Origin: Bacillota bacterium
GTDB lineage: Bacteria > Bacillota > Sulfobacillia > JAUYEG01
Length of the DNA stretch: 64,000 nt
Direction of reading: 5' to 3'
Assembly (NCBI GenBank): GCA_030691505.1
Contig: JAUYEG010000081.1
Coordinates: forward strand, 62,738 to 126,737
The notes under the pieces: model-generated
What the model was told of the DNA's origin: nothing
Seen by the model: only the letters and a program-made list of their open reading frames with translations
The model's database searches: none
Position numbers and translations under genes: made by a program
Part shown: positions 1-64,000 of the stretch, in pieces
How positions within the stretch are numbered: the first letter of the stretch is position 1
How the letters are laid out: each line of letters opens with the position of its first letter

Positions 1-485
1 GTGCCGTCGGCCGACCATTGCAGAGTGTAGACGTCCTGCGGCGCAGCATACCGCTCCGGCACGGCATCGCCCCGCGCTAGCGGAAAGGCCCGATAAGCTG
101 CCCCGGTCCTGACGTTGACGATGGTCACGTTTTCCGCCCGGACAGCTTCGGAGTCCGGTATTCTCGGTCCCTCGGTCAATGCAAGGTAGGGCCTGCCCTG
201 GTCAGGCGAGAGGGCCAGCTGTGCCACGGCCCATCCCGTGGGCGGGGTGTAGACAAGCTCTGCCTCAGTCCCCGCCCACACGTATACCTGGCCTTTTGTA
301 GAAACGAAGGCCATGAGATCCAGCCCCGCCGATGCCACAGGCATTGGGTGGAACCCGACTCCGATCACGTTCCTGGCCGTAAGGAGGCCGCATCCGGCGA
401 GCAAGAGGAGAACAGCCAGGCCGGATAGGGCAAATCCAATCAGAATATGCAAAAACGGGGTCCTGGGGCTGTGAGGCTCAGGCAT
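1..485 (-). CDS. putative lipoprotein (partial, runs off window start)
   Basis: Minus-strand ORF starting at ATG 483-485, not in the track because it lacks a stop in the window. N-terminus MPEPHSPRTPFLHILIGFALSGLAVLLLLAGCG shows a signal peptide plus lipobox (LAGC). Confidence 0.45.
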   Translation of the reverse strand, partial: MPEPHSPRTPFLHILIGFALSGLAVLLLLAGCGLLTARNVIGVGFHPMPVASAGLDLMAFVSTKGQVYVWAGTEAELVYTPPTGWAVAQLALSPDQGRPYLALTEGPRIPDSEAVRAENVTIVNVRTGAAYRAFPLARGDAVPERYAAPQDVYTLQWSADG

Positions 486-561
486 ACGGGGTGTCGCCTT
501 CTTTCCGCGCGTAGTAGTGCAGGCTCCGGTTTGGACGAGACGCATCCGGGAGAGGTTCCGG

Positions 562-1782
562 CTAGGTGCCGCTAACGGTCGTGGAAAACACCCGCTCGCC
601 GACCGGCCGCGCCATGTGCGCTCTCTTGCCCAAGCCGAAGTATAGGCCGGTGAACACCAGCATGGCGAGGCCCAGTTGCGCCAGGCTGAACGCGTCGTTG
701 GGCACGGTGGCCCTGAAGACCGCGGGGAGGTCGGCCAGCAGCGCGAAGTCATCCACACTTGGGATGAAGAGCATGGCCATGACGTTGTGTCCTACGTGGA
801 TGCCTATTGCCGCTTCAAGCCCCTGGTCCCTCACAACCACCCACGTCAGGAAAACCCCAAAGCCCACGTAGTACACCGCGATGGCCAGGCTGGCCGGAAT
901 ATGAACGGCGGCAAACAGCAGCGATGAGGCCAGGATGACGACCGCCCGGCGCCTCGTCGCCACACTGAGGCTCTGGAACAGGTAGCCGCGGAACAGAAAC
1001 TCCTCGGCAGCTGACTGCAAGACGAGCAGGGGAAAGGCGAAGAGGGCAAAAGGCAGCCACTTCGAGAGCTCCAGAGTGTAGACGGCGTGCCCGGGGCGCA
1101 GGACCAATTCGACAGCCGAGAGCGCGGCGATGATGGCTGCCCAGATCCCAAGGGCCCGGGCGGCCTTGGCCCAGCGGACCCGGCCCACCGTGTTCACGAG
1201 AGTCATCAGGGAACGACGGTGAAAGCGCCCCACGGCGAGGGCGACTCCCAAGAGCATGGGAACGTGGGCCGACAGGACCGCTGCCAGGGTCCAGTAGGGG
1301 CTGACCCCGGGCGGCGACAGGAAGGCGAGCCCGCCCGCCAGCGTCACGCCCACAATGAACCACATGTACGCGATGCACATGCCCGATGCCGCGTAGCGCC
1401 ACCCATCGTTTAGCCCGGCGGCACCGAGCCCCGCGTAGGTCAACCTTGGCGAACCGGCGGGCGATTGAGGAGAGGTATTGGGCGCTGCATCTGACGTCGC
1501 GGCCCGCCGCGCTCTTTTCGAAATCAGCCAGGCAAAGAAAAGGCTGACCGGCACCGCCGTGACGGCGTTTCCCACGGCGCCTGCGATGCAGCAGGCACCA
1601 AAGCCCGCGATACCGAGAGCCGGCTGCCGTCTACGGTACCCGGCCCATGCGGGAACGATGCCCGCGAGCATGCCGACCAGCATGCCGACGAAGGCCACGC
1701 CCAGCCAAAAGCCGACTGTCCATGCCTGGCTCAATGTCCGCTCGCACCGCCTTTGCCGCGCTACGTGATAGGGCGCAACCAT
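562..1782 (-). CDS. CPBP family intramembrane glutamic endopeptidase (CAAX protease / Abi family) with extended N-terminal membrane region
   Basis: 406-aa polytopic ORF with the CPBP motifs EEFLFRGYLF, FAAVHIP and HVGHNVM. The N-terminal ~80 aa are duplicated at 8880-9130. Confidence 0.7.
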   Translation of the reverse strand: MVAPYHVARQRRCERTLSQAWTVGFWLGVAFVGMLVGMLAGIVPAWAGYRRRQPALGIAGFGACCIAGAVGNAVTAVPVSLFFAWLISKRARRAATSDAAPNTSPQSPAGSPRLTYAGLGAAGLNDGWRYAASGMCIAYMWFIVGVTLAGGLAFLSPPGVSPYWTLAAVLSAHVPMLLGVALAVGRFHRRSLMTLVNTVGRVRWAKAARALGIWAAIIAALSAVELVLRPGHAVYTLELSKWLPFALFAFPLLVLQSAAEEFLFRGYLFQSLSVATRRRAVVILASSLLFAAVHIPASLAIAVYYVGFGVFLTWVVVRDQGLEAAIGIHVGHNVMAMLFIPSVDDFALLADLPAVFRATVPNDAFSLAQLGLAMLVFTGLYFGLGKRAHMARPVGERVFSTTVSGT

Positions 1783-1846
1783 TCTCGCGGCGATGCCCGC
1801 GTTCCTATCCTGCGGTAGCTAAAGGGCAAGGCAAATGGTGGTTTGA

Positions 1847-2708
1847 TTGCCGAAACGGTGCGGCTTCCGGTGCCTGCCGCGTAAACGTACCTACGCGGTC
1901 CATTACCAGGGCGCTGGAGAGGGTGAGCCGGCGCTGCTGCTGGTGCATGGTTTCGGCGCAAGCGTCTTTTCGTGGCACACGGTGATGGGGCCGCTCTCCG
2001 CCCTGGGCACGGTGATCGCATACGATCGTCCCGGTTTTGGGCTCACGGAGCGGCCCATGCCAGGCAGTTGGACGGGCCGGAGCCCGTACGGCGACGAGGC
2101 CAACATCGAGACGGCCATGGCCCTCGCCGATGCGGTCGGCCCACGCGAGCTTGTGCTGGTGGGTCACTCCGCAGGCGGCAGGCTGGCCGTGCTCACCGCC
2201 CTGAGTCATCCCGGACGGGTATCGGCGCTTGTGCTTGTCGCGCCGGCCCTGGGCGATCATCCCCGGTTTCCCGGCTGGTGGCGGGCCCTGGCCGCCACAC
2301 CTCTGGCCAGGCTGCTCGGCCCGCGGCTTTTGCGCCCGCTCATTGCCCGCGCCGGCAGGCTGATCAACCTGGCCTGGCACGACGCATCGCCTGTCAGCCA
2401 GGAGGACATCGAGGGCTACCGCCTGCCGCTGAGGGTCCGTGACTGGGATCGCGGGCTATGGGAAGTGCTGATTGCGGCTCGGCCGGCCGGACTCAAGGCG
2501 CCGGTTCTTTTCACTCACGGGCGATGATGACCGGATCGTTCCGGCTGCGGACACGCAGGCCCATGCCGCCCTGATCCCCCAGGCCAAGGTGGTCGTGATA
2601 CCGGAGTGCGGCCACCTTCCGCACGAAGAGCGGCCCGAGGCGTTTATGGCGGCGGTTAGCTCGTTTCTTTCCACCCTAAGCAACCCGGTTGAAACCGCGT
2701 GCGTGTAA
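1847..2708 (+). pseudogene. alpha/beta-fold hydrolase, frameshifted (copy 1 of duplicated gene)
   Basis: ORF 1847-2527 (HGFGASVFSWH, VGHSAGG) ends VLFTHGR*. The C-terminus continues in another frame (2472-2708: TGDDDRIVP...ECGHLPHEERPE). The intact paralog 9273-10172 reads LFITGDDDRIVP, so copy 1 has an extra base near 2515-2525. Confidence 0.55.
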
Positions 2709-4199
<1,491 letters not shown>

Positions 4200-4217
4200 G
4201 CTGGGCCGGTGTGCGGG

Positions 4218-4552
4218 ATGTCGGGCGCTGTGCGGCAAGTCAGCGAGACCACTTTTGGGGCCGAGGTCCTGGCAAGCACCGTGCCGGTCCTCGTCGATTT
4301 CTGGGCCGCGTGGTGCGGGCCGTGTGTCGGGCGGTCGCTTCAATGGTGGAACAACTGGCCGCCGAGTTTCAGGGCGACCTCAAGGTGTGCAAGCTTGACG
4401 TGGACGAAAACCCCGCCCCGGCACAGGAGTACGGCGTGATGAGTCTGCCGACTCTCATCATCTTCAGGGACGCGAAGCCTGTCCAGCGGCTGGTTGGCTC
4501 AATCCCGAGGATCGCCGATCTTAGGGCCAGGATCCGCCAGGTCTTGGCCTGA
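4218..4552 (+). pseudogene. thioredoxin, frameshifted inside the CGPC active-site codons (copy 1)
   Basis: The N-terminal part up to [13 protein letters not shown] is in frame 3 (ORF 4209-4439). The C-terminal part VEQLAAEF...LPTLIIF...RLVGS is in frame 2 (ORF 4211-4552). Alignment with the intact paralog 10169-10498 indicates a 2-nt insertion near 4325-4335. Confidence 0.55.
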
Positions 4553-4616
4553 GGTGCGATATCCCCGGAGGTGCGTACTGTGGTCGGCGATCCCGCATGC
4601 GGGGCCGGCGGCGGCG

Positions 4617-6041
4617 CTAGTCGTCCCCGATGGGCTCTGCGCTCACCTTGCGGCCAAACCAGTACGTGACGCCCGCCTCGGCCGCCGCCCCGCCGATGTG
4701 GCCAATCGCGCCGACCAACGCGCCGAGCCCCGGGTACAGGGCGACCAGAGAAAACATCAAGGTGCCCATCACCACGAGGTTGACGGTCTTGGCCATGCCG
4801 ATGACGGTGGTCATGCCGTTGCGCAGCAGCTGGCCGACCTGCAACTCGGTCAGCATCCACAGGACCGGTCCCAGGGCGGCCACGATGAAGACCTTGTTGG
4901 CCAGGCTGACCAGCTCCTCAGGGGTGCCGAGGACCGTGCGCATGAACCAGGCCGCGGCCCCGGTGATGCCCAAGAGCAGCGTCAGGCAGGAGAGCGCCCC
5001 GCTCAGATAGAGCCCAAAGCGGCGCAGCGCGGCGAGACTCTGGCGGTCGGCCCAGAACACGACCATGACCTGCCGAAACTCAACCTGCAGCGCTACAAGC
5101 AGGAAAGATGCGAACCAGGCGACCTGGAAGGCGGCGATGGACCGTTCAGGGTCCAGCGTCCTTGCCATCGCCGCGTTGGCGAAGGGCCGGGCGACAGCCC
5201 ATAGCAGGCCGGTGGCCATCAACGGAACCAGGAACCGCCACACACTCGAGCGGGCTGGCAGGACTCCGGATGCCGGTTCGGCGGGCAGGCCGCGGAATGC
5301 CCGGCTGGCTACCGCGAAGGCGAAAACAGCCTCCACCGTCATTCCGGCTACCCATAGCACTGCACCGAGCCCCGCTCCCTGAACCCAGCTCTGACCGCCG
5401 AGCAGCAGGGAGAGTCCCCATACGGTCCCGAGCCGCAGGAACACCCCGACGGTCATGAAGTGCGTCTGCCGGCGAAGCATCAGGATGCTCTGCGACACGT
5501 TCCGCCACGCCCACATGATCGGGAGCGGCAAGCCGAACTTGATCACCGTGGTGATCTCGTCCGAAAGGCGCGCCGGGGCTCCGAAGACGCCCTGGTAGAG
5601 CCATTTTCCAGCAGGAGTGAAGGCAACCAGGGCCAGCAGCGTGGTCACCCCGAGCGCAATCTCGAGCATGACTCTGACGCCGACGACAAATGAGCGTCTA
5701 TCGCGCCCGCGGGCGATGAGCCACTGGTTTCCGCTTCCGGCCGGCCCGGCGAACAGGTCGACAATACTCTGGCCGACGGCGAAGGCGGCCAGCGCTATGG
5801 CGGCATCGCGGGTCTGCGACATGGAAGCGTTGATGATATTGAAAACGATTCCGTATGACAGGAAAGTGACGGCGAGCGGCAGGTGAAAGCGGACAATATC
5901 CCTAGTGCGCAGCGCAGGACGAACCTCGACAGCCACGCCTCCGGCCGTCCTGACTGAGCTGAGCGCCGCCAGTGCGAACACCTCCCGATGATGCCGCAAA
6001 GAACGACACTTCGCCACTAGAAGCGCCGTTCCTTTTGCCAT
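4617..6041 (-). CDS. polytopic membrane transporter, MATE/MOP-superfamily-like (about 12 TM)
   Basis: 474-aa hydrophobic ORF with about 12 predicted helices. A frameshifted paralog lies at 10769-12176. The family assignment rests on topology and size only. Confidence 0.55.
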   Translation of the reverse strand: MAKGTALLVAKCRSLRHHREVFALAALSSVRTAGGVAVEVRPALRTRDIVRFHLPLAVTFLSYGIVFNIINASMSQTRDAAIALAAFAVGQSIVDLFAGPAGSGNQWLIARGRDRRSFVVGVRVMLEIALGVTTLLALVAFTPAGKWLYQGVFGAPARLSDEITTVIKFGLPLPIMWAWRNVSQSILMLRRQTHFMTVGVFLRLGTVWGLSLLLGGQSWVQGAGLGAVLWVAGMTVEAVFAFAVASRAFRGLPAEPASGVLPARSSVWRFLVPLMATGLLWAVARPFANAAMARTLDPERSIAAFQVAWFASFLLVALQVEFRQVMVVFWADRQSLAALRRFGLYLSGALSCLTLLLGITGAAAWFMRTVLGTPEELVSLANKVFIVAALGPVLWMLTELQVGQLLRNGMTTVIGMAKTVNLVVMGTLMFSLVALYPGLGALVGAIGHIGGAAAEAGVTYWFGRKVSAEPIGDD

Positions 6042-6204
6042 TGTGTTTCACGTCCGTGGGGCAGGAGTGCCGTTCAACCGTCGGAAGCCAGAACCCCCGC
6101 CAGACGCACCCCCTGACGTATGCCCCCTTCTTGGTGCATAGTTCCAGCTATCTAGGCGTCACACTATCCTCGGAGGCGATCTCCGGCAAGGGAGGGGTGT
6201 CGCG

Positions 6205-7698
6205 GTGTCAGAGCATCGCATTCGACACCCAAAGCGGGCGCCGATGAAGAAACGCCGTTCTCCCCATCCCACCGGGCAGCGTGAGAGCTCGGGGTCCGGA
6301 GTGGATGCCCCGCCCATTCCCTTGCACCCCCTGAGCGCGGCATTGGCCGACAACCGGGCGGCCCTGAAGTCCGCCCTTGGTGAGAACCTGGACCTCGCCT
6401 GGCGGGAACTCAAGGCGGGCACGGACGGCCCCGACGCCCTTCTGGTGTGCTTTCGCAGTCTGGTGGATCCGGCCTTGATTGGGGACGCGGTGATCAAGCC
6501 GCTGGCCGAATCGACCGCCGGGGAAGTCATACCAAGAACGCTGGACGAGCTTCTTTACGCCCTCCGGGTCCGGTATCTGGCGTCTGCCGAAGTCACAGAG
6601 GTGTCCGATTCTGCGCACCCTGCTCCGTCGGCTGGCCAAGGGCGACTGCGTCCTCCTGCTTGACGGCACCTCGACGGCGCTTGCGGTTAACGTAGCCAAG
6701 CCGCCCAGCCGCCGTATCGAGGAAGCGGCCTCCGAGGCGGTGGTCAGGGGGCCGCGTGACTCATTTGTTGAGACCCTGGAGACCAATATCGCCTTGATCC
6801 GCCGGCGGATCAAGCACCCGGGCCTCCGCATGGAGAGCACGGTCATCGGTAAGCTTACGCTGACTGACGTTGTAGTGGCATATGTCGAGGGAGTCTCCAG
6901 GCATGGGGTGGCCGACGAGGTCCGCCGGCGGCTCGGGCGGATCGAAATCGATGGGGTCCTGGAGAGCGGGCAGATCGAGGGGTTGATTGAGGACCAGCCG
7001 CTCTCGCCCTTTCCGCAGGTCATGCGCAGCGAGCGCCCCGACCGCGTAGCGGCCGCCTTGACGGAAGGGCGGGTGGCGATACTCGTCGACGGGACTCCCT
7101 TCGTCTTGATGATCCCCGCCACCTTGAGCACGTTCTTGACCGCTTCGGAGGACTACTACGAGCGGCCGTTTATCGGGACGTTCTTGCGCCTCCTGAGGTA
7201 TCTGGCACTCGCCATCTCGCTGTCGTTGCCGTCTCTATATGTGGCCCTGACCACTTTCCACCAGGAGATGCTGCCCACGCCGCTGGTGTTGAGCATCGCC
7301 GCCCAGCGTCGGGGAGTCCCGTTTCCGGCATTGGTCGAGGCCCTAATGCTGGAGTTCGCGTTCGAGATCCTGCGCGAAGCCGGCGTGCGCCTGCCGCGAA
7401 TCATTGGGCAGGCGGTGACGATCGCTGGCACGCTGGTCGTTGGTGACGCTGCGGTACGGGCGGGGCTGGTCTCTCCCTTTATGGTCGTGATTGTCGGTTG
7501 ACCGGGGTGTCGTCGTTTACTGTCCCGGTATACAGCGTGGGAGTGACGGTCCGTCTGGCTCGCTTCCCGTTGATGCTTCTGGCGGGCTCGACCGGGCTCT
7601 TCGGGATTGTGGCCGGCCTTTCGCTGCTGCTGATCCACCTTTGGACACTGCGTTCTTTCGGGGTGCCGTATCTTGAACCGTTCGCGCCTCTGGTTTGA
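6205..7698 (+). pseudogene. spore germination protein, GerA/GerKA family (A subunit), disrupted by two frameshifts
   Basis: Three consecutive ORFs (6205-6663, 6740-7501, 7498-7698) together match the GerA family: RGPRDSFVETLETNIALIRRRI, DGVLESGQIEGLIEDQPLSPFPQVMRSERPDRVAAAL, EDYYERP, VPFPALVEALMLEFAFEILREAG, RFPLMLL, HLWTLRSFGVPYLEP. Frame changes lie near 6605 and 7495. Confidence 0.7.
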
Positions 7699-7863
7699 CG
7701 GAGCCTCCGCGACTGCGCTGTGGTTGCTCCTTCATGGGCCTTGGGCGTCCGTCCGCCAATGATGGGGCGTCCGGGCAGGCGCGTCGGACAAAAACTCAGG
7801 CCGGGCACAGCGGCGAGGAAGCCCCGGCCTGGTGCTGACTCGTGACCTCCAGGGGTCAGCCCG

Positions 7864-8400
7864 ATGATCGGGGGAGCCGCTGTGTTTCAAGGTGATCGGC
7901 TGGCCGGATTCCTCGAGCCGCTTGAAGCGAGGGGACTGCTGTGGGCAACCGGGAGAGTTCGATCCTCGATCGTTGTGGTTGACGACCCTGGGGCCCCGGG
8001 CAAGTATGTCTCCCTTGAGATCTCGAAGGCCAAGGGGAGGATCAAGCCCGAGATCCATGGTCAGGACATCACGATCCGCATAAGCATCGAGGTCCAGGCG
8101 GCGCTGGGCGAGGTCCAAGTGCAGGTGAACCCGGAGCTGTGGGCGGAGTACGCCCGTGAACTTGAGGCCAGGCTTGCGGCCGTAGTCAGGGCGGAGGTGG
8201 ATACAGCCCTGCTTCGGTGCCGGGAGTGGGGCGCGGACGCCTTCGGATTCGGCGCGGCAGTCTACCGCAAGGCGCCCTCCGTCTGGAAGGCGGTCGATGC
8301 CCGGTGGACAGAGATGCTCGCAGAGGTTCCGGTGCGTGTCCAGGTCGGAGCCAGCATATTCGGGTCTGGGGTGACCGTGCGAAGCCTGCTGTCTCGGTAA
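7864..8400 (+). CDS. Ger(x)C-family germination lipoprotein, C-terminal domain only (truncated remnant)
   Basis: The 178-aa ORF resembles the C-terminal domain of GerAC/GerKC. There is no room upstream for the N-terminal half, and no gerAB-type permease lies between it and the gerAA remnant. Confidence 0.45.
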   Translation: MIGGAAVFQGDRLAGFLEPLEARGLLWATGRVRSSIVVVDDPGAPGKYVSLEISKAKGRIKPEIHGQDITIRISIEVQAALGEVQVQVNPELWAEYARELEARLAAVVRAEVDTALLRCREWGADAFGFGAAVYRKAPSVWKAVDARWTEMLAEVPVRVQVGASIFGSGVTVRSLLSR

Positions 8401-8545
8401 CCGGGCCTTGGGGTCGTGGAGCGGGAGCCGACAGGAATGAACCCGGGGGGCAGGGGCAGAGCCGCAATATAAGGCCGTCCACGTCAGGGGCCCAGACCGG
8501 CCGAAGGGAGCCGCAGCCAAGAACGCCAGGATCGGGGAATGATCC

Positions 8546-8773
8546 GTGAACTACGCTCTTATATCTCTGGCATCGGTAGCTGTTGGACTGATCTCCCTCA
8601 CTGCGCCGGTCCGGGCACGGCGCTGGCCGGAGGTGGCTGCCGCTCTAGCCGTGCTCGTCCTTGGGTATGCACTGGCGATTCTTGGAGCTGCAGGTGTGCG
8701 CATACCCAACCCGACCCACGGGATCGCGTGGATAAGCTCTGCGGTTCTCAGGGTGTTAGGCCGCGGACAGTAG
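8546..8773 (+). CDS. hypothetical small membrane protein (2 TM)
   Basis: 75-aa ORF with a GTG start and two hydrophobic helices. RBS is weak; no homology recognised. Confidence 0.2.
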   Translation: MNYALISLASVAVGLISLTAPVRARRWPEVAAALAVLVLGYALAILGAAGVRIPNPTHGIAWISSAVLRVLGRGQ

Positions 8774-8802
8774 AGGCGGGGGACTTCTCCAGGGCAGTCT
8801 CC

Positions 8803-9228
8803 TCAGCTACCAGCGGAAACGGCGACTGGACCTTTACCTCGGCCCCCCAGCACAGCAAGCCAAGCCGGACTTACGGGCACGGCCGCGACGGCGTTGCCCA
8901 CGGTGCCGGCGACGCAGCAGGCGGCGAAGCCTGCGACCCCAAGACCCGGCTGCCCTCGGCGAATGCCCGCCCATGCGGGGACGACGCCCGCGAGCATGCC
9001 GACAAGCATGCCGACGAAGGCCACGCCAAGCAAAAAACCAACAGACCACACCTGGCTCATTGTCCGCGCGCACCGCCTTTCACGCCCGTCGTGATAGAGC
9101 GCAACCTTTCTGGCGGCGATGCATGCGTTCCTTTGCAGAGGGAATGAAACAACCAGGCAAATCGTGGTTCGGTCAGTTGGCGGGTTAATCACCCCTTCCC
9201 CTGTGATTCCCGATGCTGTCAGTTGCAC
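8803..9228 (-). pseudogene. 5-prime fragment of CPBP protease gene (duplication remnant)
   Basis: Residues TMSQVWSVGFLLGVAFVGMLVGMLAGVVPAWAGIRRGQPGLGVAGFAACCVAGTVGNAVAAVPVS are about 85% identical to the N-terminus of 562-1782. Similarity then stops abruptly near 8870, which marks the duplication breakpoint. Confidence 0.5.
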
Positions 9229-9272
9229 GCATGGAAATATGAGATGATTGCTGTAAAGGGTGTGAGGCCGAG

Positions 9273-10172
9273 GTGGGCACTGTCCCGTCCCGGGAGCTCG
9301 GGGGCGAGCGCAGCCGGTGGTTTCAGCGTGACGGCTATGCTGTCCACTATCAGGCCACCGGGGAAGGCGAGCCGGCGCTGCTGCTGATGCACGGTTTCGG
9401 CGCCAGCCTGTTCTCGTGGCACAAGGTGATGGAGCCCCTCTCGGCGTTCGGCAGGGTGATAGCGTACGACCGTCCCGGTTTCGGCATTACGGAGCGTCCG
9501 CTGCCTGGCAGTTGGGCCGACCCGACCCCGTACGGCGACGATGAAAACATATGGACCGCCGCTGCGCTCGCCGCCGAGGCGGGCGGCTCCGGCAACCTGG
9601 TCTTGGTGGGTCACTCGGCTGGCGGGCGGCTGGCCGTGCTTGCCGCTCTGCGTCATCCCGATAAGGTGGCTGCGCTCGTGCTCGTCGCCCCTGCCCTGGG
9701 CAGGCATCCCGGGTTTCCAGGCTGGGTGCGCGCGTTGGCTGCAACGCGCGCCGGCAGGCTCGTCGGTCCAAGGCTGCTCCGCTGGCTCATCGCCCGGGCC
9801 GGCAGGCTGATCGGTTTGGCCTGGCACGATTCATCGCGCCTCCGTCAGGAGGACATCGAGGGCTATCGTCTGCCGCTCCAGGCCCGAGACTGGGACCGCG
9901 GCCTGTGGGAAGTGGTGATCGCCTCGCAACCGGCCGCCTTGACGGGAGAACTGGGCCGCCTTCAGATGCCGGTCTTGTTCATCACCGGGGACGACGACCG
10001 GATAGTCCCGGCCTATGAGACGCGGGCGAACGCCGCCCGGGTGCCCAACGGCCGGATGGTCGTAATATCTGAGTGCGGGCACATTCCGCACGAGGAGCGG
10101 CCGGAGCTGTTTCTGGCTGCAGTGAGCTCGTTTCTGTCCACATTGTCTGCAGGGGGCGAAGCGGGACAATGA
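9273..10172 (+). CDS. alpha/beta-fold hydrolase (intact copy 2)
   Basis: 299 aa with HGFGASLFSWH, VGHSAGGRLA and a C-terminal ECGHIPHEERPE catalytic His region. It is the paralog of the frameshifted 1847-2708. Confidence 0.75.
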   Translation: MGTVPSRELGGERSRWFQRDGYAVHYQATGEGEPALLLMHGFGASLFSWHKVMEPLSAFGRVIAYDRPGFGITERPLPGSWADPTPYGDDENIWTAAALAAEAGGSGNLVLVGHSAGGRLAVLAALRHPDKVAALVLVAPALGRHPGFPGWVRALAATRAGRLVGPRLLRWLIARAGRLIGLAWHDSSRLRQEDIEGYRLPLQARDWDRGLWEVVIASQPAALTGELGRLQMPVLFITGDDDRIVPAYETRANAARVPNGRMVVISECGHIPHEERPELFLAAVSSFLSTLSAGGEAGQ

Positions 10173-10498
10173 GCTTGGTGCGGGAGGTTTCAGACTCTAA
10201 CTTCGTCGCCGAGGTGCTGGAGAGCGCCTTGCCCGTCCTGGTCGATTTCTGGGCGACGTGGTGCGGGCCGTGCCGTGCGGTCGCTGCGGTGGTAGAGCAA
10301 CTCGCCGATGAGTTCCGAGGCGCCTTGAAGGTATGTAAACTCGACGTTGACGAGAGCCACGCGACTGCCCGCGAATGCGGGGTGATAAGCCTGCCGACCC
10401 TCATTGTGTTCAGAAATGGGGAGCCTGTCCAGCGCCTGGTTGGGTCTGTGCCGAGGATTGCCGAATTGCGGGCAAGGGTCAACGGGGTGCTGTCGTAA
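10169..10498 (+). CDS. trxA: thioredoxin
   Basis: [36 protein letters not shown]...LPTLIVFRNGEPVQRLVGS is the canonical thioredoxin fold with a WCGPC motif. The ATG overlaps the hydrolase stop (ATGA). Confidence 0.8.
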   Translation: MSLVREVSDSNFVAEVLESALPVLVDFWATWCGPCRAVAAVVEQLADEFRGALKVCKLDVDESHATARECGVISLPTLIVFRNGEPVQRLVGSVPRIAELRARVNGVLS

Positions 10499-10768
10499 GC
10501 CATGGCTAGCAGTCAACCGCGCTGATCATGCGCCGGTATCCGGAGCTGTCTGCCCTGGCGGCCGCGATGATCGGTCCGTTTGGCTACGGTGAGGGGTTTC
10601 TGCAGTCGGTCGGAGTCGTCTACCCAGGGATTGAGGGAATGCGCGTCAGGGCGCGGTTCTATGCCGGCACCTTCGCACTGCAGGAGGCCCTACACGGCGT
10701 AGAGCACGGAGACGAGGATGCGTTCAGGCGCGGCATCGCGGAGTATGTCTAGCGTCGGCACTCCGGTC

Positions 10769-12176
10769 CTAGTCGTTCGATACCGGCTCCGCGCCGACCT
10801 TACGGCCAAACCAGTACGTGACGCCCGCCTCGGCGGCGGCCCCGCCGACGTGGCCCATGACCCCGATCAGCGCACCCAGGCCGGGGGAGATGGCAACCAG
10901 CACAAACATCAGCGTTCCCATCACCAAGAGGTTGACCGTCTTCGCGAGGCCGATGACCGTTGTCGAGCCGTTTCGTAGCAACTGGCCGACCTGCAGCTCG
11001 GTCAGCATCCAGAGCACGGGACCGAGCGCCGCAACGATGAAGACCCGGTTGGCGGAGCCGATCAGGTCTTCGGGAGTACCCAGGACGGTGCGCATGAACC
11101 AGACCGCCACGCCAGAGACGCCAAAGAGGAACGTCAAGGTGCTGAGCGAGGCGCCCAACCACAGCCCGAATCGGCGCAGGACGGCCAGGCTCTGGCGGTC
11201 GGCCCAGAACACGACCATGACCTGCCGGAACTCCACCTGCAGCGCCACCAGCAAAAATGCCGCAAACCAGGCAACCTGAAAGGCTGCGATCGACCGTTCG
11301 GTCGAGAGTCCTGGCCATGGCCGCGTTGCCGAGTGGACGGCTGGCGGCCCATAGCAGGCCAGTAGCCATCAGCGGGAGGAGAAACCGCCATACGCTCGAG
11401 CGGGTCGGCACGGCCCCGGACGCCGGCTCGGCGGGCAGGCTGCGAAAAGAGCGGCTCGCCACCGCGAAAGCAAAAACCGCCTCCACCGTCATTCCGGCGA
11501 CCCACAGCACCACGCCCAGCGCCGAGCCCTGCATCCAGTTCCGGCCGCCGAGGAGCAGCGAAAAGCCCCAAACGGTCGCCAGCCTGAGGAACACACCGAT
11601 TGACATGAAGTGCGTCTGCCTGCGGAGCATCAGGATGCTCTGCGACACGTTGCGCCACGCCCACATGAGCGGCAGCGGGAGGCCGTATGTGATCACGGCC
11701 GTCATTTCAGTTGAAAGGCGTGCCGGCGCGCCAAAAACCCCCTGGTAAAGCCATTTCCCTACCGGAGTGAAGGCAACGAGGGCCAGCATCGCGGTAACGC
11801 CCACCGCGATTTCGAGCATGACCCTGACACCGACGACGAATGAGCGCCTGTCGCGGCCGCGGGCGATGAGCCACTGGTTTCCGCTGCCGGCGGGCCCGGC
11901 GAACAGGTCAACAATGCTCTGGCCCACGGCAAAGGCCGCCAGAGCCACGGCGGCATCATGGGCTTGCGACATGGCCGCATTGATAATGTTGAAAACGATG
12001 CCGTACGACAGGAACGTGACGGCCAGCGGCAGGTGGAACCGCACGATATCAACTGTGCGCAGGGACGGACGGACCTCGGCGACGCCAGCTGCACCGCTGC
12101 CAGCCGTGCTCGCTGAGCTTAGCGCCGCCAGTCCCGACACCTCCCCGAAATACCGCAAAGGACGATATTTCGCCAC
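10769..12176 (-). pseudogene. MATE/MOP-like membrane transporter, frameshifted (copy 2)
   Basis: The N-terminal 300 aa (12176 down to about 11290) match 4617-6041, then diverge after ARTLD. The C-terminal 160 aa continue in another frame (ORF 10769-11254: LVALQVEFRQVMVVFWADRQSL...). Confidence 0.55.
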
Positions 12177-12383
12177 TAGCTAGCAGCGTCGTTCCTTTTG
12201 AGATCGGAGCGGCGGCGAATGACCGACAGGTCGCTCCATTCGCGCGTCGTATCGGCTGCAGTGAAGTGAGAGGCACAGCGTTTTGATGGCTTTGTTTTGG
12301 TTTCCAGCGTGACAGCCCGCCTTTTCGCGCGTTAGACAGTTGCAGCGGAGGTGGGCAGCATAGGCGGCGAGGTGGTTTGGACG

Positions 12384-12956
12384 ATGGTCCTGAACGGGCC
12401 CCGTGAGGTCACGGACCTTGAGGTTAGGCGCCTGGTCCGCCGGGCCGTCGACGACCCGGAGTCGTTCCGGAAGCTCTACGACATGTACATTGACCACGTG
12501 TACGCGTTCGCCTACCGGCGCCTTGGTTCGCGAGCCGAGGCCGAGGACGCGACGGCGGACACAATGCTGGCCGCCCTGGCCAACCTGGACCGTTTCGCCT
12601 GGAAAGGCGGCGGCTTTGGAGCCTGGTTGTTTCGCATCGCCCGCAATCGCTGCCTGGACGCTCTCCGGGACCGCCGGCGCGAGTTGCCACTGCTGGCGGA
12701 TCACGCTGCGGAAACGGGCTCGGACGGCGCCACGCCCGAGGAGGCGCTGATTTCGGAGGAACAACACGACCGGATCAGGGCGCTCGTCGCCGGACTGCCC
12801 GACCCGCAGCAGGAGGCCGTCCTGCTCAAGTACTCAGCCGGTCTGAGCAACAAGGAGATCGCCGAAGCCACGGGGCGGACCCCGACGGCCGTCTCAAGCC
12901 TGCTCAACCGCGCTACCAGCAAGCTCAGGAGACAGTGGGGTGAGCAACATGGCTGA
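12384..12956 (+). CDS. RNA polymerase sigma-70 family ECF sigma factor
   Basis: Region 2 (YDMYIDHVYAFAYRRLGSRAEAEDATADTM) and region 4 HTH (LSNKEIAEATGRTPTAVSSLLNRATSKLR) are present. The ORF opens at 12351; the ATG at 12384 after GAGGTGG is preferred. Confidence 0.8.
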   Translation: MVLNGPREVTDLEVRRLVRRAVDDPESFRKLYDMYIDHVYAFAYRRLGSRAEAEDATADTMLAALANLDRFAWKGGGFGAWLFRIARNRCLDALRDRRRELPLLADHAAETGSDGATPEEALISEEQHDRIRALVAGLPDPQQEAVLLKYSAGLSNKEIAEATGRTPTAVSSLLNRATSKLRRQWGEQHG

Positions 12957-14175
12957 TAAGAGGGAGCGGATACCGGACGCGGAGCTGGACGACCGGCTGA
13001 CCCGGGCGCTGGCCGCGCCTGAGGCCGACCCGACGTTCCGCGCCCACCTCCGGCGCAAGGTCATGGAGCAGCACCCGGCAGCAGGGCTTGAGCAGCCTGA
13101 GAAATGGAGGGCAAGCGATATGACCAGAGTCGAGAGGCATAGCGCGCAGAAACCGCGTAGGTCGATTTCGCTCGGGCGCGTCGCCGCGGCGGTTGCGGCG
13201 GTGGCGGTCCTAGCAGTGGTAGCCGCTAAGCTGATCATGCCGGCCCCCGGTCCGGTTGCCGAGTTCGGAACCCTGCCCGGCCTTGCGGCGGGGCTGCCCC
13301 CGGAGGGCGGGGGCGCGGGCGGACCGGGCTACGAGTTCGAATTTACGTACGGCCTTGGCGGGGCCCTGACGTCCGGGTGGCCCAAGCTTCAGGACAAGGA
13401 ACTTGCGTACAAGCTGAGGGCGGAGTTCACCGAGGCGAGAGTCGCGGCGCTGGCGACCAAACTCGGTATCACAGCACCCGTGGTACGCGAAGAATGGCAC
13501 GATGGCTATCTGCTGGCGGCCGATCCCGGCGACAACGGTCCATCGCTGCGCATGTTCCCGGGCGGGTACACGGCCTATTCGCAGCCGTATGATGCCGAGG
13601 AACTGCCGCGGAGCGCCCTTCCGAGCGACGCGCGGGCCATCGAGATCGCCCGCAATTGGTTAGTGAACAACGGTTTTGTCCCAGCCGGTACTCTGGGCGC
13701 GGCAACGGTCATAGAGGATCTTCAGAACGGAAGCCTGTACGTGAGGTTCAAACCTGCCGAGCCTGCGGACATCGTCACCATCTCGCCGTTCGGCAACGTG
13801 CAGATCACTAAGGGCGAGAAGATCGCCTACGGCTCGGCAACCTGGTTCCCGGCCGTCGGGACGTCGAAGTATCCCCTGCGTCCTGTAGCCGACGCATGGG
13901 AGCAGGTGCGGGCCGGCCTAGGGATCCTGGATTGGCACGCTATTGAGTTCCCTGGGCCGTCCGCCGACGACAACCTGATCACCGGGCAGGCAACGGTTGA
14001 CAAGGTGCGCGTGGCCTGGTACCTAACGTTTGCGAGCGACGGCACGCCGTACCTGGTCCCGGTCTACGCGTTCTCGGGCACGGTGCAGGTCGGCGGAGGG
14101 GGAGACGATGGGCCGACGACCCTGCCGTTCCAGGTATGGGCCCCGGCCGCGGCAAGCCAGCACGTGCAGCAGTAG
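12940..14175 (+). CDS. putative membrane-anchored anti-sigma factor with large extracytoplasmic domain
   Basis: It overlaps the 3-prime end of the ECF sigma gene. It has a short cytoplasmic N-terminal region, a single TM (VAAAVAAVAVLAVVAA) and a 300-aa C-terminal domain. The sigma/anti-sigma arrangement is inferred from position. Confidence 0.55.
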   Translation: MSNMADKRERIPDAELDDRLTRALAAPEADPTFRAHLRRKVMEQHPAAGLEQPEKWRASDMTRVERHSAQKPRRSISLGRVAAAVAAVAVLAVVAAKLIMPAPGPVAEFGTLPGLAAGLPPEGGGAGGPGYEFEFTYGLGGALTSGWPKLQDKELAYKLRAEFTEARVAALATKLGITAPVVREEWHDGYLLAADPGDNGPSLRMFPGGYTAYSQPYDAEELPRSALPSDARAIEIARNWLVNNGFVPAGTLGAATVIEDLQNGSLYVRFKPAEPADIVTISPFGNVQITKGEKIAYGSATWFPAVGTSKYPLRPVADAWEQVRAGLGILDWHAIEFPGPSADDNLITGQATVDKVRVAWYLTFASDGTPYLVPVYAFSGTVQVGGGGDDGPTTLPFQVWAPAAASQHVQQ

Positions 14176-14317
14176 GGACTGGATTGGCCCGGCAGACCGG
14201 GCGGGTGATCGTAAGTTGGCAAAGAGCCCTCCGCACGCGGCCACCGCCGCTCGGAGGGCTCTTCGCCTGCACGGCGAAACCGTCTTGCCGTCGAGGTCCG
14301 ATTGGAGGTGTGCGTCC

Positions 14318-15098
14318 TGTGACACCTGAGGAAGACGTCGCAAAGGGCGGGTGCGGCCCCATCAACTACGAAGCCCTGGCGGCCACCTACGCCCGTTTCC
14401 GGGAGGCGGTTCCGCGGGTGGTCGAGTACCTGGTCCGGACGCTGGACGGGATCAGCTCGCCCGCTATCCTGGAAATCGGTTGCGGAACGGCCGACCACCT
14501 GGCCGCGCTAGCGGACGTGATCGCCCCGCTGGGCGGCCGGGCTGCAGGTTTCGACCTATCGCCCGGGATGCTGAAGCAGGCCGGTGCCAAGCATCCGCAG
14601 CTCCAGCTGTTGCAGGGCGACGCGCACGGCCGCTTTCCGTATGCGGACGGGCAATTCGACCTGGCCTTTTCTGTGAACGTCATCCACTACCTTAGCGATC
14701 TGAGTACGCATTTCGGCGAGGCGAGGCGGGTGCTGCGTCCGGGCGGGCGCCTCGTGACGGTGACGGACTCGGAGGAAGACATTCGTGCGCGCACCATGAC
14801 GCACTACTTTCCGGAAACGGTCGACCGGGAGCTTGAGCGCTACCATCCGGTGGCTCGCCTGACCGCGGCCATGCGGGCGGCAGGATTTGGCGGCATCGAG
14901 GTCGCTCACACCCGCCACGCGAGCGTCTTCAGCCCGGCCGACATCGACCGCTACCGGCGGCGCGCCTTCTCTGCGCTGCGGCTCATTTCGGAGGAGGCGT
15001 ACAACAGGGGCCTCGCCCGCCTTGAGTCCGACTACGCCGCCGGCCCGCTTGAGCTTGAGCTGCTGGAGCTCTACACGTACGTGTCCGGAAGGGCGTAG
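14318..15098 (+). CDS. class I SAM-dependent methyltransferase (Methyltransf_11-like)
   Basis: SAM-binding motif I ILEIGCGTADHL, motif post-I FDLSPGML, LRPGGRLV. The ORF opens at 14136, but a GTG at 14318 gives the typical length. Confidence 0.7.
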
Positions 15099-15109
15099 GT
15101 CCCTTTTCC

Positions 15110-15520
15110 CAGGATTCTCACGTCCTTTACCGGCGGTCCTTTCGCTCTTGCGGGCAGCCCTTTTCATCAGGCGAGAATCTCGGGCGGGTAGTTCACTCCA
15201 CATGAGCATGTGCCTGTCGGTGCGCTCACGTGCTGAAAACTAGCGACCGCCGTTCTCATCCAGTGAAAACGTACTGACGGCGATACTCGCCAGACGAGAA
15301 CCATACGGCAGAGGTTCTCACGTGATGAAAACCGGTGGGGTGGATTTCCATCTGGCGAGAAGGCTAAGGCGGTCGTACTCGCCAGTTGAAAACCCCTCGG
15401 GATGGGTTCTCATCTGATGAGAACCCTGGGTACCATTTCCGCCACGTGAGAACTCGGAGATAGCTCCTCTCGCCACGTGAACACAGATCAACCAAGATTC
15501 TCGCACGGTGAAAACCTGCT
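15110..15520. repeat. array of about 9 copies of a ~21-bp imperfect palindrome (consensus about GGTTCTCAYSTGATGARAACC) in both orientations
   Basis: Copies seen directly: 15114 gattctcacgtcc; 15170 (rc) gcgagaatc; 15227 tcacgtgctgaaaac; 15252 gttctcatccagtgaaaac; 15313 ggttctcacgtgatgaaaacc; 15376 ctcgccagttgaaaacc; 15406 ggttctcatctgatgagaaccc; 15443 cacgtgagaactc; 15497 gattctcgcacggtgaaaacc. Local GC is lower than the flanks. Confidence 0.7.
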
Positions 15521-15604
15521 CCCCCTCGGAGACCGGAGCCCGGGCAATACACTCCGGTCCACCGCATGAGGACTGCAGGACGCGATCGAAGCACGCACGC
15601 TCCT

Positions 15605-16417
15605 CTACGTTTTGTCTCCGGGGCTGCGCCGCTGCTGTTGCCTATCCAGCCTCCCAGTCTTGGCCGCGTAGGCAAGGCTGATCCTCGCCAGGGTCTTGTA
15701 GTAGGGTCCGTCTTCGTTCACATAGTTCAGCGCCAAGTTATCAGGCAGGAGCCTCCGAAAGGCCTCGGGGGCCAGATCCTCCGCTGACACGGTTATCAGG
15801 CTCACGCCCTGTTGCTGGCTGAGGGCTAGTTTCGCCAGATCATGGTTGCGAGTCTCCCTGAAGCCCTTGTCTTCGCCGAAGGTCGATGAGGCGGAGTAAT
15901 GCTGGGAACCGTTGAACTCGAAGGCCACTTTGGCCTGGTAGTAGAACCGGTCGTACTCGAGGGGCGGGGCGTCCTCAGTAGGTCTGAGGAAGTCAGGGCG
16001 AGCGTTGTCCACATAGGCGTCGCTCCAGACCCACATATCGAGGTGGCGTTTCATCAGGAACTCCCCCCTGTTGGGGGCGAAGCCATACTCGACCTCAAGG
16101 AGTTGGGCCATTTCAACTTCGCAGCGAATGGGAATGGTCGGGATGGGGCATATCCTGCGACCTGGTTGTTTGGACATACGCATCCAATCGGTTGCCTCAA
16201 GCCGTTCGCAAGCCTTGGCTACCGTGGCCCATGATAAGTCCAGGGCTGCGGCGATTTGTCTGATATTCTTAGGCCTGAAGAACAGACACCATAGATACAG
16301 CGAACGGTCAATGAAGCCGAGTCCCTGCTGGGCCGCCAGCTCTCGCAATACCACGCCGTGCACTCGCACTCCTTGATCTCCGTCTCCTTTCCAGGGGCGA
16401 TGGGCCCATTGTAGCAT
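15605..16417 (-). CDS. winged-HTH protein with C-terminal DUF559 / Vsr-like (PD-(D/E)xK) endonuclease-like domain
   Basis: The C-terminus FYYQAKVAFEFNGSQHY...FRETRNHDLAKLALSQQQGVSLITVSAEDL fits the DUF559 pattern (ExDGxxH ... R..L...G..V.R). The central wHTH is IRQIAAALDLSWATVAKACERL. GC is below the window average. Confidence 0.5.
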   Translation of the reverse strand: MLQWAHRPWKGDGDQGVRVHGVVLRELAAQQGLGFIDRSLYLWCLFFRPKNIRQIAAALDLSWATVAKACERLEATDWMRMSKQPGRRICPIPTIPIRCEVEMAQLLEVEYGFAPNRGEFLMKRHLDMWVWSDAYVDNARPDFLRPTEDAPPLEYDRFYYQAKVAFEFNGSQHYSASSTFGEDKGFRETRNHDLAKLALSQQQGVSLITVSAEDLAPEAFRRLLPDNLALNYVNEDGPYYKTLARISLAYAAKTGRLDRQQQRRSPGDKT

Positions 16418-16525
16418 GAATGGGAAAATCTGACATGCCAGTTTCGGGCACGAGAAGACCCCGCCGAGCTCATCTGCCCGACGGGGTCTGCGTGGTCGGT
16501 CAAGAGGATTGTTGGTTGGGGCTCC

Positions 16526-18325
16526 CTACCTCCGCCGCAGCACCTTCCCCGCCCTGGTGCCGAGGTGTTTGCCGTCCCGCACTACCTGCTTGCCGTTGAC
16601 AAAGACATGATGCAGCCCTGCCGGATGCCGGCGCGGCTCGATGTAGTCCCCTAACGCCGCGTACCTGGCCGGGTCCCATACGGCCAGATCGGCAAACGCC
16701 CCGGGCTCGACGCGTCCGCGGCCCTTGAGCCCGAGCCACTCCGCCGGGAAGCCTGTCAGCTTGTGCACAGCCGCCTCGAGGGGCTGCGGCGCAAAACGCC
16801 CCAAGTACGTGGCCACCGCGCTGTAGGTGTTGGGGTGAGGCAAGAAGTATGGCGGATGCTCGCCCCGCCAGTTGCAGTCAAACGCGAACGTGTCGCTGCC
16901 CATCATCGCCCGCGGGTGGGCGTAAAAGGCCTTCACCCCGGCCGCCGACATCCCGCCCGTAAACCGGACCACCGCCATGGGATCCTCGGCGACCAGGTCA
17001 AACAGCACGTCAAGAGCGTCCTGCGCCCCTGCGCCCGCCCCTGCGCCCGCCCCTGCGCCTCCGCCTCCGCCCCGCTCCACCGCGATGTCGGCCACGGTCC
17101 GGCCGTTCCAGCGCTCGTCAGCAGCCTGCAGAAACCTGATCCGCTGCGCCCACGCGGGGTCGGCCTTGGGCTGGAATGAATACCACTTCCCCGCCTCCAG
17201 CGTTGCGCGCAGCTCCGCGCGGAAGTCGCGCATCTTGAGGGCCCGGGCCAGACCCTCCAGCGATCCCAGTTCCCTGACCCACGGGGCCAGAGGGGTGACC
17301 AGGCGGTTGGCCAAAAGGACGCCGCCGTCCACGTTGGGTATGACGTCGAACGCCGCGTCGACGCCGTCCGCGATCGCCCTATCGATTACCTCCAGCGTGG
17401 CCTCGGCCGCAGCCTGTTCCATCGCCTCGGTTGCCGGCGGGTAGGTTGCGTACCCTGACTGGATGTGCGCGACCAGGACCTTGATCCCGCTACGCCGGCT
17501 GATCTCCATTCCTTCCTCGATGCCCGCGAGCTTGTTCTGCGGGCCGTTCCGCTTGGCGTCGCCGCGCCTGATGCCGGTCCGGCGCCAGTGAATCGCGTGC
17601 AGGCCGCGGTAGGCCTGCACGACCGTGGTCATTTCGACCAGCTCGGCGGTTTCGGCGTGGGCGCCCGGCTGGTAGTCGAGACCGCTGGAGAAACCGGCCG
17701 CGCCCTCCTCCATCGCCCCGCGGATCAGGTCTCCCATGCGGGCAAGCTCGCCGGCGCTGGGCGCGCGGGCGTGGTCGTCGCCCATGACCTGGGCCCGGAC
17801 CGTGTTGTGGCCGACGAGGGGCACCAGGTTGAGCGAGATCCCAGAGCGCTCGACGCGGTCCAGCCATTCGCCGAAACCGTGCCAATCGATGTCCAGGCCG
17901 ATCTTCTCGCGCGCCGCCGCGCGGACCCGCTCAAGTGGGTGAATGAGCGGTTCATGGTATTTGTAGGGCTCGATCTGGGGCCAGAAGTTCCACTCCCAGA
18001 ACGAGAACAGGTAGCGGTCCACGAGGGGCGCGGGCGAAAAACCGCAGTGACCCGTGAGCACGGTGGTCGTGCCCTGCAGCAGGAAGCTCGGCGCCTCGGG
18101 GTAGGAGAGGATCGTGCCCTCGGCATGGTTATGTACGTCGATAAAGCCGGGGCTCACGACAGAGCCGGCCGGGCAGGCCAGGCGCTTGCCGGCCACTGCC
18201 GCCGACAGGTCGCCCACGGCCGCGATTCGCTCACCCTTGACCCCGACATCAGCCGCAAAGCGCGGCCGTCCGGTGCCGTCGATAACCGTACCGCCGGCAA
18301 GCACAACATCAAAAGACTCCGCCAC
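16526..18325 (-). CDS. N-acyl-D-amino-acid deacylase (D-aminoacylase) family amidohydrolase
   Basis: The N-terminus FDVVLAGGTVIDGTG...VSPGFIDVHNHAEG (metal-binding HxH) and overall length are typical of the D-aminoacylase family. It contains a Gly/Ala-rich insert. Confidence 0.75.
   Translation of the reverse strand: MAESFDVVLAGGTVIDGTGRPRFAADVGVKGERIAAVGDLSAAVAGKRLACPAGSVVSPGFIDVHNHAEGTILSYPEAPSFLLQGTTTVLTGHCGFSPAPLVDRYLFSFWEWNFWPQIEPYKYHEPLIHPLERVRAAAREKIGLDIDWHGFGEWLDRVERSGISLNLVPLVGHNTVRAQVMGDDHARAPSAGELARMGDLIRGAMEEGAAGFSSGLDYQPGAHAETAELVEMTTVVQAYRGLHAIHWRRTGIRRGDAKRNGPQNKLAGIEEGMEISRRSGIKVLVAHIQSGYATYPPATEAMEQAAAEATLEVIDRAIADGVDAAFDVIPNVDGGVLLANRLVTPLAPWVRELGSLEGLARALKMRDFRAELRATLEAGKWYSFQPKADPAWAQRIRFLQAADERWNGRTVADIAVERGGGGGAGAGAGAGAGAQDALDVLFDLVAEDPMAVVRFTGGMSAAGVKAFYAHPRAMMGSDTFAFDCNWRGEHPPYFLPHPNTYSAVATYLGRFAPQPLEAAVHKLTGFPAEWLGLKGRGRVEPGAFADLAVWDPARYAALGDYIEPRRHPAGLHHVFVNGKQVVRDGKHLGTRAGKVLRRR
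17030..17085. repeat. in-frame tandem 12-nt GC-rich repeat (about 3.5 units of cctgcgcccgcc) inside the D-aminoacylase CDS
   Basis: gcgcccctgcgcccgcccctgcgcccgcccctgcgcctccgcctccgcc encodes GGGGGAGAGAGAGAGA on the minus strand. Confidence 0.7.
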
Positions 18326-18464
18326 CTGGAATCACCTCAAGCGCGCGGTTCGTGGGACCTCCGGCTACTTCCTGCAGCAGGGCTTCTGAGGTCAGCTAAG
18401 GAAAAGCCCCCGGTCCGCGGTGGCCGGGGGCCGACTGTGTGGCGAGGCGATGTGCGGAAAAGGG

Positions 18465-19007
18465 CTAGTGGGTTTCGATGTCCCTGGCCCCGTGCTCGCT
18501 CAATACTTTGCGGACCTCTTCTTCCTGGCCTTCATCCGACTCAACGGCGCAAAGGATCTTCCCCTGTTGGACCTGTTCCTGATAGTACTCGCTGCGTTCG
18601 GCCGGAATGCCCAGGTCAACGAGTCCGCCGACCAGTCCGCCGGTGGCGGCGCCGGTCAGTCCGGCAGCCAGCGGGCCCAGCGCAAGGATCGGGCCGATCC
18701 CGGGGACCGCGAAGAGCCCCGCGGCCGCGAGCAGGCCGCCCGCTCCGCCTATGGCTGCCCCGGTCCACGTACCGGTGCTGACGTCCTCGCGCATGCTCAT
18801 GTCGCCGCCAGCGCCGCCAGCGCCGCCCTGGCCACCGCGCCCGGCGTGCCCGCCGGTGCCGGGCTCACCGCGTGTGCCTTCACGGCCCTCGCCCTTTTCG
18901 CCTCTGGCGGCAATGGAGATGCGCTCATGCAGGCCTTTGTCACGTAGCTCGCTGGCCGCGCGCTCCGCGTCCTCACGGTGCTGAAATACGCCCACGACTG
19001 TACTCAT
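18465..19007 (-). CDS. YflT/DUF1269-like general stress protein with Gly-rich central region
   Basis: The N-terminus VVGVFQHREDAERAASELRDKG and C-terminus SEYYQEQVQQGKILCAVESDEGQEEEVRKVL are both YflT-like segments. Start taken at MSTVV. Confidence 0.45.
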   Translation of the reverse strand: MSTVVGVFQHREDAERAASELRDKGLHERISIAARGEKGEGREGTRGEPGTGGHAGRGGQGGAGGAGGDMSMREDVSTGTWTGAAIGGAGGLLAAAGLFAVPGIGPILALGPLAAGLTGAATGGLVGGLVDLGIPAERSEYYQEQVQQGKILCAVESDEGQEEEVRKVLSEHGARDIETH

Positions 19008-19187
19008 CCGATTACCTCCCTGTTTTAGTTCTGGCAAACACGATTCAGTTTGCCCGTAATCGCCTTGCGAGCGTCATCTAATTCCGGTCGCAGTCATTTA
19101 TTTCCGGTCGCTGGCGCAGACGGATCAATTGTGGTAGCATGTCAGGTGCCGTGCTCGATGGTCATGCGGCGCCGACATAGCGGTAGC

Positions 19188-19265
19188 GGTGGATGTAGCT
19201 CAATTGGTTAGAGCGTCGGACTGTGGCTCCGAAGGCTGGGGGTTCGAGACCCCTCATTCACCCCA
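19188..19265 (+). tRNA. tRNA-His (anticodon GTG)
   Basis: Cloverleaf with an extra 5-prime G-1 paired to C73, D-arm GCTCAATTGGTTAGAGC, anticodon loop CTGTGGC, T-arm GGGGGTTCGAGACCCCT, and CCA encoded. Confidence 0.85.
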
Positions 19266-19371
19266 GATAACCAGGGCCTCCCCCAAAGGGAGGCCTTTCG
19301 CGCGCACCTTAGGGTATAATGATGACTGTCATTCCGGCGCATCGCCTGATGACGCAAGTCTGCCGTTTCGC

Positions 19372-19447
19372 TGGGGCGTCGCCAAGCGGTAAGGCGCCGG
19401 ACTTTGGATCCGGTATTTCGTAGGTTCGAATCCTACCGCCCCAGCCA
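19372..19447 (+). tRNA. tRNA-Gln (anticodon TTG)
   Basis: Acceptor TGGGGCG/CGCCCCA with a U1:A72 pair, anticodon stem-loop CCGGA-CTTTGGA-TCCGG, T-arm GTAGGTTCGAATCCTAC, and CCA encoded. Confidence 0.85.
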
Positions 19448-19565
19448 AAACACCCCGGCGGCGCGCCCCGGCACGCACCGCGGCGCGGGCTTTTCGCTGC
19501 TCGGACGGCATGGTAAACTACAGTAGCTATCGCCGGGACGCGACAATCCGGGGGTAACGTCTTGT

Positions 19566-19641
19566 GGGCCATTAGCTCAGCTGGCAGAGCACCCGCCTTT
19601 TAAGCGGGGTGTCGAAGGTTCGAATCCTTCATGGCCTACCA
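19566..19641 (+). tRNA. tRNA-Lys (anticodon TTT)
   Basis: GGGCCATTAGCTCAGCTGGCAGAGC D-arm, anticodon stem-loop CCCGC-CTTTTAA-GCGGG, T-arm GAAGGTTCGAATCCTTC, acceptor ATGGCCT, and CCA encoded. Confidence 0.85.
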
Positions 19642-19686
19642 GTTTTTGTTCGAGGCGGCTTGATCCCACTCGAAGCGGCAGTTGAG

Positions 19687-19773
19687 GCGGGCGTAGCCGA
19701 ATTGGCATAGGCGCTGGACTTAGGATCCAGTGGGGTCACCCCCGTGGGGGTTCAACTCCCCCCGCCCGCACCA
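19687..19773 (+). tRNA. tRNA-Leu (anticodon TAG), long variable arm
   Basis: GCGGGCG acceptor, anticodon stem-loop CTGGA-CTTAGGA-TCCAG, long variable arm TGGGGTCACCCCCGT, T-arm GGGGGTTCAACTCCCCC, and CCA encoded. Confidence 0.85.
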
Positions 19774-19811
19774 CCTCAGGCTGGCTCTGACCCAAGGAGG
19801 AACCCACGCGG

Positions 19812-21205
19812 TGAAAGTTGATCTCTCATACCCCGAAAAACACGTAGCCCTTCTATCCATCGACGTCGAGACGGACCGCATCGCCGAAGTTCGCGAACGC
19901 GTGTACCGCAGGCTGGTGCGCAAGTACAGCATCCCCGGTTTTCGCAAGGGCAAGGCGCCGCAGGCCATACTCGAGCGGTATGTCGGTCCGGAGGCGTTTG
20001 ATCAGGAGGTCCTGGATGAGCTGCTTCCAGCGGCGTACCAGGAGGCCTTGGGGCAGGCGTCCGTCCAACCGGTCACGCCGCCTCAGGTTGAGGTCACGCA
20101 ATGGCAGCGCGGCGAGCCGCTCCTGTTTAAGGCCACGGTGACCACGAAGCCCGAGGTGGCCTTGGGCCAGTACACGGGGCTCGAGGTGCGGCGGGACGCG
20201 GCGGACGTGACCGACGAGGCCGTGCAGGCCGATCTGTCCATCATCCAGCGCCGCCTCGCGGAGCTCGTCGACGCGCCAGCCGGCGCACCGCTCGCGCATG
20301 GCAGCGTGGCGGTTGTCGACTTTGCCGCAACCGTCGACGGCAGTCCGCTTGAGGGCGGATCCGCCCAGGACTACCCGCTCGAGATCGGCTCGGGGCAGTT
20401 TGTGCCGGGTTTTGAGGAGCAGTTGGCCGGGGCCAAGGTCGGCGACGAGCGCGAGCTGGCCATCACATTTCCGGCTGACTACGAAGCAAGCCTGGCGGGC
20501 AAGGAAGCCCTCTTCAAGGTGACCGTTAAAGGGCACCGCGTCCGCAACCTTCCCGAGCTGGATGACGAGTTTGCGCGTAAGGCCGCGCCGCTGCTTGGGC
20601 TCGAGGTCGATGAGGAGGGGTTCGGGCTTGAACGCCTCCGGGCCGAGATCCGCCGCCGCCTCGAAGCGGGCGCGGAAAACCGGGTGCGCGCCGACTACGA
20701 GCGCCGCGTTGTTGACGCCGTGATGGGGAATTCTCAACTGGAAGTGCCGGAGGTAATGATCGCCAACCGGGCGGCCGCGTTGCGCAGGGGTTTCGTTGAA
20801 ACCCTGGAGCGGCGAAAGCTCACTCTGCAGGAGTACATGACCGCGGGCGGCCAGACCGAGGTGGACCTCGAGTCCGGTTTCCGGTTGCGAGCAGAGGGCG
20901 AATTGCGCCGTGAGCTGGTGATGGAGGCTATCGCGCGCAAAGAGGGGATATCCGCGGGCGAGCAGGAAGTAGACGAACGAATCACGACCATGGCCCGTCT
21001 ATATGGACAGGACCCGGCCCGCTTGCGGGCGGCCCTGGAGCAGGGTGACCGCCGCTCGGATATCGCCGCGGAGATCGTCGCCCGCAAGACCATAGACTAT
21101 CTGGTGGGGGCGCAGGTACCGGTCGGAACCCGCGACGAGCCCGGAAACGTAACCAGTGAAGAGGGACAGGTCCAGCCTGCCGATTCCAAGGAGGAAAAGC
21201 AATGA
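19812..21205 (+). CDS. tig: trigger factor (ribosome-associated peptidyl-prolyl isomerase chaperone)
   Basis: [20 protein letters not shown]...[21 protein letters not shown] and an FKBP-type PPIase segment ([17 protein letters not shown]) are present. The ORF opens at 19730 inside tRNA-Leu, so the GTG start at 19812 is preferred. Confidence 0.9.
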
Positions 21206-21798
21206 GCCTCGTGCCCATGGTCATCGAGCAGACCGGCCGCGGGGAGAGAGCGTTCGACATTTACTCCCGGCTGCTCAAGGACCGTATCATCTTTTTAGGA
21301 ACGCCGATCGACCACCATGTCGCCAATCTTGTTGTCGCGCAGTTGCTCTTTCTGGAGAGCGAGGACCCCGATAAGGATATTATGCTGTATATCAACTCGC
21401 CGGGCGGCGTGGTCGAGTCGGGCTTGGCCATATTCGACACGATGCAGTACATCAAGGCGCCGGTTTCGACGATGTGCATCGGGCTCGCGGCAAGCATCTC
21501 GGCGGTTATCCTGGCTGGCGGGTCCAAGGGCAAGCGGTATAGCCTGCCGCACGCGCGGATCATGATCCACCAGCCGTCCATGACCGGCCTGCAGGGTCCG
21601 GCCAGCGATATCCAGATTTACGCCAAGGAGATACTCAAGAGCAGGGAACTGCTCAACGGGATCCTCGCTCAGCATACGGGGCAGCCCATGGAGCGGGTTT
21701 CACAGGACTCTGAGCGGGACTTCTTCATGTCAGCCAAAGAAGCCAAGGAGTACGGGTTCATCGACGGCGTGTTAGACCGGCCCAAGATGGGGCGCTAG
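21202..21798 (+). CDS. clpP: ATP-dependent Clp protease proteolytic subunit
   Basis: Canonical ClpP sequence: [42 protein letters not shown], active-site Ser region [16 protein letters not shown]. Confidence 0.95.
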
Positions 21799-21863
21799 CC
21801 GAGGCACTGCCTCGCCGGGCCGCATACCGTTAGGCATAGCGCAATAGGGAAACGCAGCGAAAC

Positions 21864-23162
21864 TTGGACAAGGCACTACCACTTCTTAGACGGGGGGGTG
21901 AGGGATTGTTCAAGTTCAGCGATGACAAGGGCCAGCTAAAGTGCTCGTTCTGCGGCAAGGCGCAGGACCAGGTCAAACGGTTGGTCGCCGGTCCCGGCGT
22001 CTACATATGCGACGAGTGCATCGAGCTCTGCAACGAGATCATTGAGGAGGAGCTAAGCGAAGAGGCCGAGGTCAAGATCAAGGACTTCCCCAAGCCCAAG
22101 CAGATAAAAGACGCTCTGGACGAATACGTCATCGGGCAGGATCGGGCCAAGCGCATTCTGGCCGTGGCCGTGTACAATCACTACAAGCGGATAAACATGG
22201 CCAAGAAGCATGAGGACGTCGAGCTGCTTAAATCCAACATCGTCATGCTTGGTCCGACAGGCTGCGGCAAGACGTATCTGGCGCAAACCCTTGCGCGCAT
22301 CCTCAACGTTCCCTTCGCCATTTCCGACGCGACCTCGCTGACCGAGGCCGGTTATGTCGGCGAGGACGTCGAGAACATCTTGCTGCGGCTCATTCAGGCG
22401 GCGGACTACGACGTTGAGAAGGCTGAGCGGGGCATCGTCTACATCGACGAGATCGACAAGATCGCCCGCAAGTCCGAGAACCCGTCGATCACGCGCGATG
22501 TATCCGGTGAAGGCGTGCAGCAGGCCCTGCTCAAGATACTTGAGGGCACGGTGGCCAGCGTACCGCCGCAGGGAGGGCGCAAGCACCCGCACCAGGAGTT
22601 CATCCAGATCGACACGACCAACATCCTTTTCATCTGCGGCGGCGCGTTCGAGAGCGTCGACAAGATCATCTCCGCCCGTATCGGCCAAAAGGCCATTGGG
22701 TTCGGGGCCGACATCAAGGGCAAGCAGGACCTGTCCCTGGGCGACGTGCTGTCCCAGATCATGCCCCAGGACCTGCTCAAGTTCGGCATGATCCCGGAGT
22801 TCGTGGGGCGCGTGCCGGTTATCGCCACGCTCGAGCCGCTTGATGAAAAGGCCCTGATCGACATCCTTACCAAGCCCAAAAACGCGCTGGCGCGGCAATA
22901 CCGCAAGTTCCTGGAGCTCGACGGGGTTGACCTGGAATTCCGCGAGGACGCCCTGCGCGAGATCGCCCAGCAGGCCATCAAGCGCAAGCAGGGGGCCCGC
23001 GGGCTAAGGGCGATAATCGAGGACGTCATGCTCAACGTGATGTACGACGTCCCGTCGCGGACCGACGTCACAAAGTGCATCGTCACTCGCGAAGTCATCA
23101 CCAAGCGCGAGGACCCGTTGCTGGTAACAGCGGAACGCAAGCGCAAAGAGGAGACGGCCTAA
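21864..23162 (+). CDS. clpX: ATP-dependent Clp protease ATP-binding subunit ClpX
   Basis: Zinc-binding CSFCGK...[10 protein letters not shown], Walker [18 protein letters not shown], and sensor motifs. The start could be the TTG at about 21906. Confidence 0.95.
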
Positions 23163-23313
23163 GGGTCGTTCACAGAGAAAAACGGCATCGCGGGCCAGCT
23201 GATCCAGCCGGCCCGCTTCACTTGTCCCCGGCGGGCGACAAAGGGAGGACGCGCCCGGCAGGCGAAACTCTCCCCCGTCATCGTCACGTCATGCCCCGAA
23301 AGGTGGTGGGCTC

Positions 23314-24186
23314 TTGTCAACCTACAGGCGCCTCATCGGACTGCCGGTTATCGCGCTTGCCGATGGCACCCGTCTGGGAACCGTCCGGCATCTCATTATT
23401 GACTCCGGCAAGGCCCAGATCGTCGGCCTGGCGTTGGAGGATGGCCGCTGGTGGCGCCCGAGTCCAGTGCTGTTGCTGCGCGACGCGGTGGGCCTTGGTG
23501 ACGAGGTCGTGACGGTGCGCGACCGGGCCGCGCTGGTCGAGGCCCCCGGGCAGCCGGAGTTGGAGCCTTTGCTCCTTGGGGAGCGTCCGCTCGTCGGTCA
23601 GCGGGTCCTGCGGGTTGACGGTTCGCTCCTCGGCTGGGTGACGGACTACGCCTTTGACCCGCGGTCGGGCCGTATCTTATCGCTCGAGGTGTCCCCGGAC
23701 GGCGCAGGCGGCGCTGACGATTCGGACGGCGCCGTGGCGCCGCAGCTGGTGGCGTACCAGCAAGTTCAGGTCCTCGGTCCGGATGCCGTGGTGGTAGCCC
23801 AAGCCGTCAGACAGGAGCCGAGGCACGCGCCGCTCCCGCCGCCCCCCGCGCCTGCTTCCGTGGCATCCGCTCCTGTGGCGTCCCCTCCTGAGCCCAATCG
23901 GACCACGGAAACCGCTGCGGACGCACCATGCGAAGCCACAGGCGCCGCACCGGCCGGGCAGCCCACGGCAACCACCGGCGGGGACCTTGCCCGCCTGTTC
24001 CGGGAGCGGCAAGAACGCTTTCTGCTGGGAAAGGTCGCCGGGCGGCCGGTCCTCGGGCGCGAGCGCAATGTCTTGGTGGAGGCCGGCACGACGGTCACGC
24101 AGGAGATCCTGGCAAAGGTAAAGGAGGCCGGCAAGCTGCTCGAGTTGACGGCCAGCGTAAGCATCTCTCGCGACGATCAGTCATAA
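23314..24186 (+). CDS. PRC-barrel domain protein (two tandem PRC barrels plus C-terminal domain)
   Basis: Repeated LIGLPVIALADGTRLGTVRHLIID / LVGQRVLRVDGSLLGWVTDYAFD segments typical of PRC barrels, followed by a Pro/Ala-rich linker. Confidence 0.55.
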   Translation: MSTYRRLIGLPVIALADGTRLGTVRHLIIDSGKAQIVGLALEDGRWWRPSPVLLLRDAVGLGDEVVTVRDRAALVEAPGQPELEPLLLGERPLVGQRVLRVDGSLLGWVTDYAFDPRSGRILSLEVSPDGAGGADDSDGAVAPQLVAYQQVQVLGPDAVVVAQAVRQEPRHAPLPPPPAPASVASAPVASPPEPNRTTETAADAPCEATGAAPAGQPTATTGGDLARLFRERQERFLLGKVAGRPVLGRERNVLVEAGTTVTQEILAKVKEAGKLLELTASVSISRDDQS

Positions 24187-24275
24187 CTGCCCGAAGCCCA
24201 GCTTACCCCGGATAGCTGCGAATACGCAGGCAAATACTTTGCCTGGGGCCGGCGGCGCCCCAACGCCACCGCGAC

Positions 24276-26009
24276 TTGGGGGCCTGCGGTTTGAACATCG
24301 GCAGCATCCTGACTTTGGTCCAGTTTTTCTTCGCCATCGTCATCGGCCTGTACTTTCTGAACCTGCTGCGCTCGCAGCAGGGAACGAAGGTCGCCGTCGA
24401 CCGCGAATCCAAGAAGGAACTGGACAAACTGGAGCGGCTGAGGGCTGTCCGGCTGACGCAGCCCCTGGCCGAGCGGACCCGGCCGAGCCGCTTTGAGGAC
24501 ATCATCGGTCAGGCCGACGGGCTGCGCGCCCTGCGGGCAGCCCTGTGCGGCCCCAACCCGCAGCACGTGATCATCTACGGGCCGCCCGGGATAGGCAAGA
24601 CGGCCGCGGCACGCCTGGTGCTTGGAGAGGCCAAGCGCAACCCCGAATCTCCTTTCGCCGAGGAGGCCCGGTTTGTCGAAATCGACGCCACGACCGCGCG
24701 CTTTGACGAGCGCGGTATCGCGGATCCCCTGATCGGCTCGGTCCACGACCCGATCTACCAGGGAGCCGGTGCGATGGGGATCGCGGGCATTCCGCAGCCC
24801 AAGCCCGGCGCGGTGACCAAGGCCCATGGCGGCGTGCTTTTTATCGACGAGATCGGCGAACTGCACCCGGTGCAGATGAACAAGCTGCTCAAGGTGCTCG
24901 AGGACCGCAAGGTGTTCCTTGAAAGCGCGTATTACTGCGCCGAGGACGCCAACATCCCGCGGCATATCAAGGACATCTTTGATAACGGCCTGCCCGCCGA
25001 CTTCCGGCTTGTGGGCGCGACAACCCACCTCCCCGACGACATCCCGCCGGCGATCAGGTCGCGGTGCGTGGAGGTGTTCTTCCGGCCGCTGCGTCCCGAG
25101 GAGGTCTCGCAGATCGCGGCCAACGCCGCCGACCGCATCAGCTTCGAGATCGACCCGCAGGCGCTTCTTGTCCTGCGTTCCTATGCCCAAAACGGACGCG
25201 ACGCCGTCAACATCATCCAGGTCGCGGCCGGCATCGCCCAGACCGAGGGGCGGCGCGGGATATCGCGCGAGGACATCGAATGGGTGGTCGCCAGCGGCCA
25301 GTACGCGCCACGAATGATGTTCAGACCACCGTCCAGGCCCACGGTGGGAGTGGTCTGCGGGCTGGCGATTACCGGTCCCAACTGCGGCACGCTGATTGAA
25401 ATCGAGGCCTCGGCCGCACACGCCCTCCATCCGGGCGAAGGACGCCTTACGGTGACCGGCATTATTGAAGAGGAGGAGTTTAGCTCCCTGCACCGCAAGC
25501 TCCGCCGCAAGGGAATGGCCAGGGGGGCCGTCGAGAACGTCCTTACAGTGCTCAAGAACCTGCTGGGCGTACACGCCGATGACTACGACCTGCATATCAA
25601 CTTCCCCGGCGGCGTTCCCACCGACGGGCCCTCGGCGGGAACCGCCGTCGCCACCGCGATCTACTCGGCGATAGCGGGAATCCCGGTGGACAACAGGGTT
25701 GCCATCACCGGCGAGCTATCCATCACCGGCGACGTCAAGCCGGTAGGGGGTATCGTGGCGAAGATCCAGGCCGCCGGGCACAGCTCCATTGATACTGTCC
25801 TCATCCCCCACGAGAACTGGCAGGAGCTTTTCCGCAAGGAGCCGCGCATCAAGGTCGTGCCGGTGAGGCGCCTCGAGGAGGTGCTGGCGCACGCGATGGC
25901 TGGAGCTCCCGCGCTACGGGGCGGCGACGCGCACGAACTCACGACCGCGGCGGCCAACGCAGCGGGGACGGCCGGTGCCGCCGGCAGGGGCTCGGGGCCT
26001 ACCGGCTAG
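24276..26009 (+). CDS. lonB: Lon-like ATP-dependent protease LonB (membrane-anchored, sporulation-type)
   Basis: N-terminal TM (ILTLVQFFFAIVIGLYFLNLL), AAA+ Walker A GPPGIGKT, and a C-terminal Lon proteolytic domain. It sits between clpX and lon as in Bacillus. Confidence 0.8.
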   Translation: MGACGLNIGSILTLVQFFFAIVIGLYFLNLLRSQQGTKVAVDRESKKELDKLERLRAVRLTQPLAERTRPSRFEDIIGQADGLRALRAALCGPNPQHVIIYGPPGIGKTAAARLVLGEAKRNPESPFAEEARFVEIDATTARFDERGIADPLIGSVHDPIYQGAGAMGIAGIPQPKPGAVTKAHGGVLFIDEIGELHPVQMNKLLKVLEDRKVFLESAYYCAEDANIPRHIKDIFDNGLPADFRLVGATTHLPDDIPPAIRSRCVEVFFRPLRPEEVSQIAANAADRISFEIDPQALLVLRSYAQNGRDAVNIIQVAAGIAQTEGRRGISREDIEWVVASGQYAPRMMFRPPSRPTVGVVCGLAITGPNCGTLIEIEASAAHALHPGEGRLTVTGIIEEEEFSSLHRKLRRKGMARGAVENVLTVLKNLLGVHADDYDLHINFPGGVPTDGPSAGTAVATAIYSAIAGIPVDNRVAITGELSITGDVKPVGGIVAKIQAAGHSSIDTVLIPHENWQELFRKEPRIKVVPVRRLEEVLAHAMAGAPALRGGDAHELTTAAANAAGTAGAAGRGSGPTG

Positions 26010-26300
26010 CTGCGCGCCCCCCGGGGACCGGCAGACCCGGGGCCACCGGCCGCGGGTCTGCATTGCGCACCACTCGGCAGTACCGCGCTGATCACCCATT
26101 CCGGCCAGACCATCCAAAGACGACATTCCCTGAGCCGGATCCCGCGGCAAGACCTTCATTGGCGGCAGCCATTTGGCGTTCCGAACCGTCTGCCTGGGCA
26201 TTTGTTCGCGACACGCACGGACAAGTGCAGGACTACGCATGCGCAGGTGGAATACCTGCTTATGCCGTCATATCATCCCTAGCGAGGCGACGAAAGGAGG

Positions 26301-28730
26301 TTGGCCAGAGTGCCATTGCGCCGACAACAGGTCGTGCCGTTGGCCCGTGAGGTGCCGCTGCTTCCTCTCCGGGGGCTGCTCGTATTTCCTCGTATGATGA
26401 TGCACCTTGAGGTTGGGCGGGAGAAGTCCATCAGTGCCGTTACAGACGCCATGGATCGCGATCGCCGTATCCTGCTGGCCACCCAAAAGGACGTCGAAGT
26501 CGAGCAACCCGGGCCGGATGATATTCACGACGTTGGCACCCTGGCGGAAATAAAGCAGCTTGTGCGGTTGCCCGACGGCAACCTGCGGGTGCTTGTCGAG
26601 GGGCTATCGAGGGCGCGGATTCTGGGGTTTGTACGCACCGAGCCCAGCCATCGCGTCCGGGTTGAGGAGCTGCCGCTCAGCAGCGAGTCAAGCGCCGAGA
26701 TCGAGGCCATGACGCGGACGGTTACGGGCCTGTTCGAGCAGTATGCCAAACAGAGCCGCCGCCTCGGTAGTGACGCGCTAAGCTCGGTCCAGGGCTTGAC
26801 CGATTCCGGCGAGATTGCCGACCAGATCACCTCGATGCTAAACCTCAAGGTGGAGGAAAAGCAGGCGCTGCTCGACGCGGCGGACACCGGCGAGCGTCTG
26901 GCCATTCTCGCCGAGGTGCTCTACCGCGAGATCGAGATCATGGAGCTGGAGCGAAAGATCAGCCACCGCGTGCGCAAGCAGATGGAGAAATCCCAGCGCG
27001 AGTACTACCTTCGCGAGCAGCTTAAAGCAATACACAAGGAGCTCGGCGACGGCGGCGAGGACCGGGCCGGCGAGGCGGCCGAGCTGCGGGAACGCATCAA
27101 GCAGGCCAACCTGCCGGCGGATGCCGAGGACAAGGCGCTCAAGGAAGTCGAGCGCCTCGAGCGCATGCCGCCGATGGCCGCCGAGGCGGTCGTGGTGCGC
27201 ACCTACCTCGACTGGCTTCTTTCGCTTCCCTGGAGCCAGGCAACCGATGATAGTCTCGACCTCAAGGCTGCCCAGCAGGTGCTGGACGAGGACCACTACG
27301 GACTGGTCAAGGTCAAGGAGCGGATCCTCGAGTTCCTGGCGATCCGTCACCTGTCCAAAGACCTGCGCGGTCCGATCCTGTGCCTGGTCGGCCCGCCGGG
27401 TGTGGGCAAGACATCGCTCGGCAAGAGCATCGCCCGGGCCCTGGGGCGCAAGTTTGTGCGCATCTCCCTCGGCGGCGTGCGCGACGAGGCCGAAATACGC
27501 GGGCACCGGCGCACATATGTCGGAGCGCTGCCCGGACGGATCATTCAGGGTATCCGCCAGGCAGGCAGCAGCAACCCGGTGTTCTTGATGGACGAGATCG
27601 ACAAGCTGGGCGTGGACTACCGCGGCGACCCTGCCTCCGCTCTGTTGGAGGTTCTCGATCCGGAACAAAACAGGACCTTCTCGGACCACTACCTTGAGGT
27701 CCCGTTCAACCTGGCCAACGTGCTTTTTATCACGACCGCCAATAACCGGCACACGATCCCGCAGCCGCTGCTGGACCGCATGGAGGTCATCAACCTTCCC
27801 GGATATACCGAGGAGGAAAAGGTGCAAATCGGGCGGCGGCATCTGATGGGCAAGGTGCTGCGCGAGCACGGCCTGTCCCGCGGCCAGCTCGAAGTGTCGG
27901 ACAACGCGATGCGCCAGGTCGTCAGCCTCTACACGCGTGAGGCGGGCGTTCGCGCCTTCGAGCGCCACTTGGCGTCAATATGCCGCAAGGTGGCCAGGGA
28001 GATCGTCGGCGGCCGGAAGCGTCTGACCCGCGTGCCTGTCAACAGCCTCCGCACCTACCTCGGCATCCCTCCGTTCCACGCGAGCGAGGCTGAGAAGCGC
28101 GACGAGATCGGCGTCGCCCAGGCGCTCGCGGTCACGGAGTACGGCGGCACGCTGATGCCGATCGAGGTCACCCTGCTCAAGGGCAAGGGCTCGGTGATGC
28201 TCACCGGCAAACTGGGCGAGGTCATGCGCGAATCGGCCCAGGCCGGACTGTCGTACATCAGGTCGCGTAGCGAACAGCTGGACATAGAGCCTGATTTCCA
28301 TGAGAAGTACGACATTCACGTGCACATCCCGGAGGGCTCGATTCCCAAAGACGGGCCGTCCGCCGGCATCACGATAGCCCTGGCTGTCGTGTCCGCCCTG
28401 GCGCGAATCCCGGTCCGGCACGATGTGGCCATGACAGGCGAAATCACCCTGCGAGGCAAGGTTCTCGGCATCGGCGGTATAAAAGAGAAAGTCCTCGCGG
28501 CGCACCGGGCGGGGATCAAGACCGTGATCATCCCCAAGGAAAACGAGAAAGACCTGGAGGATATTCCGCCTGAAGTGCGGCGGGACCTGGAGTTCTCGCT
28601 TGTCGAGCACATGGATGAGGTGCTTGAGGTCGCGCTGGCCGGAGAAACGCCGGGCGCCGCGGCCGCTCGTGTGCCGCCCAACGCCCAACAAAGCCTGGAA
28701 GGTCCCGTCGTTTCGCATCACCTGTCCTAA
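26301..28730 (+). CDS. lon: ATP-dependent protease Lon (LonA)
   Basis: LON N-domain ([23 protein letters not shown]), [53 protein letters not shown], and a proteolytic domain with PKDGPSAG. Confidence 0.95.
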
Positions 28731-28862
28731 CAGCTTTTCCGCGCTCCATCCGGGCCGCCGGCATGACCGGCGGCTCGTTTCTGTCCGAGCGCATTTAGAT
28801 GCCCGTTTAGCTGGTAGTATCCCCGTCGCCGACAAGCGTGGCCGGCTCCGATTTATTGCTCG

Positions 28863-28890
28863 TTGACAGCCTGCGAGCCGGGCATATAAT
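28863..28890 (+). promoter_or_regulatory. consensus sigma-A-type promoter (TTGACA - 16 nt - TATAAT)
   Basis: TTGACA at 28863-28868 and TATAAT at 28885-28890, about 140 nt upstream of the ATP-grasp gene. Confidence 0.5.
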
Positions 28891-29032
28891 GAGTGTCGCA
28901 TGAAAGCTATTACAGCCTGGCTGCTTGATCGGCGCACGGTGGGCCGGCGGCCGAGAGGGAGGGGTCCTACGAGAAAAGGGGCAGAGTGGTTTGGCCGTCC
29001 TCCTAATTATGCAGTCAAGGAGCAATGAACCA

Positions 29033-30064
29033 ATGGGCTTAACCGTAGCGCTCTGCTTCAATCTCGGCAAGGACTTCGTCCCCCGAGATGATGAGCCTCC
29101 CGATTTGCACTGTGAACTCGACTCGGAAAAGACAGTCGGCGCCGTCTGCGCCGCCCTTGTCGACGGCGGGCACACCCCCGTCCTGATCGAGGCCGACGCG
29201 GACGCACCCGCGCGGTTGTCCGCAACGAGGCCTGACCTTGTCTTCAACATCGCTGAAGGCCTGTGCGGGGAAAGCCGCGAGAGCTTCATCCCCGCGGTCT
29301 GTGATTCGCTGGGGATCCCCTACACCGGTTCCGGCGTTCTACCGCTCGCGCTGTCGCTCGACAAGGCGATGGCAAAGCGGGTCTTGGCGTTCGAAGGTGT
29401 GCCGACGCCCCCCTTCAAGGTCATCCGGCCGGGCGAGGAGATCGATGTGCGCGGCCTGCGGTATCCGCTTTTCGTCAAACCGCTCCGCGAGGGGTCGAGC
29501 ATGGGCATCTCCCCGCAGTCGCGGGTTGACGGCCCGTTCGAACTCCGCGAGCAGGTCTACGCCGTGCATCAGGGCTACCGCCAGCCGGCGCTGGTCGAGG
29601 AGTTCCTTGAGGGGCGCGAGTTCACCGTGGGCATCCTCGGCAACGAGGATCCGGAGTTCTTTCCCATAATGGAGATCAACTTCGCCGCTGTTCCACCGGA
29701 GCACGAGGTCTACTCGCGCCAGTTCAAGGCGGAGTGGTCGTCGTGGGACTACTACCTGTGCCCGGCGCCGGTCAGCGAGCTGGAACGGCGGATCATGGAA
29801 GAAACCGCCCTGTCGGCTTTTCGCGCTCTGGGTTGCCGCGATTTCGGCCGGGTTGACATCCGGTACGACCGCGACGGCCGGCCGCACGTCCTGGAAATCA
29901 ACCCGATCCCCGGCATGTCCCCCGGCTTCAGCGATTATCCGCGTATGGCGGAGGTCGGCGGGTATACATATGCCGCTCTGGTCAACGCCGTCGTTCGCGT
30001 CACCGCGCTCCGCTGTGGGCTGCTGCACGGCGGCCGTATGATCGCCGCCACCGGATCAAGCTAG
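29033..30064 (+). CDS. D-alanine--D-alanine ligase family ATP-grasp enzyme
   Basis: Ddl-like N-domain (NIAEGLCGESRESFIPAVCDSLGIPYTGSG), ATP-grasp core (YPLFVKPLREGSSMGIS), and C-terminal EINPIPGM. Start MGLTV after AGGAGC; the ORF opens at 28925. Confidence 0.65.
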   Translation: MGLTVALCFNLGKDFVPRDDEPPDLHCELDSEKTVGAVCAALVDGGHTPVLIEADADAPARLSATRPDLVFNIAEGLCGESRESFIPAVCDSLGIPYTGSGVLPLALSLDKAMAKRVLAFEGVPTPPFKVIRPGEEIDVRGLRYPLFVKPLREGSSMGISPQSRVDGPFELREQVYAVHQGYRQPALVEEFLEGREFTVGILGNEDPEFFPIMEINFAAVPPEHEVYSRQFKAEWSSWDYYLCPAPVSELERRIMEETALSAFRALGCRDFGRVDIRYDRDGRPHVLEINPIPGMSPGFSDYPRMAEVGGYTYAALVNAVVRVTALRCGLLHGGRMIAATGSS

Positions 30065-30314
30065 GTACTGGCGCCAGGCCCCAGTCGGGTCAGCTCGGCT
30101 GGGGCTTGGCCTTGTGCGTTCAAATCCGGCTAGTCCGCACCGTGCCACAATGCACCAATCCCGCTCCGGCAGGAAGGGCCAAACCACCAGCGAAAACACC
30201 GGACAAGCAGCCAAAAGCCCTGCGTTACGCATCGGGCGAAGGCGTGTCTGAAGGGCCCCGGGGACGTCTCGCCTTGACCATGTCCGCCCCCGACCCAGGG
30301 AGGGATTCCGCGAC

Positions 30315-30851
30315 GTGGCGAGGGCTGTTGCACTCCGTCCCGTGGCTGAGGACGATTTCGACCGCTTGGTAACCTGGGAAACCGACCCCACCATCGAAAT
30401 CCAGTTTGGCAAGACCTTTTCATCCATCGGCGACTTCAGGCGCTACCGTGCAGAACTCGTGCGCGGGCGCCGCTATGCCATGGTGGTCGAGGCCGAGCAG
30501 ACCGGAATCATCGGCTATGTCGAGCTTGTCAACCTGGCCTGGCGGGCCAAGTCCGCCGAGCTCTGCGTGCTCATCGGCGAGGAGCGCTTCCGGGGGCTGG
30601 GCCACGGCACGTCCGCCCTTGACCTCTTCCTGCAGGTCGCCTTCGAGCAGCTTGCGCTGGATCGCGTCTACCTCAGGGTCGCGTGCGGCAACAAGCGCGC
30701 CCGGCGCTGCTACGAAAAATGCGGCTTCCGGGCCAGAGGCATACTGCCGGTGACGGCGCGCCAGCCGGACCGCTCGGACGACCTGCTGCTAATGGAGCTG
30801 TGGCGGTGTGATTGGGCCGCGGGCGGCCGCGTCGCGGCGGGGGAGTCTTAG
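30315..30851 (+). CDS. GNAT family N-acetyltransferase (RimJ/RimL-like)
   Basis: GNAT motifs: IGYVELVNLAWRAKSAELCVLIGEERFRGLGHGTSAL, RVYLRVACGNKRARRCYEKCGF. Confidence 0.8.
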   Translation: MARAVALRPVAEDDFDRLVTWETDPTIEIQFGKTFSSIGDFRRYRAELVRGRRYAMVVEAEQTGIIGYVELVNLAWRAKSAELCVLIGEERFRGLGHGTSALDLFLQVAFEQLALDRVYLRVACGNKRARRCYEKCGFRARGILPVTARQPDRSDDLLLMELWRCDWAAGGRVAAGES

Positions 30852-30889
30852 CGGGGTCAGGCGGGCGAGGCGCGGCGGGGCCGGGCGAG

Positions 30890-31095
30890 GCGCCGCGGGA
30901 CTGCTCGCTACAGAGCAGGTGCTGGGCCCGACCTGCTTTCTGCAGATCAGATGTGGGCCGACCTGCTTTCCACAGAGCAGCAGATGGGTTCCTGCTCGCC
31001 ACGAAGCAGATGGCTTGGTGGACCTGCTTTCCTGAGAGCAGGTCGCCGGCAGTACCTGCTTTGTAGCAAGCAGGCGCCGTGTCCGGCCTCCCACC
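30890..31095. repeat. six tandem imperfect hairpin (palindromic) repeat units, about ACCTGCTTTCnnnAGAGCAGGT, 30-35 bp period
   Basis: cctgctcgctacagagcaggtg; acctgctttctgcagatcag; acctgctttccacagagcagcag; tcctgctcgccacgaagcag; acctgctttcctgagagcaggt; acctgctttgtagcaagcaggcg. Confidence 0.7.
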
Positions 31096-31199
31096 AGCGG
31101 GCCGGCGAGCCTGCCGGCAGCGTGCTTCGTTTCCCCCGCAGTTGACACTACCCGGCCAGCTTGCTAGATTGGTTCTAATCACACAGTGCACTGGCAATG

Positions 31200-31495
31200 A
31201 CGAGGAAGAGTAGTCCCGCACGGACCTCAGAGAGGGCGGCTCACCGGCTGCGAGGCCGCCTGGGAGATTGGCGGGACGAATGTCGCCTCTGAGCTTCCGG
31301 CGCGAGGGCCCGCAGGGATACCGATCCCGGGCCGGAGAGCCGGGCGGGAGAAGCCCGTTACAGCGTCAAGTGCTTGACGGCCGGCCTGCCGGATCGGATC
31401 GGATCGGCCTGGCGGCCGGCGGCGGGAACTAAGGTGGTACCGCGGGAGCGGATGCTTTCGTCCTTTGGGGGCGAAGGCATTTTTGTTTTCGGTGC
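31200..31495 (+). promoter_or_regulatory. T-box riboswitch leader of valS, with terminator
   Basis: Stem I GA-motif region gacgaggaagagtag at about 31197. Conserved T-box sequence AACTAAGGTGGTACCGCGGGAG at 31427-31448. Terminator hairpin ATGCTTTCGTCC/GGGGCGAAGGCAT followed by TTTTGTTTT at 31452-31489, just upstream of valS. Confidence 0.65.
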
Positions 31496-31515
31496 CGCCG
31501 CGAAGAGGAGTTGAG

Positions 31516-34290
31516 ATGCCCATGAAGACGACATCCGGGCTCGCCGGGCCCGCAGTGCCCACGGCGCCCGCCGCGCCCACGACACCCGCCACGCCCGCCG
31601 GCGATCAGCCGCAGGGCCGGCGGGATCTGCCGACAGTCTACGACCCAGCGTCCGTGGAGGTTCGCCGTTACGAGGAGTGGGTGGAGGCGGGGTATTTCCG
31701 CGCCGAAATCGTGCCGGGCCAGGAGCCCTTCACGATCGTCATTCCGCCGCCCAATATCACCGGCGCCCTGCACATCGGCCACGCCCTGAACAACTCGCTT
31801 CAGGATGTGCTGATACGCTGGCGGCGGATGGCTGGCCAGCCGGCGCTGTGGCTTCCCGGCACCGACCATGCCAGCATCGCCACGCACGCGCGCATTGAGA
31901 AAAACCTGGCCGAGGAAGGGACCAGCCGCTTCGAAATAGGCCGGGAGGAGTTTCTGCGCCGCGCCTGGGCCTGGTACGACAAGTACGGCAACACCATCCT
32001 CAACCAGCTCCGCCGGCTCGGCTGTTCCTGCGACTGGTCGCGCCAGCGCTTCACGCTGGACGAGGGCTTGTCACGGGCGGTGCAGGACCATTTCATCACT
32101 CTCTATGAGCAAGGGCTCATCTACCGCGGCGACTACATCGTCAACTGGTGTCCGGGCTGCCGCACGGTGGTGTCGGACATCGAGGTCGTCCACACCGACG
32201 AGGACAGCCACCTGTGGCATGTGGCTTACCCCTTGGCCGACGGTTCCGGCGAAATCGTGGTCGCCACCACGCGGCCCGAAACGATGTTGGGCGATACCGC
32301 CGTAGCGGTGCATCCCGATGACGAGCGGTACCGCGATTTGGTCGGCAAGGAAGCCGTACTGCCGGTGGTCGGCAGGATGCTGCCGATCATCGCTGACACG
32401 TACGTGGACCCGGCGTTCGGGAGCGGAGCGGTGAAAGTGACTCCGGCTCACGATCCCAACGACTACGAGATCGGGCGGCGTCACCGGCTGCAGCAGGTCA
32501 CGGTCATCGGCGAGGACATGAACATGACGCCCCAGGCCGGCAAGTACGCCGGCATGGACCGCTACGAGTGCCGGTCGCTGCTTGTAGAGGAACTGGAGAG
32601 CCTCGGCGCGCTGCGTTCGGTCGAGCCCTACCGGCACTCCGTGGGGCACTGCGACCGCTGCGACACGGTGATCGAGCCGCTGATTTCCCGCCAGTGGTTT
32701 GTTAAGATGAAACCCCTCGCGGGTCCGGCGATCGCCGTCGTCCGGCGCGGACGTGTGCGTATCCTGCCCGAGCGGTTCGAGAAGATCTACCTCAACTGGA
32801 TGGAGAACATCCGCGACTGGTGCATCAGCCGCCAGCTCTGGTGGGGCCACCGGATTCCGGCCTGGTATTGCCGGCAATGCGGCGAGGTGATCGTCGCCCG
32901 GGAGGAGCCGGCGTCCTGCGCCGCCTGCGGCGGCCTGCTGGAGCAGGACCAGGACGTGCTGGACACCTGGTTTTCCTCGGCGCTTTGGCCGTTCAGCACC
33001 CTCGGCTGGCCAGACGACACGCCCGACCTGCGCTACTTCTTCCCGACGACGGTGCTGATCACGGCCTACGAGATCATCTTCTTCTGGGTGGCGAGGATGA
33101 TATTCAGCTCGCTGCACCTGACCGGCGACCGCCCGTTCCGCGATGTGCTGATCCACGGGCTCGTCCGCGACGGCGAAGGGCGCAAGATGTCCAAGTCGCT
33201 GGACAACGGCGTGGACCCCATCGAGGTGATCGAGAAACACGGCGCCGATGCGCTGCGTTTCGGCCTGCTGACGGGGACGTCGCTCGGCGGCGATGTGCGG
33301 TTTTCCTGGGACAAGTTCGAGTCAGCGCGCAACTTCGTAAACAAGCTGTGGAACGCGGCCAGGTTTGTCCTCCTCAACCTTGACGGGCCCGGGCAGGACG
33401 CACCTGCCGTCGCCGCCGGCGGGGGCCGGGAAGGGCTCCCTGCCGCGGATCTGGAGCTGGCCGACCGCTGGATCCTCTCGCGCCTGGCCCGGCTTACGGC
33501 ACAGGTCAGCTCGATGCTGGAGCGCTACGATGTCGGCGAGGCGGCGAAGGCCATGTACGATTTCGCCTGGGGGGAGTTCTGCGACTGGTACATCGAGCTC
33601 GCCAAGATCCGCCTGTACGGCGATGATCCGGCGCGCCGCGACGCGGCCCAGGCAGTTCTCGTCTACGTGCTGGAACGGCTGTTGCGCCTGCTTCATCCGG
33701 TGATGCCGTTCGTGACGGAGGAAATCTGGCAGGCCCTGCCGCACGACGGCCCGAGCATTGTCGTCGCGCCGTGGCCCGAGACCCTTCCTCACCTGGAGAA
33801 CGACCGGGCCGAAGCGGAAATGGGCCGCGTCATGGATACCATCCGGGCCGTCCGGAACATCCGCGCGGAGATGAACGTCCCGGCCGGAAAGCAGGCCGAT
33901 GTTACCTTGCAGGCCGCCGAGCCCCGCGTGCGCGAGTTGCTTTCCGCGGCGTCACCGTATATCCGCGGCCTGGCGTCCGTCGGCGGGCTGCAGGTCGAAC
34001 CAACCGGCGGCACCCGGCCCAAGCAGGCGGGCGCGGCGATCCTCGCGGGGATCGAGGTCTACATGCCGCTGCGCGGCCTCATCGACTTCGAAAGGGAGGC
34101 GGGGCGCATCCGCCGGGCGCTGGGAGAAGCGGAGTTGGAGCTGGCCCGGGCCCGCGAACGCCTGGCAAATGAGAGCTTTCTGCGGCGCGCTCCGGCCGAC
34201 GTGGTCGCCAGGGAACGCGAGAAGGAAGCCCAATACGCTGAGCAGGCCGAAAAGCTGCGCCAGCGGCTGACGTTGCTTGAGGAAGCATAG
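31516..34290 (+). CDS. valS: valine--tRNA ligase
   Basis: HIGH motif (PPPNITGALHIGHAL), KMSKS (GRKMSKSLDNGVDP), CP1 editing domain, and C-terminal coiled coil. About a 35-aa Pro/Ala/Thr-rich N-terminal extension. Start ATG 31516 after GAGGAG. Confidence 0.95.
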   Translation: MPMKTTSGLAGPAVPTAPAAPTTPATPAGDQPQGRRDLPTVYDPASVEVRRYEEWVEAGYFRAEIVPGQEPFTIVIPPPNITGALHIGHALNNSLQDVLIRWRRMAGQPALWLPGTDHASIATHARIEKNLAEEGTSRFEIGREEFLRRAWAWYDKYGNTILNQLRRLGCSCDWSRQRFTLDEGLSRAVQDHFITLYEQGLIYRGDYIVNWCPGCRTVVSDIEVVHTDEDSHLWHVAYPLADGSGEIVVATTRPETMLGDTAVAVHPDDERYRDLVGKEAVLPVVGRMLPIIADTYVDPAFGSGAVKVTPAHDPNDYEIGRRHRLQQVTVIGEDMNMTPQAGKYAGMDRYECRSLLVEELESLGALRSVEPYRHSVGHCDRCDTVIEPLISRQWFVKMKPLAGPAIAVVRRGRVRILPERFEKIYLNWMENIRDWCISRQLWWGHRIPAWYCRQCGEVIVAREEPASCAACGGLLEQDQDVLDTWFSSALWPFSTLGWPDDTPDLRYFFPTTVLITAYEIIFFWVARMIFSSLHLTGDRPFRDVLIHGLVRDGEGRKMSKSLDNGVDPIEVIEKHGADALRFGLLTGTSLGGDVRFSWDKFESARNFVNKLWNAARFVLLNLDGPGQDAPAVAAGGGREGLPAADLELADRWILSRLARLTAQVSSMLERYDVGEAAKAMYDFAWGEFCDWYIELAKIRLYGDDPARRDAAQAVLVYVLERLLRLLHPVMPFVTEEIWQALPHDGPSIVVAPWPETLPHLENDRAEAEMGRVMDTIRAVRNIRAEMNVPAGKQADVTLQAAEPRVRELLSAASPYIRGLASVGGLQVEPTGGTRPKQAGAAILAGIEVYMPLRGLIDFEREAGRIRRALGEAELELARARERLANESFLRRAPADVVAREREKEAQYAEQAEKLRQRLTLLEEA

Positions 34291-34294
34291 GATC

Positions 34295-35629
34295 ATGTCT
34301 CCCGAGGAGGCCCTGGCGTTCCTGCACGGTCTGTACCGTCCCGGCGCGAAGCCGCCTACGAGCCTTGCCCGCGTGCGCGAGTTGCTGCGCCGGCTGGGGC
34401 ATCCCGAGCTCGGCCTGCGCACCGTGCACATCACCGGGACCAACGGCAAGGGGTCGGTGGCGGCGACCGTGGCGGAGATAATGCGGGCCGCCGGACACCG
34501 GACCGGGTTGTTCATTTCCCCGTACCTGGAGCGCTTTGGCGAAAGGGTCGTGTTCGACGGACGCGAGCTGCCTGACGAAGCGTTGGTTTCGTTTGTGCCG
34601 CGAATCCGCGCGGCCGTCGCGGGCATGACGGCCGCCGGCTGGGACGCGCCCGCCGAGTTCGAGGCTGTTACCGCGCTTGCGGCGCTGTACTACCAGCGCG
34701 AGGCAGCGGACGTGGTGTCGCTGGAAGCGGGCCTGGGCGGGCGCCTGGACGCCACCAACGCGATACCAGGGTCCCTGGTCAGCGTGATCACGCGCGTCGG
34801 ACTGGACCACGTGGACCGTCTGGGTCCGACGGTGGCCGACATCGCCAGGGAGAAAGCCGACATCATCCGCCCGGGCGGGCCGGTTGTGGCGGGACGGCTG
34901 CGCCCCGAACCCCTTGCGGTGATCACCGGGGCGGCCGCCGCCCGCCGGGCGCAGCTCGTGCTGCTCGGCCGCGATTTCGACTACACGCTGCACAGCTCCG
35001 GCCTGGACGGTCTGCGTCTGACAGTGCGGGGCCGCTTAGCATCCTATGACGGCCTGCATTTCCCCTTGCTCGGGGAGCACCAGGCGGACAATCTGGCATG
35101 CGCGGTGGCCGCCGTCGAGTGCGCGGCGGAGCGGGGCCTGCCCGTGACGCCGGAGGCGATTAGGGCGGGAGCGGCGGCCGTCAGGTGGCCCGCGCGGCTT
35201 GAGATTCTTTCCAGCACGCCGACCGTTATTCTGGACGGAGCGCACAATCCCGACGCCATCGAGGCCCTTGCCGCGTCTCTGCGGGCGCTGTTTGGCCGCC
35301 AGGGGCGGCGGCTCGTGGCGGTTGTGGGGGCGCTCGGCGACAAGGCAACCGAGGCGATGTTCGCGTCCCTGCTGCCGCTTGTTGATGAGTTGGTCGTGAC
35401 CACTCCGTCCTTTGCGGCGCGCGCGATGCCTGCGGAGCGTCTGGCCGCGCTGGTGCGGGACCAATACCCGGAACTGCCGGTCAGATCCGTGCCTGATATC
35501 CGCGACGCCGTCTGCGCGGGGCTGTCTCTGGTCGGGCCCCGGGACCTCCTGCTTGTGACGGGGTCGTTTTACCTGGTTGGCGATGCGCGGCGGCACCTGC
35601 GGGAACTGCTTGGGTTCGTGTCCCCCTGA
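34295..35629 (+). CDS. folC: bifunctional folylpolyglutamate synthase / dihydrofolate synthase
   Basis: Mur-ligase-type P-loop HITGTNGKGSVAATVAEIM, LEAGLGGRLDATN, DGAHNP. Confidence 0.9.
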   Translation: MSPEEALAFLHGLYRPGAKPPTSLARVRELLRRLGHPELGLRTVHITGTNGKGSVAATVAEIMRAAGHRTGLFISPYLERFGERVVFDGRELPDEALVSFVPRIRAAVAGMTAAGWDAPAEFEAVTALAALYYQREAADVVSLEAGLGGRLDATNAIPGSLVSVITRVGLDHVDRLGPTVADIAREKADIIRPGGPVVAGRLRPEPLAVITGAAAARRAQLVLLGRDFDYTLHSSGLDGLRLTVRGRLASYDGLHFPLLGEHQADNLACAVAAVECAAERGLPVTPEAIRAGAAAVRWPARLEILSSTPTVILDGAHNPDAIEALAASLRALFGRQGRRLVAVVGALGDKATEAMFASLLPLVDELVVTTPSFAARAMPAERLAALVRDQYPELPVRSVPDIRDAVCAGLSLVGPRDLLLVTGSFYLVGDARRHLRELLGFVSP

Positions 35630-35730
35630 CCGGCCTGCCGGCCCGCAGCAGGGTTGTGCCGCCGGGTCCCCGAATTGAGAGCGAGGTTTGGGCATGCATG
35701 CCACCCAAGGCAGATTCGGGAGGTAGCCGC

Positions 35731-36655
35731 CGTGCATCGATCCGGGCGCAAGCGGGAGCCGGCCCGCCGCTCGCTGGGCGTGGTCATGTTCCTTGTCGCA
35801 CTGGGCCTCGCCGGGTTGGTGGTCGGGGCATTCTTCGGCAACTACATCATCAGGTCTCTGATCGAGGCTACCAGTCCTCCCGGCGGCACGTCTTCCGGCG
35901 GCGGGACGACGCCGGGCGGGACTACTCCCGGTGGGACAACGCCCGGGGGTGGGACCACTCCAGGCGGGACGACGCCCGGGGTGACGCCGCCGCCTTCATC
36001 AGTGCAGGTGTTGCTGCAGCCGTACACTTTCTTCGCGGTTCAGGTCGGGGCGTTCAGCGAGGCGAGCATGGCCCAGCAGGTGGCGCGTCAGGCCTCGGAG
36101 CTGGGCCTTCCCAGCCACGTTGGGGAGCCTGAGCCTGACGGGAGCGACAGGCTCTGGCGCGTGCGCTGCGCGATTTTGCCGTCGCGAGAAGGAGCGGAAG
36201 CGGTGCTCAAGATCGCTCGTACCGCAGGCTACACGGACGCGTTTCTGGCCCAGTTCCAGACCCGCGCGATGGACCTGACCGTCCAGGCGTCTTCGGCGCA
36301 ATACCTCACTGGTTTCCGCGATGCGCTGCAGGGCATGTCCGAACTGATGCGCAATGAGGCCCAGGCCTGGGACGCCCATGCGCGCGGAGGGCTCGACTCG
36401 CGGGTTCTTGGCGGGTACCTGACCGCGGTCGGCGCCTCCGCGGCAAAGGTTCGCCAGGCGCTTACCGGCTTGACGCCGCCGACCGATCTTCGCGAGCGGC
36501 ACGACGTGTTGACCGGTCTGGTCAACATGGCCGACGCGTCCGCCGTTGAGTTCGCCAACGCCGCGCAGGGAACCCAAGCCCAATACGCCCGCGCGATGAG
36601 TGAATACATGAGGTTTGTTGCAGCCTTCAGCCGCGTTTGCGCCAGCTGGCGATAA
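35731..36655 (+). CDS. SPOR-domain membrane protein (SpoIIB-like by position) with (T-T-P-G-G)n linker
   Basis: TM VVMFLVALGLAGLVVGAFF, a Thr/Pro/Gly-rich repeat, then a SPOR domain FFAVQVGAFSEASMAQQVARQASELGLPSHV...WRVRCAILPSREGAEAVLKIARTAGYTDAFL. It follows folC, as spoIIB does in Bacillus. Confidence 0.55.
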
Positions 36656-36895
36656 ACTACTGGGGCAGGACAAGCTGGCCTGTTGTAGAATGTCTGCATG
36701 TTCTAAATGCTAGCCCAGCAGACGGTGAGCACGACCCCGTCTCCCTGGCGCTCCGGGGCCCGCCAGCGCGCAGGGCCCCAGTGGCAGGGGAGCGGTTTGT
36801 TTTTTGGACGCCTGGAGCGTGCGTCCGCCCGGCGGCCGGGCGGCGCGGCCCCGCGCCGACGCAGGCCAAGGAGGTGCAGGCCGCAAGGCCCGACC

Positions 36896-38233
36896 ATGAC
36901 AGCGAAGACGTTCCCTGGCGGCATCCATCCGGACTACGGCAAGGGTCCCACTGCGGGCAAACCCGTGGTCCGCGCGGCGCCGCCCAAGACCGTGGTTATC
37001 CCTCTGCACCAGCACACCGGGGCGCCGTGCGAGGCGCTCGTGAAGGCCGGCGACGAGGTCAAGATGGGTCAGAAGATCGGTGACACCGGCGCTTTTGTAT
37101 CCGCGCCGGTCCACGCCAGCGTGTCGGGCAAGGTGCTCGCGGTCGAGCCGCGGCCCCACCCGGCCTTTGGCGTATCCCTGGCCGTCGTAATCGAATCGGA
37201 CGGTCAGGACCAACTCGACCCGGAGATAAGGCCTGCGGGCAGCCTGGACACCCTGGATGCCGCGGCGCTGCGCAAGGTTATCCGCGAGGCGGGCATCGTC
37301 GGCATGGGCGGCGCAGCCTTCCCGACAGCCGTCAAGGTCGCGCCGCCGCCCAACAAGAAGATCGACACCGTCGCCCTCAACGGCGCGGAGTGTGAGCCCT
37401 ACCTGACCGCGGACCACCGGGTGATGCTTGAGCAGGCCGATGATGTGGTCTTCGGGTTGCGCGCGCTGATGAAGGCCTGCGGCGCCGGGCAGGGCCTGAT
37501 TGCGATCGAGGACAACAAGCCGGACGCAATCGAAGTGATCCACAAGGCCCTCGGCGGGGCCCCCGACCTGCAGATTATCCACCTGCACACCAAGTACCCG
37601 CAGGGATCGGAGAAGCACCTTCTTAAGGCGTGCCTCAACAGGGAAGTTCCCTCGGGCGGCCTGCCGCTCGACGTCGGTGTGGTCGTCAACAACGTGGCCA
37701 CCGCGGCGGCGGTCGCGCGCGCGGTACGCAACGGGACGCCGCTCTATGAGCGCGTCCTGACGGTTACCGGAGGCGCCGTGGCCAATCCGCAGAACATGCT
37801 GGTCCGGGTCGGGACATCGTTTGGCGATCTGATCGAGCAGTGCGGCGGTTTCGCCAAGCCCGCCGGCAAGGTGATCAACGGTGGACCCATGATGGGCATC
37901 GCCCAGAGCTCGCTTGACGTCCCCGTGACCAAAGGCACGTCGGGCATCCTGTGCCTGGCGCGCGGCGAGGTCGCGCGGGATGAGGCGGAGGCCTGCCTCA
38001 AGTGCGGGCGCTGCATCGATGCCTGCCCGATGTACCTCATGCCGCTCTGGATCTCGGCGTATGCCGAGAGGGGTAAGCATGAGGAGGCCGAACGGCTTAA
38101 CGCTCTGGACTGTATCGAGTGTGGGTGTTGTTCCTACGTCTGTCCCGCCCGTCGTCCTCTGGTGCAGGCAATCCGTCTTGCCAAGGGGGAGATCACGGCC
38201 CGCAGGCGTCGTCAGGCCCAGCCCGCCAAGTAG
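36896..38233 (+). CDS. rnfC: Rnf electron transport complex subunit C
   Basis: NADH/FMN-binding region (GIVGMGGAAFPT) and two 4Fe-4S motifs, CLKCGRCIDACP and CIECGCCSYVCP. The ORF opens at 36707; ATG 36896 is preferred. Confidence 0.9.
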   Translation: MTAKTFPGGIHPDYGKGPTAGKPVVRAAPPKTVVIPLHQHTGAPCEALVKAGDEVKMGQKIGDTGAFVSAPVHASVSGKVLAVEPRPHPAFGVSLAVVIESDGQDQLDPEIRPAGSLDTLDAAALRKVIREAGIVGMGGAAFPTAVKVAPPPNKKIDTVALNGAECEPYLTADHRVMLEQADDVVFGLRALMKACGAGQGLIAIEDNKPDAIEVIHKALGGAPDLQIIHLHTKYPQGSEKHLLKACLNREVPSGGLPLDVGVVVNNVATAAAVARAVRNGTPLYERVLTVTGGAVANPQNMLVRVGTSFGDLIEQCGGFAKPAGKVINGGPMMGIAQSSLDVPVTKGTSGILCLARGEVARDEAEACLKCGRCIDACPMYLMPLWISAYAERGKHEEAERLNALDCIECGCCSYVCPARRPLVQAIRLAKGEITARRRRQAQPAK

Positions 38234-38325
38234 CCGCCGCCTCGCGCGACCGCTGCTTGGCGGAGACACAAGATCGCTTCACGCCTAACGATCCGGGCCG
38301 GCGTATCTTCGAGGGGGTAGGGTTA

Positions 38326-39294
38326 GTGGCCGAAAACGGAGCGCAGAACGAGCTACTGGTCGTCTCGTCCTCGCCCCACGTCAAGACCCGCGACACGACT
38401 CAGCGCCTGATGGGGGATGTGCTGATCGGCCTTGCTCCGGCTGCGGCAGCTGCTGGATACCTCTTCGGCAGCCGGGCGCTGATGATCATGGCGGCTTCGG
38501 TCGGCACGGCGGTGCTGGCCGAGCACCTCGTGTCACGGATGGGGCACAAGAGGACGACTATCGGCGATCTCTCCGCAGCCGTGACGGGGCTGTTACTCGC
38601 GTTCAATCTCCCGCCAAGCGTGCCGCCGTGGATCCCGGTCATCGGTTCGGCGGTCGCGATCCTGCTGGTCAAAGCCCTTTTCGGCGGTCTCGGGGGCAAT
38701 TTCCTCAATCCTGCGCTGGCAGCCAGGGCGATACTCCTGGCGGCATGGCCGGTGCACATGACCGCCTGGATTCGGCCTTTTGACCTCGTGGGCACGGCTA
38801 CTCCTCTGGCGACCCTCGTTCCCAAAGGGGTGGCCGGAGTCCCGCTGCCGAGCTATCTGGATATGTTTCTTGGCCGCATCCCCGGATCGCTGGGCGAGAC
38901 CTCGGCTCTGGCGCTGCTGGCCGGCGGTCTCTACCTGCTCTGGCGGCGGGTGATCGACTGGCACACCCCTGTTGCCTTTGTGGGAACCGTCTTCGTCCTG
39001 ACGTGGCTTCTCGGTCCGGACGGGATCGGGACCGGCGACCCCCTCGCTCACGTCCTGTCGGGCGGGCTTATGCTCGGGGCGCTGTTCATGGCCACCGACT
39101 ACGTCACTTCGCCGGTCACCCCGCGCGGACGCCTCGTGATGGGGCTCGGCTGCGGGCTGCTCACGGTGCTGATCAGGATATACGGAGCGTTTCCGGAGGG
39201 CGTGTCGTACTCCATCCTGATCATGAACGTCGCCACTCCGCTTATTGACCGCTGGATGACGCCACGCAAGTTTGGGATGGTGAAGACGGCATGA
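38326..39294 (+). CDS. rnfD: Rnf complex subunit D (membrane, FMN-binding)
   Basis: VSSSPHVKTRDTTQRLMGDVLIGLAP and a covalent-FMN threonine region (LFMATDYVTSPVT). Polytopic. Confidence 0.9.
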   Translation: MAENGAQNELLVVSSSPHVKTRDTTQRLMGDVLIGLAPAAAAAGYLFGSRALMIMAASVGTAVLAEHLVSRMGHKRTTIGDLSAAVTGLLLAFNLPPSVPPWIPVIGSAVAILLVKALFGGLGGNFLNPALAARAILLAAWPVHMTAWIRPFDLVGTATPLATLVPKGVAGVPLPSYLDMFLGRIPGSLGETSALALLAGGLYLLWRRVIDWHTPVAFVGTVFVLTWLLGPDGIGTGDPLAHVLSGGLMLGALFMATDYVTSPVTPRGRLVMGLGCGLLTVLIRIYGAFPEGVSYSILIMNVATPLIDRWMTPRKFGMVKTA

Positions 39295-40361
39295 GCTACA
39301 TCGCCAGACTCGGCCTTATCCTTGCCCTGATCACCGCGGTTGCCGCCGGGGCCCTGGCCTACACCAACCAGCTCACGGCGGAGCAGATCCTGCTTCAGGT
39401 CGAAAAGGCCAAACAGGACGCGCTGCTCGAAGTGCTGCCGGGGGCGGTCGGCTTTGACTCGCAGGCCGACCTGCTGGCCGAGGCCCAGGCCGGCGACGAG
39501 GCGCTCCGCGACGTACAGGAGATGTACGTCGGCCGGGGCGCCGGGGGACCCGTCGGTACGGCCTACCTCGTCACTGTCAGCGGCTACGGCGGCCCGGTGG
39601 TGATCGTCGCCGGGGTCAACAACGAGGGCGCGATTACGGGCATGAAGATCGTCAGCGCCTCCAGCGAGACGCCCGGTCTGGGCTCCAAGATCAAGGAGGC
39701 CTGGTTTCAGAACCAGTTCAAGGGCAAGACGGCCGGCGCACCGCTGCAGCTGGTCAAGACGCCGGCTCTCGGGCAGGATCAGGTGCAGGCCGTCGCGGCG
39801 GCCACGATATCGTCCTCGGCCGTCGTCCGGGCGATAAACGCGGCGACCGCCGTCTATCGCACGCAGATCGCCGGCGGAGATCCCCGGCTCGGCCGCATCA
39901 AGCAGGAGGCGCTGCAGGAGATCTTCCCCGCGGCGGACACGTTTGAGGCCGAGCCAGAGCGCTTGGCCGATGCCGTAGCCGCCGACCCGGCGCTTGCGGC
40001 GGCGACGGACCTCTGGACAGTGAAACGCGGCGGTGAGGTTCTCGGCACCGGCGTGGCGGCCAGCGGGCGGGGCTACGGGGGACCGATCGTCGCCGTGGTG
40101 GGATTTGACCCGGCCGGCAAGATCGCCGCCGTCAGGTTTGTGGATATGCCCGGCGAGAGCACCGGCGTCGGAACGCTGATTGCCGAGGCGTCGTTTGCGT
40201 CCCAGTTTGCCGGACGGCCCGCGCGGGTGCTGGAGGTTGTGCGGACAGCCGCAGGGCCGGACCGGATCCAGGCTGTCTCCGGCGCAACCGTCTCCTCTGC
40301 AGGGGCGGTCGCCGCCGTCAACAACGCCATTGACCTTTACAACCGCCTGGGGCGGCCCTAG
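39291..40361 (+). CDS. rnfG: Rnf complex subunit G with tandem duplicated FMN-binding domains
   Basis: N-terminal TM, then two FMN_bind-like units (GYGGPVVIVAGV...TISSSAVVRAINAA and GRGYGGPIVAVVGF...SGATVSSAGAVAAVNNA). At 356 aa it is about 1.7 times the usual length. ATGA overlap with rnfD. Confidence 0.8.
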   Translation: MSYIARLGLILALITAVAAGALAYTNQLTAEQILLQVEKAKQDALLEVLPGAVGFDSQADLLAEAQAGDEALRDVQEMYVGRGAGGPVGTAYLVTVSGYGGPVVIVAGVNNEGAITGMKIVSASSETPGLGSKIKEAWFQNQFKGKTAGAPLQLVKTPALGQDQVQAVAAATISSSAVVRAINAATAVYRTQIAGGDPRLGRIKQEALQEIFPAADTFEAEPERLADAVAADPALAAATDLWTVKRGGEVLGTGVAASGRGYGGPIVAVVGFDPAGKIAAVRFVDMPGESTGVGTLIAEASFASQFAGRPARVLEVVRTAAGPDRIQAVSGATVSSAGAVAAVNNAIDLYNRLGRP

Positions 40362-40388
40362 CTGCGAGGAAGGGGGGTACAACGAGCG

Positions 40389-41015
40389 GTGCGCAGTCCA
40401 CTGCAGGTCCTGACAAACGGGCTCGTGAAGGAGAACCCTGCTTTCCGCCTCGTGCTCGGGCTGTGCCCGATGCTGGCGGTAACGACCGCCGCGGAAAACG
40501 GTTTCTGGATGGGCATGGCGGTCATTTTTGTTCTGACCTTTTCAAACGTGTTCATATCCGCCCTGAGCGGCGTGATCCCCAGCAAGATCCGCATCCCGTG
40601 CTATATCGTCGTCATCGCGACCTTCGTCACGATCGTCGATCTGGTCATGCATGCCTACTTGCCCGAGATGTACAACATCCTGGGCATTTTCATCCCGCTG
40701 ATCGTCGTCAACTGCGTGATCATGGCCCGCGCCGAGGCCTTTGCGTCCAAGAACGGCCTGCTTTTTGCCGCGATGGACGGGATCGGCATGGGCCTTGGAT
40801 ACACGGTGGCGATCATGCTCATCGGGGCGATCAGGGAGCTTCTCGGCACGGGCAACATCCTCCTCAGGGGCGTGCCGCTTTTCGGAGCGGCCGGGCTGGG
40901 CTTTGAGCCGGCAATCGTGATGATCCTGCCGCCCGGCGCCTTCATCACCCTGGGACTCGTGCTCGGTGTGCTCAACACGCTGCAGCAGCGCAGGCTGCGG
41001 CAGAGGGGGGCGTAG
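40389..41015 (+). CDS. rnfE: Rnf complex subunit E
   Basis: LTNGLVKENPAFRLVLGLCPMLAVTT is the conserved RnfE/NqrD-type N-terminus. Confidence 0.9.
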   Translation: MRSPLQVLTNGLVKENPAFRLVLGLCPMLAVTTAAENGFWMGMAVIFVLTFSNVFISALSGVIPSKIRIPCYIVVIATFVTIVDLVMHAYLPEMYNILGIFIPLIVVNCVIMARAEAFASKNGLLFAAMDGIGMGLGYTVAIMLIGAIRELLGTGNILLRGVPLFGAAGLGFEPAIVMILPPGAFITLGLVLGVLNTLQQRRLRQRGA

Positions 41016-41017
41016 CC

Positions 41018-41608
41018 GTGAACTTCGTGGGGATTCTCATCGGCGGCATATTGGTCAACAACTTCATCTTCGCACGGTTCCTGGGCCTCTGCCCGTTCGT
41101 GGGCATTTCCAAGAGGGTCGAGACCGCGACCGGCATGAGCATGGCGGTCATCTTCGTGATGGCCGTCGCCTCCGCGGTCACCTGGGCCGTACACAACCTG
41201 GTGCTGGTACCTTTCCGGCTGGAGTACCTGCAGACGGTTTCGTTTATCCTGGTCATCGCCGCGCTGGTGCAGTTTGTCGAGATGGTCATGCTCAAGAGCT
41301 CGCCAGGTCTGTACCAGGCCCTGGGGATATACCTCCCGTTGATAACGACCAACTGCGCGGTTCTCGGCGTGGCCTTGCTGTCCATCCGGTCCAACTACAC
41401 GTTTCTTGAGGCCGTGGTCAACGGGGTCGCCGGGGCTCTGGGGTGGAGCTTGGCGGTCATCCTCTTCGCCGGCATCCGGGAGCGTTGGGAGATCACCCCG
41501 ATCCCCAAGGTGATGGAGGGCTTCCCGATCGCCCTCATTTCAACCGGCCTGATGGCCATATCATTCTTCGGCTTCCAGGGCTTGTTCCGGACGCTGTTCG
41601 CCAGGTGA
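41018..41608 (+). CDS. rnfA: Rnf complex subunit A
   Basis: ILVNNFIFARFLGLCPFVGIS is the conserved RnfA/NqrE-type N-terminus. About 6 TM. Confidence 0.9.
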   Translation: MNFVGILIGGILVNNFIFARFLGLCPFVGISKRVETATGMSMAVIFVMAVASAVTWAVHNLVLVPFRLEYLQTVSFILVIAALVQFVEMVMLKSSPGLYQALGIYLPLITTNCAVLGVALLSIRSNYTFLEAVVNGVAGALGWSLAVILFAGIRERWEITPIPKVMEGFPIALISTGLMAISFFGFQGLFRTLFAR

Positions 41609-41609
41609 G

Positions 41610-42470
41610 GTGACAGGAATGGTTGAGGCGATCCTGAGTCTAGGCGTCATGGGGTTGCTCTTTGGCGGGCTGCTGGCGTATGCGGCCCAGGTGTTTGCGG
41701 TCCCAACCGACCCCCGGGTCGATCAGCTTACCGAGGCGCTTCCGAGCGCCCAGTGCGGCGCGTGCGGCTATCCCGGGTGCCGGGGACTGGCCGAAGCGAT
41801 CGTCAAAGGCCGGGCGGGGATAAGCTCGTGCGTGGTCGGCGGGCCGACCGTCGCCGCCGAGATTGCCAGGATCATGGGCGTCCAGGCGGAGGAGATGGCT
41901 GAGCGCCAGGTGGCCGTGGTTCATTGCGGCGGCGGCGCGGGCAAGGTCAGCGGCCGTCATCTGTACGACGGCATCGCCGACTGCCGCGCCGCGGTCATCC
42001 CGCAGGTGGCCGGCAAGCTGGGGCACACGCTTTGCAGCGCCGGGTGTCTTGGTTTCGGCACATGCGTCGCGGTATGTCCGTTTGACGCCATCCACATGGG
42101 TCCCGACGGGTTGCCGGTGGTCGACAGGGAGAAGTGCACCGCCTGCGCCAAGTGCGTTGCCGCCTGCCCGCGGGGGATAATCGAGTTGCACCCGGTTTCG
42201 CAGACCGTGCACGTGCTGTGCCGAAACCGGGATCGGGGCGCGGCCGTCCGCAGGTACTGCAAAGTGGGCTGCATAGCCTGCCGGGCGTGCGTGAGAGCGG
42301 TGCCCGAAGGATACGTCATCCAGGACAACCTGGCGGCGGTAGACTACAGCCAGAAAGTTGACTTTGGCCTGGCGATTCCGAAATGCCCGACCAAGACCAT
42401 CGTCGATCTGTCCGCACCCGCCGCTCAGGACCAGGGTGCGGCCGCGGAGGGGGCCAAGGAAACGGCCTGA
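41610..42470 (+). CDS. rnfB: Rnf complex subunit B (ferredoxin-type)
   Basis: N-terminal TM, CGACGYPGCRGLAEAIV cluster, and multiple 4Fe-4S CxxCxxCxxxCP motifs. Confidence 0.9.
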   Translation: MTGMVEAILSLGVMGLLFGGLLAYAAQVFAVPTDPRVDQLTEALPSAQCGACGYPGCRGLAEAIVKGRAGISSCVVGGPTVAAEIARIMGVQAEEMAERQVAVVHCGGGAGKVSGRHLYDGIADCRAAVIPQVAGKLGHTLCSAGCLGFGTCVAVCPFDAIHMGPDGLPVVDREKCTACAKCVAACPRGIIELHPVSQTVHVLCRNRDRGAAVRRYCKVGCIACRACVRAVPEGYVIQDNLAAVDYSQKVDFGLAIPKCPTKTIVDLSAPAAQDQGAAAEGAKETA

Positions 42471-42519
42471 TCCTCCCGGTCCAGGGCCAAGGTTCGGGCT
42501 GGGACGGTGATTTGAGGAC

Positions 42520-43563
42520 ATGACTGTCGCGAGGGGCCGCGCGGGCGCGCGGCTCCGCGTTTTCCTGACCCTTGCCGTGGTGCTGCTGGTCGGTGGGGCC
42601 GTGGCCGCGCGCCTCGTCCAGGCGCGGCGGCAGGGGACCTACCACGAACGCAGTGGCCTGGCCATGGGCACCTTCGTGACCCTGCGAGCGGCGGGGCCCC
42701 GGGCTCCGGCCGCGCTTGAGGCCGCGATGGCGGAGATCGACCGGCTTGACGCGTTGTTTGACTACGGCAGGCCGCAAAGCGACGTGGGCAGGCTAAACGC
42801 GGCGGCGGGCGCCGGGCCGGTGACCGTGCAGCCGGATACCGTTGCCGTCCTTGTGCGGGCCCTTCACTACGCTCAGGCTTCGGACGGCGCCTTTGACCCG
42901 ACCATCGCCCCGCTCGTGGACCTGTGGGGCTTCCGTCCCGAGGGCCCGCAGGCCGTGCCCGAGGAAACCGCGATCCGCGATATGCTTTCGCTCGTCGACT
43001 ACCGCAGGCTGCGCGTCGATGCCGGCGCGGGCACGGCCGAACTGCTTGACCCCGGTACGCGCGTGGATCTCGGCGGCATAGCCAAAGGGTTCGCGGTGGA
43101 CCGTGCGGCAGCCGTGTTGCGCGAGGCGGGCGTCGAGTCCGCGATTATCGACATCGGCGGCAACATCTACTGCCTCGGGCTTAAGGACAGGACGAATCTG
43201 TGGCGCGTGGGGCTCCAGCATCCGCGGCGGACGGACGCGCAGTTCGGCGTGCTCCGGATCAGCGACCTGGGCGTGGCCACATCTGGGGACTACCAGCGGT
43301 TCTTTGAGGCCGGCGGGAGGCGGTACCACCACGTGCTCGACCCCCGGACGGGGCGTCCGGCGTCAGGCCTTCTGGCTGCATCCGTCGCGGCCCCCTCGGC
43401 GATGGACGCCGACGCCGCATCGACCGCGGCCTTCGTGCTCGGACTGGAAGCCGGGCAGCGATTTCTGCGCCAGCTCGGGCTGGAGGGCGTGTTTTACGCC
43501 GAGGACGGGCAGGTAGTGGTGACCGGGCGACTGCAGCCGGTTTTTGAGGCCGGGCCGCAATGA
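42520..43563 (+). CDS. apbE: FAD:protein FMN transferase ApbE
   Basis: GLAMGTFVTL, DLGGIAKGFAVDRAA, and the ApbE fold. It sits directly after rnf, as is common. Confidence 0.85.
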   Translation: MTVARGRAGARLRVFLTLAVVLLVGGAVAARLVQARRQGTYHERSGLAMGTFVTLRAAGPRAPAALEAAMAEIDRLDALFDYGRPQSDVGRLNAAAGAGPVTVQPDTVAVLVRALHYAQASDGAFDPTIAPLVDLWGFRPEGPQAVPEETAIRDMLSLVDYRRLRVDAGAGTAELLDPGTRVDLGGIAKGFAVDRAAAVLREAGVESAIIDIGGNIYCLGLKDRTNLWRVGLQHPRRTDAQFGVLRISDLGVATSGDYQRFFEAGGRRYHHVLDPRTGRPASGLLAASVAAPSAMDADAASTAAFVLGLEAGQRFLRQLGLEGVFYAEDGQVVVTGRLQPVFEAGPQ

Positions 43564-44120
43564 CTCCGGCCAAGCCGGAACAGACCGCGCGGGCGCGCCG
43601 CCTGACGCAGTTCAGTCTGCTGGTCGCCACCGCTGTGGTGCTTCACGTCGTCGAAAGCATGTTCCCGCCGCCGCTGCCCGTGCCGGGAGCCAGGCTTGGA
43701 TTGGCGAACATTGTCTCGCTCGTGTGTCTCGACGCCTTCGGGGCGCGGGCGGCGTTTCTGCTGGCGGGCATGCGTACGGTGCTTGGCGGGCTTCTGGGCG
43801 GCGGCCTGCTTGGTTTCGGTTTCCTCCTCAGCTTTGGAGCGGCGCTGGCCAGCGTCGCCGGCATGGCCCTGCTCCGCTCTGTCGGACGGGAGCGGTTCAG
43901 CATTGTGGGCCTCAGCCTGTTCGGGGCTCTCGTTCACAACGTCACGCAACTGACCCTGGCGGCGCTCATCGTCCGGCATGCGGGCGTATTCGCCTATCTG
44001 CCGTACATGCTGATGGGGTCACTCCCGACCGGCGCTCTCACGGGGGTCGCTGCGACGTATGTCCTGCGGGCGCGAAATGCCGCTTTCGCGATGTGGCTTG
44101 GGGCCGCACAGGAAAGATAG
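43560..44120 (+). CDS. Gx transporter family membrane protein (HepS/GerCA-like)
   Basis: 186-aa polytopic ORF with LHVVESMFPPPLPVPGARLGLANIV. This family is commonly found with ApbE/Rnf. Confidence 0.6.
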   Translation: MTPAKPEQTARARRLTQFSLLVATAVVLHVVESMFPPPLPVPGARLGLANIVSLVCLDAFGARAAFLLAGMRTVLGGLLGGGLLGFGFLLSFGAALASVAGMALLRSVGRERFSIVGLSLFGALVHNVTQLTLAALIVRHAGVFAYLPYMLMGSLPTGALTGVAATYVLRARNAAFAMWLGAAQER

Positions 44121-44376
44121 GAATGTGCCCGGCAAAGTACGTGAACTGCCTGAAGAGGGCCGCCAAATGCCGCGGTTCAGCGCGAATCTCTATGGCAGCC
44201 AGCTTGACGCCGCCTCCGGCACCGGCCAAGCAGTTGGAGGTATTTGCCAATTTAGGCCGAAGCTCTATAGCAGGTAGCGTGGCGGCCGTGGAGCGAATGA
44301 TGGGGAGGCGCTGTAGCTGGTTAGATCCTGTTCGCCAATAGGGGACGGGGCTCTTCCCCGTGTCCCGTCCGGCGCG

Positions 44377-45048
44377 TTGCGACGCGTGATCCTGGCTTCG
44401 GCCTCACCGCGCCGCAAGGCGCTCCTGCGGCAGATAGGCTTGGCGTTCGAGGTCATTGCGGCCGAGGTCGACGAGCGGCTCAGTGAGAGCGAGCTTCTGG
44501 ACCCGTCAGGCGCTGTCGTGGCCCTCGCCGAGGCCAAGGCGCGGGCGGTTCTGGACCGTCTCCCGGGCGATGCCAGGGATGCTCTGGTGATCGGCGCGGA
44601 CACGGTCGTGCTGGTTGAGGGGCGTGTGCTTGGGAAACCGGACGACGAGGTCACCGCGGCCGATATGCTCGGCTTGCTGTCCGGTCGTACGCACACCGTC
44701 TTGACGGGCGTGGCGGTGGTCGATGCGGCAAGCGGGCGGGCGCGATGCGGCTTTGAGCGGACGCTCGTCACCATGTCCGCCCTCACCGACGACATCATCC
44801 GCCGCTATGTCGCCACGCGCGAGCCGATGGACAAGGCCGGCGCCTACGCGGTTCAGGGACTGGGATCGCTTTTCATCGAGCGTGTCGAGGGCTGCTACTT
44901 CAACGTTGTGGGCCTGCCGCTCGCCCTGCTGCACCGGCTTTTGGTCGGCTCGGGGTTTGATGCCGTGGACATGTGGCCGCCATCTCAGCCGCTGAGATGC
45001 GCGGGCGGGGCGCGACCGGCGGGTGTCCGGGAGCGCCGGTCGCGGTGA
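44377..45048 (+). CDS. maf: Maf-like nucleoside triphosphate pyrophosphatase
   Basis: RVILASASPRRKALLRQIGLAFEV, GADTVV, AGAYAVQGLG. Confidence 0.85.
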   Translation: MRRVILASASPRRKALLRQIGLAFEVIAAEVDERLSESELLDPSGAVVALAEAKARAVLDRLPGDARDALVIGADTVVLVEGRVLGKPDDEVTAADMLGLLSGRTHTVLTGVAVVDAASGRARCGFERTLVTMSALTDDIIRRYVATREPMDKAGAYAVQGLGSLFIERVEGCYFNVVGLPLALLHRLLVGSGFDAVDMWPPSQPLRCAGGARPAGVRERRSR

Positions 45049-45785
45049 TCAAGGAACTGCCGGTTGAGGAGCGCCCGCGCGAACGGCTGAACGAGCTGGG
45101 GGCGCGGGCCCTGTCGGGCACGGAACTGCTCGCGGTGCTGTTGGGTTCGGGTTCGGGGCGGGGGCGCAGTGCGCTCGACCTGGCCCAGGCGATACTTACC
45201 GGACTGCGCGACGAAGGCGGCGGTGCGGGCAATTTGGGCGGTGCGGGCGAGGAGCCGGCCCTGAGTCTTCTGGGGTCGATCGCCGTCCACGATCTGCTCC
45301 GCCACCCGGGTCTTGGCGAGGCCAAGGCGGGCCGGGTCGTCGCCGCGGTCGAGTTGGGAAGGCGGGTTTGTGGGGCAAGGAATCAGCGGCCGGTGATCCG
45401 GTCGCCGGGCGACGTAAGCAAGCTGCTTGGCGAGCGGCTTAGACACCTTGATCGGGAGCACTTCATGACGGTCCTGCTCGACACCAAGAACCAATTGCTG
45501 GCGAGCGACCTGGTGAGTGTGGGCAGCCTGGACACGTCTCTGGTCCATCCGCGCGAGGTCTTCAAAGCCGCCGTCCGCCGCAGCGCCTCGTCGGTCATCC
45601 TGGCCCACAACCATCCCAGCGGCGATCCCACGCCCAGCAGCGCCGATATCGCTTGTACCAGCCGTCTGGCCGAGGCGGGGCGGGTGTTGGGCATTATGGT
45701 GCTCGATCACGTGATTATCGGTCACGCCGGGTACGTGAGTCTCCGCGAACGCGGCATAGGCGGTCTTTCGGCGGGGGTACAATGA
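45044..45785 (+). CDS. radC: RadC-family JAMM-domain protein
   Basis: VIKELPVEERPRERL, LAHNHPSGDPTPSSADI JAMM motif. GTGA overlap with the maf stop. Confidence 0.85.
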
Positions 45786-45816
45786 ATCTGCATGAGTTGG
45801 GAAGGGGCACCGGGCC

Positions 45817-46863
45817 ATGTTGGGTATAATACACTCCCTTTTCTCACGCGACATGGGCATTGACCTTGGAACCGCCAATACCCTGGTGTTCGTCAAGGGT
45901 AAGGGGATCGTGCTGCAAGAGCCCTCAGTGGTTGCTCTTCACCGCGAATCCGGCAACGTGCTCGCGGTCGGTGAAGAGGCCAAGCGCATGATCGGCCGTA
46001 CGCCTGGCAACATCGTGGCGATACGTCCGATGAAAGACGGCGTCATCGCTGATTTCGAAGTAACCCAAACCATGTTGCGGTGCTTCATCCGCCGGGCGCA
46101 TGCGCGCACGCTGCTGCTTCAGCGGCCGATAGTCGTCATCGCGGTGCCCACCGGCGTGACCGAGGTCGAGCGCAGAGCGGTTGAGGGCGCCGCGATGCAG
46201 GCCGGGGCCAGGCTCGTCTATCCGATCGAGGAACCGCTGGCGGCGGCAATCGGTGCGGGGCTGCCGATCGAGGAACCACGCGGCAACATGGTCGTAGATA
46301 TCGGCGGGGGCACGACCGAGGTCGCGATCATCTCCCTTGGCGGGATCGTCACCTCGCAGTCGATCCGGGTCGCCGGCGACGAGATGGACGAGGCGATCAT
46401 CTCCTACATAAAACGTACATACAGCCTGGCCATCGGCGATCAGACGGCGGAGATGATCAAGATGCGTATCGGCTCGGCGCACCCGGTCGCTGAGGCTGAC
46501 CAATCTATCGAGGTCCGGGGCAGGGACCTCATCTCCGGGTTGCCAAAGACGCTTCGGGTCACCGGTGAAGAGATTCGTAAAGCCTTGACCGAGCCGGTCG
46601 CGGCGATTCTCGAGGCGATCAAGGTCACGCTCGAGCGTACGCCGCCCGAGCTTGCCTCGGACGTAATAGACCGGGGCATCGTCATGACGGGCGGAGGCTC
46701 CTTGCTCAGGGGACTGGACAAGCTGGTCAGCCAGGAAACCGGGATGCCCGTTATACTTGCGGAAGAGCCGCTTCTGTCAGTCGTCCGCGGGGCGGGCAAG
46801 ACGGTTGAGGATCCGCGGATTCTGAAACTCATTGCCCAGCGGTCGAGACGCGGCGCTCCCTAG
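45817..46863 (+). CDS. mreB: rod shape-determining actin homolog MreB
   Basis: [45 protein letters not shown]. Confidence 0.95.
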
Positions 46864-46922
46864 CAGGCGGCAGTCCGGCACGCCTGGCCGGCCCCAGTTG
46901 AGGTGGGAGGAGTAAGCGGAGC

Positions 46923-47747
46923 ATGACAGCCTGGACACGGCATCGCCATACGCTCCTGGGCGTACTGGCAGTCGTAGTGCTGGTCGCAATGGCCGGACTG
47001 ACGGCGTACTTTCGCGAGGACATTTCCGCCGTGGAACGGCGGGTTCTGGAGGCGCTGTCGCCTGTCCAGCGGGCGGCGACCGAGACCGGCCGTTCCATTC
47101 GCGCTTTCTGGGTGTCTCTTGGCGAACTCCGCCACCTCCACGAGGAAAACTCACACCTTCGAGCCCAGGTCGAGGAGCTTCTCGGCAAAGCTCCCCGCCT
47201 TGACGATCTGGAGCAGGAGAATGCCCGCCTGCGCGCCATGCTTGCCTTTGCGCCTCCGGCCGAGTTTGAGGCGCTGGCGGCGAGGGTTATCGGCCGGAGC
47301 ATGTCCAACTGGTTCAGTACCGTTGAGATTGACAAGGGAAGCACGGATGGCGTGACGGTCAATACGGTCGTGGTCACTCAGCGCGGGCTTGTCGGCCGAG
47401 TGGTGCGGGTCACGGGCCGAACGGCAACCGTCCTCCTGCTCACCGATCCGCAGAGCGGCGTCGGGGCGGTCGTCATCCGCTCGCGCGAGCCGGGTGTGGT
47501 GCTCGGTACGACATCCTTTGAAGACACATGTGCCATGCGGCTGTTCTCACGTGACGCGGACGTCGTCCGCGGCGACGCGGTGCTGACGTCCGGATTGGGC
47601 GACGTGTTCCCGAGCGGCCTGCACATCGGCCAGGTCGTGGAGACGAGCCGCAGCGATCAGGGGCTGCTGGTTACCGCCACGGTCAGCCCGGCGGTCGATT
47701 TCGGCCGGCTCGAAGAAGTGTTCGTGCTTTGCCCGCGTGGGGGGTAA
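46923..47747 (+). CDS. mreC: rod shape-determining protein MreC
   Basis: N-terminal TM, coiled coil (ENSHLRAQVEELL), beta-rich domain GLVGRVVRVTGRTATVLLLTDPQSGV. Confidence 0.85.
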   Translation: MTAWTRHRHTLLGVLAVVVLVAMAGLTAYFREDISAVERRVLEALSPVQRAATETGRSIRAFWVSLGELRHLHEENSHLRAQVEELLGKAPRLDDLEQENARLRAMLAFAPPAEFEALAARVIGRSMSNWFSTVEIDKGSTDGVTVNTVVVTQRGLVGRVVRVTGRTATVLLLTDPQSGVGAVVIRSREPGVVLGTTSFEDTCAMRLFSRDADVVRGDAVLTSGLGDVFPSGLHIGQVVETSRSDQGLLVTATVSPAVDFGRLEEVFVLCPRGG

Positions 47748-48282
47748 GAACTTGCGTTTCTGGGGATGGCTGATCGCCTACGTCGCAGCAGTCTGGCTTG
47801 ACCTGGCTGCGCTATCGCTTTTTCCCGCCGGATCTCCCGCCCCCAGCGTTTTCCTCGTTCTCACGATAACGGCTGGGTTATTGCGCGGGCCTTTTACAGG
47901 CATGGCCACCGGGGTGGTCCTCGGGCTGACCGCTGATCTGGTCTCCGGGAGGCTGATCGGGCTCGGAGCCCTGACCGCGGCCATCGTGGGCGCGCTCGCC
48001 GGTCTGGTGGCCAGGCGGGTCTTTCGCGAGAACCTGACGATCGTGGCCGCCGTATCCCTGCTGCTTAGTGGTCTTTGGTCAATAGCCTATTCCGGCGGCG
48101 CGTGGCTTTTCGGCGTACCGTTTCACCCCGGCCGTGCGTTTGTGGCCATCGGTCTGCCTGTTGGAATCTACAATTCGGTCCTCGTACCGGTGCTGTACGC
48201 GTTGGGATTCCGCCGTTTCGGGCAGCTGGACCCGGCGGCGGGCGGCGAGCGGTTGCGGGTGGGCGGTGAGTGGGATGGTTGA
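47737..48282 (+). CDS. mreD: rod shape-determining protein MreD
   Basis: A small polytopic membrane ORF overlapping the mreC end. The call rests on position in the mreBCD operon and topology. Confidence 0.7.
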   Translation: MGGKNLRFWGWLIAYVAAVWLDLAALSLFPAGSPAPSVFLVLTITAGLLRGPFTGMATGVVLGLTADLVSGRLIGLGALTAAIVGALAGLVARRVFRENLTIVAAVSLLLSGLWSIAYSGGAWLFGVPFHPGRAFVAIGLPVGIYNSVLVPVLYALGFRRFGQLDPAAGGERLRVGGEWDG

Positions 48283-50188
48283 TCTGCGCTCGCTGCTCCC
48301 CAATGCGGGCCGCGACGAGGTTGAGTACCGCTCGCGCCTGTTCCTGGCCGCTCTCGTCCTCATCTTCCTGGTGCTTGTGCTGCGCCTTGGTCTTCTGCAG
48401 GTCGTGCGCGGACCGTACTTTGAGGCCCTGGCGCGCGGCAACCGCATCCGGCTGGTCTATCTGACCGCCCCGCGCGGCGCCCTGCTCGACCGGAACGGCG
48501 AGCTCGTCGCGACGACCCGTCCGTCTTTTGCCGCCTCGCTGGTCTACATGGGTGAGCCGTATACGGACGAAATGTTGGCCAAACTGGAGGGCATCCTGTC
48601 CCTGCCTCCGGGGCGTATCCGGGACCTGCTCCGAAAGGAGCGCGGACGGCTGTACCTGCCTGTCCGCCTGAAGAACGATATCAGCCCGGAAGAGCACACG
48701 ATGCTTGAGGAGCACCGCCACGAACTCCCAGGCGTCGTGATCGAAACCGTGCCGATCCGCGAGTATCCTTACGGCAGCTTGTCGGCTCACGCTCTCGGTT
48801 ACGTGGGCCTGCTCGGGGCGGAGGACGCTCGCCTCCAGGCCCAGGCCGATTCCCAGGCCGGGGTCCGGGCAGCCGCGGGGATGGCCGCCGTCCGGTATGA
48901 GCTAAACAACATGATCGGTATGAGCGGGCTTGAGCGCCAATATGACGCCATCCTGCGCGGCACCGACGGCGTTCGCGAGGTCGAGGTCGACAGCCGGGGC
49001 AACCCCTCGCGGGTTGAACGCGAAGTGGCGCCGCAGCCGGGCCTGTCGATCCGTCTGACCCTTGACCTGAGGCTGCAGCAGGCCCTGGACACAGCGCTGC
49101 TGGCAAGCATCGATAGGATCAAGAAACAGCGTGGCCCGGCCTACGCTACCTCCGCCGCCGCCGTGGTGCTGGACGTGAAGACCGGCGGGGTGCTCGCCAT
49201 GACGAGTTGGCCGGCTTTCGATCCCAACTGGTTTGCCTCCGGCAATGTGGACATGGGCTCCGTCGAGTGGCTCAACCGCGTCACCCAGGGGCGCTACATC
49301 CCGGGGTCTGTTTACAAAATGATCACCGCGTTGGCCGCGCTGGAGGAGGGCGTTGTCACGGCTAAGGACCACGTCTACTGCAGCGGGGGCTACCGGCTCG
49401 GCAGGGATTACATCCGGTGCTGGGTCGGTGACCCGGGTCACGGTTCGCTCAACATCATCGGCGCCATTCAGAAGTCCTGCAACACCTTCTTTCTCGAAAT
49501 GGGATCGCGGCTCAGGGCCAAGATGCGGCAGACCGACCCGATAAAGGGCGGGATCGACATTCTCTCTGACTACGCGGCTCAGTTCGGTCTCGACGGCCCC
49601 ACCGGGATCGACCTGCCCGGGGAACTGGCCGGGCGCGTCCCGCGGACGACCGCCGCCGCATGGCTGCCGGGCGAGGACATCCAGAGCGCGATGGGGCAGA
49701 GCAGGCACGCATACACTCCCCTGCAGCTGGCGCACTACGTGGCGACCATCGCCAACAACGGCATAGGCTATCGACCTTATCTGGTACAGCGGATTCTGGA
49801 CGGCGACCAGGTTCTTGTCGAAACCCAACCCGAGATAGCCCGTCCTCCGGTCTCGGTGTCTCAGCAATCGCTCGATCTGGTCAAGCAGGGGATGTTGGCT
49901 GTGACCAAGCCGGGCGGCACCGCCTACGGCTCGTTCTGGGACATCCCGATCCAGGTCGCCGCCAAGACGGGCACCGCTCAAACGGGCAAGCCCATTAACA
50001 ACGGCCTGGTGCTTGGATTTGCGCCGTACGACGACCCCCAGATAGCGTGGGCGATTGTGGTGGAGGGCGGGGACGGCGGTTCGTACTCCGGCGGCCCGGT
50101 GGCTAGGGAGATCGTGCGCACCTACTTTGGCCTGGACGGCGGATCGACCGCGCCGAGCGGGCCGCGGGAGGTGGACACGGATTGGTAG
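48275..50188 (+). CDS. mrdA: penicillin-binding protein 2 (elongasome transpeptidase)
   Basis: N-terminal TM, dimerisation domain, transpeptidase motifs SVYK, SGG, KTGTAQ. The ORF opens at 48134 inside mreD; ATG 48275 is preferred. Confidence 0.9.
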   Translation: MVDLRSLLPNAGRDEVEYRSRLFLAALVLIFLVLVLRLGLLQVVRGPYFEALARGNRIRLVYLTAPRGALLDRNGELVATTRPSFAASLVYMGEPYTDEMLAKLEGILSLPPGRIRDLLRKERGRLYLPVRLKNDISPEEHTMLEEHRHELPGVVIETVPIREYPYGSLSAHALGYVGLLGAEDARLQAQADSQAGVRAAAGMAAVRYELNNMIGMSGLERQYDAILRGTDGVREVEVDSRGNPSRVEREVAPQPGLSIRLTLDLRLQQALDTALLASIDRIKKQRGPAYATSAAAVVLDVKTGGVLAMTSWPAFDPNWFASGNVDMGSVEWLNRVTQGRYIPGSVYKMITALAALEEGVVTAKDHVYCSGGYRLGRDYIRCWVGDPGHGSLNIIGAIQKSCNTFFLEMGSRLRAKMRQTDPIKGGIDILSDYAAQFGLDGPTGIDLPGELAGRVPRTTAAAWLPGEDIQSAMGQSRHAYTPLQLAHYVATIANNGIGYRPYLVQRILDGDQVLVETQPEIARPPVSVSQQSLDLVKQGMLAVTKPGGTAYGSFWDIPIQVAAKTGTAQTGKPINNGLVLGFAPYDDPQIAWAIVVEGGDGGSYSGGPVAREIVRTYFGLDGGSTAPSGPREVDTDW

Positions 50189-51330
50189 ACCTGCGCAAGA
50201 TGCTGCGCCACATCGACTGGCTCACGGTCGCGTCGCTTGTGACCCTGATCGGCGTCGGCCTGGTCTTTATCGCCAGCGCGACCAATGCCCAACCGGTAAA
50301 CGGCGATAATTTGCACTATGTGAAGCGCCAGGCCGCTTGGGCCGCAATCAGCCTCGCCGCGCTGATCATCGTTGTGGCGCTTGACTACGAGCTCATCCTG
50401 CGGCTCGCCCCCTGGATATACTGGGCAAACATCGCGCTTCTGGGTCTGGTCATGGTCGCCGGGTCGTCGGCCTACGGGGCGCAGCGGTGGCTGGAAATCG
50501 GCCCGATCAGGGTGCAGCCCTCGGAGTTTGCCAAGGTTGCGATGATCATCGCCTTTGCCAGCTTCCTGAGCGCCGACCACAGGCAGGAGGCGGGGGCGCT
50601 CGGCCGTCTGCGCGACCTGCTGCCCAGTTTCGCGTACGTGGGACTGCCCATGCTGCTGGTGTTCAAGCAGCCTGACCTGGGCACCTCGCTGGTTTTCGTC
50701 GGCATCACGGTCGGTATGCTCTATATGGCCGGCGCCAACCCCAAGGCGCTCTTCGGGCTCATCGGCGGGGTCCTGAGCCTCGGGAGCCTGGCCATTTACC
50801 TCCACTACCGGATCGGGCTGTGGATACCCCTGCGCGAGTACCAGTTGCGCCGGCTGCTCAGCTTTCTCGATCCCGGCTCGGACCTGCGCCAGAGCGGATA
50901 CCATACTCACCAATCGCAGATCGCCATCGGGTCCGGCCGTCTATTCGGCAAGGGCCTCATGGCCGGCAGCCAGAACCAGCTAAACTTCCTGCCGCAGCGG
51001 CACACGGACTTCATCTTCTCCGTCATTGGAGAGGAGGCTGGCTTCGCCGGGGCCGTCCTTGTGCTCGGCCTGTTTTTGCTGCTGGCCTGGCGCGGCACGG
51101 TCATCGCCGCGCGGGCCAAGGACAAGGCAGGGTCGTTGCTGGCGATAGGCGTGGTGTCCATGCTCGTTTTTCACGTGCTGGTCAACGTGGGCATGGCGTC
51201 AGGCATAATGCCCGTCACCGGTTTGCCGCTCCCATTCATCAGCTCGGGCGGCAGCTCTCTGCTGGCCAACTGCGTGGCCGTTGGGCTGATGCTCAACGTG
51301 GATATGAGACGGTTCAAGATCTACTTCTAG
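50182..51330 (+). CDS. rodA: rod shape-determining protein RodA (SEDS family)
   Basis: LDWLTVASLVTLIGVGLVFIASAT and the FtsW/RodA/SpoVE fold. Alternative ATG start at 50200. Confidence 0.9.
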   Translation: MVDLRKMLRHIDWLTVASLVTLIGVGLVFIASATNAQPVNGDNLHYVKRQAAWAAISLAALIIVVALDYELILRLAPWIYWANIALLGLVMVAGSSAYGAQRWLEIGPIRVQPSEFAKVAMIIAFASFLSADHRQEAGALGRLRDLLPSFAYVGLPMLLVFKQPDLGTSLVFVGITVGMLYMAGANPKALFGLIGGVLSLGSLAIYLHYRIGLWIPLREYQLRRLLSFLDPGSDLRQSGYHTHQSQIAIGSGRLFGKGLMAGSQNQLNFLPQRHTDFIFSVIGEEAGFAGAVLVLGLFLLLAWRGTVIAARAKDKAGSLLAIGVVSMLVFHVLVNVGMASGIMPVTGLPLPFISSGGSSLLANCVAVGLMLNVDMRRFKIYF

Positions 51331-51377
51331 AAAGGGCGCAGGCCCGCGGCCGCACGGCCCCGCCGCGCACGCCTGCG

Positions 51378-51989
51378 CTACTCCCCCTGGGCAGGGCCGA
51401 GCAGCAGCGGCTGCAGTTGTCTGCCCGCAAGCGCGGCCTCCATCGCCGGCAGCACGAGCGACCAATCGGCGCAGACCGAGGTTGGTTTGCCCGTTGGGTT
51501 GTCCTGCCTGAAGGGCACAAGAAACACTCCCCGCGTTGAGAGCAAGGCCCCGAGGTTGCGGGCGTTGAGTCCCAGCGCATCGTTGGTCGAGATCGCCAGC
51601 AAGAGGGGCCGCCCGTTGCGCATATGGCCCTTGGCCGCGAACGACACGGGGTCGTCGGTCAGAGCGCAGGCGATCCTAGCCATCGTGGCCCCGCTGCACG
51701 GCGCCACAACGAACAGGTCAAAGGCCCGCCGCGGCCCCAGCGGTTCGATAGCCACGATCTCGCTCAGAGGCCGGTGACCGGCCGCCTCCGCAAACCGGTC
51801 AAGCCACTGGGCCGCTCTGCCGTAGCGCGTATCGGTTTGGGCCACGGCCCTTGACACCACCGGACGCACTGTCGCCCCCGCGTCGACGGTCCGGCGAATC
51901 AATGCGACGACGATTTCGAACGATTCGTAAACGCCGGTAAGCCCCCAACCAACCGCCGCATCGCAAAGCTCTAACGGCCTCTTTTCCAT
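51378..51989 (-). CDS. dpaB: dipicolinate synthase subunit B (flavoprotein family)
   Basis: MEKRPLELCDAAVGWGLTG...EPLGP...VAPCSGATMARIA...LLAISTNDALGLNARNLGALL...VPFRQDNP...QLQPLL aligns along its length with B. subtilis SpoVFB. The ORF opens at 52145; ATG 51989 is preferred. No dpaA is adjacent. Confidence 0.75.
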   Translation of the reverse strand: MEKRPLELCDAAVGWGLTGVYESFEIVVALIRRTVDAGATVRPVVSRAVAQTDTRYGRAAQWLDRFAEAAGHRPLSEIVAIEPLGPRRAFDLFVVAPCSGATMARIACALTDDPVSFAAKGHMRNGRPLLLAISTNDALGLNARNLGALLSTRGVFLVPFRQDNPTGKPTSVCADWSLVLPAMEAALAGRQLQPLLLGPAQGE

Positions 51990-52196
51990 CACATTGTTCA
52001 CCTCGGCTCTAGGCTGGTCACTCCACTGTGCTTTAATGGCAAGTTGGCGCTGTCTTTTGGTTTGCGAATGCAGGGATAAAACGACCCCAACCAGAATTAG
52101 TGATACTGCGGAATCTCGACCAACGCAACTGGTATCGGTGTACAAGCGTCAGGAGCGTTGTCTGAGACCGTCATCTTAGCAAGGAGGTGAAAAGGA

Positions 52197-52973
52197 GTGA
52201 GTGTTATCAAGAGCGGCATGGTGGCCCCTCTGGTTTTCGAGCTCGCGCTTTGTCTTGCGATCGCGGTGCTCATCGCGCGTGCGCGCAAGGGCCAGAAGCT
52301 TCCCACCATCCGCAAGGTAGCAGGGCTGGACGCTCTGGACGAGGCCATCGGCCGCGCAACCGAGATGGGCGCCACGGTGCACTACTCGCCGGGTATCGGG
52401 GACATCGCCAACCCCCAAACCCTAGCATCCTTCGCGATAATGGGTTATGTCGCGAAGACCTGCGCGAAGTACGACACCCGCCTTATCCAGACCAACCGCA
52501 ACAACGTTGTGTACTCGGTGGCCGAGGAGGTTATCAAACAGGCGTACGCGGATGCAGGCAAGTCTGACGCCTTCAATGCCGACGACGTGCGTTTCCTCTC
52601 CGAGGACCAGTTCGGGTACGCCAGCGCCTGCGTCGGCATCATGCACCGCGAAAAGGTCCGGGCCAACATTCTCATCGGCGCGTTCTGGGCCGAGTCCCTG
52701 ATCTTCGCGGAGGTCGGCGCCCAGATCGGATCGATCCAGATCGCCGGCACGGCCAACACGCACCAGATCCCGTTCTTCATCGCCGCCTGCGATTATGCGC
52801 TGCTGGGCGAGGAGATCTACGCGGCCAGCGCATACCTGACCCGCGAGCCGGTGCTCGTCGGCTGCCTCATCGCGCAGGACTGGGGCAAGATGGTCGGCGT
52901 CGCATTGGTCATCGTTGGCGCGGTCATGGCCACCATGAAGAACAACTCCCTTAAGGACCTGCTCCTTAAGTAG
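52197..52973 (+). CDS. uncharacterised bitopic membrane protein, cluster A gene 1 (paralog of 59268-60047)
   Basis: 258 aa with N- and C-terminal TM helices flanking a soluble domain. A strictly conserved block, QIAGTANTHQIPFFIAACDYALLGEEIYAASAYL, is shared with the paralog. Strong RBS AAGGAGGTG. Confidence 0.8.
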   Translation: MSVIKSGMVAPLVFELALCLAIAVLIARARKGQKLPTIRKVAGLDALDEAIGRATEMGATVHYSPGIGDIANPQTLASFAIMGYVAKTCAKYDTRLIQTNRNNVVYSVAEEVIKQAYADAGKSDAFNADDVRFLSEDQFGYASACVGIMHREKVRANILIGAFWAESLIFAEVGAQIGSIQIAGTANTHQIPFFIAACDYALLGEEIYAASAYLTREPVLVGCLIAQDWGKMVGVALVIVGAVMATMKNNSLKDLLLK

Positions 52974-53042
52974 GTGCCGGCGGGGTGAGGCCTTCTTTGT
53001 GGGCACAAACGGATAACGAGGTCAACTGAAAAGGAGGTGTAG

Positions 53043-53675
53043 ATGGTGCGTAAGGAACTTCCGCTGGCGATCACCTTCATCACCGGGGGCATCGTGATCC
53101 TCGCCAACTTCCTGGCCCCGGCCTGGTTTGTCCAGACCAACAAGGACATAACGGTCTGGTACCAGATCGTCACCGCGCTGTTCTGCGGGTTGGGCGTAGT
53201 CAACCTCTGCCGGATTCACGGCAAGAAGGTCTCCCAAAAGCGTGAGGGCTGGCCCTTCAGCGTCGTGATGCTGGTTTCCATGTTCGGCTTCATGCTAATC
53301 GCGCTTTACGTCGGCCAGCAGCATCAGCTTTACAAGAACCTGTACAACAACACCATCGTCCCGCTCAACGCGACGATGTACTCCATCCTGGTCTTCTACA
53401 TCGCGTCCGCGGCGTATCGGGCGTTCCGGGTCCGCTCCGCCGAGGCGACGATCCTGCTGGTTACCGCCGCGATCGTCATGCTTGGCAAGGCCCCGATCGG
53501 CGAGGCCGTGCTAGGCAGTTGGGTGGCCAGCTGGACCACCTGGATCTTCGACGTTCCTAACACCGCCGGTATGCGCGGCATCCAGCTTGGCGCGACGCTG
53601 GGCGGTATTGCGATGGCCCTTCGTGTTTTGATCGGCATCGAGCGGGCTCACTTTGGTGGGACCGGTGGCGAGTAA
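53043..53675 (+). CDS. uncharacterised polytopic membrane protein, cluster A gene 2 (paralog of 60062-60703)
   Basis: 210 aa, 5-6 TM. Conserved SAAYRAFRVR and a C-terminal GIERAHFGGTGGE are shared with the paralog. RBS AAAGGAGGTG. Confidence 0.8.
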   Translation: MVRKELPLAITFITGGIVILANFLAPAWFVQTNKDITVWYQIVTALFCGLGVVNLCRIHGKKVSQKREGWPFSVVMLVSMFGFMLIALYVGQQHQLYKNLYNNTIVPLNATMYSILVFYIASAAYRAFRVRSAEATILLVTAAIVMLGKAPIGEAVLGSWVASWTTWIFDVPNTAGMRGIQLGATLGGIAMALRVLIGIERAHFGGTGGE

Positions 53676-53697
53676 TAACCGGAAGGAGGTGTGACAG

Positions 53698-54507
53698 GTG
53701 GCAAATATCGATCGCAGGATTATCTACGTGATCATGATGCTTGCGGTCATCTACGCGTTCATCAAGCCGATGGGCTTGCCGATCACGGTCAGCCAGCATA
53801 CCAAGACGGCCTACAACGCGATTGACGCTCTGCCGGCGGGATCCATCCTTGTCCTGGGCATGGACTTCAGCGCCGGCGGTATTCCCGAGCTCGAGCCGGC
53901 AGGCAAAGCGATCTTCTATCAGTGTATGAAAAACAACGTCAGGGTCGTCTTCATGGGTATGTGGGTCATGGCCGGCGACATGGCCGAGCGCATTCTGACC
54001 GAGATGGAACCGCTCTTCCCCGATAAGAAGTACGGCGTCGACTACATCAACATCGGTTACAAGGCGGGAGGCGCCCCGATGTTGGAGAAAGCCGTCGACG
54101 ACATCGTCCTGGCTGCAGTGGGTATTGATCACCGGGGCAACGCCCTGCCCGGCAATATGGCCATCATGCAGGACTTCAAGAGCCTCAAGGATGTCAGCTT
54201 CTGGGTATGCCTGTCCACCGGCACCCCTGGAACGGGTGACTGGATCAGGATTGTCGGTGACCCGCTCAAGATTAAGGGCACCACGGACATCGTCTCGGTA
54301 TCCATCCCGGAGCAGATGCCATATGTTCAGTCCGGCCAGCTCACCGGGATCATCCAGGGCATGCGCGGCTCTGCCGAGTACGAACTGCTTATCAAGCGTC
54401 CAGGCCGCGCCGTCGCGGGCATGGATGCCCAGTCCCTGACCCACGTCGTGATCTTGGCCTTCATCTTGCTGGGTAACCTTGGTTACCTGGTTCGCAAGAA
54501 GTCTTAG
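53698..54507 (+). CDS. uncharacterised bitopic membrane protein, cluster A gene 3 (paralog of 60700-61536)
   Basis: 269 aa with N-terminal TM, a 200-aa soluble domain and C-terminal TM. Conserved ALPAGS, MRGSAEYELLIKRPG and GMDAQSLTH are shared with the paralog. RBS GGAAGGAGGTG. Confidence 0.8.
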   Translation: MANIDRRIIYVIMMLAVIYAFIKPMGLPITVSQHTKTAYNAIDALPAGSILVLGMDFSAGGIPELEPAGKAIFYQCMKNNVRVVFMGMWVMAGDMAERILTEMEPLFPDKKYGVDYINIGYKAGGAPMLEKAVDDIVLAAVGIDHRGNALPGNMAIMQDFKSLKDVSFWVCLSTGTPGTGDWIRIVGDPLKIKGTTDIVSVSIPEQMPYVQSGQLTGIIQGMRGSAEYELLIKRPGRAVAGMDAQSLTHVVILAFILLGNLGYLVRKKS

Positions 54508-54527
54508 GGAGGAGGTGAGAGATTGAC

Positions 54528-55127
54528 ATGGTAACAACCAACTGGTGGCTCTGGCTAGCGGCTTTCTTCACGGTGTCCATCTATACGGTGGCGTTCGCCG
54601 ACAATAACCTGTTCAGGTTCGTCGAGAGCATCTTCGTCGGCACGTCGGCGGGCTACATGGTCACCGCCAACTGGTTCAACTACATCAAGCCGCAGCTCCT
54701 TAACGTGCAAAAAGGCCAGTATGTCCTGCTGATTCCGTTCCTGATCGGCTTGCTGGTCTACACCCGTTACGTCCGTTCGATCGCCTGGGTCAGCCGGATC
54801 TCTCTTGCCTTTACCCTGGGGTACGGGTCAGGGTTCATCCTGTCCAAGAACTTCAGGCCTGACTTCCTGACGCAGGTTATTGCAACTTTCAGGACGCTCG
54901 ACACGTTTAACAACTGGCTCCTGGTATTTGGCGTGATCACCTCGCTGACCTACTTCCTGTTCACCGTGGAGCAAAAAGGGGTCGTGGGGTACGCCTCCAA
55001 GGCGGGCCGTTGGGTCATGATGATCGCCCTCGGCGCGGCCTTCGGCAGCACCGTAATGGCCCGTGTGTCCCTGTTCCTCGGACGGGTGCAGTTCCTGCTT
55101 ACGGAGTGGATGTTCCTGGTTAAATGA
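54528..55127 (+). CDS. uncharacterised polytopic membrane protein, cluster A gene 4 (paralog of 61533-62129)
   Basis: 199 aa, 5-6 TM. Conserved AGRWVMMIALGAAFGSTVMARVSLFLGRVQFL is shared with the paralog. RBS GGAGGAGGTG. Confidence 0.8.
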   Translation: MVTTNWWLWLAAFFTVSIYTVAFADNNLFRFVESIFVGTSAGYMVTANWFNYIKPQLLNVQKGQYVLLIPFLIGLLVYTRYVRSIAWVSRISLAFTLGYGSGFILSKNFRPDFLTQVIATFRTLDTFNNWLLVFGVITSLTYFLFTVEQKGVVGYASKAGRWVMMIALGAAFGSTVMARVSLFLGRVQFLLTEWMFLVK

Positions 55128-55153
55128 CGTCCTGATTCTCGGGAAGTCGCGTA

Positions 55154-55190
55154 CCGCCCCGGCCCGGATGGCCGGGGCGGTTTCGTTGCC
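55154..55190 (+). terminator. rho-independent terminator after cluster A
   Basis: CCGCCCCGGCC-cggat-GGCCGGGGCGG followed by TTTCGTT. Confidence 0.6.
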
Positions 55191-55295
55191 GGCCACCGGT
55201 GGCGGCCAGCCCCCCGGGCAGCGGTCTCCCACCCTCATAACCTTCCAGGTTGGACAATATACTTCACCAATCCATGCGGTCAGGGGGGGCGGGTA

Positions 55296-56051
55296 ATGGC
55301 TGCCTACCGTCGGCGGGGCGGCGTCCGCGGCCCCATCCACACCCGGCTGGCTCCACGCGGCGAAATGGAATGGCTCAAGCGCAACGCGGCGACCGTCGCA
55401 AAGCAGGCGGCAGTGGCGCTTTTTATCTTCGGCCTGGTCGTCTACGTCCTGGGCGTCGGTCCCCCCTATTGGCCGCTCGTCGAGCGGGCGGCAAGATACG
55501 CCGCGTCCGCCGACTACACCTACGCCGAGGTTGTCGACGGCATTCTCGGCCTCAAGGACATGTCGCTGCCGCGCAGCCTGCCTGAAGCAAAAGCCCTTAT
55601 TCTCCGCTGGTGGACCGGACGCGACCCGCTGGAGGCCGGCGGGATTGAGTGGAGCCTGCTTGCGCCCGCCAGCGGTGCCATTTCGTCGCCGTTTGGCTGG
55701 CGGACCCACCCAGTCCACAAAGACCTCCGGTACCACACCGGTGTGGACATCGCCGCGCCGGAGGGCTCCGACGTCCTTGCCGCCCGAGAGGGCCAGGTTC
55801 TGGCCGTGGGGGACGATGAGCTGTGGGGTATTAACGTGTCGATCCAGCATGCGGGGGACCAGGTCACCTTCTACGCGCATCTGGCGCAGGCGCTGGTCGC
55901 CAAAGACCAGCAAGTCGTACGGGGGCAGGTTATCGGAAAGGTCGGCCGCACCGGATCGGTTGTGGACGCCCACCTGCATTTCGAACTGCGGCAGAAAGGA
56001 GAGCCCATAGACCCGGAGCCTCTGATCCGCGCAGCAGGAGGAGGCACATGA
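55296..56051 (+). CDS. membrane-anchored M23/LytM-domain protein (SpoIVFA-like by position)
   Basis: TM VALFIFGLVVYVLGV, then a LytM domain HTGVDIAAPEGSDVLAAREGQVLAV...GRTGSVVDAHLHFELR. It immediately precedes the site-2 protease gene. Confidence 0.7.
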   Translation: MAAYRRRGGVRGPIHTRLAPRGEMEWLKRNAATVAKQAAVALFIFGLVVYVLGVGPPYWPLVERAARYAASADYTYAEVVDGILGLKDMSLPRSLPEAKALILRWWTGRDPLEAGGIEWSLLAPASGAISSPFGWRTHPVHKDLRYHTGVDIAAPEGSDVLAAREGQVLAVGDDELWGINVSIQHAGDQVTFYAHLAQALVAKDQQVVRGQVIGKVGRTGSVVDAHLHFELRQKGEPIDPEPLIRAAGGGT

Positions 56052-56073
56052 TCGGGCTGGGCGTGACTTTCCG

Positions 56074-56946
56074 TTGGGTCCCGGGCCGTATCGCATCAGA
56101 ATCTCGCCGCTTTACATCGCGCTGCTCGCCCTGTGGGTGGCGGGCGGGTACCTGACCGAAGCTGCCCTTGCTCTTATCAGCCTGGCGTGCCATGAACTGG
56201 CTCACCTGTACGTCCTTGCGGGTTTCGATATTCCGGTCGAGGCAGTGGAGTTGCACCCTTTTGGAGCCGTCATCGTGTACGCAGGGCCGGCCGAGGGACT
56301 GGCTGCAACCGACGGGCTTGTGGCGGCGGCAGGTCCGCTGCAGAGCTTCCTGCTGGCGGCGGTGGCCACTTTTCTCGAGCCGCTCGGATGGTTTGCGCCC
56401 GACAAGCTGCAACTCCTGATCCAGCTCAACCTGCTGTTGGCGTGCTTCAACCTGATTCCGGTGTGGCCGCTGGACGGAGGCCGGGTGGTCCGGGCCTGGC
56501 TGGCGCCAAGGCTTGGCGACGCGGCAGCGGGGCGAGCGCTGGCCCGCGCCGGCCGGCTGGTCGGGCTGCTGACCGCCGTGTCAGGAGTTGTCGCGTCCTA
56601 CACTCTTGCCCGTCCGGCCTGGGTGCCGGTGCTGATCGGCCTATTCCTGTGGCGCGCCGCTGGCCGGGGAACGGGCGCGGGGCGCGAAAGCGTGCTGAGG
56701 ACCATGACCAAGGCGCGCAGGGCTCTGCCGCACGGGGTCGGTGCCATAGCGCACCTTGTCGCCCGCCACGACACGACCATGCGCCAGCTGCTGCGGCGGC
56801 TGCGGGGCGATCGCTATCATCTTGTGACGGTGATCGACGCTGGCGGTCACCAGCTCGGTACGCTGACGGAGGACGACCTGCACCGGGCCATGATGGATCT
56901 GGGGATCGAGGGTACAGTTCTGGAGGCTATGAGACGAAGGCAGTAG
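56074..56946 (+). CDS. spoIVFB: site-2 protease family M50 intramembrane metalloprotease with C-terminal CBS domain (SpoIVFB-like)
   Basis: HExxH within a TM helix (LACHELAHLYV), NLIPVWPLDGGRV (LDG motif), and a C-terminal CBS domain HLVTVIDAGGHQLGTLTEDDL. TTG start. Confidence 0.75.
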   Translation: MGPGPYRIRISPLYIALLALWVAGGYLTEAALALISLACHELAHLYVLAGFDIPVEAVELHPFGAVIVYAGPAEGLAATDGLVAAAGPLQSFLLAAVATFLEPLGWFAPDKLQLLIQLNLLLACFNLIPVWPLDGGRVVRAWLAPRLGDAAAGRALARAGRLVGLLTAVSGVVASYTLARPAWVPVLIGLFLWRAAGRGTGAGRESVLRTMTKARRALPHGVGAIAHLVARHDTTMRQLLRRLRGDRYHLVTVIDAGGHQLGTLTEDDLHRAMMDLGIEGTVLEAMRRRQ

Positions 56947-57091
56947 GGCCGGTCAGGGCGGTCATGCCAGGGCCATATTGAACGGCGAAGGACACCGCCA
57001 GTTGACACTTTGCGGGCGAGTGCGCAGGAGATAGACAGGCAATGCGCGAAACACCTCGTGTTCCTGGGGAGCTGTAACAAACACTTGACAG

Positions 57092-58063
57092 TTGAGGGTG
57101 GTCGCGATTGGGATGCCCAGCGTTGCCTCAGGTCGGCGCGTCGAGGAGTATGTCCTCCTGAGGATGGCGGAGAATGCTTACGAGTATGGGGCGCCCCTGC
57201 CAAGCTGCCGGCAACTCGCTAAAAGGCTCGGGGTCAGCCACAATACCGTCTACATGGTGTATCAGCGTCTGGCCCGACGAGGGGTTCTGCGCGCGGTACG
57301 CGGGAGCGGATTTCGCCTTTCGAGCAGCGCGATAGCACGTGATGACCTGCGGCAGGTTCTGAAAGAGCGGTTTCTCGGCGCGGTCCATGCGGCCAAGTCC
57401 GCGGGCTACTCACAGTCAGAGGTCAGGGGTGCTCTCGAGGACATCGTACGCGAGGCGTTTGAGCAGACGGCTCCGGTCATCGCCTTCGTCGAGTGCTCGC
57501 GTGAGAGTTCCTCCCGCCTCAGCGCCAACCTCCACGCCCAACTGGGCACCCGGGTCCAGACAGCCGTCCTCACGTCCGACTGCGACCAGCTTAGACGGGC
57601 GGTGGCTGACTGTGACCTGATCTGCACCACGCTCTATCACCTGCGTGAGGTTGAGGACGCCCTCCAGATGCCCGGCAAAGTGGTGGGGCTGAGGCATGTG
57701 CCGGAGACCGACAGCCTCCTGCAGATCGCGCGCATCCGCAGCGGGGCAAGGGTCCTGGTCATCGGCTCCAACGAGCGCACTCTGGAGCAATTGGTGCAGA
57801 CCGTTGAATCACACCACGGCCGCCCCGATGCGGCGGTCCTGCCGGGTCAATTGGTTCCCCGACTACTTGAGGAAAACCAGGTTGTGGTCACGGTCCACGA
57901 AGCCTTCAAGCGATGCCCCTCTCTGGCTGGGCTCAACCGGAGCCAGGTCATCATCGTGACCTATGCCATAGACAGCCAGTCGGTGGCCTATCTCCACAAG
58001 CGCGTTGGAGAGCTACGTAGCCACACCCTGGGCGATGGTGAAAGGAGCACTGGGGAGCGTTGA
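57092..58063 (+). CDS. GntR-family HTH transcriptional regulator with uncharacterised C-terminal domain
   Basis: N-terminal wHTH LPSCRQLAKRLGVSHNTVYMVYQRLARRGVLRAVRGSGFRL. The start is uncertain and may lie further in. Confidence 0.6.
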   Translation: MRVVAIGMPSVASGRRVEEYVLLRMAENAYEYGAPLPSCRQLAKRLGVSHNTVYMVYQRLARRGVLRAVRGSGFRLSSSAIARDDLRQVLKERFLGAVHAAKSAGYSQSEVRGALEDIVREAFEQTAPVIAFVECSRESSSRLSANLHAQLGTRVQTAVLTSDCDQLRRAVADCDLICTTLYHLREVEDALQMPGKVVGLRHVPETDSLLQIARIRSGARVLVIGSNERTLEQLVQTVESHHGRPDAAVLPGQLVPRLLEENQVVVTVHEAFKRCPSLAGLNRSQVIIVTYAIDSQSVAYLHKRVGELRSHTLGDGERSTGER

Positions 58064-59166
58064 ACAGGGACCAGCTGGAGCGTTCGCTTGCTCAGAGCGA
58101 TCTCGACGCCGTCGTGTGTGTGTCGCCTGAGAACGTATTCTACCTCTCAGACGTGGCCATCCAGACGCAGAGGACGATACCCGACCGCCTGGCCCTCGTG
58201 GTTTGGCCCAGAGGAGACCAACCGACATTCATCGTCTGTTCCTGGGAAGAGGCGCAGGCCAAGGCGGAGTCGTGGATTGCGGACATCAGGTCCTATGTTG
58301 AGTTCCAGGTCTCACCCATGCAACTCCTGGCGGACGTTCTCCGGGAGCGCGGCCTTGCCGCCGGGCGCCTGGGCCTTGATATGCGCGGGCTTGCCTCTCT
58401 GGATTACCTTGAACTGCGTGAACTGGTGCCCAGCGCGAGAATTGTGGATGGAACGTCCGTCATGGCAAGGGCGCGAATGATCAAGACCGCGAAGGAAGTC
58501 GAACGGCTGCGAGAGGCCGCCGAGGTCACGGATCGCGTCATTCGCGATGTGTTTTCGCCAATTGCCGAGGGCATGACGGAGTGCGAGGTCGCGACGCGGC
58601 TCAAGACACACCTCCTTTGCGCCGGGGCGGATTCGATCGCGTTCACCATTTTCGCGGGCGGCGCAAACTCGTCCATCACCCATCCGGCCGCCAGCGATTA
58701 CCGGCTGCGGCGGGGTGATCTGATCCGGACTGACTTTGGCGGGGCGTTCGGGGAATACCTATCGGACCTTGCCCGAACCGCTGTGGTTGGGGCGCCGCAG
58801 CAGGAGCATGTGGCCATGTACGCCACGCTTTGGGAGATCCATCAGGCTCTGATCGCCCAGATGACCCCCGGCACAAGGGCGTCGGACCTGTTCCACAGCT
58901 GCAGGCGCCTCTATGAGGCTAGCGGGATCCCTTTTAGCCGCGCACATATCGGACACGGCATCGGACTCAACGTACACGAACACCCTGTTCTGAGTCCCCG
59001 TACAGACGAGATCCTCCAACCAAACATGGTTATCTGCCTCGAGATCAGTCATACGACGCCCGGCGTGTCCCGGTACCATCTGGAGGACACGGTGGTTGTT
59101 GGGCAGGCGCACCCGGCGATTTTGTCCCGAACGGCGGATTGGCGACACCTGCTCATCACAGGATAG
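58060..59166 (+). CDS. M24 family metallopeptidase (Xaa-Pro peptidase / creatinase-like)
   Basis: Creatinase-like N-domain plus the pita-bread catalytic domain, with metal ligands in IRTDFGGAFGEY, HGIGLNVHEHP and LEISHTT. Confidence 0.8.
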   Translation: MNRDQLERSLAQSDLDAVVCVSPENVFYLSDVAIQTQRTIPDRLALVVWPRGDQPTFIVCSWEEAQAKAESWIADIRSYVEFQVSPMQLLADVLRERGLAAGRLGLDMRGLASLDYLELRELVPSARIVDGTSVMARARMIKTAKEVERLREAAEVTDRVIRDVFSPIAEGMTECEVATRLKTHLLCAGADSIAFTIFAGGANSSITHPAASDYRLRRGDLIRTDFGGAFGEYLSDLARTAVVGAPQQEHVAMYATLWEIHQALIAQMTPGTRASDLFHSCRRLYEASGIPFSRAHIGHGIGLNVHEHPVLSPRTDEILQPNMVICLEISHTTPGVSRYHLEDTVVVGQAHPAILSRTADWRHLLITG

Positions 59167-59267
59167 CCCACTGCCGAATGCAGCTGGGGGGTGAGGCCAA
59201 GGAGAGCTGGATGAGTCGCTGTGATAGGGCGGAGTGACGGATTCGCGCACAGAAGGGAGGTTGGGCA

Positions 59268-60047
59268 GTGTCTCTCTATGCCGGACGGATGACCCACCTG
59301 CTGTTCTTCGCGGCATTCGTGCTGCTGACGTGGGCCGGCACCAGGCGTTTCCAACGCACCGGCAACGTGCCCATTCGCCGGGTTACCGGCCTTGATGCTT
59401 TTGAGGAAGCCATCGGCCGCGCAACGGAGCTCGGACGCCCGGTACACTTCTCCTTGGGGCGGGGACTGTTTGACGCCGAGCATGGCGCCCAGACTTTCGC
59501 CGGCTTTTCGATGCTCAAGCACACCGCACTGATGACGGCCCGCTACGGATGCCGCCTGATCGTGACCAACCAGAGCCCGCAGGCTCACCCGGTGACGGAG
59601 GAGATCGTGCGGCAGGCCTACGTTGAAGCCGGGCGGCCCGATGATTACGTCGCCGACGATGTGCGGTACCTCTCCGAACAGCAGACTGCTTACGTCTCCG
59701 GGGTCATTGGGGTCATGGAGCGAGAACGCATAGCGGCCAACGTAATGGTTGGGTATTTCTACGCCGAGTCCATGATGCTCGCGGAAACCGCCAACAAGGT
59801 CGGCGCGATTCAGATAGCGGGCACCGCCAACACGCATCAGATACCGTTCTTTGTGGCCGCGTGCGATTACACGCTGATCGGCGAGGAGATCTTCGCCGCC
59901 AGCGCCTACCTCGAGCGGCAGCCCGTGCAGATCGGGTGCCTGGTTGCCCAGGACTACGGCAAGTACGTGGCCGCAGGAATCATCCTGGTGGGCTCCATCC
60001 TGGCGACCGCCGGCTACCCGTTCCTCAGCCAATGGATCAAGAAGTAA
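59268..60047 (+). CDS. uncharacterised bitopic membrane protein, cluster B gene 1 (paralog of 52197-52973)
   Basis: 259 aa with the same architecture as cluster A gene 1. Conserved QIAGTANTHQIPFFVAACDYTLIGEEIFAASAYL. Confidence 0.8.
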   Translation: MSLYAGRMTHLLFFAAFVLLTWAGTRRFQRTGNVPIRRVTGLDAFEEAIGRATELGRPVHFSLGRGLFDAEHGAQTFAGFSMLKHTALMTARYGCRLIVTNQSPQAHPVTEEIVRQAYVEAGRPDDYVADDVRYLSEQQTAYVSGVIGVMERERIAANVMVGYFYAESMMLAETANKVGAIQIAGTANTHQIPFFVAACDYTLIGEEIFAASAYLERQPVQIGCLVAQDYGKYVAAGIILVGSILATAGYPFLSQWIKK

Positions 60048-60061
60048 AGGGGGGATAGCAG

Positions 60062-60703
60062 GTGAAATTCACAGGGGTACCGATTCTGGTGACGATGGTC
60101 GTGGGCGGCGTGGTGCTGCTCGACTTCTTTGTCAAGCAGAGCAACCTGATACTGCTGTCCCGCGAGTTCATGAACTGGGGCGTGATCATCTCCGCCTTCG
60201 CCACCGGCCTCGGCGCGGCCAACCTGTTGCGTATCCACGCCAAAAGGACTCAGTTGCGCCGCACGGACTGGTGGTACTCGGGAATCCTGCTCTGCGTACT
60301 TGTAGGGTACACCGCGCTCGGCGTGCTCAAGCATTCCTCGTCCAGCCAGTACCAGTTTGTTTTCAACCACATGTTCCAACCGCTCTCGGCGACGGTGTTC
60401 TCGTTTAACGCGTTCTTCATGACGTCCGCCGCGTATCGGGCCTTCAGGGTACGGACGGTACACGCCACCGTGCTCCTGGTATCGGCCCTGCTGATGATGC
60501 TCGGCCGGGTGGGGATCGGCGAGGTCCTGTACAAGGACATGCCCGGCATAGCCAGCTGGATCTCACGCGTTCCGACGACCGCCGGGTTTCGCGGCATCAC
60601 CATCGGCGCGGCGCTGGGCGCCATCGGGCTCAGCCTGCGGGTCCTGACGGGCATTGAGCGCTCCCAGTTCGGCGGCACCGGCGGGGGAGGTGGCGCGGCG
60701 TGA
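60062..60703 (+). CDS. uncharacterised polytopic membrane protein, cluster B gene 2
   Basis: 213 aa with SAAYRAFRVR and a C-terminal GIERSQFGGTGGGGGAA. Paralog of 53043-53675. Confidence 0.8.
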   Translation: MKFTGVPILVTMVVGGVVLLDFFVKQSNLILLSREFMNWGVIISAFATGLGAANLLRIHAKRTQLRRTDWWYSGILLCVLVGYTALGVLKHSSSSQYQFVFNHMFQPLSATVFSFNAFFMTSAAYRAFRVRTVHATVLLVSALLMMLGRVGIGEVLYKDMPGIASWISRVPTTAGFRGITIGAALGAIGLSLRVLTGIERSQFGGTGGGGGAA

Positions 60704-61536
60704 ACCTCTGGGAGATCTTCCAGAACATCGACCGTCGAGTCTGGTACGTGCTCCTGCTTGTATCGCTTTTCATCCCCCTGGTAAGACCGCTCGGACTGCC
60801 GCTGTCCATAGGCGGCGAGGCCCGTGACGTTTACAACACCATCGAGGCCCTGCCGGCAGGGTCGGTGGTCATCGTCTCACCGAGCTACAGCCCCGGCACC
60901 GACGCCGAGATGTGGCCGCAGCACGCCGCGGTCATGCAGCACCTGATGCGCAAGGGCTGCAAGATCATTCAGGTCTCGCTGGCGCTGGAGTCGGTCATGT
61001 ATGCAGTCAGGGCCATTGAGGCATACGCGCCCAAGTACAATTACAAGATGGGCGTAGACCACGTGATCATGCCCTACAAGGCAGGTCTGGACGTGGTTAT
61101 CGCGTCCATGGGCCGCGACATTCACGCGCTGTACACCGAGGACTACTACGGAACACTAACAAGCCAGCTCCCGCTGATGCAGTCGATCAGCGGCATCCAG
61201 GACATCGCGCTGGTCGTTGACTTCATGCCCGGCAACACGCTCGTCGACTACATCAAGCAGATCGGGTCGGTCTACAACACCCCGATTACCGGCGGGGTGA
61301 CGGGCGTCTGCATCCCGACCATGATGCCGTACGTGATGTCGGGGCAGTGCCGCGGGCTCCTCGGCGGCATGCGCGGCGCCGCGGAGTATGAGCTGCTGAT
61401 CAACTCCCCCGGATCGGCGATCGGCGGCATGGATGCCCAGTCGCTGTCGCACCTGCTGATCATCGTCGCTATCGCCCTGGGCAACATCGGGCTCGTGGCC
61501 GGCCGCGGCCTCAGGAAAGGTGGTGGCGGCAAGTGA
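60700..61536 (+). CDS. uncharacterised bitopic membrane protein, cluster B gene 3
   Basis: 278 aa with ALPAGS, MRGAAEYELLINSPG and GMDAQSLSH. Overlapping start/stop with its neighbours. Paralog of 53698-54507. Confidence 0.8.
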   Translation: MNLWEIFQNIDRRVWYVLLLVSLFIPLVRPLGLPLSIGGEARDVYNTIEALPAGSVVIVSPSYSPGTDAEMWPQHAAVMQHLMRKGCKIIQVSLALESVMYAVRAIEAYAPKYNYKMGVDHVIMPYKAGLDVVIASMGRDIHALYTEDYYGTLTSQLPLMQSISGIQDIALVVDFMPGNTLVDYIKQIGSVYNTPITGGVTGVCIPTMMPYVMSGQCRGLLGGMRGAAEYELLINSPGSAIGGMDAQSLSHLLIIVAIALGNIGLVAGRGLRKGGGGK

Positions 61537-62129
61537 GCACTCAACTCGGCGTGTGGATCGCAGCGCTCTGCACGATCTTCATGTACAGCTACCTGTGGCG
61601 GGACAATCCGCTCTTCAAGCTGGGTGAGCACGTGTTCATTGCCATCGGGGCGGCCCACGCCATCGTCATGGGGTATCAGAACATCGTCGAAATGGCCTGG
61701 AGGCCCATGGTCGGAGGCAAAGCCTACATGGTCCTGCCCCTCGTCATGGGGGCCATACTCTACACCCGGTTCTTCAAGCAGGTATCCATGCTGTCCCGCA
61801 TCCCCATCGCCTTCCTGGTGGGGCTGGCAGCCGCCCTGTCCATCCGCGGCGCGCTTGACGCGAGTTTCATCAAACAGGTTGCCAGCACGATGGTGCCGAT
61901 CAAGAACGCCAATGACCTGATCACTATGCTCGGCGTCGTTACGACGATCTCGTACTTCTTCTTTACGGCGACGGCACGCAGCGGGCCGCTGCGTTTCAGC
62001 GCGGAGGTCGGACGCTGGGTCATGATGGTTGCCTTTGGCGCAGCCTTTGGCAACACGGTGATGGCCCGCATGTCACTGGTCATCGGCCGGCTTCAGTTCC
62101 TGTTCGGCCAGTGGATCAAGATCCTCTGA
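61533..62129 (+). CDS. uncharacterised polytopic membrane protein, cluster B gene 4
   Basis: 198 aa with VGRWVMMVAFGAAFGNTVMARMSLVIGRLQFL. Paralog of 54528-55127. Confidence 0.8.
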   Translation: MSTQLGVWIAALCTIFMYSYLWRDNPLFKLGEHVFIAIGAAHAIVMGYQNIVEMAWRPMVGGKAYMVLPLVMGAILYTRFFKQVSMLSRIPIAFLVGLAAALSIRGALDASFIKQVASTMVPIKNANDLITMLGVVTTISYFFFTATARSGPLRFSAEVGRWVMMVAFGAAFGNTVMARMSLVIGRLQFLFGQWIKIL

Positions 62130-62186
62130 TGCGGCCGGCCGGGCCCTGGAGTCAGGCCGGTGAACTGGGATTGACGGCAAGAGACA

Positions 62187-62223
62187 AGAGGCAGGACGGC
62201 GTGCCGTCCTGCCTCTTATCTTC
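62187..62223. terminator. bidirectional rho-independent terminator between cluster B and the convergent deacetylase gene
   Basis: AGAGGCAGGACGG-cgtg-CCGTCCTGCCTCT followed by TATCTTC. An A-rich tract lies on the other side. Confidence 0.6.
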
Positions 62224-63001
62224 GCCGGAAGGCTTCGCCGAAGCCGGTCCCGATGGACCTCCCCGCGGCGCCCGCCCTGCCCACCATCATGGCCGGCTCC
62301 CCACCAAGGAAACCCTGTGTGCGGTGCGCATTCAGGGCATGGATCTTGCCGCTGATTGATGCCGTTATGTCTATGACCGTGTCGGGCCGCCGGGAGTGGA
62401 AAAGCAGCAGGGCAGGGCGCGGTCCGGCCAGCCCATCGAAGATCGCCGCAGCTGCCCGGCCGACTGCCTGATGGTCGGGGTGAACGTACGGGAATTGTGG
62501 ATACCGGGCGTCGAAGGTGATGACGACCTCCGGGTCGACCTGCTCCCATGTCTTGCGGATCAGAGCCTGGAGCTCGTCATGGCCGCGCAATCCCATGTCC
62601 GGCAGCCCGAGCGAGACGACCTGCGAGCACCCCATCCGCAACGCGGCCTCGGCCTGTTCAGCGCGGCGCACCGCGCCGAGGTCCGGATGAACGTCGGGTC
62701 CCCGGCCGCGCTCGCCGTCGGTGGCCAACAGCAACGTGACCTCCGACCCTGCCAAGGCCATACGGATAAGGGTGCCGCCCGTGTACCACTCAACGTCATC
62801 AGGGTGCGCGGCAACGACCAGAACCCTGCGCGGCGTCGAAACCAGTTCCTCGCCGGCCGCCCTGACCAACTCCGGGTCGCCCCTCACTGGCACCGCCCTC
62901 CAATTGATCCCGATGTGGGCCACCCCGGCCAGCAGCGCGACGCCACAAAGCAGCACCAGCGGGTGAGCCCGGCGCTTGGGCACGGCTCCGCGGTTGTGCA
63001 C
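62216..63001 (-). CDS. PIG-L / LmbE-family N-acetylglucosaminyl deacetylase
   Basis: VLVVAAHPDDVEWYTGGTLIRMALAGSEVTLLLATDGERG is the LmbE signature (HPDDxE). The N-terminal hydrophobic segment suggests a membrane anchor or signal peptide. Confidence 0.75.
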   Translation of the reverse strand: MHNRGAVPKRRAHPLVLLCGVALLAGVAHIGINWRAVPVRGDPELVRAAGEELVSTPRRVLVVAAHPDDVEWYTGGTLIRMALAGSEVTLLLATDGERGRGPDVHPDLGAVRRAEQAEAALRMGCSQVVSLGLPDMGLRGHDELQALIRKTWEQVDPEVVITFDARYPQFPYVHPDHQAVGRAAAAIFDGLAGPRPALLLFHSRRPDTVIDITASISGKIHALNAHRTQGFLGGEPAMMVGRAGAAGRSIGTGFGEAFRRR

Positions 63002-63178
63002 GGGTTAGGTCACCTCAGATCGGGCCATCAACCAAACGGATATACGTCATAGGCTGTGCACCCTGCCGGTTGCCGTACGACCGGGATTCGCGGTCCCGGC
63101 GCAAATGCCTCCGGTCCGGTCAATATAGGGGTGCGGCGTGTGCACGGCTAGTATTTGCCAGCCGGAGGGATCGGCGGT

Positions 63179-64000
63179 TTGAGGCAGCGGCTCACTGGAC
63201 TCATCGCCCTTGGGATCGTGGTGCTGATCACGACCGGCGGGCTGGCCGTTGTCCAGCGCCGCGATGCCTCGGCAGCGCTGAAGGCGTTTGTGGACGGATT
63301 GGCGGCCGGCCGGATGGATCTTGCGCGTGCCCAGCTGGCTCCTGGCGTCGCGGCGCCGGAGGATGTTCTGGCGTCGCTCTCCCTGCTGGCGCGGAACACG
63401 GCCCCGCGGATCGACCCCGACGTGCGTGCCGACTGGTCCGCGTTCCTGGCCGCCCGGGAGCTGTCTGTCCCTCTGGTGCAGCCCGAGGACCTGGATTGGA
63501 TCCGCTTTGGCGTGCGCCGCACCGCGGCAGGCTGGAAGGTGGACCGCTTGCCCGATTTGCTTGCCCATCCCGGGGCGCTGCTTACGGTCGGCCCCGGCGG
63601 CGAAACGTCAATATTGATTCATGGCCGTCAGGTGGATATCGCCGGCGCTGGGGCAATCGAGACGGGACGCAGCGTGGGGCTGGCCGTCGTCCGGGCAAGG
63701 CAACTGCTCTCCTTTCAGCCGGCGACGGCGGTGGCTTTGAGCGAATTGCTGCGGGTGGTCCCCGGCCAGCTGGTGGAGACAGAGCGCGAGGGCGCCCTCG
63801 CCGTGGGACCCAACCCCTATTACTACGATGTCACCGGTGAGCCTACCGTCCTGCCGCGCCTCATCCCCGGGAGCACCCGGCTGACAGCCTATCTCTGGCA
63901 GGGGCAGGTTCATGCGGTCACGCAGTCCCAGCCCTTCCGGGCGGAGCGCATCCGCGTGGCGCTCAACACCACCGGGTTCGCCGGACTCGAGCACACGCTC
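63179..64000 (+). CDS. hypothetical membrane-anchored protein (partial, runs off window end)
   Basis: Frame-2 ORF from TTG 63179 (LRQRLTGLIALGIVVLITTGGLAVV...) continues to the window end with no stop. It is absent from the track, presumably because there is no stop. The overlapping track ORF 63070-63840 is an Arg-rich wrong-frame artefact. Confidence 0.4.
   Translation, partial: MRQRLTGLIALGIVVLITTGGLAVVQRRDASAALKAFVDGLAAGRMDLARAQLAPGVAAPEDVLASLSLLARNTAPRIDPDVRADWSAFLAARELSVPLVQPEDLDWIRFGVRRTAAGWKVDRLPDLLAHPGALLTVGPGGETSILIHGRQVDIAGAGAIETGRSVGLAVVRARQLLSFQPATAVALSELLRVVPGQLVETEREGALAVGPNPYYYDVTGEPTVLPRLIPGSTRLTAYLWQGQVHAVTQSQPFRAERIRVALNTTGFAGLEHTL

Follow-up and report, generated by a model that had tools for sequence, protein, structure and literature searches.

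A strictly periodic array of imperfect palindromes beside a winged-helix, Vsr-fold nuclease gene, and its possible role as the binding-site array of a mobile homing-nuclease-like gene

Results

A palindrome array with a strict period

The window, by which we mean the whole stretch of 64,000 nucleotides that was analysed, carries a SAM-dependent methyltransferase gene on the + strand (14136-15098; Pfam Methyltransf_11, E 2.7e-21), a gene for a winged helix-turn-helix (wHTH) protein with a nuclease-type second domain on the opposite strand, and an amidohydrolase gene beyond it. Between the convergent 3' ends of the methyltransferase and wHTH genes (15098 + / 15605 -), where the original prediction had placed a dense cluster of imperfect palindromes, we find just such a cluster (Table 1). 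Sites with two or fewer arm mismatches number 14 within 420 bp here, against 0.55 per kb in the rest of the window, an enrichment of about 60-fold. Rather than about nine copies lying 40-60 bp apart, as first described, the array comprises 12 units on a strict period of 30.59 bp (residual sd 0.44 bp, by regression on the arm starts), the left 5-mer arms beginning at 15161, 15192, 15223, 15253, 15284, 15315, 15345, 15376, 15407, 15436, 15467 and 15498.

The core of each unit consists of arms TTYTC and GARAA with 7 bp between them, usually flanked by G and C, giving an imperfect palindrome of 19-21 bp; in short form the array is made of imperfect dyads GTTYTC-N7-GARAAC of 17-21 bp. Units occur in both orientations, and four of them (arm starts 15223, 15315, 15436 and 15467) carry a CACGTG core, both features having been noticed before. 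The perfect 21-bp palindrome reported at 15406 also exists, starting one base earlier than was given. Scored with a palindromic position weight matrix (PWM), the 12 units reach 15.8-29.1 bits, and just one position in the remaining 63.5 kb scores 15 bits or more. The information resides in the arms, at 0.9-1.8 bits per position, and is close to zero in the spacers of about 12 bp. Compared with a single reference copy the units are 64-88% identical, with spacers of about 12-14 bp. Self-similarity within the array is highest at a lag of 92 (match fraction 0.473, compared with a maximum of 0.434 in 2000 shuffles), which indicates that the array is built of a 92-bp, three-unit higher-order repeat.

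Tandem Repeats Finder, run over the window, did not report the array because its units are too divergent, and Rfam gave no family at the array, its only matches being four tRNAs elsewhere in the window. A possible thirteenth unit at the left edge was not counted as a site because its PWM score is -1.1. The hairpin between the nuclease gene and the array has no T-run after it, and the terminator scan made no call there. The array stretch is an islet of lower GC, as had been proposed, at 0.54-0.57 against about 0.68 in the flanks. The array is real and private to its locus.

Table 1. Positions of the features in the window, followed by the arrays found beside homologous genes at other loci
Feature	Position or locus	Strand	Description
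Possible decayed 13th unit	15113..15133	.	only left arm left, TTCTC 15115-15119; half a period out of register
Dyad array	15160..15516	.	12 imperfect units, consensus GTTcTCA-cctGg-TGAGAAc; from PWM, arm information and 29-31-bp spacings
Best unit, perfect 21-bp palindrome	15405..15425	.	GGTTCTCATCTGATGAGAACC; highest PWM score, 29.1 bits
Hairpin	15531..15559	.	GACCGGAG-N13-CTCCGGTC; between nuclease-gene stop codon and array; from sequence inspection
MarR-like winged-helix + Vsr/EDxHD-type nuclease gene	15605..16417	-	longest ORF 270 aa
Sigma-70-like promoter match	16408..16436	-	ATGTCA-17-TACAAT, with TG; at 5' end of 270-aa ORF
GC-rich hairpin, likely terminator of amidohydrolase	16456..16489	.	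just past amidohydrolase stop, inside inserted segment
Inserted module	15099..16525	.	whole intergenic stretch, methyltransferase stop to amidohydrolase stop
Second, orphan array	30901..31073	.	6 units CTGCTY-N6-RAGCAG; spacings 32, 30, 29, 32, 32 bp
Array, TCTGC-N6-GCAGA	L016		period 31 bp; 12 units
Array, CTGGTC-N6-GACCAG	L012		period 31.5 bp; at least 12 units
Array, TGAGCA-N4-TGCTCA	L010		period 30 bp; 7 units upstream, at least 5 downstream
Array, TCACC-N7-GGTGA	L014		period 32 bp
Array, 59-bp two-unit repeat	L001 / L007		period 29.5 bp; 10 / 7 units
Array, 64-bp two-unit repeat	L020		period 32 bp; 11 units
Array, GTGCAAAC-N3/4-GTTGGCAC	L027 / L028		period 42 bp; about 20 / 12 units

The neighbouring gene combines a MarR-like winged helix with a homing-nuclease-like domain

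In GenBank the gene at 15605-16417 is entered as a hypothetical protein of 249 aa from a Bacillota MAG (locus tag Q8P31_06395). Since a sigma-70-like promoter match lies at the 5' end of the long ORF, the true start codon should lie further in; homologues of the protein begin where V17 aligns. The N-terminal half matches the MarR profile (E 2e-4) and has a winged helix-turn-helix fold with flanking helices. It does not reach the Pfam gathering score for MarR/MarR_2 (14.4 bits against a cut-off of 24.6), and of 29 relatives, 13 have a MarR_2 match with E<=1, at best 1e-5. The C-terminal domain has a Vsr-like nuclease fold, for which Pfam, NCBIfam and PADLOC offered no family. The label wHTH-DUF559 given in the original prediction therefore stands at the level of folds (MarR-like wHTH, Vsr/DUF559) and fails as a Pfam assignment, there being no match to DUF559 (PF04480) or Vsr at any listed threshold. 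PADLOC returned nothing except weak matches to CARF models (E 0.001-0.025).

By sequence the nuclease domain is akin to homing endonucleases. Alignment by hhalign to a 'homing nuclease' of Bacillus phage 0305phi8-36, ORF194, gave a probability of 98% (E 2.5e-13), and homing-endonuclease families of PHROG matched with E 6e-9 to 1e-5, the phage matches being confined to the nuclease domain. Among 29 family sequences D156, H173 and D193 never vary, and N169 is kept in at least 90%. The spacings of these four residues (13, 4 and 20) give them, at sequence level, a likeness to the active site of I-Bth0305I, which consists of D196, N208, H213 and D222 (PMC3239194), and from this likeness we consider that the nuclease domain is probably active. 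The wHTH half is much more variable across the family than the nuclease half. The two-domain architecture is found in at least 314 clusters at 50% identity (counted on representatives at E<=1e-30), and a tblastn search with the protein against 72,556 plasmids gave zero matches.

Gene and array come and go as one insertion

An orthologous site on a JGI contig, L099, shows the same neighbourhood with neither gene nor array. The flanking genes there are 78% (amidohydrolase), 67% (methyltransferase) and 68% (the next gene) identical to those of the window, with order and orientation kept, and the convergent stop codons lie 11 bp apart, compared with 1427 bp in the window. It follows that gene and array make up one 1.4-kb insertion that was gained or lost together. 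Gene and array are present or absent together at this site. The GC content of the inserted segment, 0.53-0.62 against about 0.68 in the flanks, taken together with the joint gain or loss, supports the earlier suggestion that the DNA was horizontally acquired. All four insertions that we inspected (window, L001, L004 and L010) lie between convergent genes. Short near-repeats at the ends of the insertion, AGGGAGC and AGGGACC, were considered as a target-site duplication and set aside as too short to trust. A candidate autoregulatory site at 16441-16459, upstream of the nuclease gene, was likewise not counted: at 1.6 bits it is the best PWM score there, and the gene's own promoter has no significant copy of an array site.

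Homologous genes carry arrays of like design and different sequence

We surveyed 160 loci, cited here by L numbers, from scans of genome and metagenome contigs. The genome loci come mostly from Bacillota MAGs recorded as Limnochordia, Symbiobacteriaceae, Fermentithermobacillaceae and Thermaerobacter, the metagenome loci carrying no taxonomy, and one genome often holds several divergent paralogues of the wHTH-nuclease. It had been suggested to look for the window motif beside other genes of this kind. What the closer homologues carry are arrays of the same architecture, with arms of 5-8 bp, centres of 3-7 bp and 8-14 units, built on a different palindrome. The array lies downstream of the gene in the window and at L001, L005, L007, L008, L010, L012, L014, L016 and L031, upstream at L015, L019, L020, L023, L030 and L035, and on both sides at L010 and L031. 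Most periods fall between 29.5 and 33 bp, near three helical turns, and a few are 42 bp, which is about four turns; the few of 35 bp, and the 29.5 bp of L001, are not whole numbers of turns.

A strict detector of regular palindromic arrays fired in only 5 of 383 control chunks (1.3%). Beside the gene it fired at 12 of the 33 close genome loci and at 18 of the 50 loci from metagenomes. In 18 of 36 close loci an autocorrelation statistic lay above the 95th percentile of its 399 control chunks. A clear array is thus present at only about one third to one half of the family loci. At the distant homologues L037-L084, which are mostly nuclease-domain-only matches, arrays are rare. The association of gene with array accordingly belongs to the two-domain family and not to Vsr-like proteins at large.

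Within 788 kb of related sequence, the PWM of each array matches only that array or its orthologue. This argument for private motifs is weaker than it looks, as the likeness of units within an array could come from recent tandem duplication and not from selection for a protein. Similar recognition helices go with a common motif in the pairs L001/L007 and L027/L028, and the other loci differ. In some arrays (L001/L007 and L020) two different palindromes alternate within each 59-64 bp, and between L001 and L003 the difference is exactly one 59-bp higher-order unit; the arrays, then, vary in steps of entire repeat units. From one member of the family to the next, gene and array stay together and the palindrome alters. 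The strict period, the kinship with homing nucleases and the mobility of the module had all been missing from the original prediction, which to that extent under-read a locus that it had rightly singled out.

Arrays also occur on their own. The second array in the window has no family gene near it, and control regions of L012, L019 and L042 likewise gave array detections without a nearby family gene. A tandem repeat at 35900-35992 was rejected as an array of this kind, being a coding repeat of GGTTP type.

Alternative explanations of the array

Taken together, these sequence comparisons make it rather likely, in our judgement, that the array is a set of cis-acting binding sites private to a mobile gene of the homing-nuclease-like kind. 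One alternative is that the array acts as RNA, forming either a structured 3' UTR in the transcript of the gene or a hairpin-array RNA of its own, and serving as a REP-like stabiliser of mRNA or as an antitoxin-like or protein-binding partner of the kind known from type III toxin-antitoxin systems. At L001 and L007 a clear intrinsic terminator (GGGACCCTGC-N4-GCAGGGTCCC, then a T-rich tail) stands beyond the array and none lies between gene and array, so that the array there is probably transcribed with the gene. Mismatches in the window units, read on the sense strand of the gene, are more often G-U (13) than A-C (4), and the array folds far better as RNA than its shuffles do (z -6.6). The opposite strand, however, folds as well (z -6.4), and the arms do not co-vary: 52 of 84 arm pairs are Watson-Crick pairs, which is what random re-pairing of the right arms gives (53.8 +/- 2.4), and the variant left arms TACTC and TTTCC face unchanged right arms (GAGAA/GAAAA). 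The uncompensated mismatches and the equal folding of the two strands disfavour a role as RNA, and further points against it are the presence of units in both orientations, the varying position of the arrays, which may precede the gene, follow it or do both (with a promoter-like sequence between array and gene in L020), the weakness to be expected of 5-bp A/U-rich stems and the lack of a matching family in Rfam. An RNA role is possible where array and gene are co-transcribed, as in L001 and L007; as a general account we regard it as improbable, and from the sequence patterns we favour the arrays being double-stranded DNA sites for a dimeric protein.

Nor need a series of DNA repeats have any function. 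The higher-order repeats of two or three units and the copy-number polymorphism of whole units are features that slippage or unequal crossing-over would give, in which case the array would be tandemly duplicated DNA hitch-hiking with a mobile gene, and its palindrome and period would reflect the seed that was duplicated. These genomes do contain other intergenic tandem arrays away from family genes, and the window units are rather decayed. Against this, independent loci whose sequences are unrelated converge on a dyad of 16-21 bp, on a period mostly of 30-33 bp and on 8-14 units, and arrays are more than 10-fold enriched beside the gene relative to controls. Moreover, even in the decayed window array the arms have kept their information while that of the spacers has fallen to about zero, which argues for selective retention and not for uniform decay, and we hold it improbable that the array is without function. 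Appreciably less probable still is that an integrated plasmid-like replicon left the array behind, as an origin or control locus of iteron type or as a centromere (sopC of F and incA/incC of P1 being examples), with the wHTH protein as initiator or centromere-binding protein. Some 12 tandem sites beside a wHTH gene, and sometimes on both sides of it, would suit such a locus, as would a spacing near whole helical turns and motifs specific to each paralogue, which incompatibility groups would have. Yet the segment is a 1.4-kb insertion in conserved chromosomal synteny that carries neither a ParA/TubZ-type NTPase nor a helicase loader nor any further gene of a replicon; the protein finds no tblastn match among the 72,556 plasmids and has a conserved nuclease, not a second winged helix, as its second domain; and the units are dyads and not direct repeats, with no AT-rich unwinding region seen by the array on inspection of the sequence. 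The least credible of the alternatives, and one to which we attach very little weight, is that the units are mobile palindromes of the REP/BIME or MITE type, members of a genome-wide family that cluster here by chance and have nothing to do with the gene. It shares with our data imperfect palindromes, mixed orientation and a place between convergent genes, as is the case for BIMEs. A decayed cluster of such elements had been one of the two options in the original prediction; it is disfavoured by the privacy of the motif within the 64 kb, where a single position outside the array scores like the weakest unit, by the 788 kb of related sequence, in which no array motif is dispersed, by units that lack a GTAG/CGTC tag, and by the orthologous site (L099), from which the array is absent along with the gene.

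Discussion

A proposed two-part module

The other option originally offered, an operator- or iteron-like cluster for a dimeric DNA-binding protein, possibly the adjacent wHTH protein, is the one that the comparative evidence favours, and on this basis we infer that the protein encoded at 15605-16417 binds the window dyads. Gene and array would then constitute a two-part module inserted between two convergent housekeeping genes, in which each 17-21-bp dyad takes up one protein dimer. As the spacing of about 30.6 bp is near three turns of the helix, about 12 dimers would be aligned on roughly one face of the DNA, with a drift of about -30 degrees per unit at 10.5 bp per turn, and could join in one cooperative nucleoprotein complex or filament. 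The role that we would prefer for such a complex is to hold the nuclease in cis, and so to provide self-control and autoregulation, and/or to offer a multi-copy recognition platform while the element is being copied, this being the least certain step of the proposal. In one variant of the platform, breaks inside the array would be mended by annealing between units. Alternatively, the array might act as a roadblock to convergent transcription.

Given the kinship with I-Bth0305I, a selfish, homing-nuclease-like life style is plausible, and the module may spread in this manner. In the usual logic of homing, insertion of the element destroys its target. The present case departs from this logic, in that up to 12 putative sites of the nuclease are kept beside its gene, and this is the main point that the binding-site reading leaves unexplained. 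Also counting against that reading are the periods that are not whole turns, the alternation of palindromes, the probable co-transcription of array and gene at L001 and L007, the family loci with no array, the orphan arrays and the absence of a site in the promoter.

Significance

More tentatively, the combination of a wHTH/Vsr-fold nuclease with a private, helically phased array of sites as one mobile unit could represent a new class of selfish element or chromosomal system, a bolder claim that we would put forward as possible but doubtful. Such an element would be a functional analogue of RAYT plus REP, or else a homing endonuclease with a multi-copy target, and its array could be a landing or copying platform. 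Repair of double-strand breaks by annealing would then account for changes in copy number by whole units, for genes lying between two arrays and for orphan arrays that remain after loss of the gene. The literature that we searched yielded no description of a module made of such a gene and array. In our view the chance that the module stands for a class of element not known before is a fair one.

Should the protein indeed bind the array, the module would amount to a natural nuclease of programmable look, with a dozen of its own sites beside its gene, phased with the helix, and with a half-site that differs from paralogue to paralogue. The at least 314 clusters would then provide a ready set of matched pairs of protein and DNA site in which to follow the evolution of winged-helix specificity, and deep-branching, high-GC Bacillota would be credited with a new type of mobile or selfish element. 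There would also be the question of how cells withstand a nuclease whose own targets are arrayed beside it, and a class of CRISPR-like false positives in these genomes would be explained.

Comparison with known systems

CRISPR arrays combine repeats of 23-47 bp that are nearly identical with unique spacers of about the same size, and are accompanied by cas genes. The window array shares with them regularly spaced, partly palindromic repeats and variable spacers, but its repeats are 17-21 bp long, only about 75% alike and in both orientations, its spacers are about 12-14 bp, and no Cas domain was found in the seven neighbouring ORFs. These short, degenerate repeats bear out the original view that it is not a CRISPR array. 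Type III toxin-antitoxin systems of the ToxIN kind have direct RNA repeats, nearly identical to one another, upstream of a toxin of the ToxN/AbiQ fold, with a terminator between; we rejected this comparison in view of the degenerate units, their two orientations, the varying side of the array and the Vsr fold of the protein.

As regards regulators, the geometry of the sites, with 5-bp arms 12 bp apart from centre to centre, appears compatible with a dimer of MarR type on a palindromic operator of 16-20 bp. A parallel for the array as a whole is sopC of plasmid F, which consists of 12 tandem units of 43 bp, each with a 16-bp dyad bound by SopB. The module too has about 12 tandem units with one dyad each for a putative HTH dimer encoded next door, its period is near whole turns, and a large cooperative nucleoprotein complex would be expected; it differs in having neither a ParA-type partner nor a plasmid context, in its far more degenerate units and in the nuclease domain of its protein. 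Iteron arrays, for their part, flank rep genes (P1 incC/incA, F ori2/incC) and are direct repeats that lie by DnaA boxes and an AT-rich region on a replicon. In common with them the module has putative sites for a winged-helix protein that lie to one side of its gene or to both and have a private specificity, and titration or handcuffing is a possible logic for it; unlike them, its sites are dyads on a 1.4-kb chromosomal insertion that has no replicon genes.

RAYT is a tyrosine transposase of the HUH class, and REPs occur as tens to hundreds of dispersed copies. In the module, by contrast, the motifs stay within a single array, the fold of the enzyme is that of Vsr, and the units start with G/A-TTYTC and lack the GTAG/CGTC tag. 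Beside the window array there is no RAYT gene, the neighbours being the methyltransferase and the amidohydrolase. The module is like REP/BIME elements and RAYT (cf. PMC3733652) in having a nuclease-type gene flanked by palindromes of its own that differ from paralogue to paralogue, clusters between convergent genes, and orphan clusters elsewhere.

The protein differs from those of the Vsr and DUF559 (PF04480) families: besides lacking a Pfam match to either, it bears no sign of mismatch repair, is fused to a MarR-like part and is tied to an array. Nearer are the EDxHD homing endonucleases, whose prototype I-Bth0305I acts as a homodimer, cutting the pseudopalindrome TTxG-x6-CxAA and making contact with two half-sites of about 30 bp (PMC3239194). 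These and the module have in common an N-terminal helix-turn-helix DNA-binding part, dyad-symmetric targets (putative in our case) and polymorphism for presence or absence of the gene. The gene of the module, in contrast, is free-standing and intergenic, not in an intron or intein; its protein has a winged helix of MarR type and not NUMOD motifs; where those enzymes destroy a single target, it retains up to 14 putative sites in tandem beside it; and it is chromosomal in Bacillota, not in phage. Judged by these analogies, the module would work most like an EDxHD homing endonuclease gene joined to a sopC- or iteron-like array, and at the level of the whole system it seems to resemble a RAYT with its REPs.

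Palindrome arrays without a neighbouring family gene

A second palindrome array lies in the window, with successive unit spacings of 32, 30, 29, 32 and 32 bp, and its units resemble sites on L001 and L007, two of the contigs holding family homologues. An HMM search of the window in all six frames found no family gene beyond the winged-helix–nuclease fusion at 15605-16417. A paralogue elsewhere in the genome may serve this array in trans, or alternatively the array may be a remnant of gene loss. Four related genomes also carry short tandem arrays away from any family gene, one of which (L030) has the unit GCTGCC-G-GGCAGC, similar to a site on the homologue contig L005. These gene-less arrays may likewise be orphans, or they may be the property of other proteins.

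Tandem Repeats Finder also reported a repeat of 15 and 33 bp at 35900-35992 in the window. It lies inside an ORF (35654-36655, plus strand) and codes for a Gly/Thr/Pro-rich peptide repeat. This coding repeat has no relation to the palindrome arrays.

Location of arrays and associated ORFs
Feature	Position	Unit or period	Strand
Second array, design as in module	window 30901-31073	6 units CTGCTY-N6-RAGCAG	
Left neighbour, 178-aa ORF	window 30315-30851		+
Right neighbour, 941-aa ORF	window 31465-34290		+
Same-palindrome arrays enclosing family gene	L010 3140-3350 and 4795-4935	GCTGAGCAC-N-GTGCTCAC, 30-bp period	
Small Cdd1-type helix-hairpin-helix ORF, between both arrays with family gene	L010 3507-3764		
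Short tandem array, palindromic core, not adjoining family gene	L019 1650-1830	35 bp	
As above	L030 6100-6210	32 bp	
As above	L012 near 1890	31.5 bp	
As above	L042 near 1725	44 bp	
Repeat stretches in the 42-bp-period branch	L028 4740-4850 and 4965-5447		
As above	L027 5127-5945		

Gene models near the module

The longest ORF of the methyltransferase (14136-15098, 320 aa) probably starts too far upstream: the orthologue has 259 aa, and the alignment begins only at residue 63. Judged by synteny with L099, a related contig that lacks the module, the sigma-70-like gene is probably the plus-strand ORF at 12351-12956 rather than the minus-strand ORF at 12180-12767. Four clustered tRNA genes (Rfam) lie on the plus strand at 19189-19770, about 3 kb from the module.

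Arrangement and copy number of arrays beside the gene

The family gene looks to be embedded in its own array in L010, where the downstream array is interrupted by a scaffold gap (Ns), and in L031, where array units similarly flank the gene on either side. The branch represented by L027 and L028 has arrays of 12 to ~20 units with a period of 42 bp, starting roughly 250-420 bp downstream of the gene. In L028 the stop codon is immediately followed by some five direct repeats of 21 bp (ATACCTGAGGYCATCYC), distinct from the array.

Between the near-identical metagenome contigs L001 (6690-7190) and L003 (1518-2077), the only differences are a single 59-bp higher-order repeat of the array and one substitution. 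The array difference is a copy-number polymorphism by whole units.

Follow-up and report, generated by a model that had tools for sequence, protein, structure and literature searches.

The window analysed here is a stretch of 64 kb with a G+C content of 65%, which carries a block of housekeeping genes (tig-clpP-clpX-lonB-lonA ... valS-folC-SPOR-rnf-apbE ... radC-mreBC-pbp2-rodA). Within this block we focused on the junction between a GNAT acetyltransferase gene, preceded by lonA and a Ddl-like ATP-grasp gene, and valS, which is followed by folC. The features of the junction are the following:

30315..30851, + strand: GNAT (RimJ/RimL-type) acetyltransferase gene (Pfam Acetyltransf_3, 1.2e-20), syntenic in relatives
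30852..31125, no strand: lineage-specific segment of about 270 bp, from the GNAT stop to about 17 bp upstream of the -35 box, absent in the closest relatives
30862..30899, + strand: G-rich direct repeat (20 bp, 1.9 copies) CGGGCGAGGCGCSGCGGGGC, left end of the inserted segment (TRF score 69, repeat finder)
30901..30918, + strand: unit 1, CTGCTCGCTACAGAGCAG, 6-bp stem, RNA hairpin of -11.1 kcal/mol
30933..30950, + strand: unit 2, CTGCTTTCTGCAGATCAG, one core mismatch, weak + strand hairpin of -6.7 kcal/mol
30963..30980, + strand: unit 3, CTGCTTTCCACAGAGCAG, weak hairpin of -7.1 kcal/mol
30992..31009, + strand: unit 4, CTGCTCGCCACGAAGCAG, 5-bp core only, hairpin z = -0.2, no better than shuffled
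31021..31044, + strand: unit 5, GACCTGCTTTCCTGAGAGCAGGTC, stem of 10 bp, the best of the six palindromes, -15.7 kcal/mol, z = -4.0
31054..31074, + strand: unit 6, ACCTGCTTTGTAGCAAGCAGG, 7-bp stem, -10.9 kcal/mol
31101..31118, + strand: short GC hairpin GCCGGC-GAGCCT-GCCGGC, read from the sequence, right end of the inserted segment
31142..31170, + strand: valS promoter, sigma-70-like (TTGACA, 17-bp spacer, TAGATT, extended -10 TG), from the promoter scan
31188..31492, + strand: valS T-box leader, with GUC specifier at 31282-31284 and terminator hairpin at 31450-31482 plus T-tract
31516..34290, + strand: valS (valine-tRNA ligase), 924 aa, start as in the public record (P0001, 100% identity)

The six units, which we call array A, lie where the first-pass annotation had placed them, between the GNAT gene (stop codon at 30851, which also bounds the inserted segment on the left) and the valS promoter (31142-31170) and T-box (31188-31468). 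The array is extragenic, it starts 50 bp 3' of the GNAT stop, and it is wholly upstream of the promoter and outside the T-box leader. The terminator and promoter scans gave no canonical terminator and no further promoter from the GNAT gene to the valS promoter. Because there is no canonical terminator in between, the array would probably be transcribed as the 3' tail of the GNAT message. We rejected the array itself as an intrinsic terminator: no unit is followed by a T run and the scan finds only the terminator of the T-box (31450-31482). The GC hairpin at 31101..31118 does not appear in the scan output and is not a canonical terminator, since it has no adjacent T-tract.

Regarding the T-box, it matches RF00230 over its full length (31188-31468) with 66.8 bits and an E value of 3.2e-14, a score under the gathering score of 93. 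Both GGTGGTACCGCG and the terminator with its T-tract are present, and the specifier GUC, followed by G, fits valine. None of the loci of seven relatives reaches the gathering score either, despite the plainly conserved T-box sequence, terminator and GUC specifier of their valS leaders. Therefore, default Rfam annotation would miss these high-GC T-boxes.

Array A consists of six units with the core CTGCT-N8-AGCAG between 30901 and 31073, exact in five units and with one mismatch in the other. The units start at 30901, 30933, 30963, 30992, 31024 and 31056; the spacings are thus 32, 30, 29, 32 and 32 bp, with a mean period of 31.0 bp, and the 30-35 bp reported before has to be corrected to 29-32 bp. 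When one mismatch is allowed, the core pattern has 15 matches in the 64-kb window vs 2.5 expected, a number that none of 100 shuffles reached, and six of the 15 are packed into the 173 bp of the array. Tandem Repeats Finder and a repeat finder recover the periodicity too. The six tandem palindromic units first noticed by eye of the model annotator are therefore present. Array A is a genuine feature, well supported statistically, and its general kind is a known one. Furthermore, its sequence is identical, copy number included, in the independent short-read Logan assemblies L001 and L002, therefore it is no assembly artefact.

All six units have the same orientation, with the left arm CTGCTTT and the right arm AGAGCAG, and they are 50-75% identical to one another, with indels. 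The unit lengths (29-32 bp) are not multiples of 3, therefore the array has no coding periodicity and we rejected its reading as a small ORF. A super-repeat of three units (91 bp), an idea that came from a family of the repeat finder and from the 94-bp period of a relative (L004, below), was dropped because the identities of the pairs u1-u4, u2-u5 and u3-u6 are no higher than those of other pairs. An origin of the unit from a 3' coding segment of the GNAT gene (30776-30800, 81% over 16 nt) was put down to chance, as the unit profile does not recover that segment.

The valS junction in related genomes

Relatives with a ValS 64-82% identical keep the order Lon, Ddl-like, GNAT, valS, folC. In the closest one by GNAT (L074, GNAT 85% identical), some 16 bp separate the GNAT stop from the valS -35 box; in L075 and L076 (GNAT 78%) it is about 30 bp past the stop or overlaps it; and in the more distant L009 and L005 the valS promoter adjoins the upstream gene. 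All five have the -35 box 0-30 bp after the upstream stop and the same promoter and GUC T-box, without any array. Actually, the valS promoter is kept in all the relatives, array or no array. In a four-way alignment of the window with L074, L075 and L076, the relatives have a single clean gap of about 270 bp, from 30852 to about 31125, with the promoter and the T-box aligned to its right. We regard array A as lineage-specific because in the closest relatives the promoter abuts the GNAT gene without an array, and the alignment shows that the approximately 270 bp that hold it are a recent lineage-specific insertion or in-situ expansion.

This comparison bears on one of the three roles that the first-pass annotation had offered, a multi-site operator. 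As a conserved valS control it was rejected: L074, L075, L076, L009 and L005 keep the promoter and the GUC T-box and lack the array. Judging from these loci, array A is no part of conserved valS control, because promoter and T-box are intact, and adjacent to the GNAT gene, in the relatives without it. The practical value of our preferred reading, if true, would be mainly negative: array A should not be annotated as an operator or as a part of the valS T-box regulon.

An insertion of the MITE type seems unlikely, given that there are no convincing terminal inverted repeats and no target-site duplication is visible at the segment boundaries defined by the alignment. A pair of 16-nt segments, 81% complementary (30879-30894 and 31073-31088), does bracket the units, and it is within the background of 24 inverted pairs in 600 bp at this GC content.

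Other repeats occupy the same slot in other genomes. In L004 (ValS 82% identical), positions 9256-9530 between GNAT and valS hold a hairpin-rich tandem repeat of 94 bp in 2.2 copies, which has no other copy in 22.6 kb. We observed that it is built of elements of about 20 bp (GGTAC…GAGCAYAGCC), in mixed orientation and roughly every 31 bp. L007 and L008 have upstream of valS a 117-bp repeat in about 5 copies, 83-91% identical among themselves. The repeat of L007 (ValS 65% identical) is dispersed and mosaic (8912-9496, 14140-14830 and 3845-3870): its core is found inverted, as about six 116-bp units, downstream of folC, so that the valS-folC operon is bracketed; one more copy is in the lonB-lonA spacer; and a second element of about 61 bp (…CCAGCCGCGCCAATGAGGCAAG…) is beside the repeat at two loci (9515-9580 and 14870-15110). 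All the copies in L007 are 3' of genes. Thus, this is clearly a dispersed mosaic family, BIME-like, in an uncultivated Bacillota lineage.

In their valS leaders, L004 and L075 have derived sequence in common, for instance CCTGGAAGCATTGCGGGGTGAA, and there is an array in L004 and none in L075. The presence of an array is likewise split in a closer pair, the window (with) and L074 (without). Since the members of these pairs are related, independent gain is the parsimonious reading. The unrelated repeats of L004 (94 bp) and L007/L008 (117 bp) in the same slot suggest that the junction between the gene end and the valS promoter may be a permissive or preferred site for such repeats in the clade. 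Three unrelated arrays at one junction in related genomes would also mean a fast turnover of intergenic hairpin repeats in uncultivated high-GC Bacillota.

The array is dispensable in relatives, as would be expected of a neutral minisatellite, that is, a hairpin-containing segment of about 31 bp duplicated by replication slippage, now decaying, functionless and recognised by nothing. The identity of only 50-75% among units, their indels and the variable spacing of 29-32 bp are also in favour of this explanation. Nevertheless, it does not account for the arrays in the same slot of three lineages and, with the further points given below, we consider it unlikely.

Further changes were seen near the junction. 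L076 has an insertion of about 90 bp (830-930) between the valS -10 box and stem I of the T-box, where L074 has about 14 extra bases, therefore the first bases of the leader are also a variable spot. In L005 (9500-9610), the gene upstream of valS (219 aa) is the GNAT orthologue according to the aligned sequence, and its C-terminal tail is repetitive (Asp-Pro-Asp-His/Gln-Asn-Pro-Asp), encoded by a 12-bp tandem repeat that extends up to the valS -35 box. This is another sign of repeat expansion tolerated at the junction.

Copies of the unit and a second array in the window

A profile of the six units recovered only those six in the 64-kb window (the next best match had E = 2) and none in about 7 kb of the same organism beyond it (L078). 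Thus, over the approximately 71 kb searched in all there is no further unit, and on this scale the motif is not a ubiquitous genome-wide REP. The exact 19-base pattern common to units 3 and 5 gave 19 single matches in 185,579 species genomes, 45 in the JGI metagenomes and 1 in IMG/VR, all of them in unrelated taxa and without an array; these collections evidently lack the source genome. Neither phage nor plasmid collections gave a blastn match to array A, and with one single chance match in viral contigs we discarded an origin from a phage or plasmid. Scans by hairpin density and by 6-mer clusters were too noisy in DNA of 65% GC to detect arrays of this class, and we found no description of arrays of palindromes with a period of about 31 bp in the literature.

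Regarding associated genes, a Pfam search covered about 45 of the 57 crudely called ORFs of the window, together with the Pfam list of the last 11 kb or so. Neither set contained a RAYT, transposase or Lrp/AsnC gene, and no cas domains were found in the window ORFs scanned.

The window has a second array, with which the first-pass annotation had considered array A to be unrelated:

15115..15517, no strand: array B, imperfect palindrome of 20 bp, GKTYTCR-N6-YGARAAC, in 11-13 units, one every 29-31 bp (mean 30.6)

It is flanked by a methyltransferase gene and a convergent orphan gene, with no promoter there to regulate, and its unit has no other copy in about 71 kb. The claim holds for the sequence, since the alignment of the two arrays scores within the shuffled range, but not for the architecture, which is alike: palindromes of about 20 bp every 31 bp or so. 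A second array with the same unit geometry is not explained by a neutral minisatellite either. Homology among arrays A, B and those of L004 and L007 was dropped, because all their mutual local alignments are within the shuffled range and blastn-short gave no cross-matches.

The orphan gene that directly adjoins array B (15608-16420, - strand, 271 aa) has a lower GC3. Its N-terminus is weakly winged-helix-like (ArsR/MarR/GntR matches with E values of 0.3-0.5 and 0.008) and its C-terminus resembles HNH/homing endonucleases (phrog_559, 6.5e-9, and weak tblastn matches to phage homing nucleases). The gene could be selfish and associated with array B. The DNA at hand contains no paralogue of it, therefore it provides no candidate binder for array A.

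Folding, covariation and core conservation

The 221-nt region of array A folds much better than shuffled sequences: none of 200 shuffles equals it, with z = -6.0 for the + strand and z = -4.6 for the - strand. The structure potential supposed by the first-pass annotation is therefore real, although strong folding on both strands is what any array of mutually complementary palindromes would give. Unit by unit, the stem-loop of 8-10 bp that had been proposed for each of them stands for unit 5, the only one with a clean 10-bp stem, but not for units 1 and 6, with 6-7 contiguous pairs and about -11 kcal/mol, nor for units 2-4, which are weak (about -7 kcal/mol, z from -0.2 to -2.6 in per-unit folding). 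Thus, half of the hairpins do not exceed, or hardly exceed, the shuffled level, and the summed per-unit energies favour neither strand.

Across the six units, 75% of the cells are paired, with no gain over 3' halves shuffled among units. The hairpins of array A gain no support from covariation, whose score over six units is under the shuffled mean, and array B is likewise without compensatory covariation. One inner stem pair of array A does show three standard pair types (C-G, U-A and U-G). The loops have no conserved motif such as GGA. Rfam gave only chance-level microRNA matches on array A (E 0.2-0.8) and nothing at gathering score in the window or in seven relatives. Since pairing and covariation are no better than shuffled, the palindrome is a property inherited from the ancestral unit of array A and is not maintained by compensatory change. 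Unit 5 is probably the closest to that ancestral unit.

These results weigh on the RNA-level element of the first-pass annotation. In such a case, array A would be a functional RNA made from the GNAT promoter: a multi-hairpin 3' UTR stabiliser, a protein sponge or a repeat RNA like the type III antitoxins. The folding of the + strand (z = -6.0), the start of the array 50 nt past the GNAT stop with no terminator between, and the inner pair with C-G, U-A and U-G would agree with it. However, the - strand folds almost equally (z = -4.6), as for any palindrome array, the summed energies give the + strand no advantage, covariation scores lower than the mean of the shuffles and the loops lack a conserved motif such as GGA. 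Furthermore, the next gene is valS and not a toxin gene, and there is no Rfam match. The RNA-level proposal thus gets no support from covariation, and three of its six hairpins hardly differ from shuffled sequence; a functional RNA seems to us highly improbable.

Nevertheless, conservation among the units is not uniform. In both arrays it is concentrated in two mirror blocks of 5 bp, 7-8 bp apart (CTGCT and AGCAG in array A). The mean pairwise identity in array A is 0.97 in these cores vs 0.42 elsewhere, which none of 100000 random sets of 10 columns matched; the units were picked by their cores and the apparent core conservation is inflated to some degree. In array B the values are 0.77 vs 0.36, and 2 of 100000 random sets do as well. 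Nine of the 10 core columns of array A are invariant, against none of the remaining 22. Such a pattern is not what uniform neutral decay would give, and this is the third point against the neutral minisatellite, in whose favour are the three degraded hairpins with broken pairs left uncompensated. Weak hairpins with perfectly conserved cores resemble sequence-specific recognition sites at least as much as structural barriers.

Regarding the period, sites about 31 bp apart keep their helical phase only with a repeat of about 10.2 bp per turn. At this value the phase resultant is 0.85 for array A and 0.96 for array B, whereas at the canonical 10.5 bp per turn it is weak in A (0.63) and lost in B (0.06).

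The cores and the phase are the basis of a further explanation, by which array A would be a phased protein-binding platform. Each palindrome of 18-22 bp would be the operator of a dimeric protein, for example a winged-helix protein, with 5-N8-5 half-sites, and the six sites, about three turns apart and 80-235 bp upstream of the -35 box, could bear a cooperative, wrapped or filamentous complex that would serve as activator, repressor or insulator of the valS promoter or stop read-through from the GNAT gene. The identity of CTGCT/AGCAG (0.97 vs 0.42, 0 of 100000 random sets), the like pattern of array B (0.77 vs 0.36), the lack of compensatory covariation and the cores kept even where the hairpins are at the shuffled level are in its favour. 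In addition, periods of 30.6-31.0 bp are in phase at about 10.2 bp per turn (0.85 in A, 0.96 in B) and the position of array A upstream of a promoter is compatible.

On the other hand, at the canonical 10.5 bp per turn the sites of A are weakly in phase (0.63) and those of B no longer so (0.06), and the definition of the units by their cores inflates the core conservation to some degree. The nearest relatives have the same promoter and T-box without the array, so that the regulation would be a recent add-on, and their arrays in the same slot differ in period (94 and 117 bp) and sequence. Array B, between convergent gene ends, has no promoter to regulate. Finally, no candidate regulator adjoins array A and there is no Lrp/AsnC among the window ORFs scanned. 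We therefore see the phased platform as a doubtful explanation. It is the selectively conserved mirror cores that would keep a lineage-specific protein-binding array in consideration, at a similarly low probability.

Relation to known repeats and possible role

We compared array A with five kinds of known elements.

i) REP/BIME elements of enterobacteria and pseudomonads. These G+C-rich palindromes lie outside genes, alone or in mosaic clusters, with a bias to the 3' ends of genes and often where the neighbours are convergent or co-directional (PMC3184786). Array A resembles them in its short, G+C-rich, imperfect palindromes, extragenic and clustered after the 3' end of a gene, in a species-specific sequence that is dispensable in relatives (PMC3184786), and in that a dispersed mosaic family occupies the same slot in the relative L007. 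Its palindromes (18-22 bp, from -6.7 to -15.7 kcal/mol) agree with the 20-40 nt or so with a stem-loop of this kind, and so does the location, 50 bp past the GNAT stop for array A and between convergent genes for array B. However, array A is not dispersed within about 71 kb of genome, its units are all direct whereas the REPs of BIMEs alternate and have defined linker motifs, there is no RAYT (Y1 transposase) in the window ORFs scanned, and the unit, with its palindrome of 18-22 bp and period of 31 bp, is shorter than the classical REP of 35-40 nt. Thus, array A resembles the REP kind and is not a proven member, as both dispersal (in about 71 kb) and alternating orientation fail.

ii) Mycobacterial MIRUs (VNTR minisatellites). 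They are also tandem, head-to-tail repeats of tens of bp in intergenic spacers of housekeeping operons, variable among lineages and without an essential role. However, MIRUs have 46-100 bp, form dispersed families and vary in copy number within a species, whereas array A has the same copy number in two assemblies and each of its units is itself a palindrome.

iii) Binding arrays such as the Lrp sites of ilvIH and pap or sopC. Lrp sites are AT-rich 15-mers spaced by about three helical turns; sopC, a plasmid centromere with 12 repeats of 43 bp and an inverted repeat in each, belongs to a plasmid partition operon. The likeness is in several dyad-symmetric sites upstream of a promoter, with a spacing near integral helical turns, conserved half-sites and free spacers. 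PadR-type operators have the layout 4-N8-4. Array A differs in that no candidate regulator adjoins it and it is not conserved with the valS promoter.

iv) CRISPR. Array A is also a cluster of short palindromic repeats, regularly spaced. CRISPR repeats are near-identical, of 23-55 nt, with unique spacers of similar length and usually cas genes. This was rejected, because the repeats of array A are degenerate (50-75% identity), its spacers are short (8-14 bp) and related between units, and there are no cas domains in the ORFs scanned.

v) Type III toxin-antitoxin loci. In these, tandem repeats of about 35 nt are followed by a terminator and then a ToxN/AbiQ-type toxin gene on the same strand. 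A ToxI-like antitoxin RNA was rejected, given that valS, under its own promoter and T-box, is the gene that follows.

Therefore, among the roles offered by the first-pass annotation, the REP-like one fits best: the array is extragenic and absent in the nearest relatives, and other repeats are found in the same slot. The reading that we prefer, with middling confidence, is that array A belongs with the extragenic palindromic repeats of the REP/BIME or minisatellite kind, is specific to this lineage, and was amplified in place and has partly decayed. A unit of about 31 bp with a palindrome of 20-22 bp would have become established just after the GNAT stop, and unit 5 (GACCTGCTTTCC-TG-AGAGCAGGTC) would be the best surviving copy of that palindrome. 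Amplification in place would then have given six direct copies, which would have diverged to 50-75% identity. Any effect of the array would be accessory, consisting of hairpins at the 3' end of an mRNA and a spacing of 270 bp before the valS promoter: the hairpins of units 1, 5 and 6, which are the stronger ones, might delay 3' exonucleases or the passage of RNA polymerase and, at the DNA level, the valS promoter would be shifted about 270 bp from the end of the GNAT gene.

Nevertheless, several facts are against the REP-like reading, namely that there are no dispersed copies in about 71 kb, the orientation is direct, no RAYT is found in the ORFs scanned and the cores are selectively conserved. 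Actually, with conserved cores and several hairpins too weak as barriers, sequence-specific recognition fits as well as, or better than, a passive hairpin role. Array A is thus mildly unusual in two properties, the conserved mirror cores and the geometry of about 31 bp that it has in common with a second array. Together with the repeated occupation of the junction, they leave a small chance of a phased protein-binding or insulating structure.

In its boldest form, which we hold to be very improbable, arrays A and B would belong to an undescribed class of nucleoprotein platforms with 6-13 dyad-symmetric sites, each array with its own dimeric protein, acting as a roadblock or insulator at gene ends and repeatedly selected at the GNAT-valS junction. 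The two conserved 5-bp half-sites, 7-8 bp apart, and the repeat of about 31 bp would then correspond to three turns of wrapped DNA at about 10.2 bp per turn, and the bound protein would polymerise or wrap the DNA.

Finally, another repeat reported by TRF in the window (35900-35992, periods 15 and 33), downstream of folC, is coding and corresponds to GGTTP-type repeats in the linker of the SPOR-domain protein.

Follow-up and report, generated by a model that had tools for sequence, protein, structure and literature searches.

Among the described systems, the type I ABC importers (GlnPQ/OpuA) and the TRAP and TTT importers come closest to the four-gene membrane-protein clusters, or quartets, considered here. 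In both cases two small polytopic subunits are combined with an extracytoplasmic, receptor-like alpha/beta domain and with a cytoplasmic component that is conserved (the arrangement being a predicted one for the quartet), sequence divergence is greatest in the receptor and least on the cytoplasmic side, paralogs within a genome are many, catabolic enzymes and regulators are encoded nearby, and extra receptor domains are fused in some lineages. Two such quartets, A and B, with subunits Q1 to Q4, lie in the window, i.e., the whole 64-kb stretch of a Bacillota MAG that was analysed. Unlike these importers, the quartet has neither an ABC ATPase nor Walker motifs, Q3 would be a single alpha/beta lobe and not a two-lobe hinge protein, and the cytoplasmic subunit is predicted to be a membrane-anchored Rossmann-like domain. 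Neither ABC_tran nor BPD_transp was matched by the eight window proteins or by members of the Q2, Q3 and Q4 families (45 to 65 per family), and the clusters contain no ATPase gene; nor was there a match to DctQ/M, TctA/B or an SBP family, which places the quartet outside TRAP and TTT.

With the Group II ECF transporters the analogy is one of organisation only, in that scattered membrane units may be served by one putative cytoplasmic partner module encoded elsewhere. Unlike ECF systems, the quartet lacks homology to EcfT, EcfA and S-components (Q1–Q4 gave no match to the S-component family PF12822, EcfT or EcfA/A′), and its putative partner is of the ASKHA type rather than an ABC ATPase. The sole weak ECF_trnsprt match in the window falls in an unrelated gene at 43560–44120.

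Two paralogous quartets and their surroundings

Clusters A (52197–55127) and B (59268–62129) each contain four equivalent genes in identical order (Table 1), and all eight open reading frames were found on the plus strand as the initial annotation had described them. The near-consensus ribosome binding sites reported there are present as GGAGG-type sequences at the A genes, but those of the B genes are weaker; the tight or overlapping spacing is borne out by the 4-nt overlaps at two cluster B junctions. Each cluster had also been assigned its own terminator, and a GC-rich hairpin does follow each of them, but the T-tracts are weak and neither hairpin was called by a simple terminator scan.

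Table 1. Quartet genes, hairpins and adjacent genes discussed in the text (window coordinates)
Feature	Position	Strand	Description and basis
A1 (Q1 subunit)	52197..52973	+	258 aa; Pfam DUF6754; ORF list and PF20539 match
A2 (Q2 subunit)	53043..53675	+	210 aa; about 6 TM (predicted); ORF list and hydropathy
A3 (Q3 subunit)	53698..54507	+	269 aa; ORF list, charge pattern and AF2
A4 (Q4 subunit)	54528..55127	+	199 aa; polytopic (predicted); ORF list and hydropathy
Probable cluster A terminator	55153..55181	+	GC-rich hairpin; 12-bp stem, then TTCGTT; read from sequence
GntR-family regulator	57092..58063	+	PF00392, E 1e-11; stop overlaps the start of the M24 gene
M24 metallopeptidase	58060..59166	+	PF00557, E 1e-47; Creatinase/Prolidase N-domain, PF01321, E 2e-15
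B1 (Q1 paralog)	59268..60047	+	259 aa; DUF6754; 48% identical to A1
B2 (Q2 paralog)	60062..60703	+	213 aa; 40% identical to A2
B3 (Q3 paralog)	60700..61536	+	278 aa; 34% identical to A3; 4-nt overlap with B2
B4 (Q4 paralog)	61533..62129	+	198 aa; 33% identical to A4; 4-nt overlap with B3
Probable bidirectional terminator	62186..62217	.	Hairpin between convergent B4 and PIG-L gene; 14-bp stem; read from sequence

The flanking genes proved to be as annotated when scanned with Pfam, namely MreB/C/D, PBP2, RodA, a minus-strand flavoprotein, M23, M50 with CBS, GntR, M24 and PIG-L. The M24 gene, which has the same orientation as B1, ends 101 bp before it, with no hairpin noted in the gap, and the GntR regulator probably controls an operon that runs through this prolidase/creatinase-type peptidase gene into cluster B. 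No Rfam riboswitch was found in the window or in seven loci.

By BLASTP, the A and B paralogs of genes 1, 2, 3 and 4 share 48, 40, 34 and 33% identity, respectively (E 2e-89 to 1e-44); the estimate of 40–55% made by eye in the initial annotation was thus too high for genes 3 and 4. The nearest relatives of A and B are L005 and L034, respectively, which are distinct quartets of a single further MAG. As the initial annotation had proposed, and judging from sequence comparison, the duplication is old and both copies have been maintained. The different quartet positions showed no mutual similarity by BLASTP or hhalign, and an internal duplication (Q1 with Q3, Q2 with Q4) was discarded after hhalign gave it no support.

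Family membership and distribution

A1 and B1 are full-length members of Pfam DUF6754 (PF20539), with scores of 325.8 bits (E 2e-97) and 285.4 bits (E 4e-85) against a gathering score of 27 bits, and PF20539 was present in all 120 homologs among the matches listed. This family is catalogued yet uncharacterised, and its Pfam entry covers subunit 1 only, without a function. Genes 2–4 of both clusters matched no Pfam, NCBIfam or PDB family; no Pfam family was found among 45 members of the Q2, 65 of the Q3 and 48 of the Q4 family, and Q2 and Q4 have no PDB relative. When Q1, Q2, Q4 and N375 (a protein of the module described below) were compared with all PDB sequences by phmmer and profile searches, nothing meaningful emerged. 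The initial annotation had recognised no family for any of the four proteins, which stands for genes 2–4 but not for gene 1; its statement that ATPase, HTH and known transporter signatures are absent agrees with the Pfam, NCBIfam and PDB searches. Weak, sub-threshold and inconsistent matches in the Pfam/NCBIfam scans, i.e., TMD0_ABC (3 of 45), Acyl_transf_3 and IF-2B/MtnA, were rejected. Neither an ApbE flavinylation motif nor a conserved CxxC is present in the quartet families. A literature search on DUF6754, PF13941 and GlmL yielded nothing relevant, and no description was found of the three partner families, the operon, its topology or the association with the GlmL-like/N375 module.

The quartet, with its order and tight spacing kept, occurs in at least 589 species genomes from about 16 bacterial phylum-level groups and two archaeal lineages, mostly of uncultured species. 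Carriers include Planctomycetota, Zixibacteria, WOR-3, Fermentibacteria, Poribacteria, Ignavibacteria and Chloroflexota, and among the archaea MAGs of Methanomethylicia and Bathyarchaeia. Gene order 1-2-3-4 was seen in essentially every long-enough locus of 80 drawn from these genomes, with median spacers of 13, 12 and 5 bp. Quartets are often multicopy, with tandem arrays of up to three; the Q1 family comprises ~4,700 clusters at 90% identity and the Q3 family ~4,800 at 50%. Mean pairwise identity is 48% for Q1, 39% for Q2 and Q4 and 34% for Q3, and Q1 proteins of bacterial and archaeal MAGs are about 50% identical. The initial annotation had named a match to a characterised system, or a lack of co-conservation, as grounds for abandoning its view of the quartet; as no characterised system was matched and co-conservation in other genomes is strong, neither ground applies.

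This distribution also bears on the sporulation- or division-associated membrane complex suggested by the initial annotation, in which the quartet would replace or accompany MinCD or SpoIVF. Cluster A does lie between mreBCD–mrdA–rodA and the M23/M50 (SpoIVFA/FB-like) genes, the MinD Walker A motif KGGxGK[ST] occurs nowhere in the window, and the quartet–M23–M50 order is repeated in L022, L040 and L067. The order recurs, however, only in these three related Bacillota loci, where opposite-strand genes lie between the quartet and M23/M50 and the two are not co-transcribed; in the window a hairpin closes cluster A, and the surroundings of the other quartets yielded no homolog of mre, rodA or PBP2. 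Q1–Q4 have no Pfam match to MinC or MinD and no similarity to MinC, MinD or DivIVA, and a relation to sporulation membrane complexes of the SpoIVF, SpoVA or SpoIIIA type is contradicted by the absence of any Spo-family HMM match and by a range beyond the endospore-forming Bacillota. Because of its spread over so many genomes, phyla and two archaeal lineages, the quartet is not sporulation-specific; none of the phyla and archaeal lineages listed above as carriers is a known endospore former, and the neighbours are variable. The significance attached to the minCD slot comes down to local synteny, and the sporulation or division complex, largely refuted by the distribution, is extremely improbable.

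Predicted topology and a candidate uptake function

Hydropathy backs the earlier description of genes 1 and 3 as bitopic and of genes 2 and 4 as polytopic. A1 is predicted to have a short N-terminus outside, followed by TM1, a conserved cytoplasmic alpha/beta (Rossmann-like) domain and a C-terminal TM. The cytoplasmic placement of the DUF6754 domain is inferred from the signal peptide and periplasmic FN3-like domain that precede TM1 in Q1 orthologs of diderm phyla, and from the K/R residues that follow TM1 (positive-inside rule). The AF2 model of A1 (pLDDT 86.5) has a confident alpha/beta fold, and the residues invariant in Q1, which include G66, G161, E166, T185 and D199, are situated at or just past the C-terminal ends of the predicted beta-strands. 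A Rossmann-like nucleotide-binding domain beside a membrane core is found in the Ktr/Trk K+ uptake systems and in PntAB. The quartet could be read as an ion-translocating, nucleotide-dependent enzyme (transhydrogenase-like or redox/energy-converting) in which Q1 would serve as binding site for NAD(P) or some other nucleotide and would power ion passage through Q2 and Q4. This reading is very unlikely. Ktr/Trk and PntAB have no sequence or profile relation to the quartet, which, unlike them, has one domain predicted outside and no KtrB/TrkH or PntA/B membrane-domain homology. A relationship to transhydrogenase dIII, i.e., PntAB membership, was rejected at the level of sequence.

In A3, the termini are predicted inside and the alpha/beta domain, confidently modelled by AF2 (pLDDT 92.8), outside, between the N- and C-terminal TM helices. 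Several features led to this placement: Q3 termini are K/R-rich, a natural fusion in L036 has a Q3-like domain inserted into a predicted outside loop of Q2, and Q3 variants carry large insertions (among them repeats in P0423, Ig/CARDB-like when judged by eye) or several Q3 domains in tandem. Q2 and Q4 are each predicted to have about 6 TM helices; A2 has a conserved cytoplasmic loop, SAAYRAFR, and a C-terminal G-ER motif, and A4 the conserved motif FGAAFG-TVMAR-SL--GR.

The transport system that the initial annotation had thought plausible fits better than its sporulation or division option, and it is proposed tentatively, with a chance somewhat short of even, that the quartet is a new binding-domain-dependent uptake system for small nutrients (amino acids, peptides, some sugars). 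Q1–Q4 would form a heterotetrameric complex of the cytoplasmic membrane, of an ancient and widespread type; the invariant gene order, the tight or overlapping spacing and the fusion in L036 argue indirectly for their association. Q2 and Q4 may form the membrane core, to which Q1 and Q3 would each be clamped by their N- and C-terminal TM helices. The fast-evolving outside domain of Q3 would act in substrate recognition, and the very conserved cytoplasmic domain of Q1, probably ligand- or partner-binding, would have a coupling or regulatory role. The A and B paralogs may differ in substrate, and energy might come from an ion gradient or, in trans, from a GlmL-like ASKHA ATPase/N375 module on another contig.

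The neighbours of quartets elsewhere vary widely and are mostly regulators and enzymes of amino-acid, peptide or sugar catabolism. Adjacent or operon genes encode amidohydrolases, aminotransferases, a beta-eliminating lyase, Asp/Glu racemase, sulfatases and xylose-isomerase-like enzymes; L-serine dehydratase beta/alpha follows immediately downstream in L167, and M20 peptidases, KDPG aldolase with HPr, or a LevR-like regulator are found near some quartets. Genes for an outer-membrane uptake set, namely TonB-dependent receptor(s), ExbB and ExbD, come after the quartet in five loci of Fermentibacteria/Aegiribacteria. Uptake is favored by the co-conservation and predicted topology of the four proteins, by these catabolic neighbours, the GntR and M24 genes of the window and the TonB/ExbBD linkage, by the several or tandem quartets per genome, by the confident alpha/beta soluble domains, and by a conservation gradient (Q1 highest, Q3 lowest) that is typical of binding-domain-dependent importers. 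Against it, no subunit resembles any known transporter, neither a riboswitch nor any other hint of a substrate was found, the TonB-receptor linkage is limited to one lineage, and the conservation of Q1 is more enzyme-like than expected for a transporter accessory domain. Many A-type orthologs, moreover, lie outside catabolic operons, amid housekeeping genes (ApbE, CNNM/CBS, YchF, ribonucleotide reductase).

A GlmL-like ATPase module associated with the quartet

The strongest single association of the quartet was out of sight of the initial annotation. A module of a GlmL-like ASKHA ATPase and a 375-aa protein (N375), with the small membrane proteins N125 and N161, was found at most 10 kb from the quartet in 15 of the 37 loci that were well flanked; the loci so linked span at least seven phyla, the module is usually contiguous and on the same strand, and N161 is often encoded directly upstream of Q1. 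Conversely, when N375 loci of at least 12 kb were scanned, a quartet was present in 11 of 36. The GlmL-like protein matches PF13941 (E 7e-125), is about 160 aa longer than GlmL and scores 150 bits against TIGR01319/equivalog, where the cut-off is 204; on these scores it probably forms a distinct branch beside GlmL/MutL. N375 is a barrel-sandwich-hybrid/KOW-like protein. The MAG of the window has a double module on another contig, and no homolog of the GlmL-like protein, N375, N125 or N161 occurs in the 64-kb window.

The quartet might, on this evidence, be the membrane part of an ATP-driven envelope machine that serves export, assembly, lipid or surface-component handling or quality control, and not import. 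The two-way linkage, the double module and the position of N161 suit such a machine, as do the quartet–M23–M50 synteny of some Bacillota and the extracytoplasmic FN3-like and repeat insertions, which are compatible with surface or envelope interactions; quartet-free modules adjoin AccA–Era, two-component systems or ExbB, and a module that also occurs by itself could mean an envelope or housekeeping machine. Most quartets, however, lack a module in their vicinity, as do both of those in the window; the module is spread more widely than the quartet (at least 8000 clusters) and is often quartet-free, PDB and family searches link its proteins to no function, and import agrees better with catabolic neighbours that vary and with several paralogs in one genome. 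The envelope machine is regarded as rather unlikely. Less probable again, and doubtful as it stands, is a combination in which the quartet and the GlmL-like ATPase, N375, N125 and N161 would make up a new primary active, binding-domain-dependent transporter or envelope translocase, whose motor would be an ATPase of the actin/Hsp70 fold and not one of the ABC, P-type or V/F-type kinds, with one cytoplasmic module serving scattered quartets in trans.

For the window, the analysis removes a tempting but unsupported tie to sporulation or Min function. That three of the four subunits are missing from Pfam, in a putative complex that ranges from Bacillota through Planctomycetota and FCB-group candidate phyla to some archaeal MAGs, points to a sizeable annotation blind spot for uncultured anaerobes. 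If the quartet is an uptake system, it would represent a transporter architecture unrelated to ABC, TRAP, TTT, ECF and PTS, and the metabolic reconstructions of many MAGs would have to be revised with respect to the amino acids, peptides and sugars that can be imported; a partnership with the GlmL-like ATPase module, if real, would amount to a new principle of energisation.

Distribution of the quartet and its two copies in the window

Cluster A (genes A1–A4) and cluster B (B1–B4), the two paralogous membrane-protein operons of the window, each hold one copy of a set of four genes, the quartet, whose subunit families are designated Q1 to Q4 in the order of the genes. In a large protein collection, the homologs of A1 form 4,728 clusters at 90% identity, and 4,795 representatives at 50% identity match the Q3 profile. 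In a species-level scan, with one genome per species, at least 589 genomes had a gene of DUF6754, the family of gene 1, and 80 loci were retrieved. Their bacterial labels are Bacillota (with locus L012 coming from a MAG assigned to Symbiobacterium thermophilum), Planctomycetota, Zixibacteria, WOR-3, Fermentibacteria/Aegiribacteria, Cloacimonadota, Poribacteria, Ignavibacteria, Armatimonadota, Latescibacterota, Edwardsbacteria, Coatesbacteria, Stahlbacteria, Vulcanimicrobiota and Rifleibacterium. Among archaea it is carried by one MAG each of Methanomethylicia and Bathyarchaeia, with binning errors being possible for single cases, and it was found separately in a Chloroflexota MAG (L001). In essentially every one of the 80 loci long enough to judge, the order 1-2-3-4 is kept, so that the four genes are co-conserved elsewhere; the median spacers are 13, 12 and 5 bp, and tandem or nearby sets of two or three quartets are common. 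This phyletic spread contradicts the sporulation framing of the initial annotation, and a sporulation or division complex is very improbable.

An ORF listing confirmed all eight genes where they had initially been placed, all on the plus strand. Aligned end to end, the A and B paralogs share 48% (gene 1), 40% (gene 2), 34% (gene 3) and 33% (gene 4) identity, with E-values from 2e-89 to 1e-44; between different quartet positions, BLASTP and profile–profile comparison found no similarity. A3 shares 100% identity with a protein of an NCBI Bacillota MAG whose locus-tag prefix is Q8P31. The quartets nearest to A (L005) and to B (L034) are separate ones of a single other MAG, and the duplication is therefore older than the split of the organisms. 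Ribosome-binding sites are of the GGAGG type before the A genes and weaker before the B genes, and two junctions in cluster B overlap by 4 nt. Each cluster is followed by a hairpin, neither of which was called in a scan for consensus terminators. The G+C content of cluster A is 0.57–0.60 (52000–55000), clearly below the flanks at 0.65–0.67, and that of cluster B is 0.615–0.63 (59000–62000); the codon content of membrane proteins, or histories that differ between the two copies, may account for this.

Features of the window and of the loci compared with it
Feature	Position	Strand	Remarks
Four clustered tRNA genes	19189–19770	+	only Rfam matches within the window
Heptaprenyl diphosphate synthase component I	43560–44120		PF07456, E 1e-42; weak ECF S-component-like match; just upstream of maf-radC-mreB
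PF02441 flavoprotein-family ORF	51378–52145	-	E 2e-21; long N-terminal extension as listed
Cluster A	52197–55127	+
GC-rich hairpin 3′ of cluster A	55153–55181		poor T-tract
Cluster B	59268–62129	+
GC-rich hairpin 3′ of cluster B	62186–62217		poor T-tract
L036 (Planctomycetota), Q2 with inserted domain	1255–2598
L035, L039, L057, L078, L081, uptake genes	~13100–18000		one or two SusC-like receptors (CarboxypepD_reg + Plug + barrel), then ExbB, ExbD, ExbD
L166, double module	2–5669		GlmL-like (partial), N375-like 449 aa, N125-like 139 aa, GlmL-like 625 aa (PF13941), N375 375 aa, UDG

Subunit families and predicted topology

Gene 1 belongs over its full length to Pfam DUF6754, a family that is catalogued and uncharacterised, and on which no paper was found. 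Genes 2, 3 and 4 of the window have no Pfam or NCBIfam match, nor did 45, 65 and 48 diverse members of the Q2, Q3 and Q4 families, respectively, match Pfam; the Q1, Q2 and Q4 profiles had no match among PDB sequences. These searches thus assign none of the subunits to a characterised family and gave no match to a characterised system. Q1 is the only subunit with a catalogue entry, the DUF, and no homology to a known system was found for any of the four; the partner families, operon, topology, distribution and module association (see below) are undescribed in the literature and family libraries searched.

Outside Bacillota and Chloroflexota, Q1 is about 100–150 residues longer, the extension comprising a signal peptide and then a domain in which the pattern D-PND-G...W...Y-Y-V-A recurs and whose score for Pfam fn3 is borderline (24.9 bits, cut-off 25). 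The first transmembrane segment (TM1) comes after this extension and is itself followed by K/R-rich residues, which together with the signal peptide and fn3-like domain would place the Q1 N-terminus outside and the DUF6754 domain in the cytoplasm. Q2 and Q4 have about six hydrophobic segments each. The opposite sidedness is predicted for the Q3 domain, which would lie outside because of three features: both its termini are K/R-rich; in L036, which also has a separate Q3 gene, the predicted outward-facing loop that joins TM3 and TM4 of Q2 contains an inserted Q3-like domain of ~235 aa (Q3 profile, E 5e-17); and several Q3 variants (P0423, 838 aa; P0438, 630 aa; P0505, P0468 and P0479) carry a repeat insertion of ~540 residues, a second Q3 domain in tandem or helical insertions, all at one common site of the alpha/beta domain, with the repeats being Ig/CARDB-like by eye and motif only. 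Mean pairwise identity over 50 single-quartet loci is 48% for Q1, 39% for Q2 and Q4 and 34% for Q3, suggesting that the cytoplasmic domain is the most constrained and the external one the least.

Gene neighbourhoods and an uptake reading

The operon mates and close neighbours of the quartet are very variable, being mostly catabolic enzymes for amino acids, peptides or sugars, and regulators. They include amidohydrolases, aminotransferases, a beta-eliminating lyase, Asp/Glu racemase, M20 peptidases, a sulfatase, xylose-isomerase-like proteins, KDPG aldolase, HPr and a LevR-type regulator, and in L167 the beta/alpha genes of L-serine dehydratase lie directly downstream. In five Fermentibacteria/Aegiribacteria loci, TonB-dependent receptors, ExbB and ExbD come right after the quartet, which resembles a full set for outer-membrane uptake next to the inner-membrane quartet. 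Other cluster A orthologs lie among housekeeping genes (ApbE, CNNM/CBS, YchF, ribonucleotide reductase). The closest of these orthologs (L169, L171, L173) share a housekeeping-like synteny: all three have YchF downstream, L169 and L171 also have two CNNM/CBS genes on that side, and L169 and L173 have an unannotated protein of ~360 aa and ApbE upstream. ApbE is a hint of extracytoplasmic flavinylation in the vicinity; no flavinylation motif was found in Q1–Q4.

The anatomy of the quartet, its multiple paralogs per genome and its catabolic, regulatory and TonB-system neighbours lead us to favour, tentatively, a new type of uptake system that depends on a binding domain. Q2 and Q4 would be its two small polytopic subunits, Q3 a rapidly diverging external alpha/beta domain and Q1 a highly conserved internal alpha/beta domain with invariant residues at or near strand ends, and extra external domains would have been fused in some lineages.

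The GlmL-like/N375 module and local synteny

The strongest recurrent association of the quartet is with an uncharacterised module of four proteins: a GlmL/MutL-like ASKHA protein of ~620 aa (PF13941, E 7e-125, with a score below the NCBIfam GlmL cut-offs); N375, of ~375 aa, with a barrel-sandwich-hybrid N-terminus, a KOW-like C-terminus and no Pfam family above threshold; and two small proteins, N125 and N161. Module and quartet are no more than 10 kb apart in 15 of 37 well-flanked loci, drawn from at least seven phyla, and a reciprocal scan found the quartet in 11 of 36 N375-anchored metagenomic loci of at least 12 kb. The main rival to the uptake reading, in which quartet and module form an envelope-directed machine, draws on this association and is rather unlikely. 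The module proteins are absent from the 64-kb window; the MAG of the window (locus-tag prefix Q8P31) has, away from both quartets, a double module on another contig (L166); the proteins there, Q8P31_03280 among them, are uncharacterised. Where N375 occurs without the quartet, it adjoins AccA and Era, a two-component system, or ExbB, and may therefore have a broader housekeeping role. Two such contexts were seen among quartet-free homologs (L097–L109, L119, L125, L129, L146; L104, L107, L134–L150), one with an unannotated protein of ~290 aa (possibly AccD), AccA and often Era, the other with a response regulator and a histidine kinase.

In the window, Maf, RadC, MreB, MreC, MreD, PBP2, RodA and a PF02441 flavoprotein precede cluster A, which is followed by an M23 peptidase, an M50 peptidase with a CBS domain, a GntR regulator and an M24/creatinase-N peptidase, the last two immediately upstream of cluster B, and then a convergent PIG-L deacetylase. 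The flavoprotein had been called an orphan dpaB; its family membership holds, and the DpaB identity is not established, the family being broader. PF02441 members include CoaC/Dfp, UbiX and EpiD. A MinD-type Walker A motif is absent throughout the window. Three other Bacillota loci (L022, L040, L067) have M23 and M50 genes after the quartet, behind one to four intervening genes of which at least one is on the opposite strand in each, and no other quartet has a homolog of Mre, RodA or PBP2 nearby; the supposed minCD position is thus lineage-level synteny rather than a functional link. In these Fermentithermobacillaceae loci the quartet sits between pur genes/QueT and the M23–M50 (SpoIVFA/FB-like) genes, and an N375 homolog lies ~9 kb upstream in L040, L063 and L067, which points to an ancestral cluster of module, quartet and spoIVF genes that has since eroded in this lineage.

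As no ATPase is encoded in the quartet, the proposed uptake system may work by secondary transport or with the GlmL-like ATPase module acting in trans; a nucleotide-driven ion or redox enzyme is improbable. The quartet has so far no bearing on an acknowledged open problem; it represents a large, ancient and unannotated membrane system, of concern to specialists in transport and in uncultured anaerobes.
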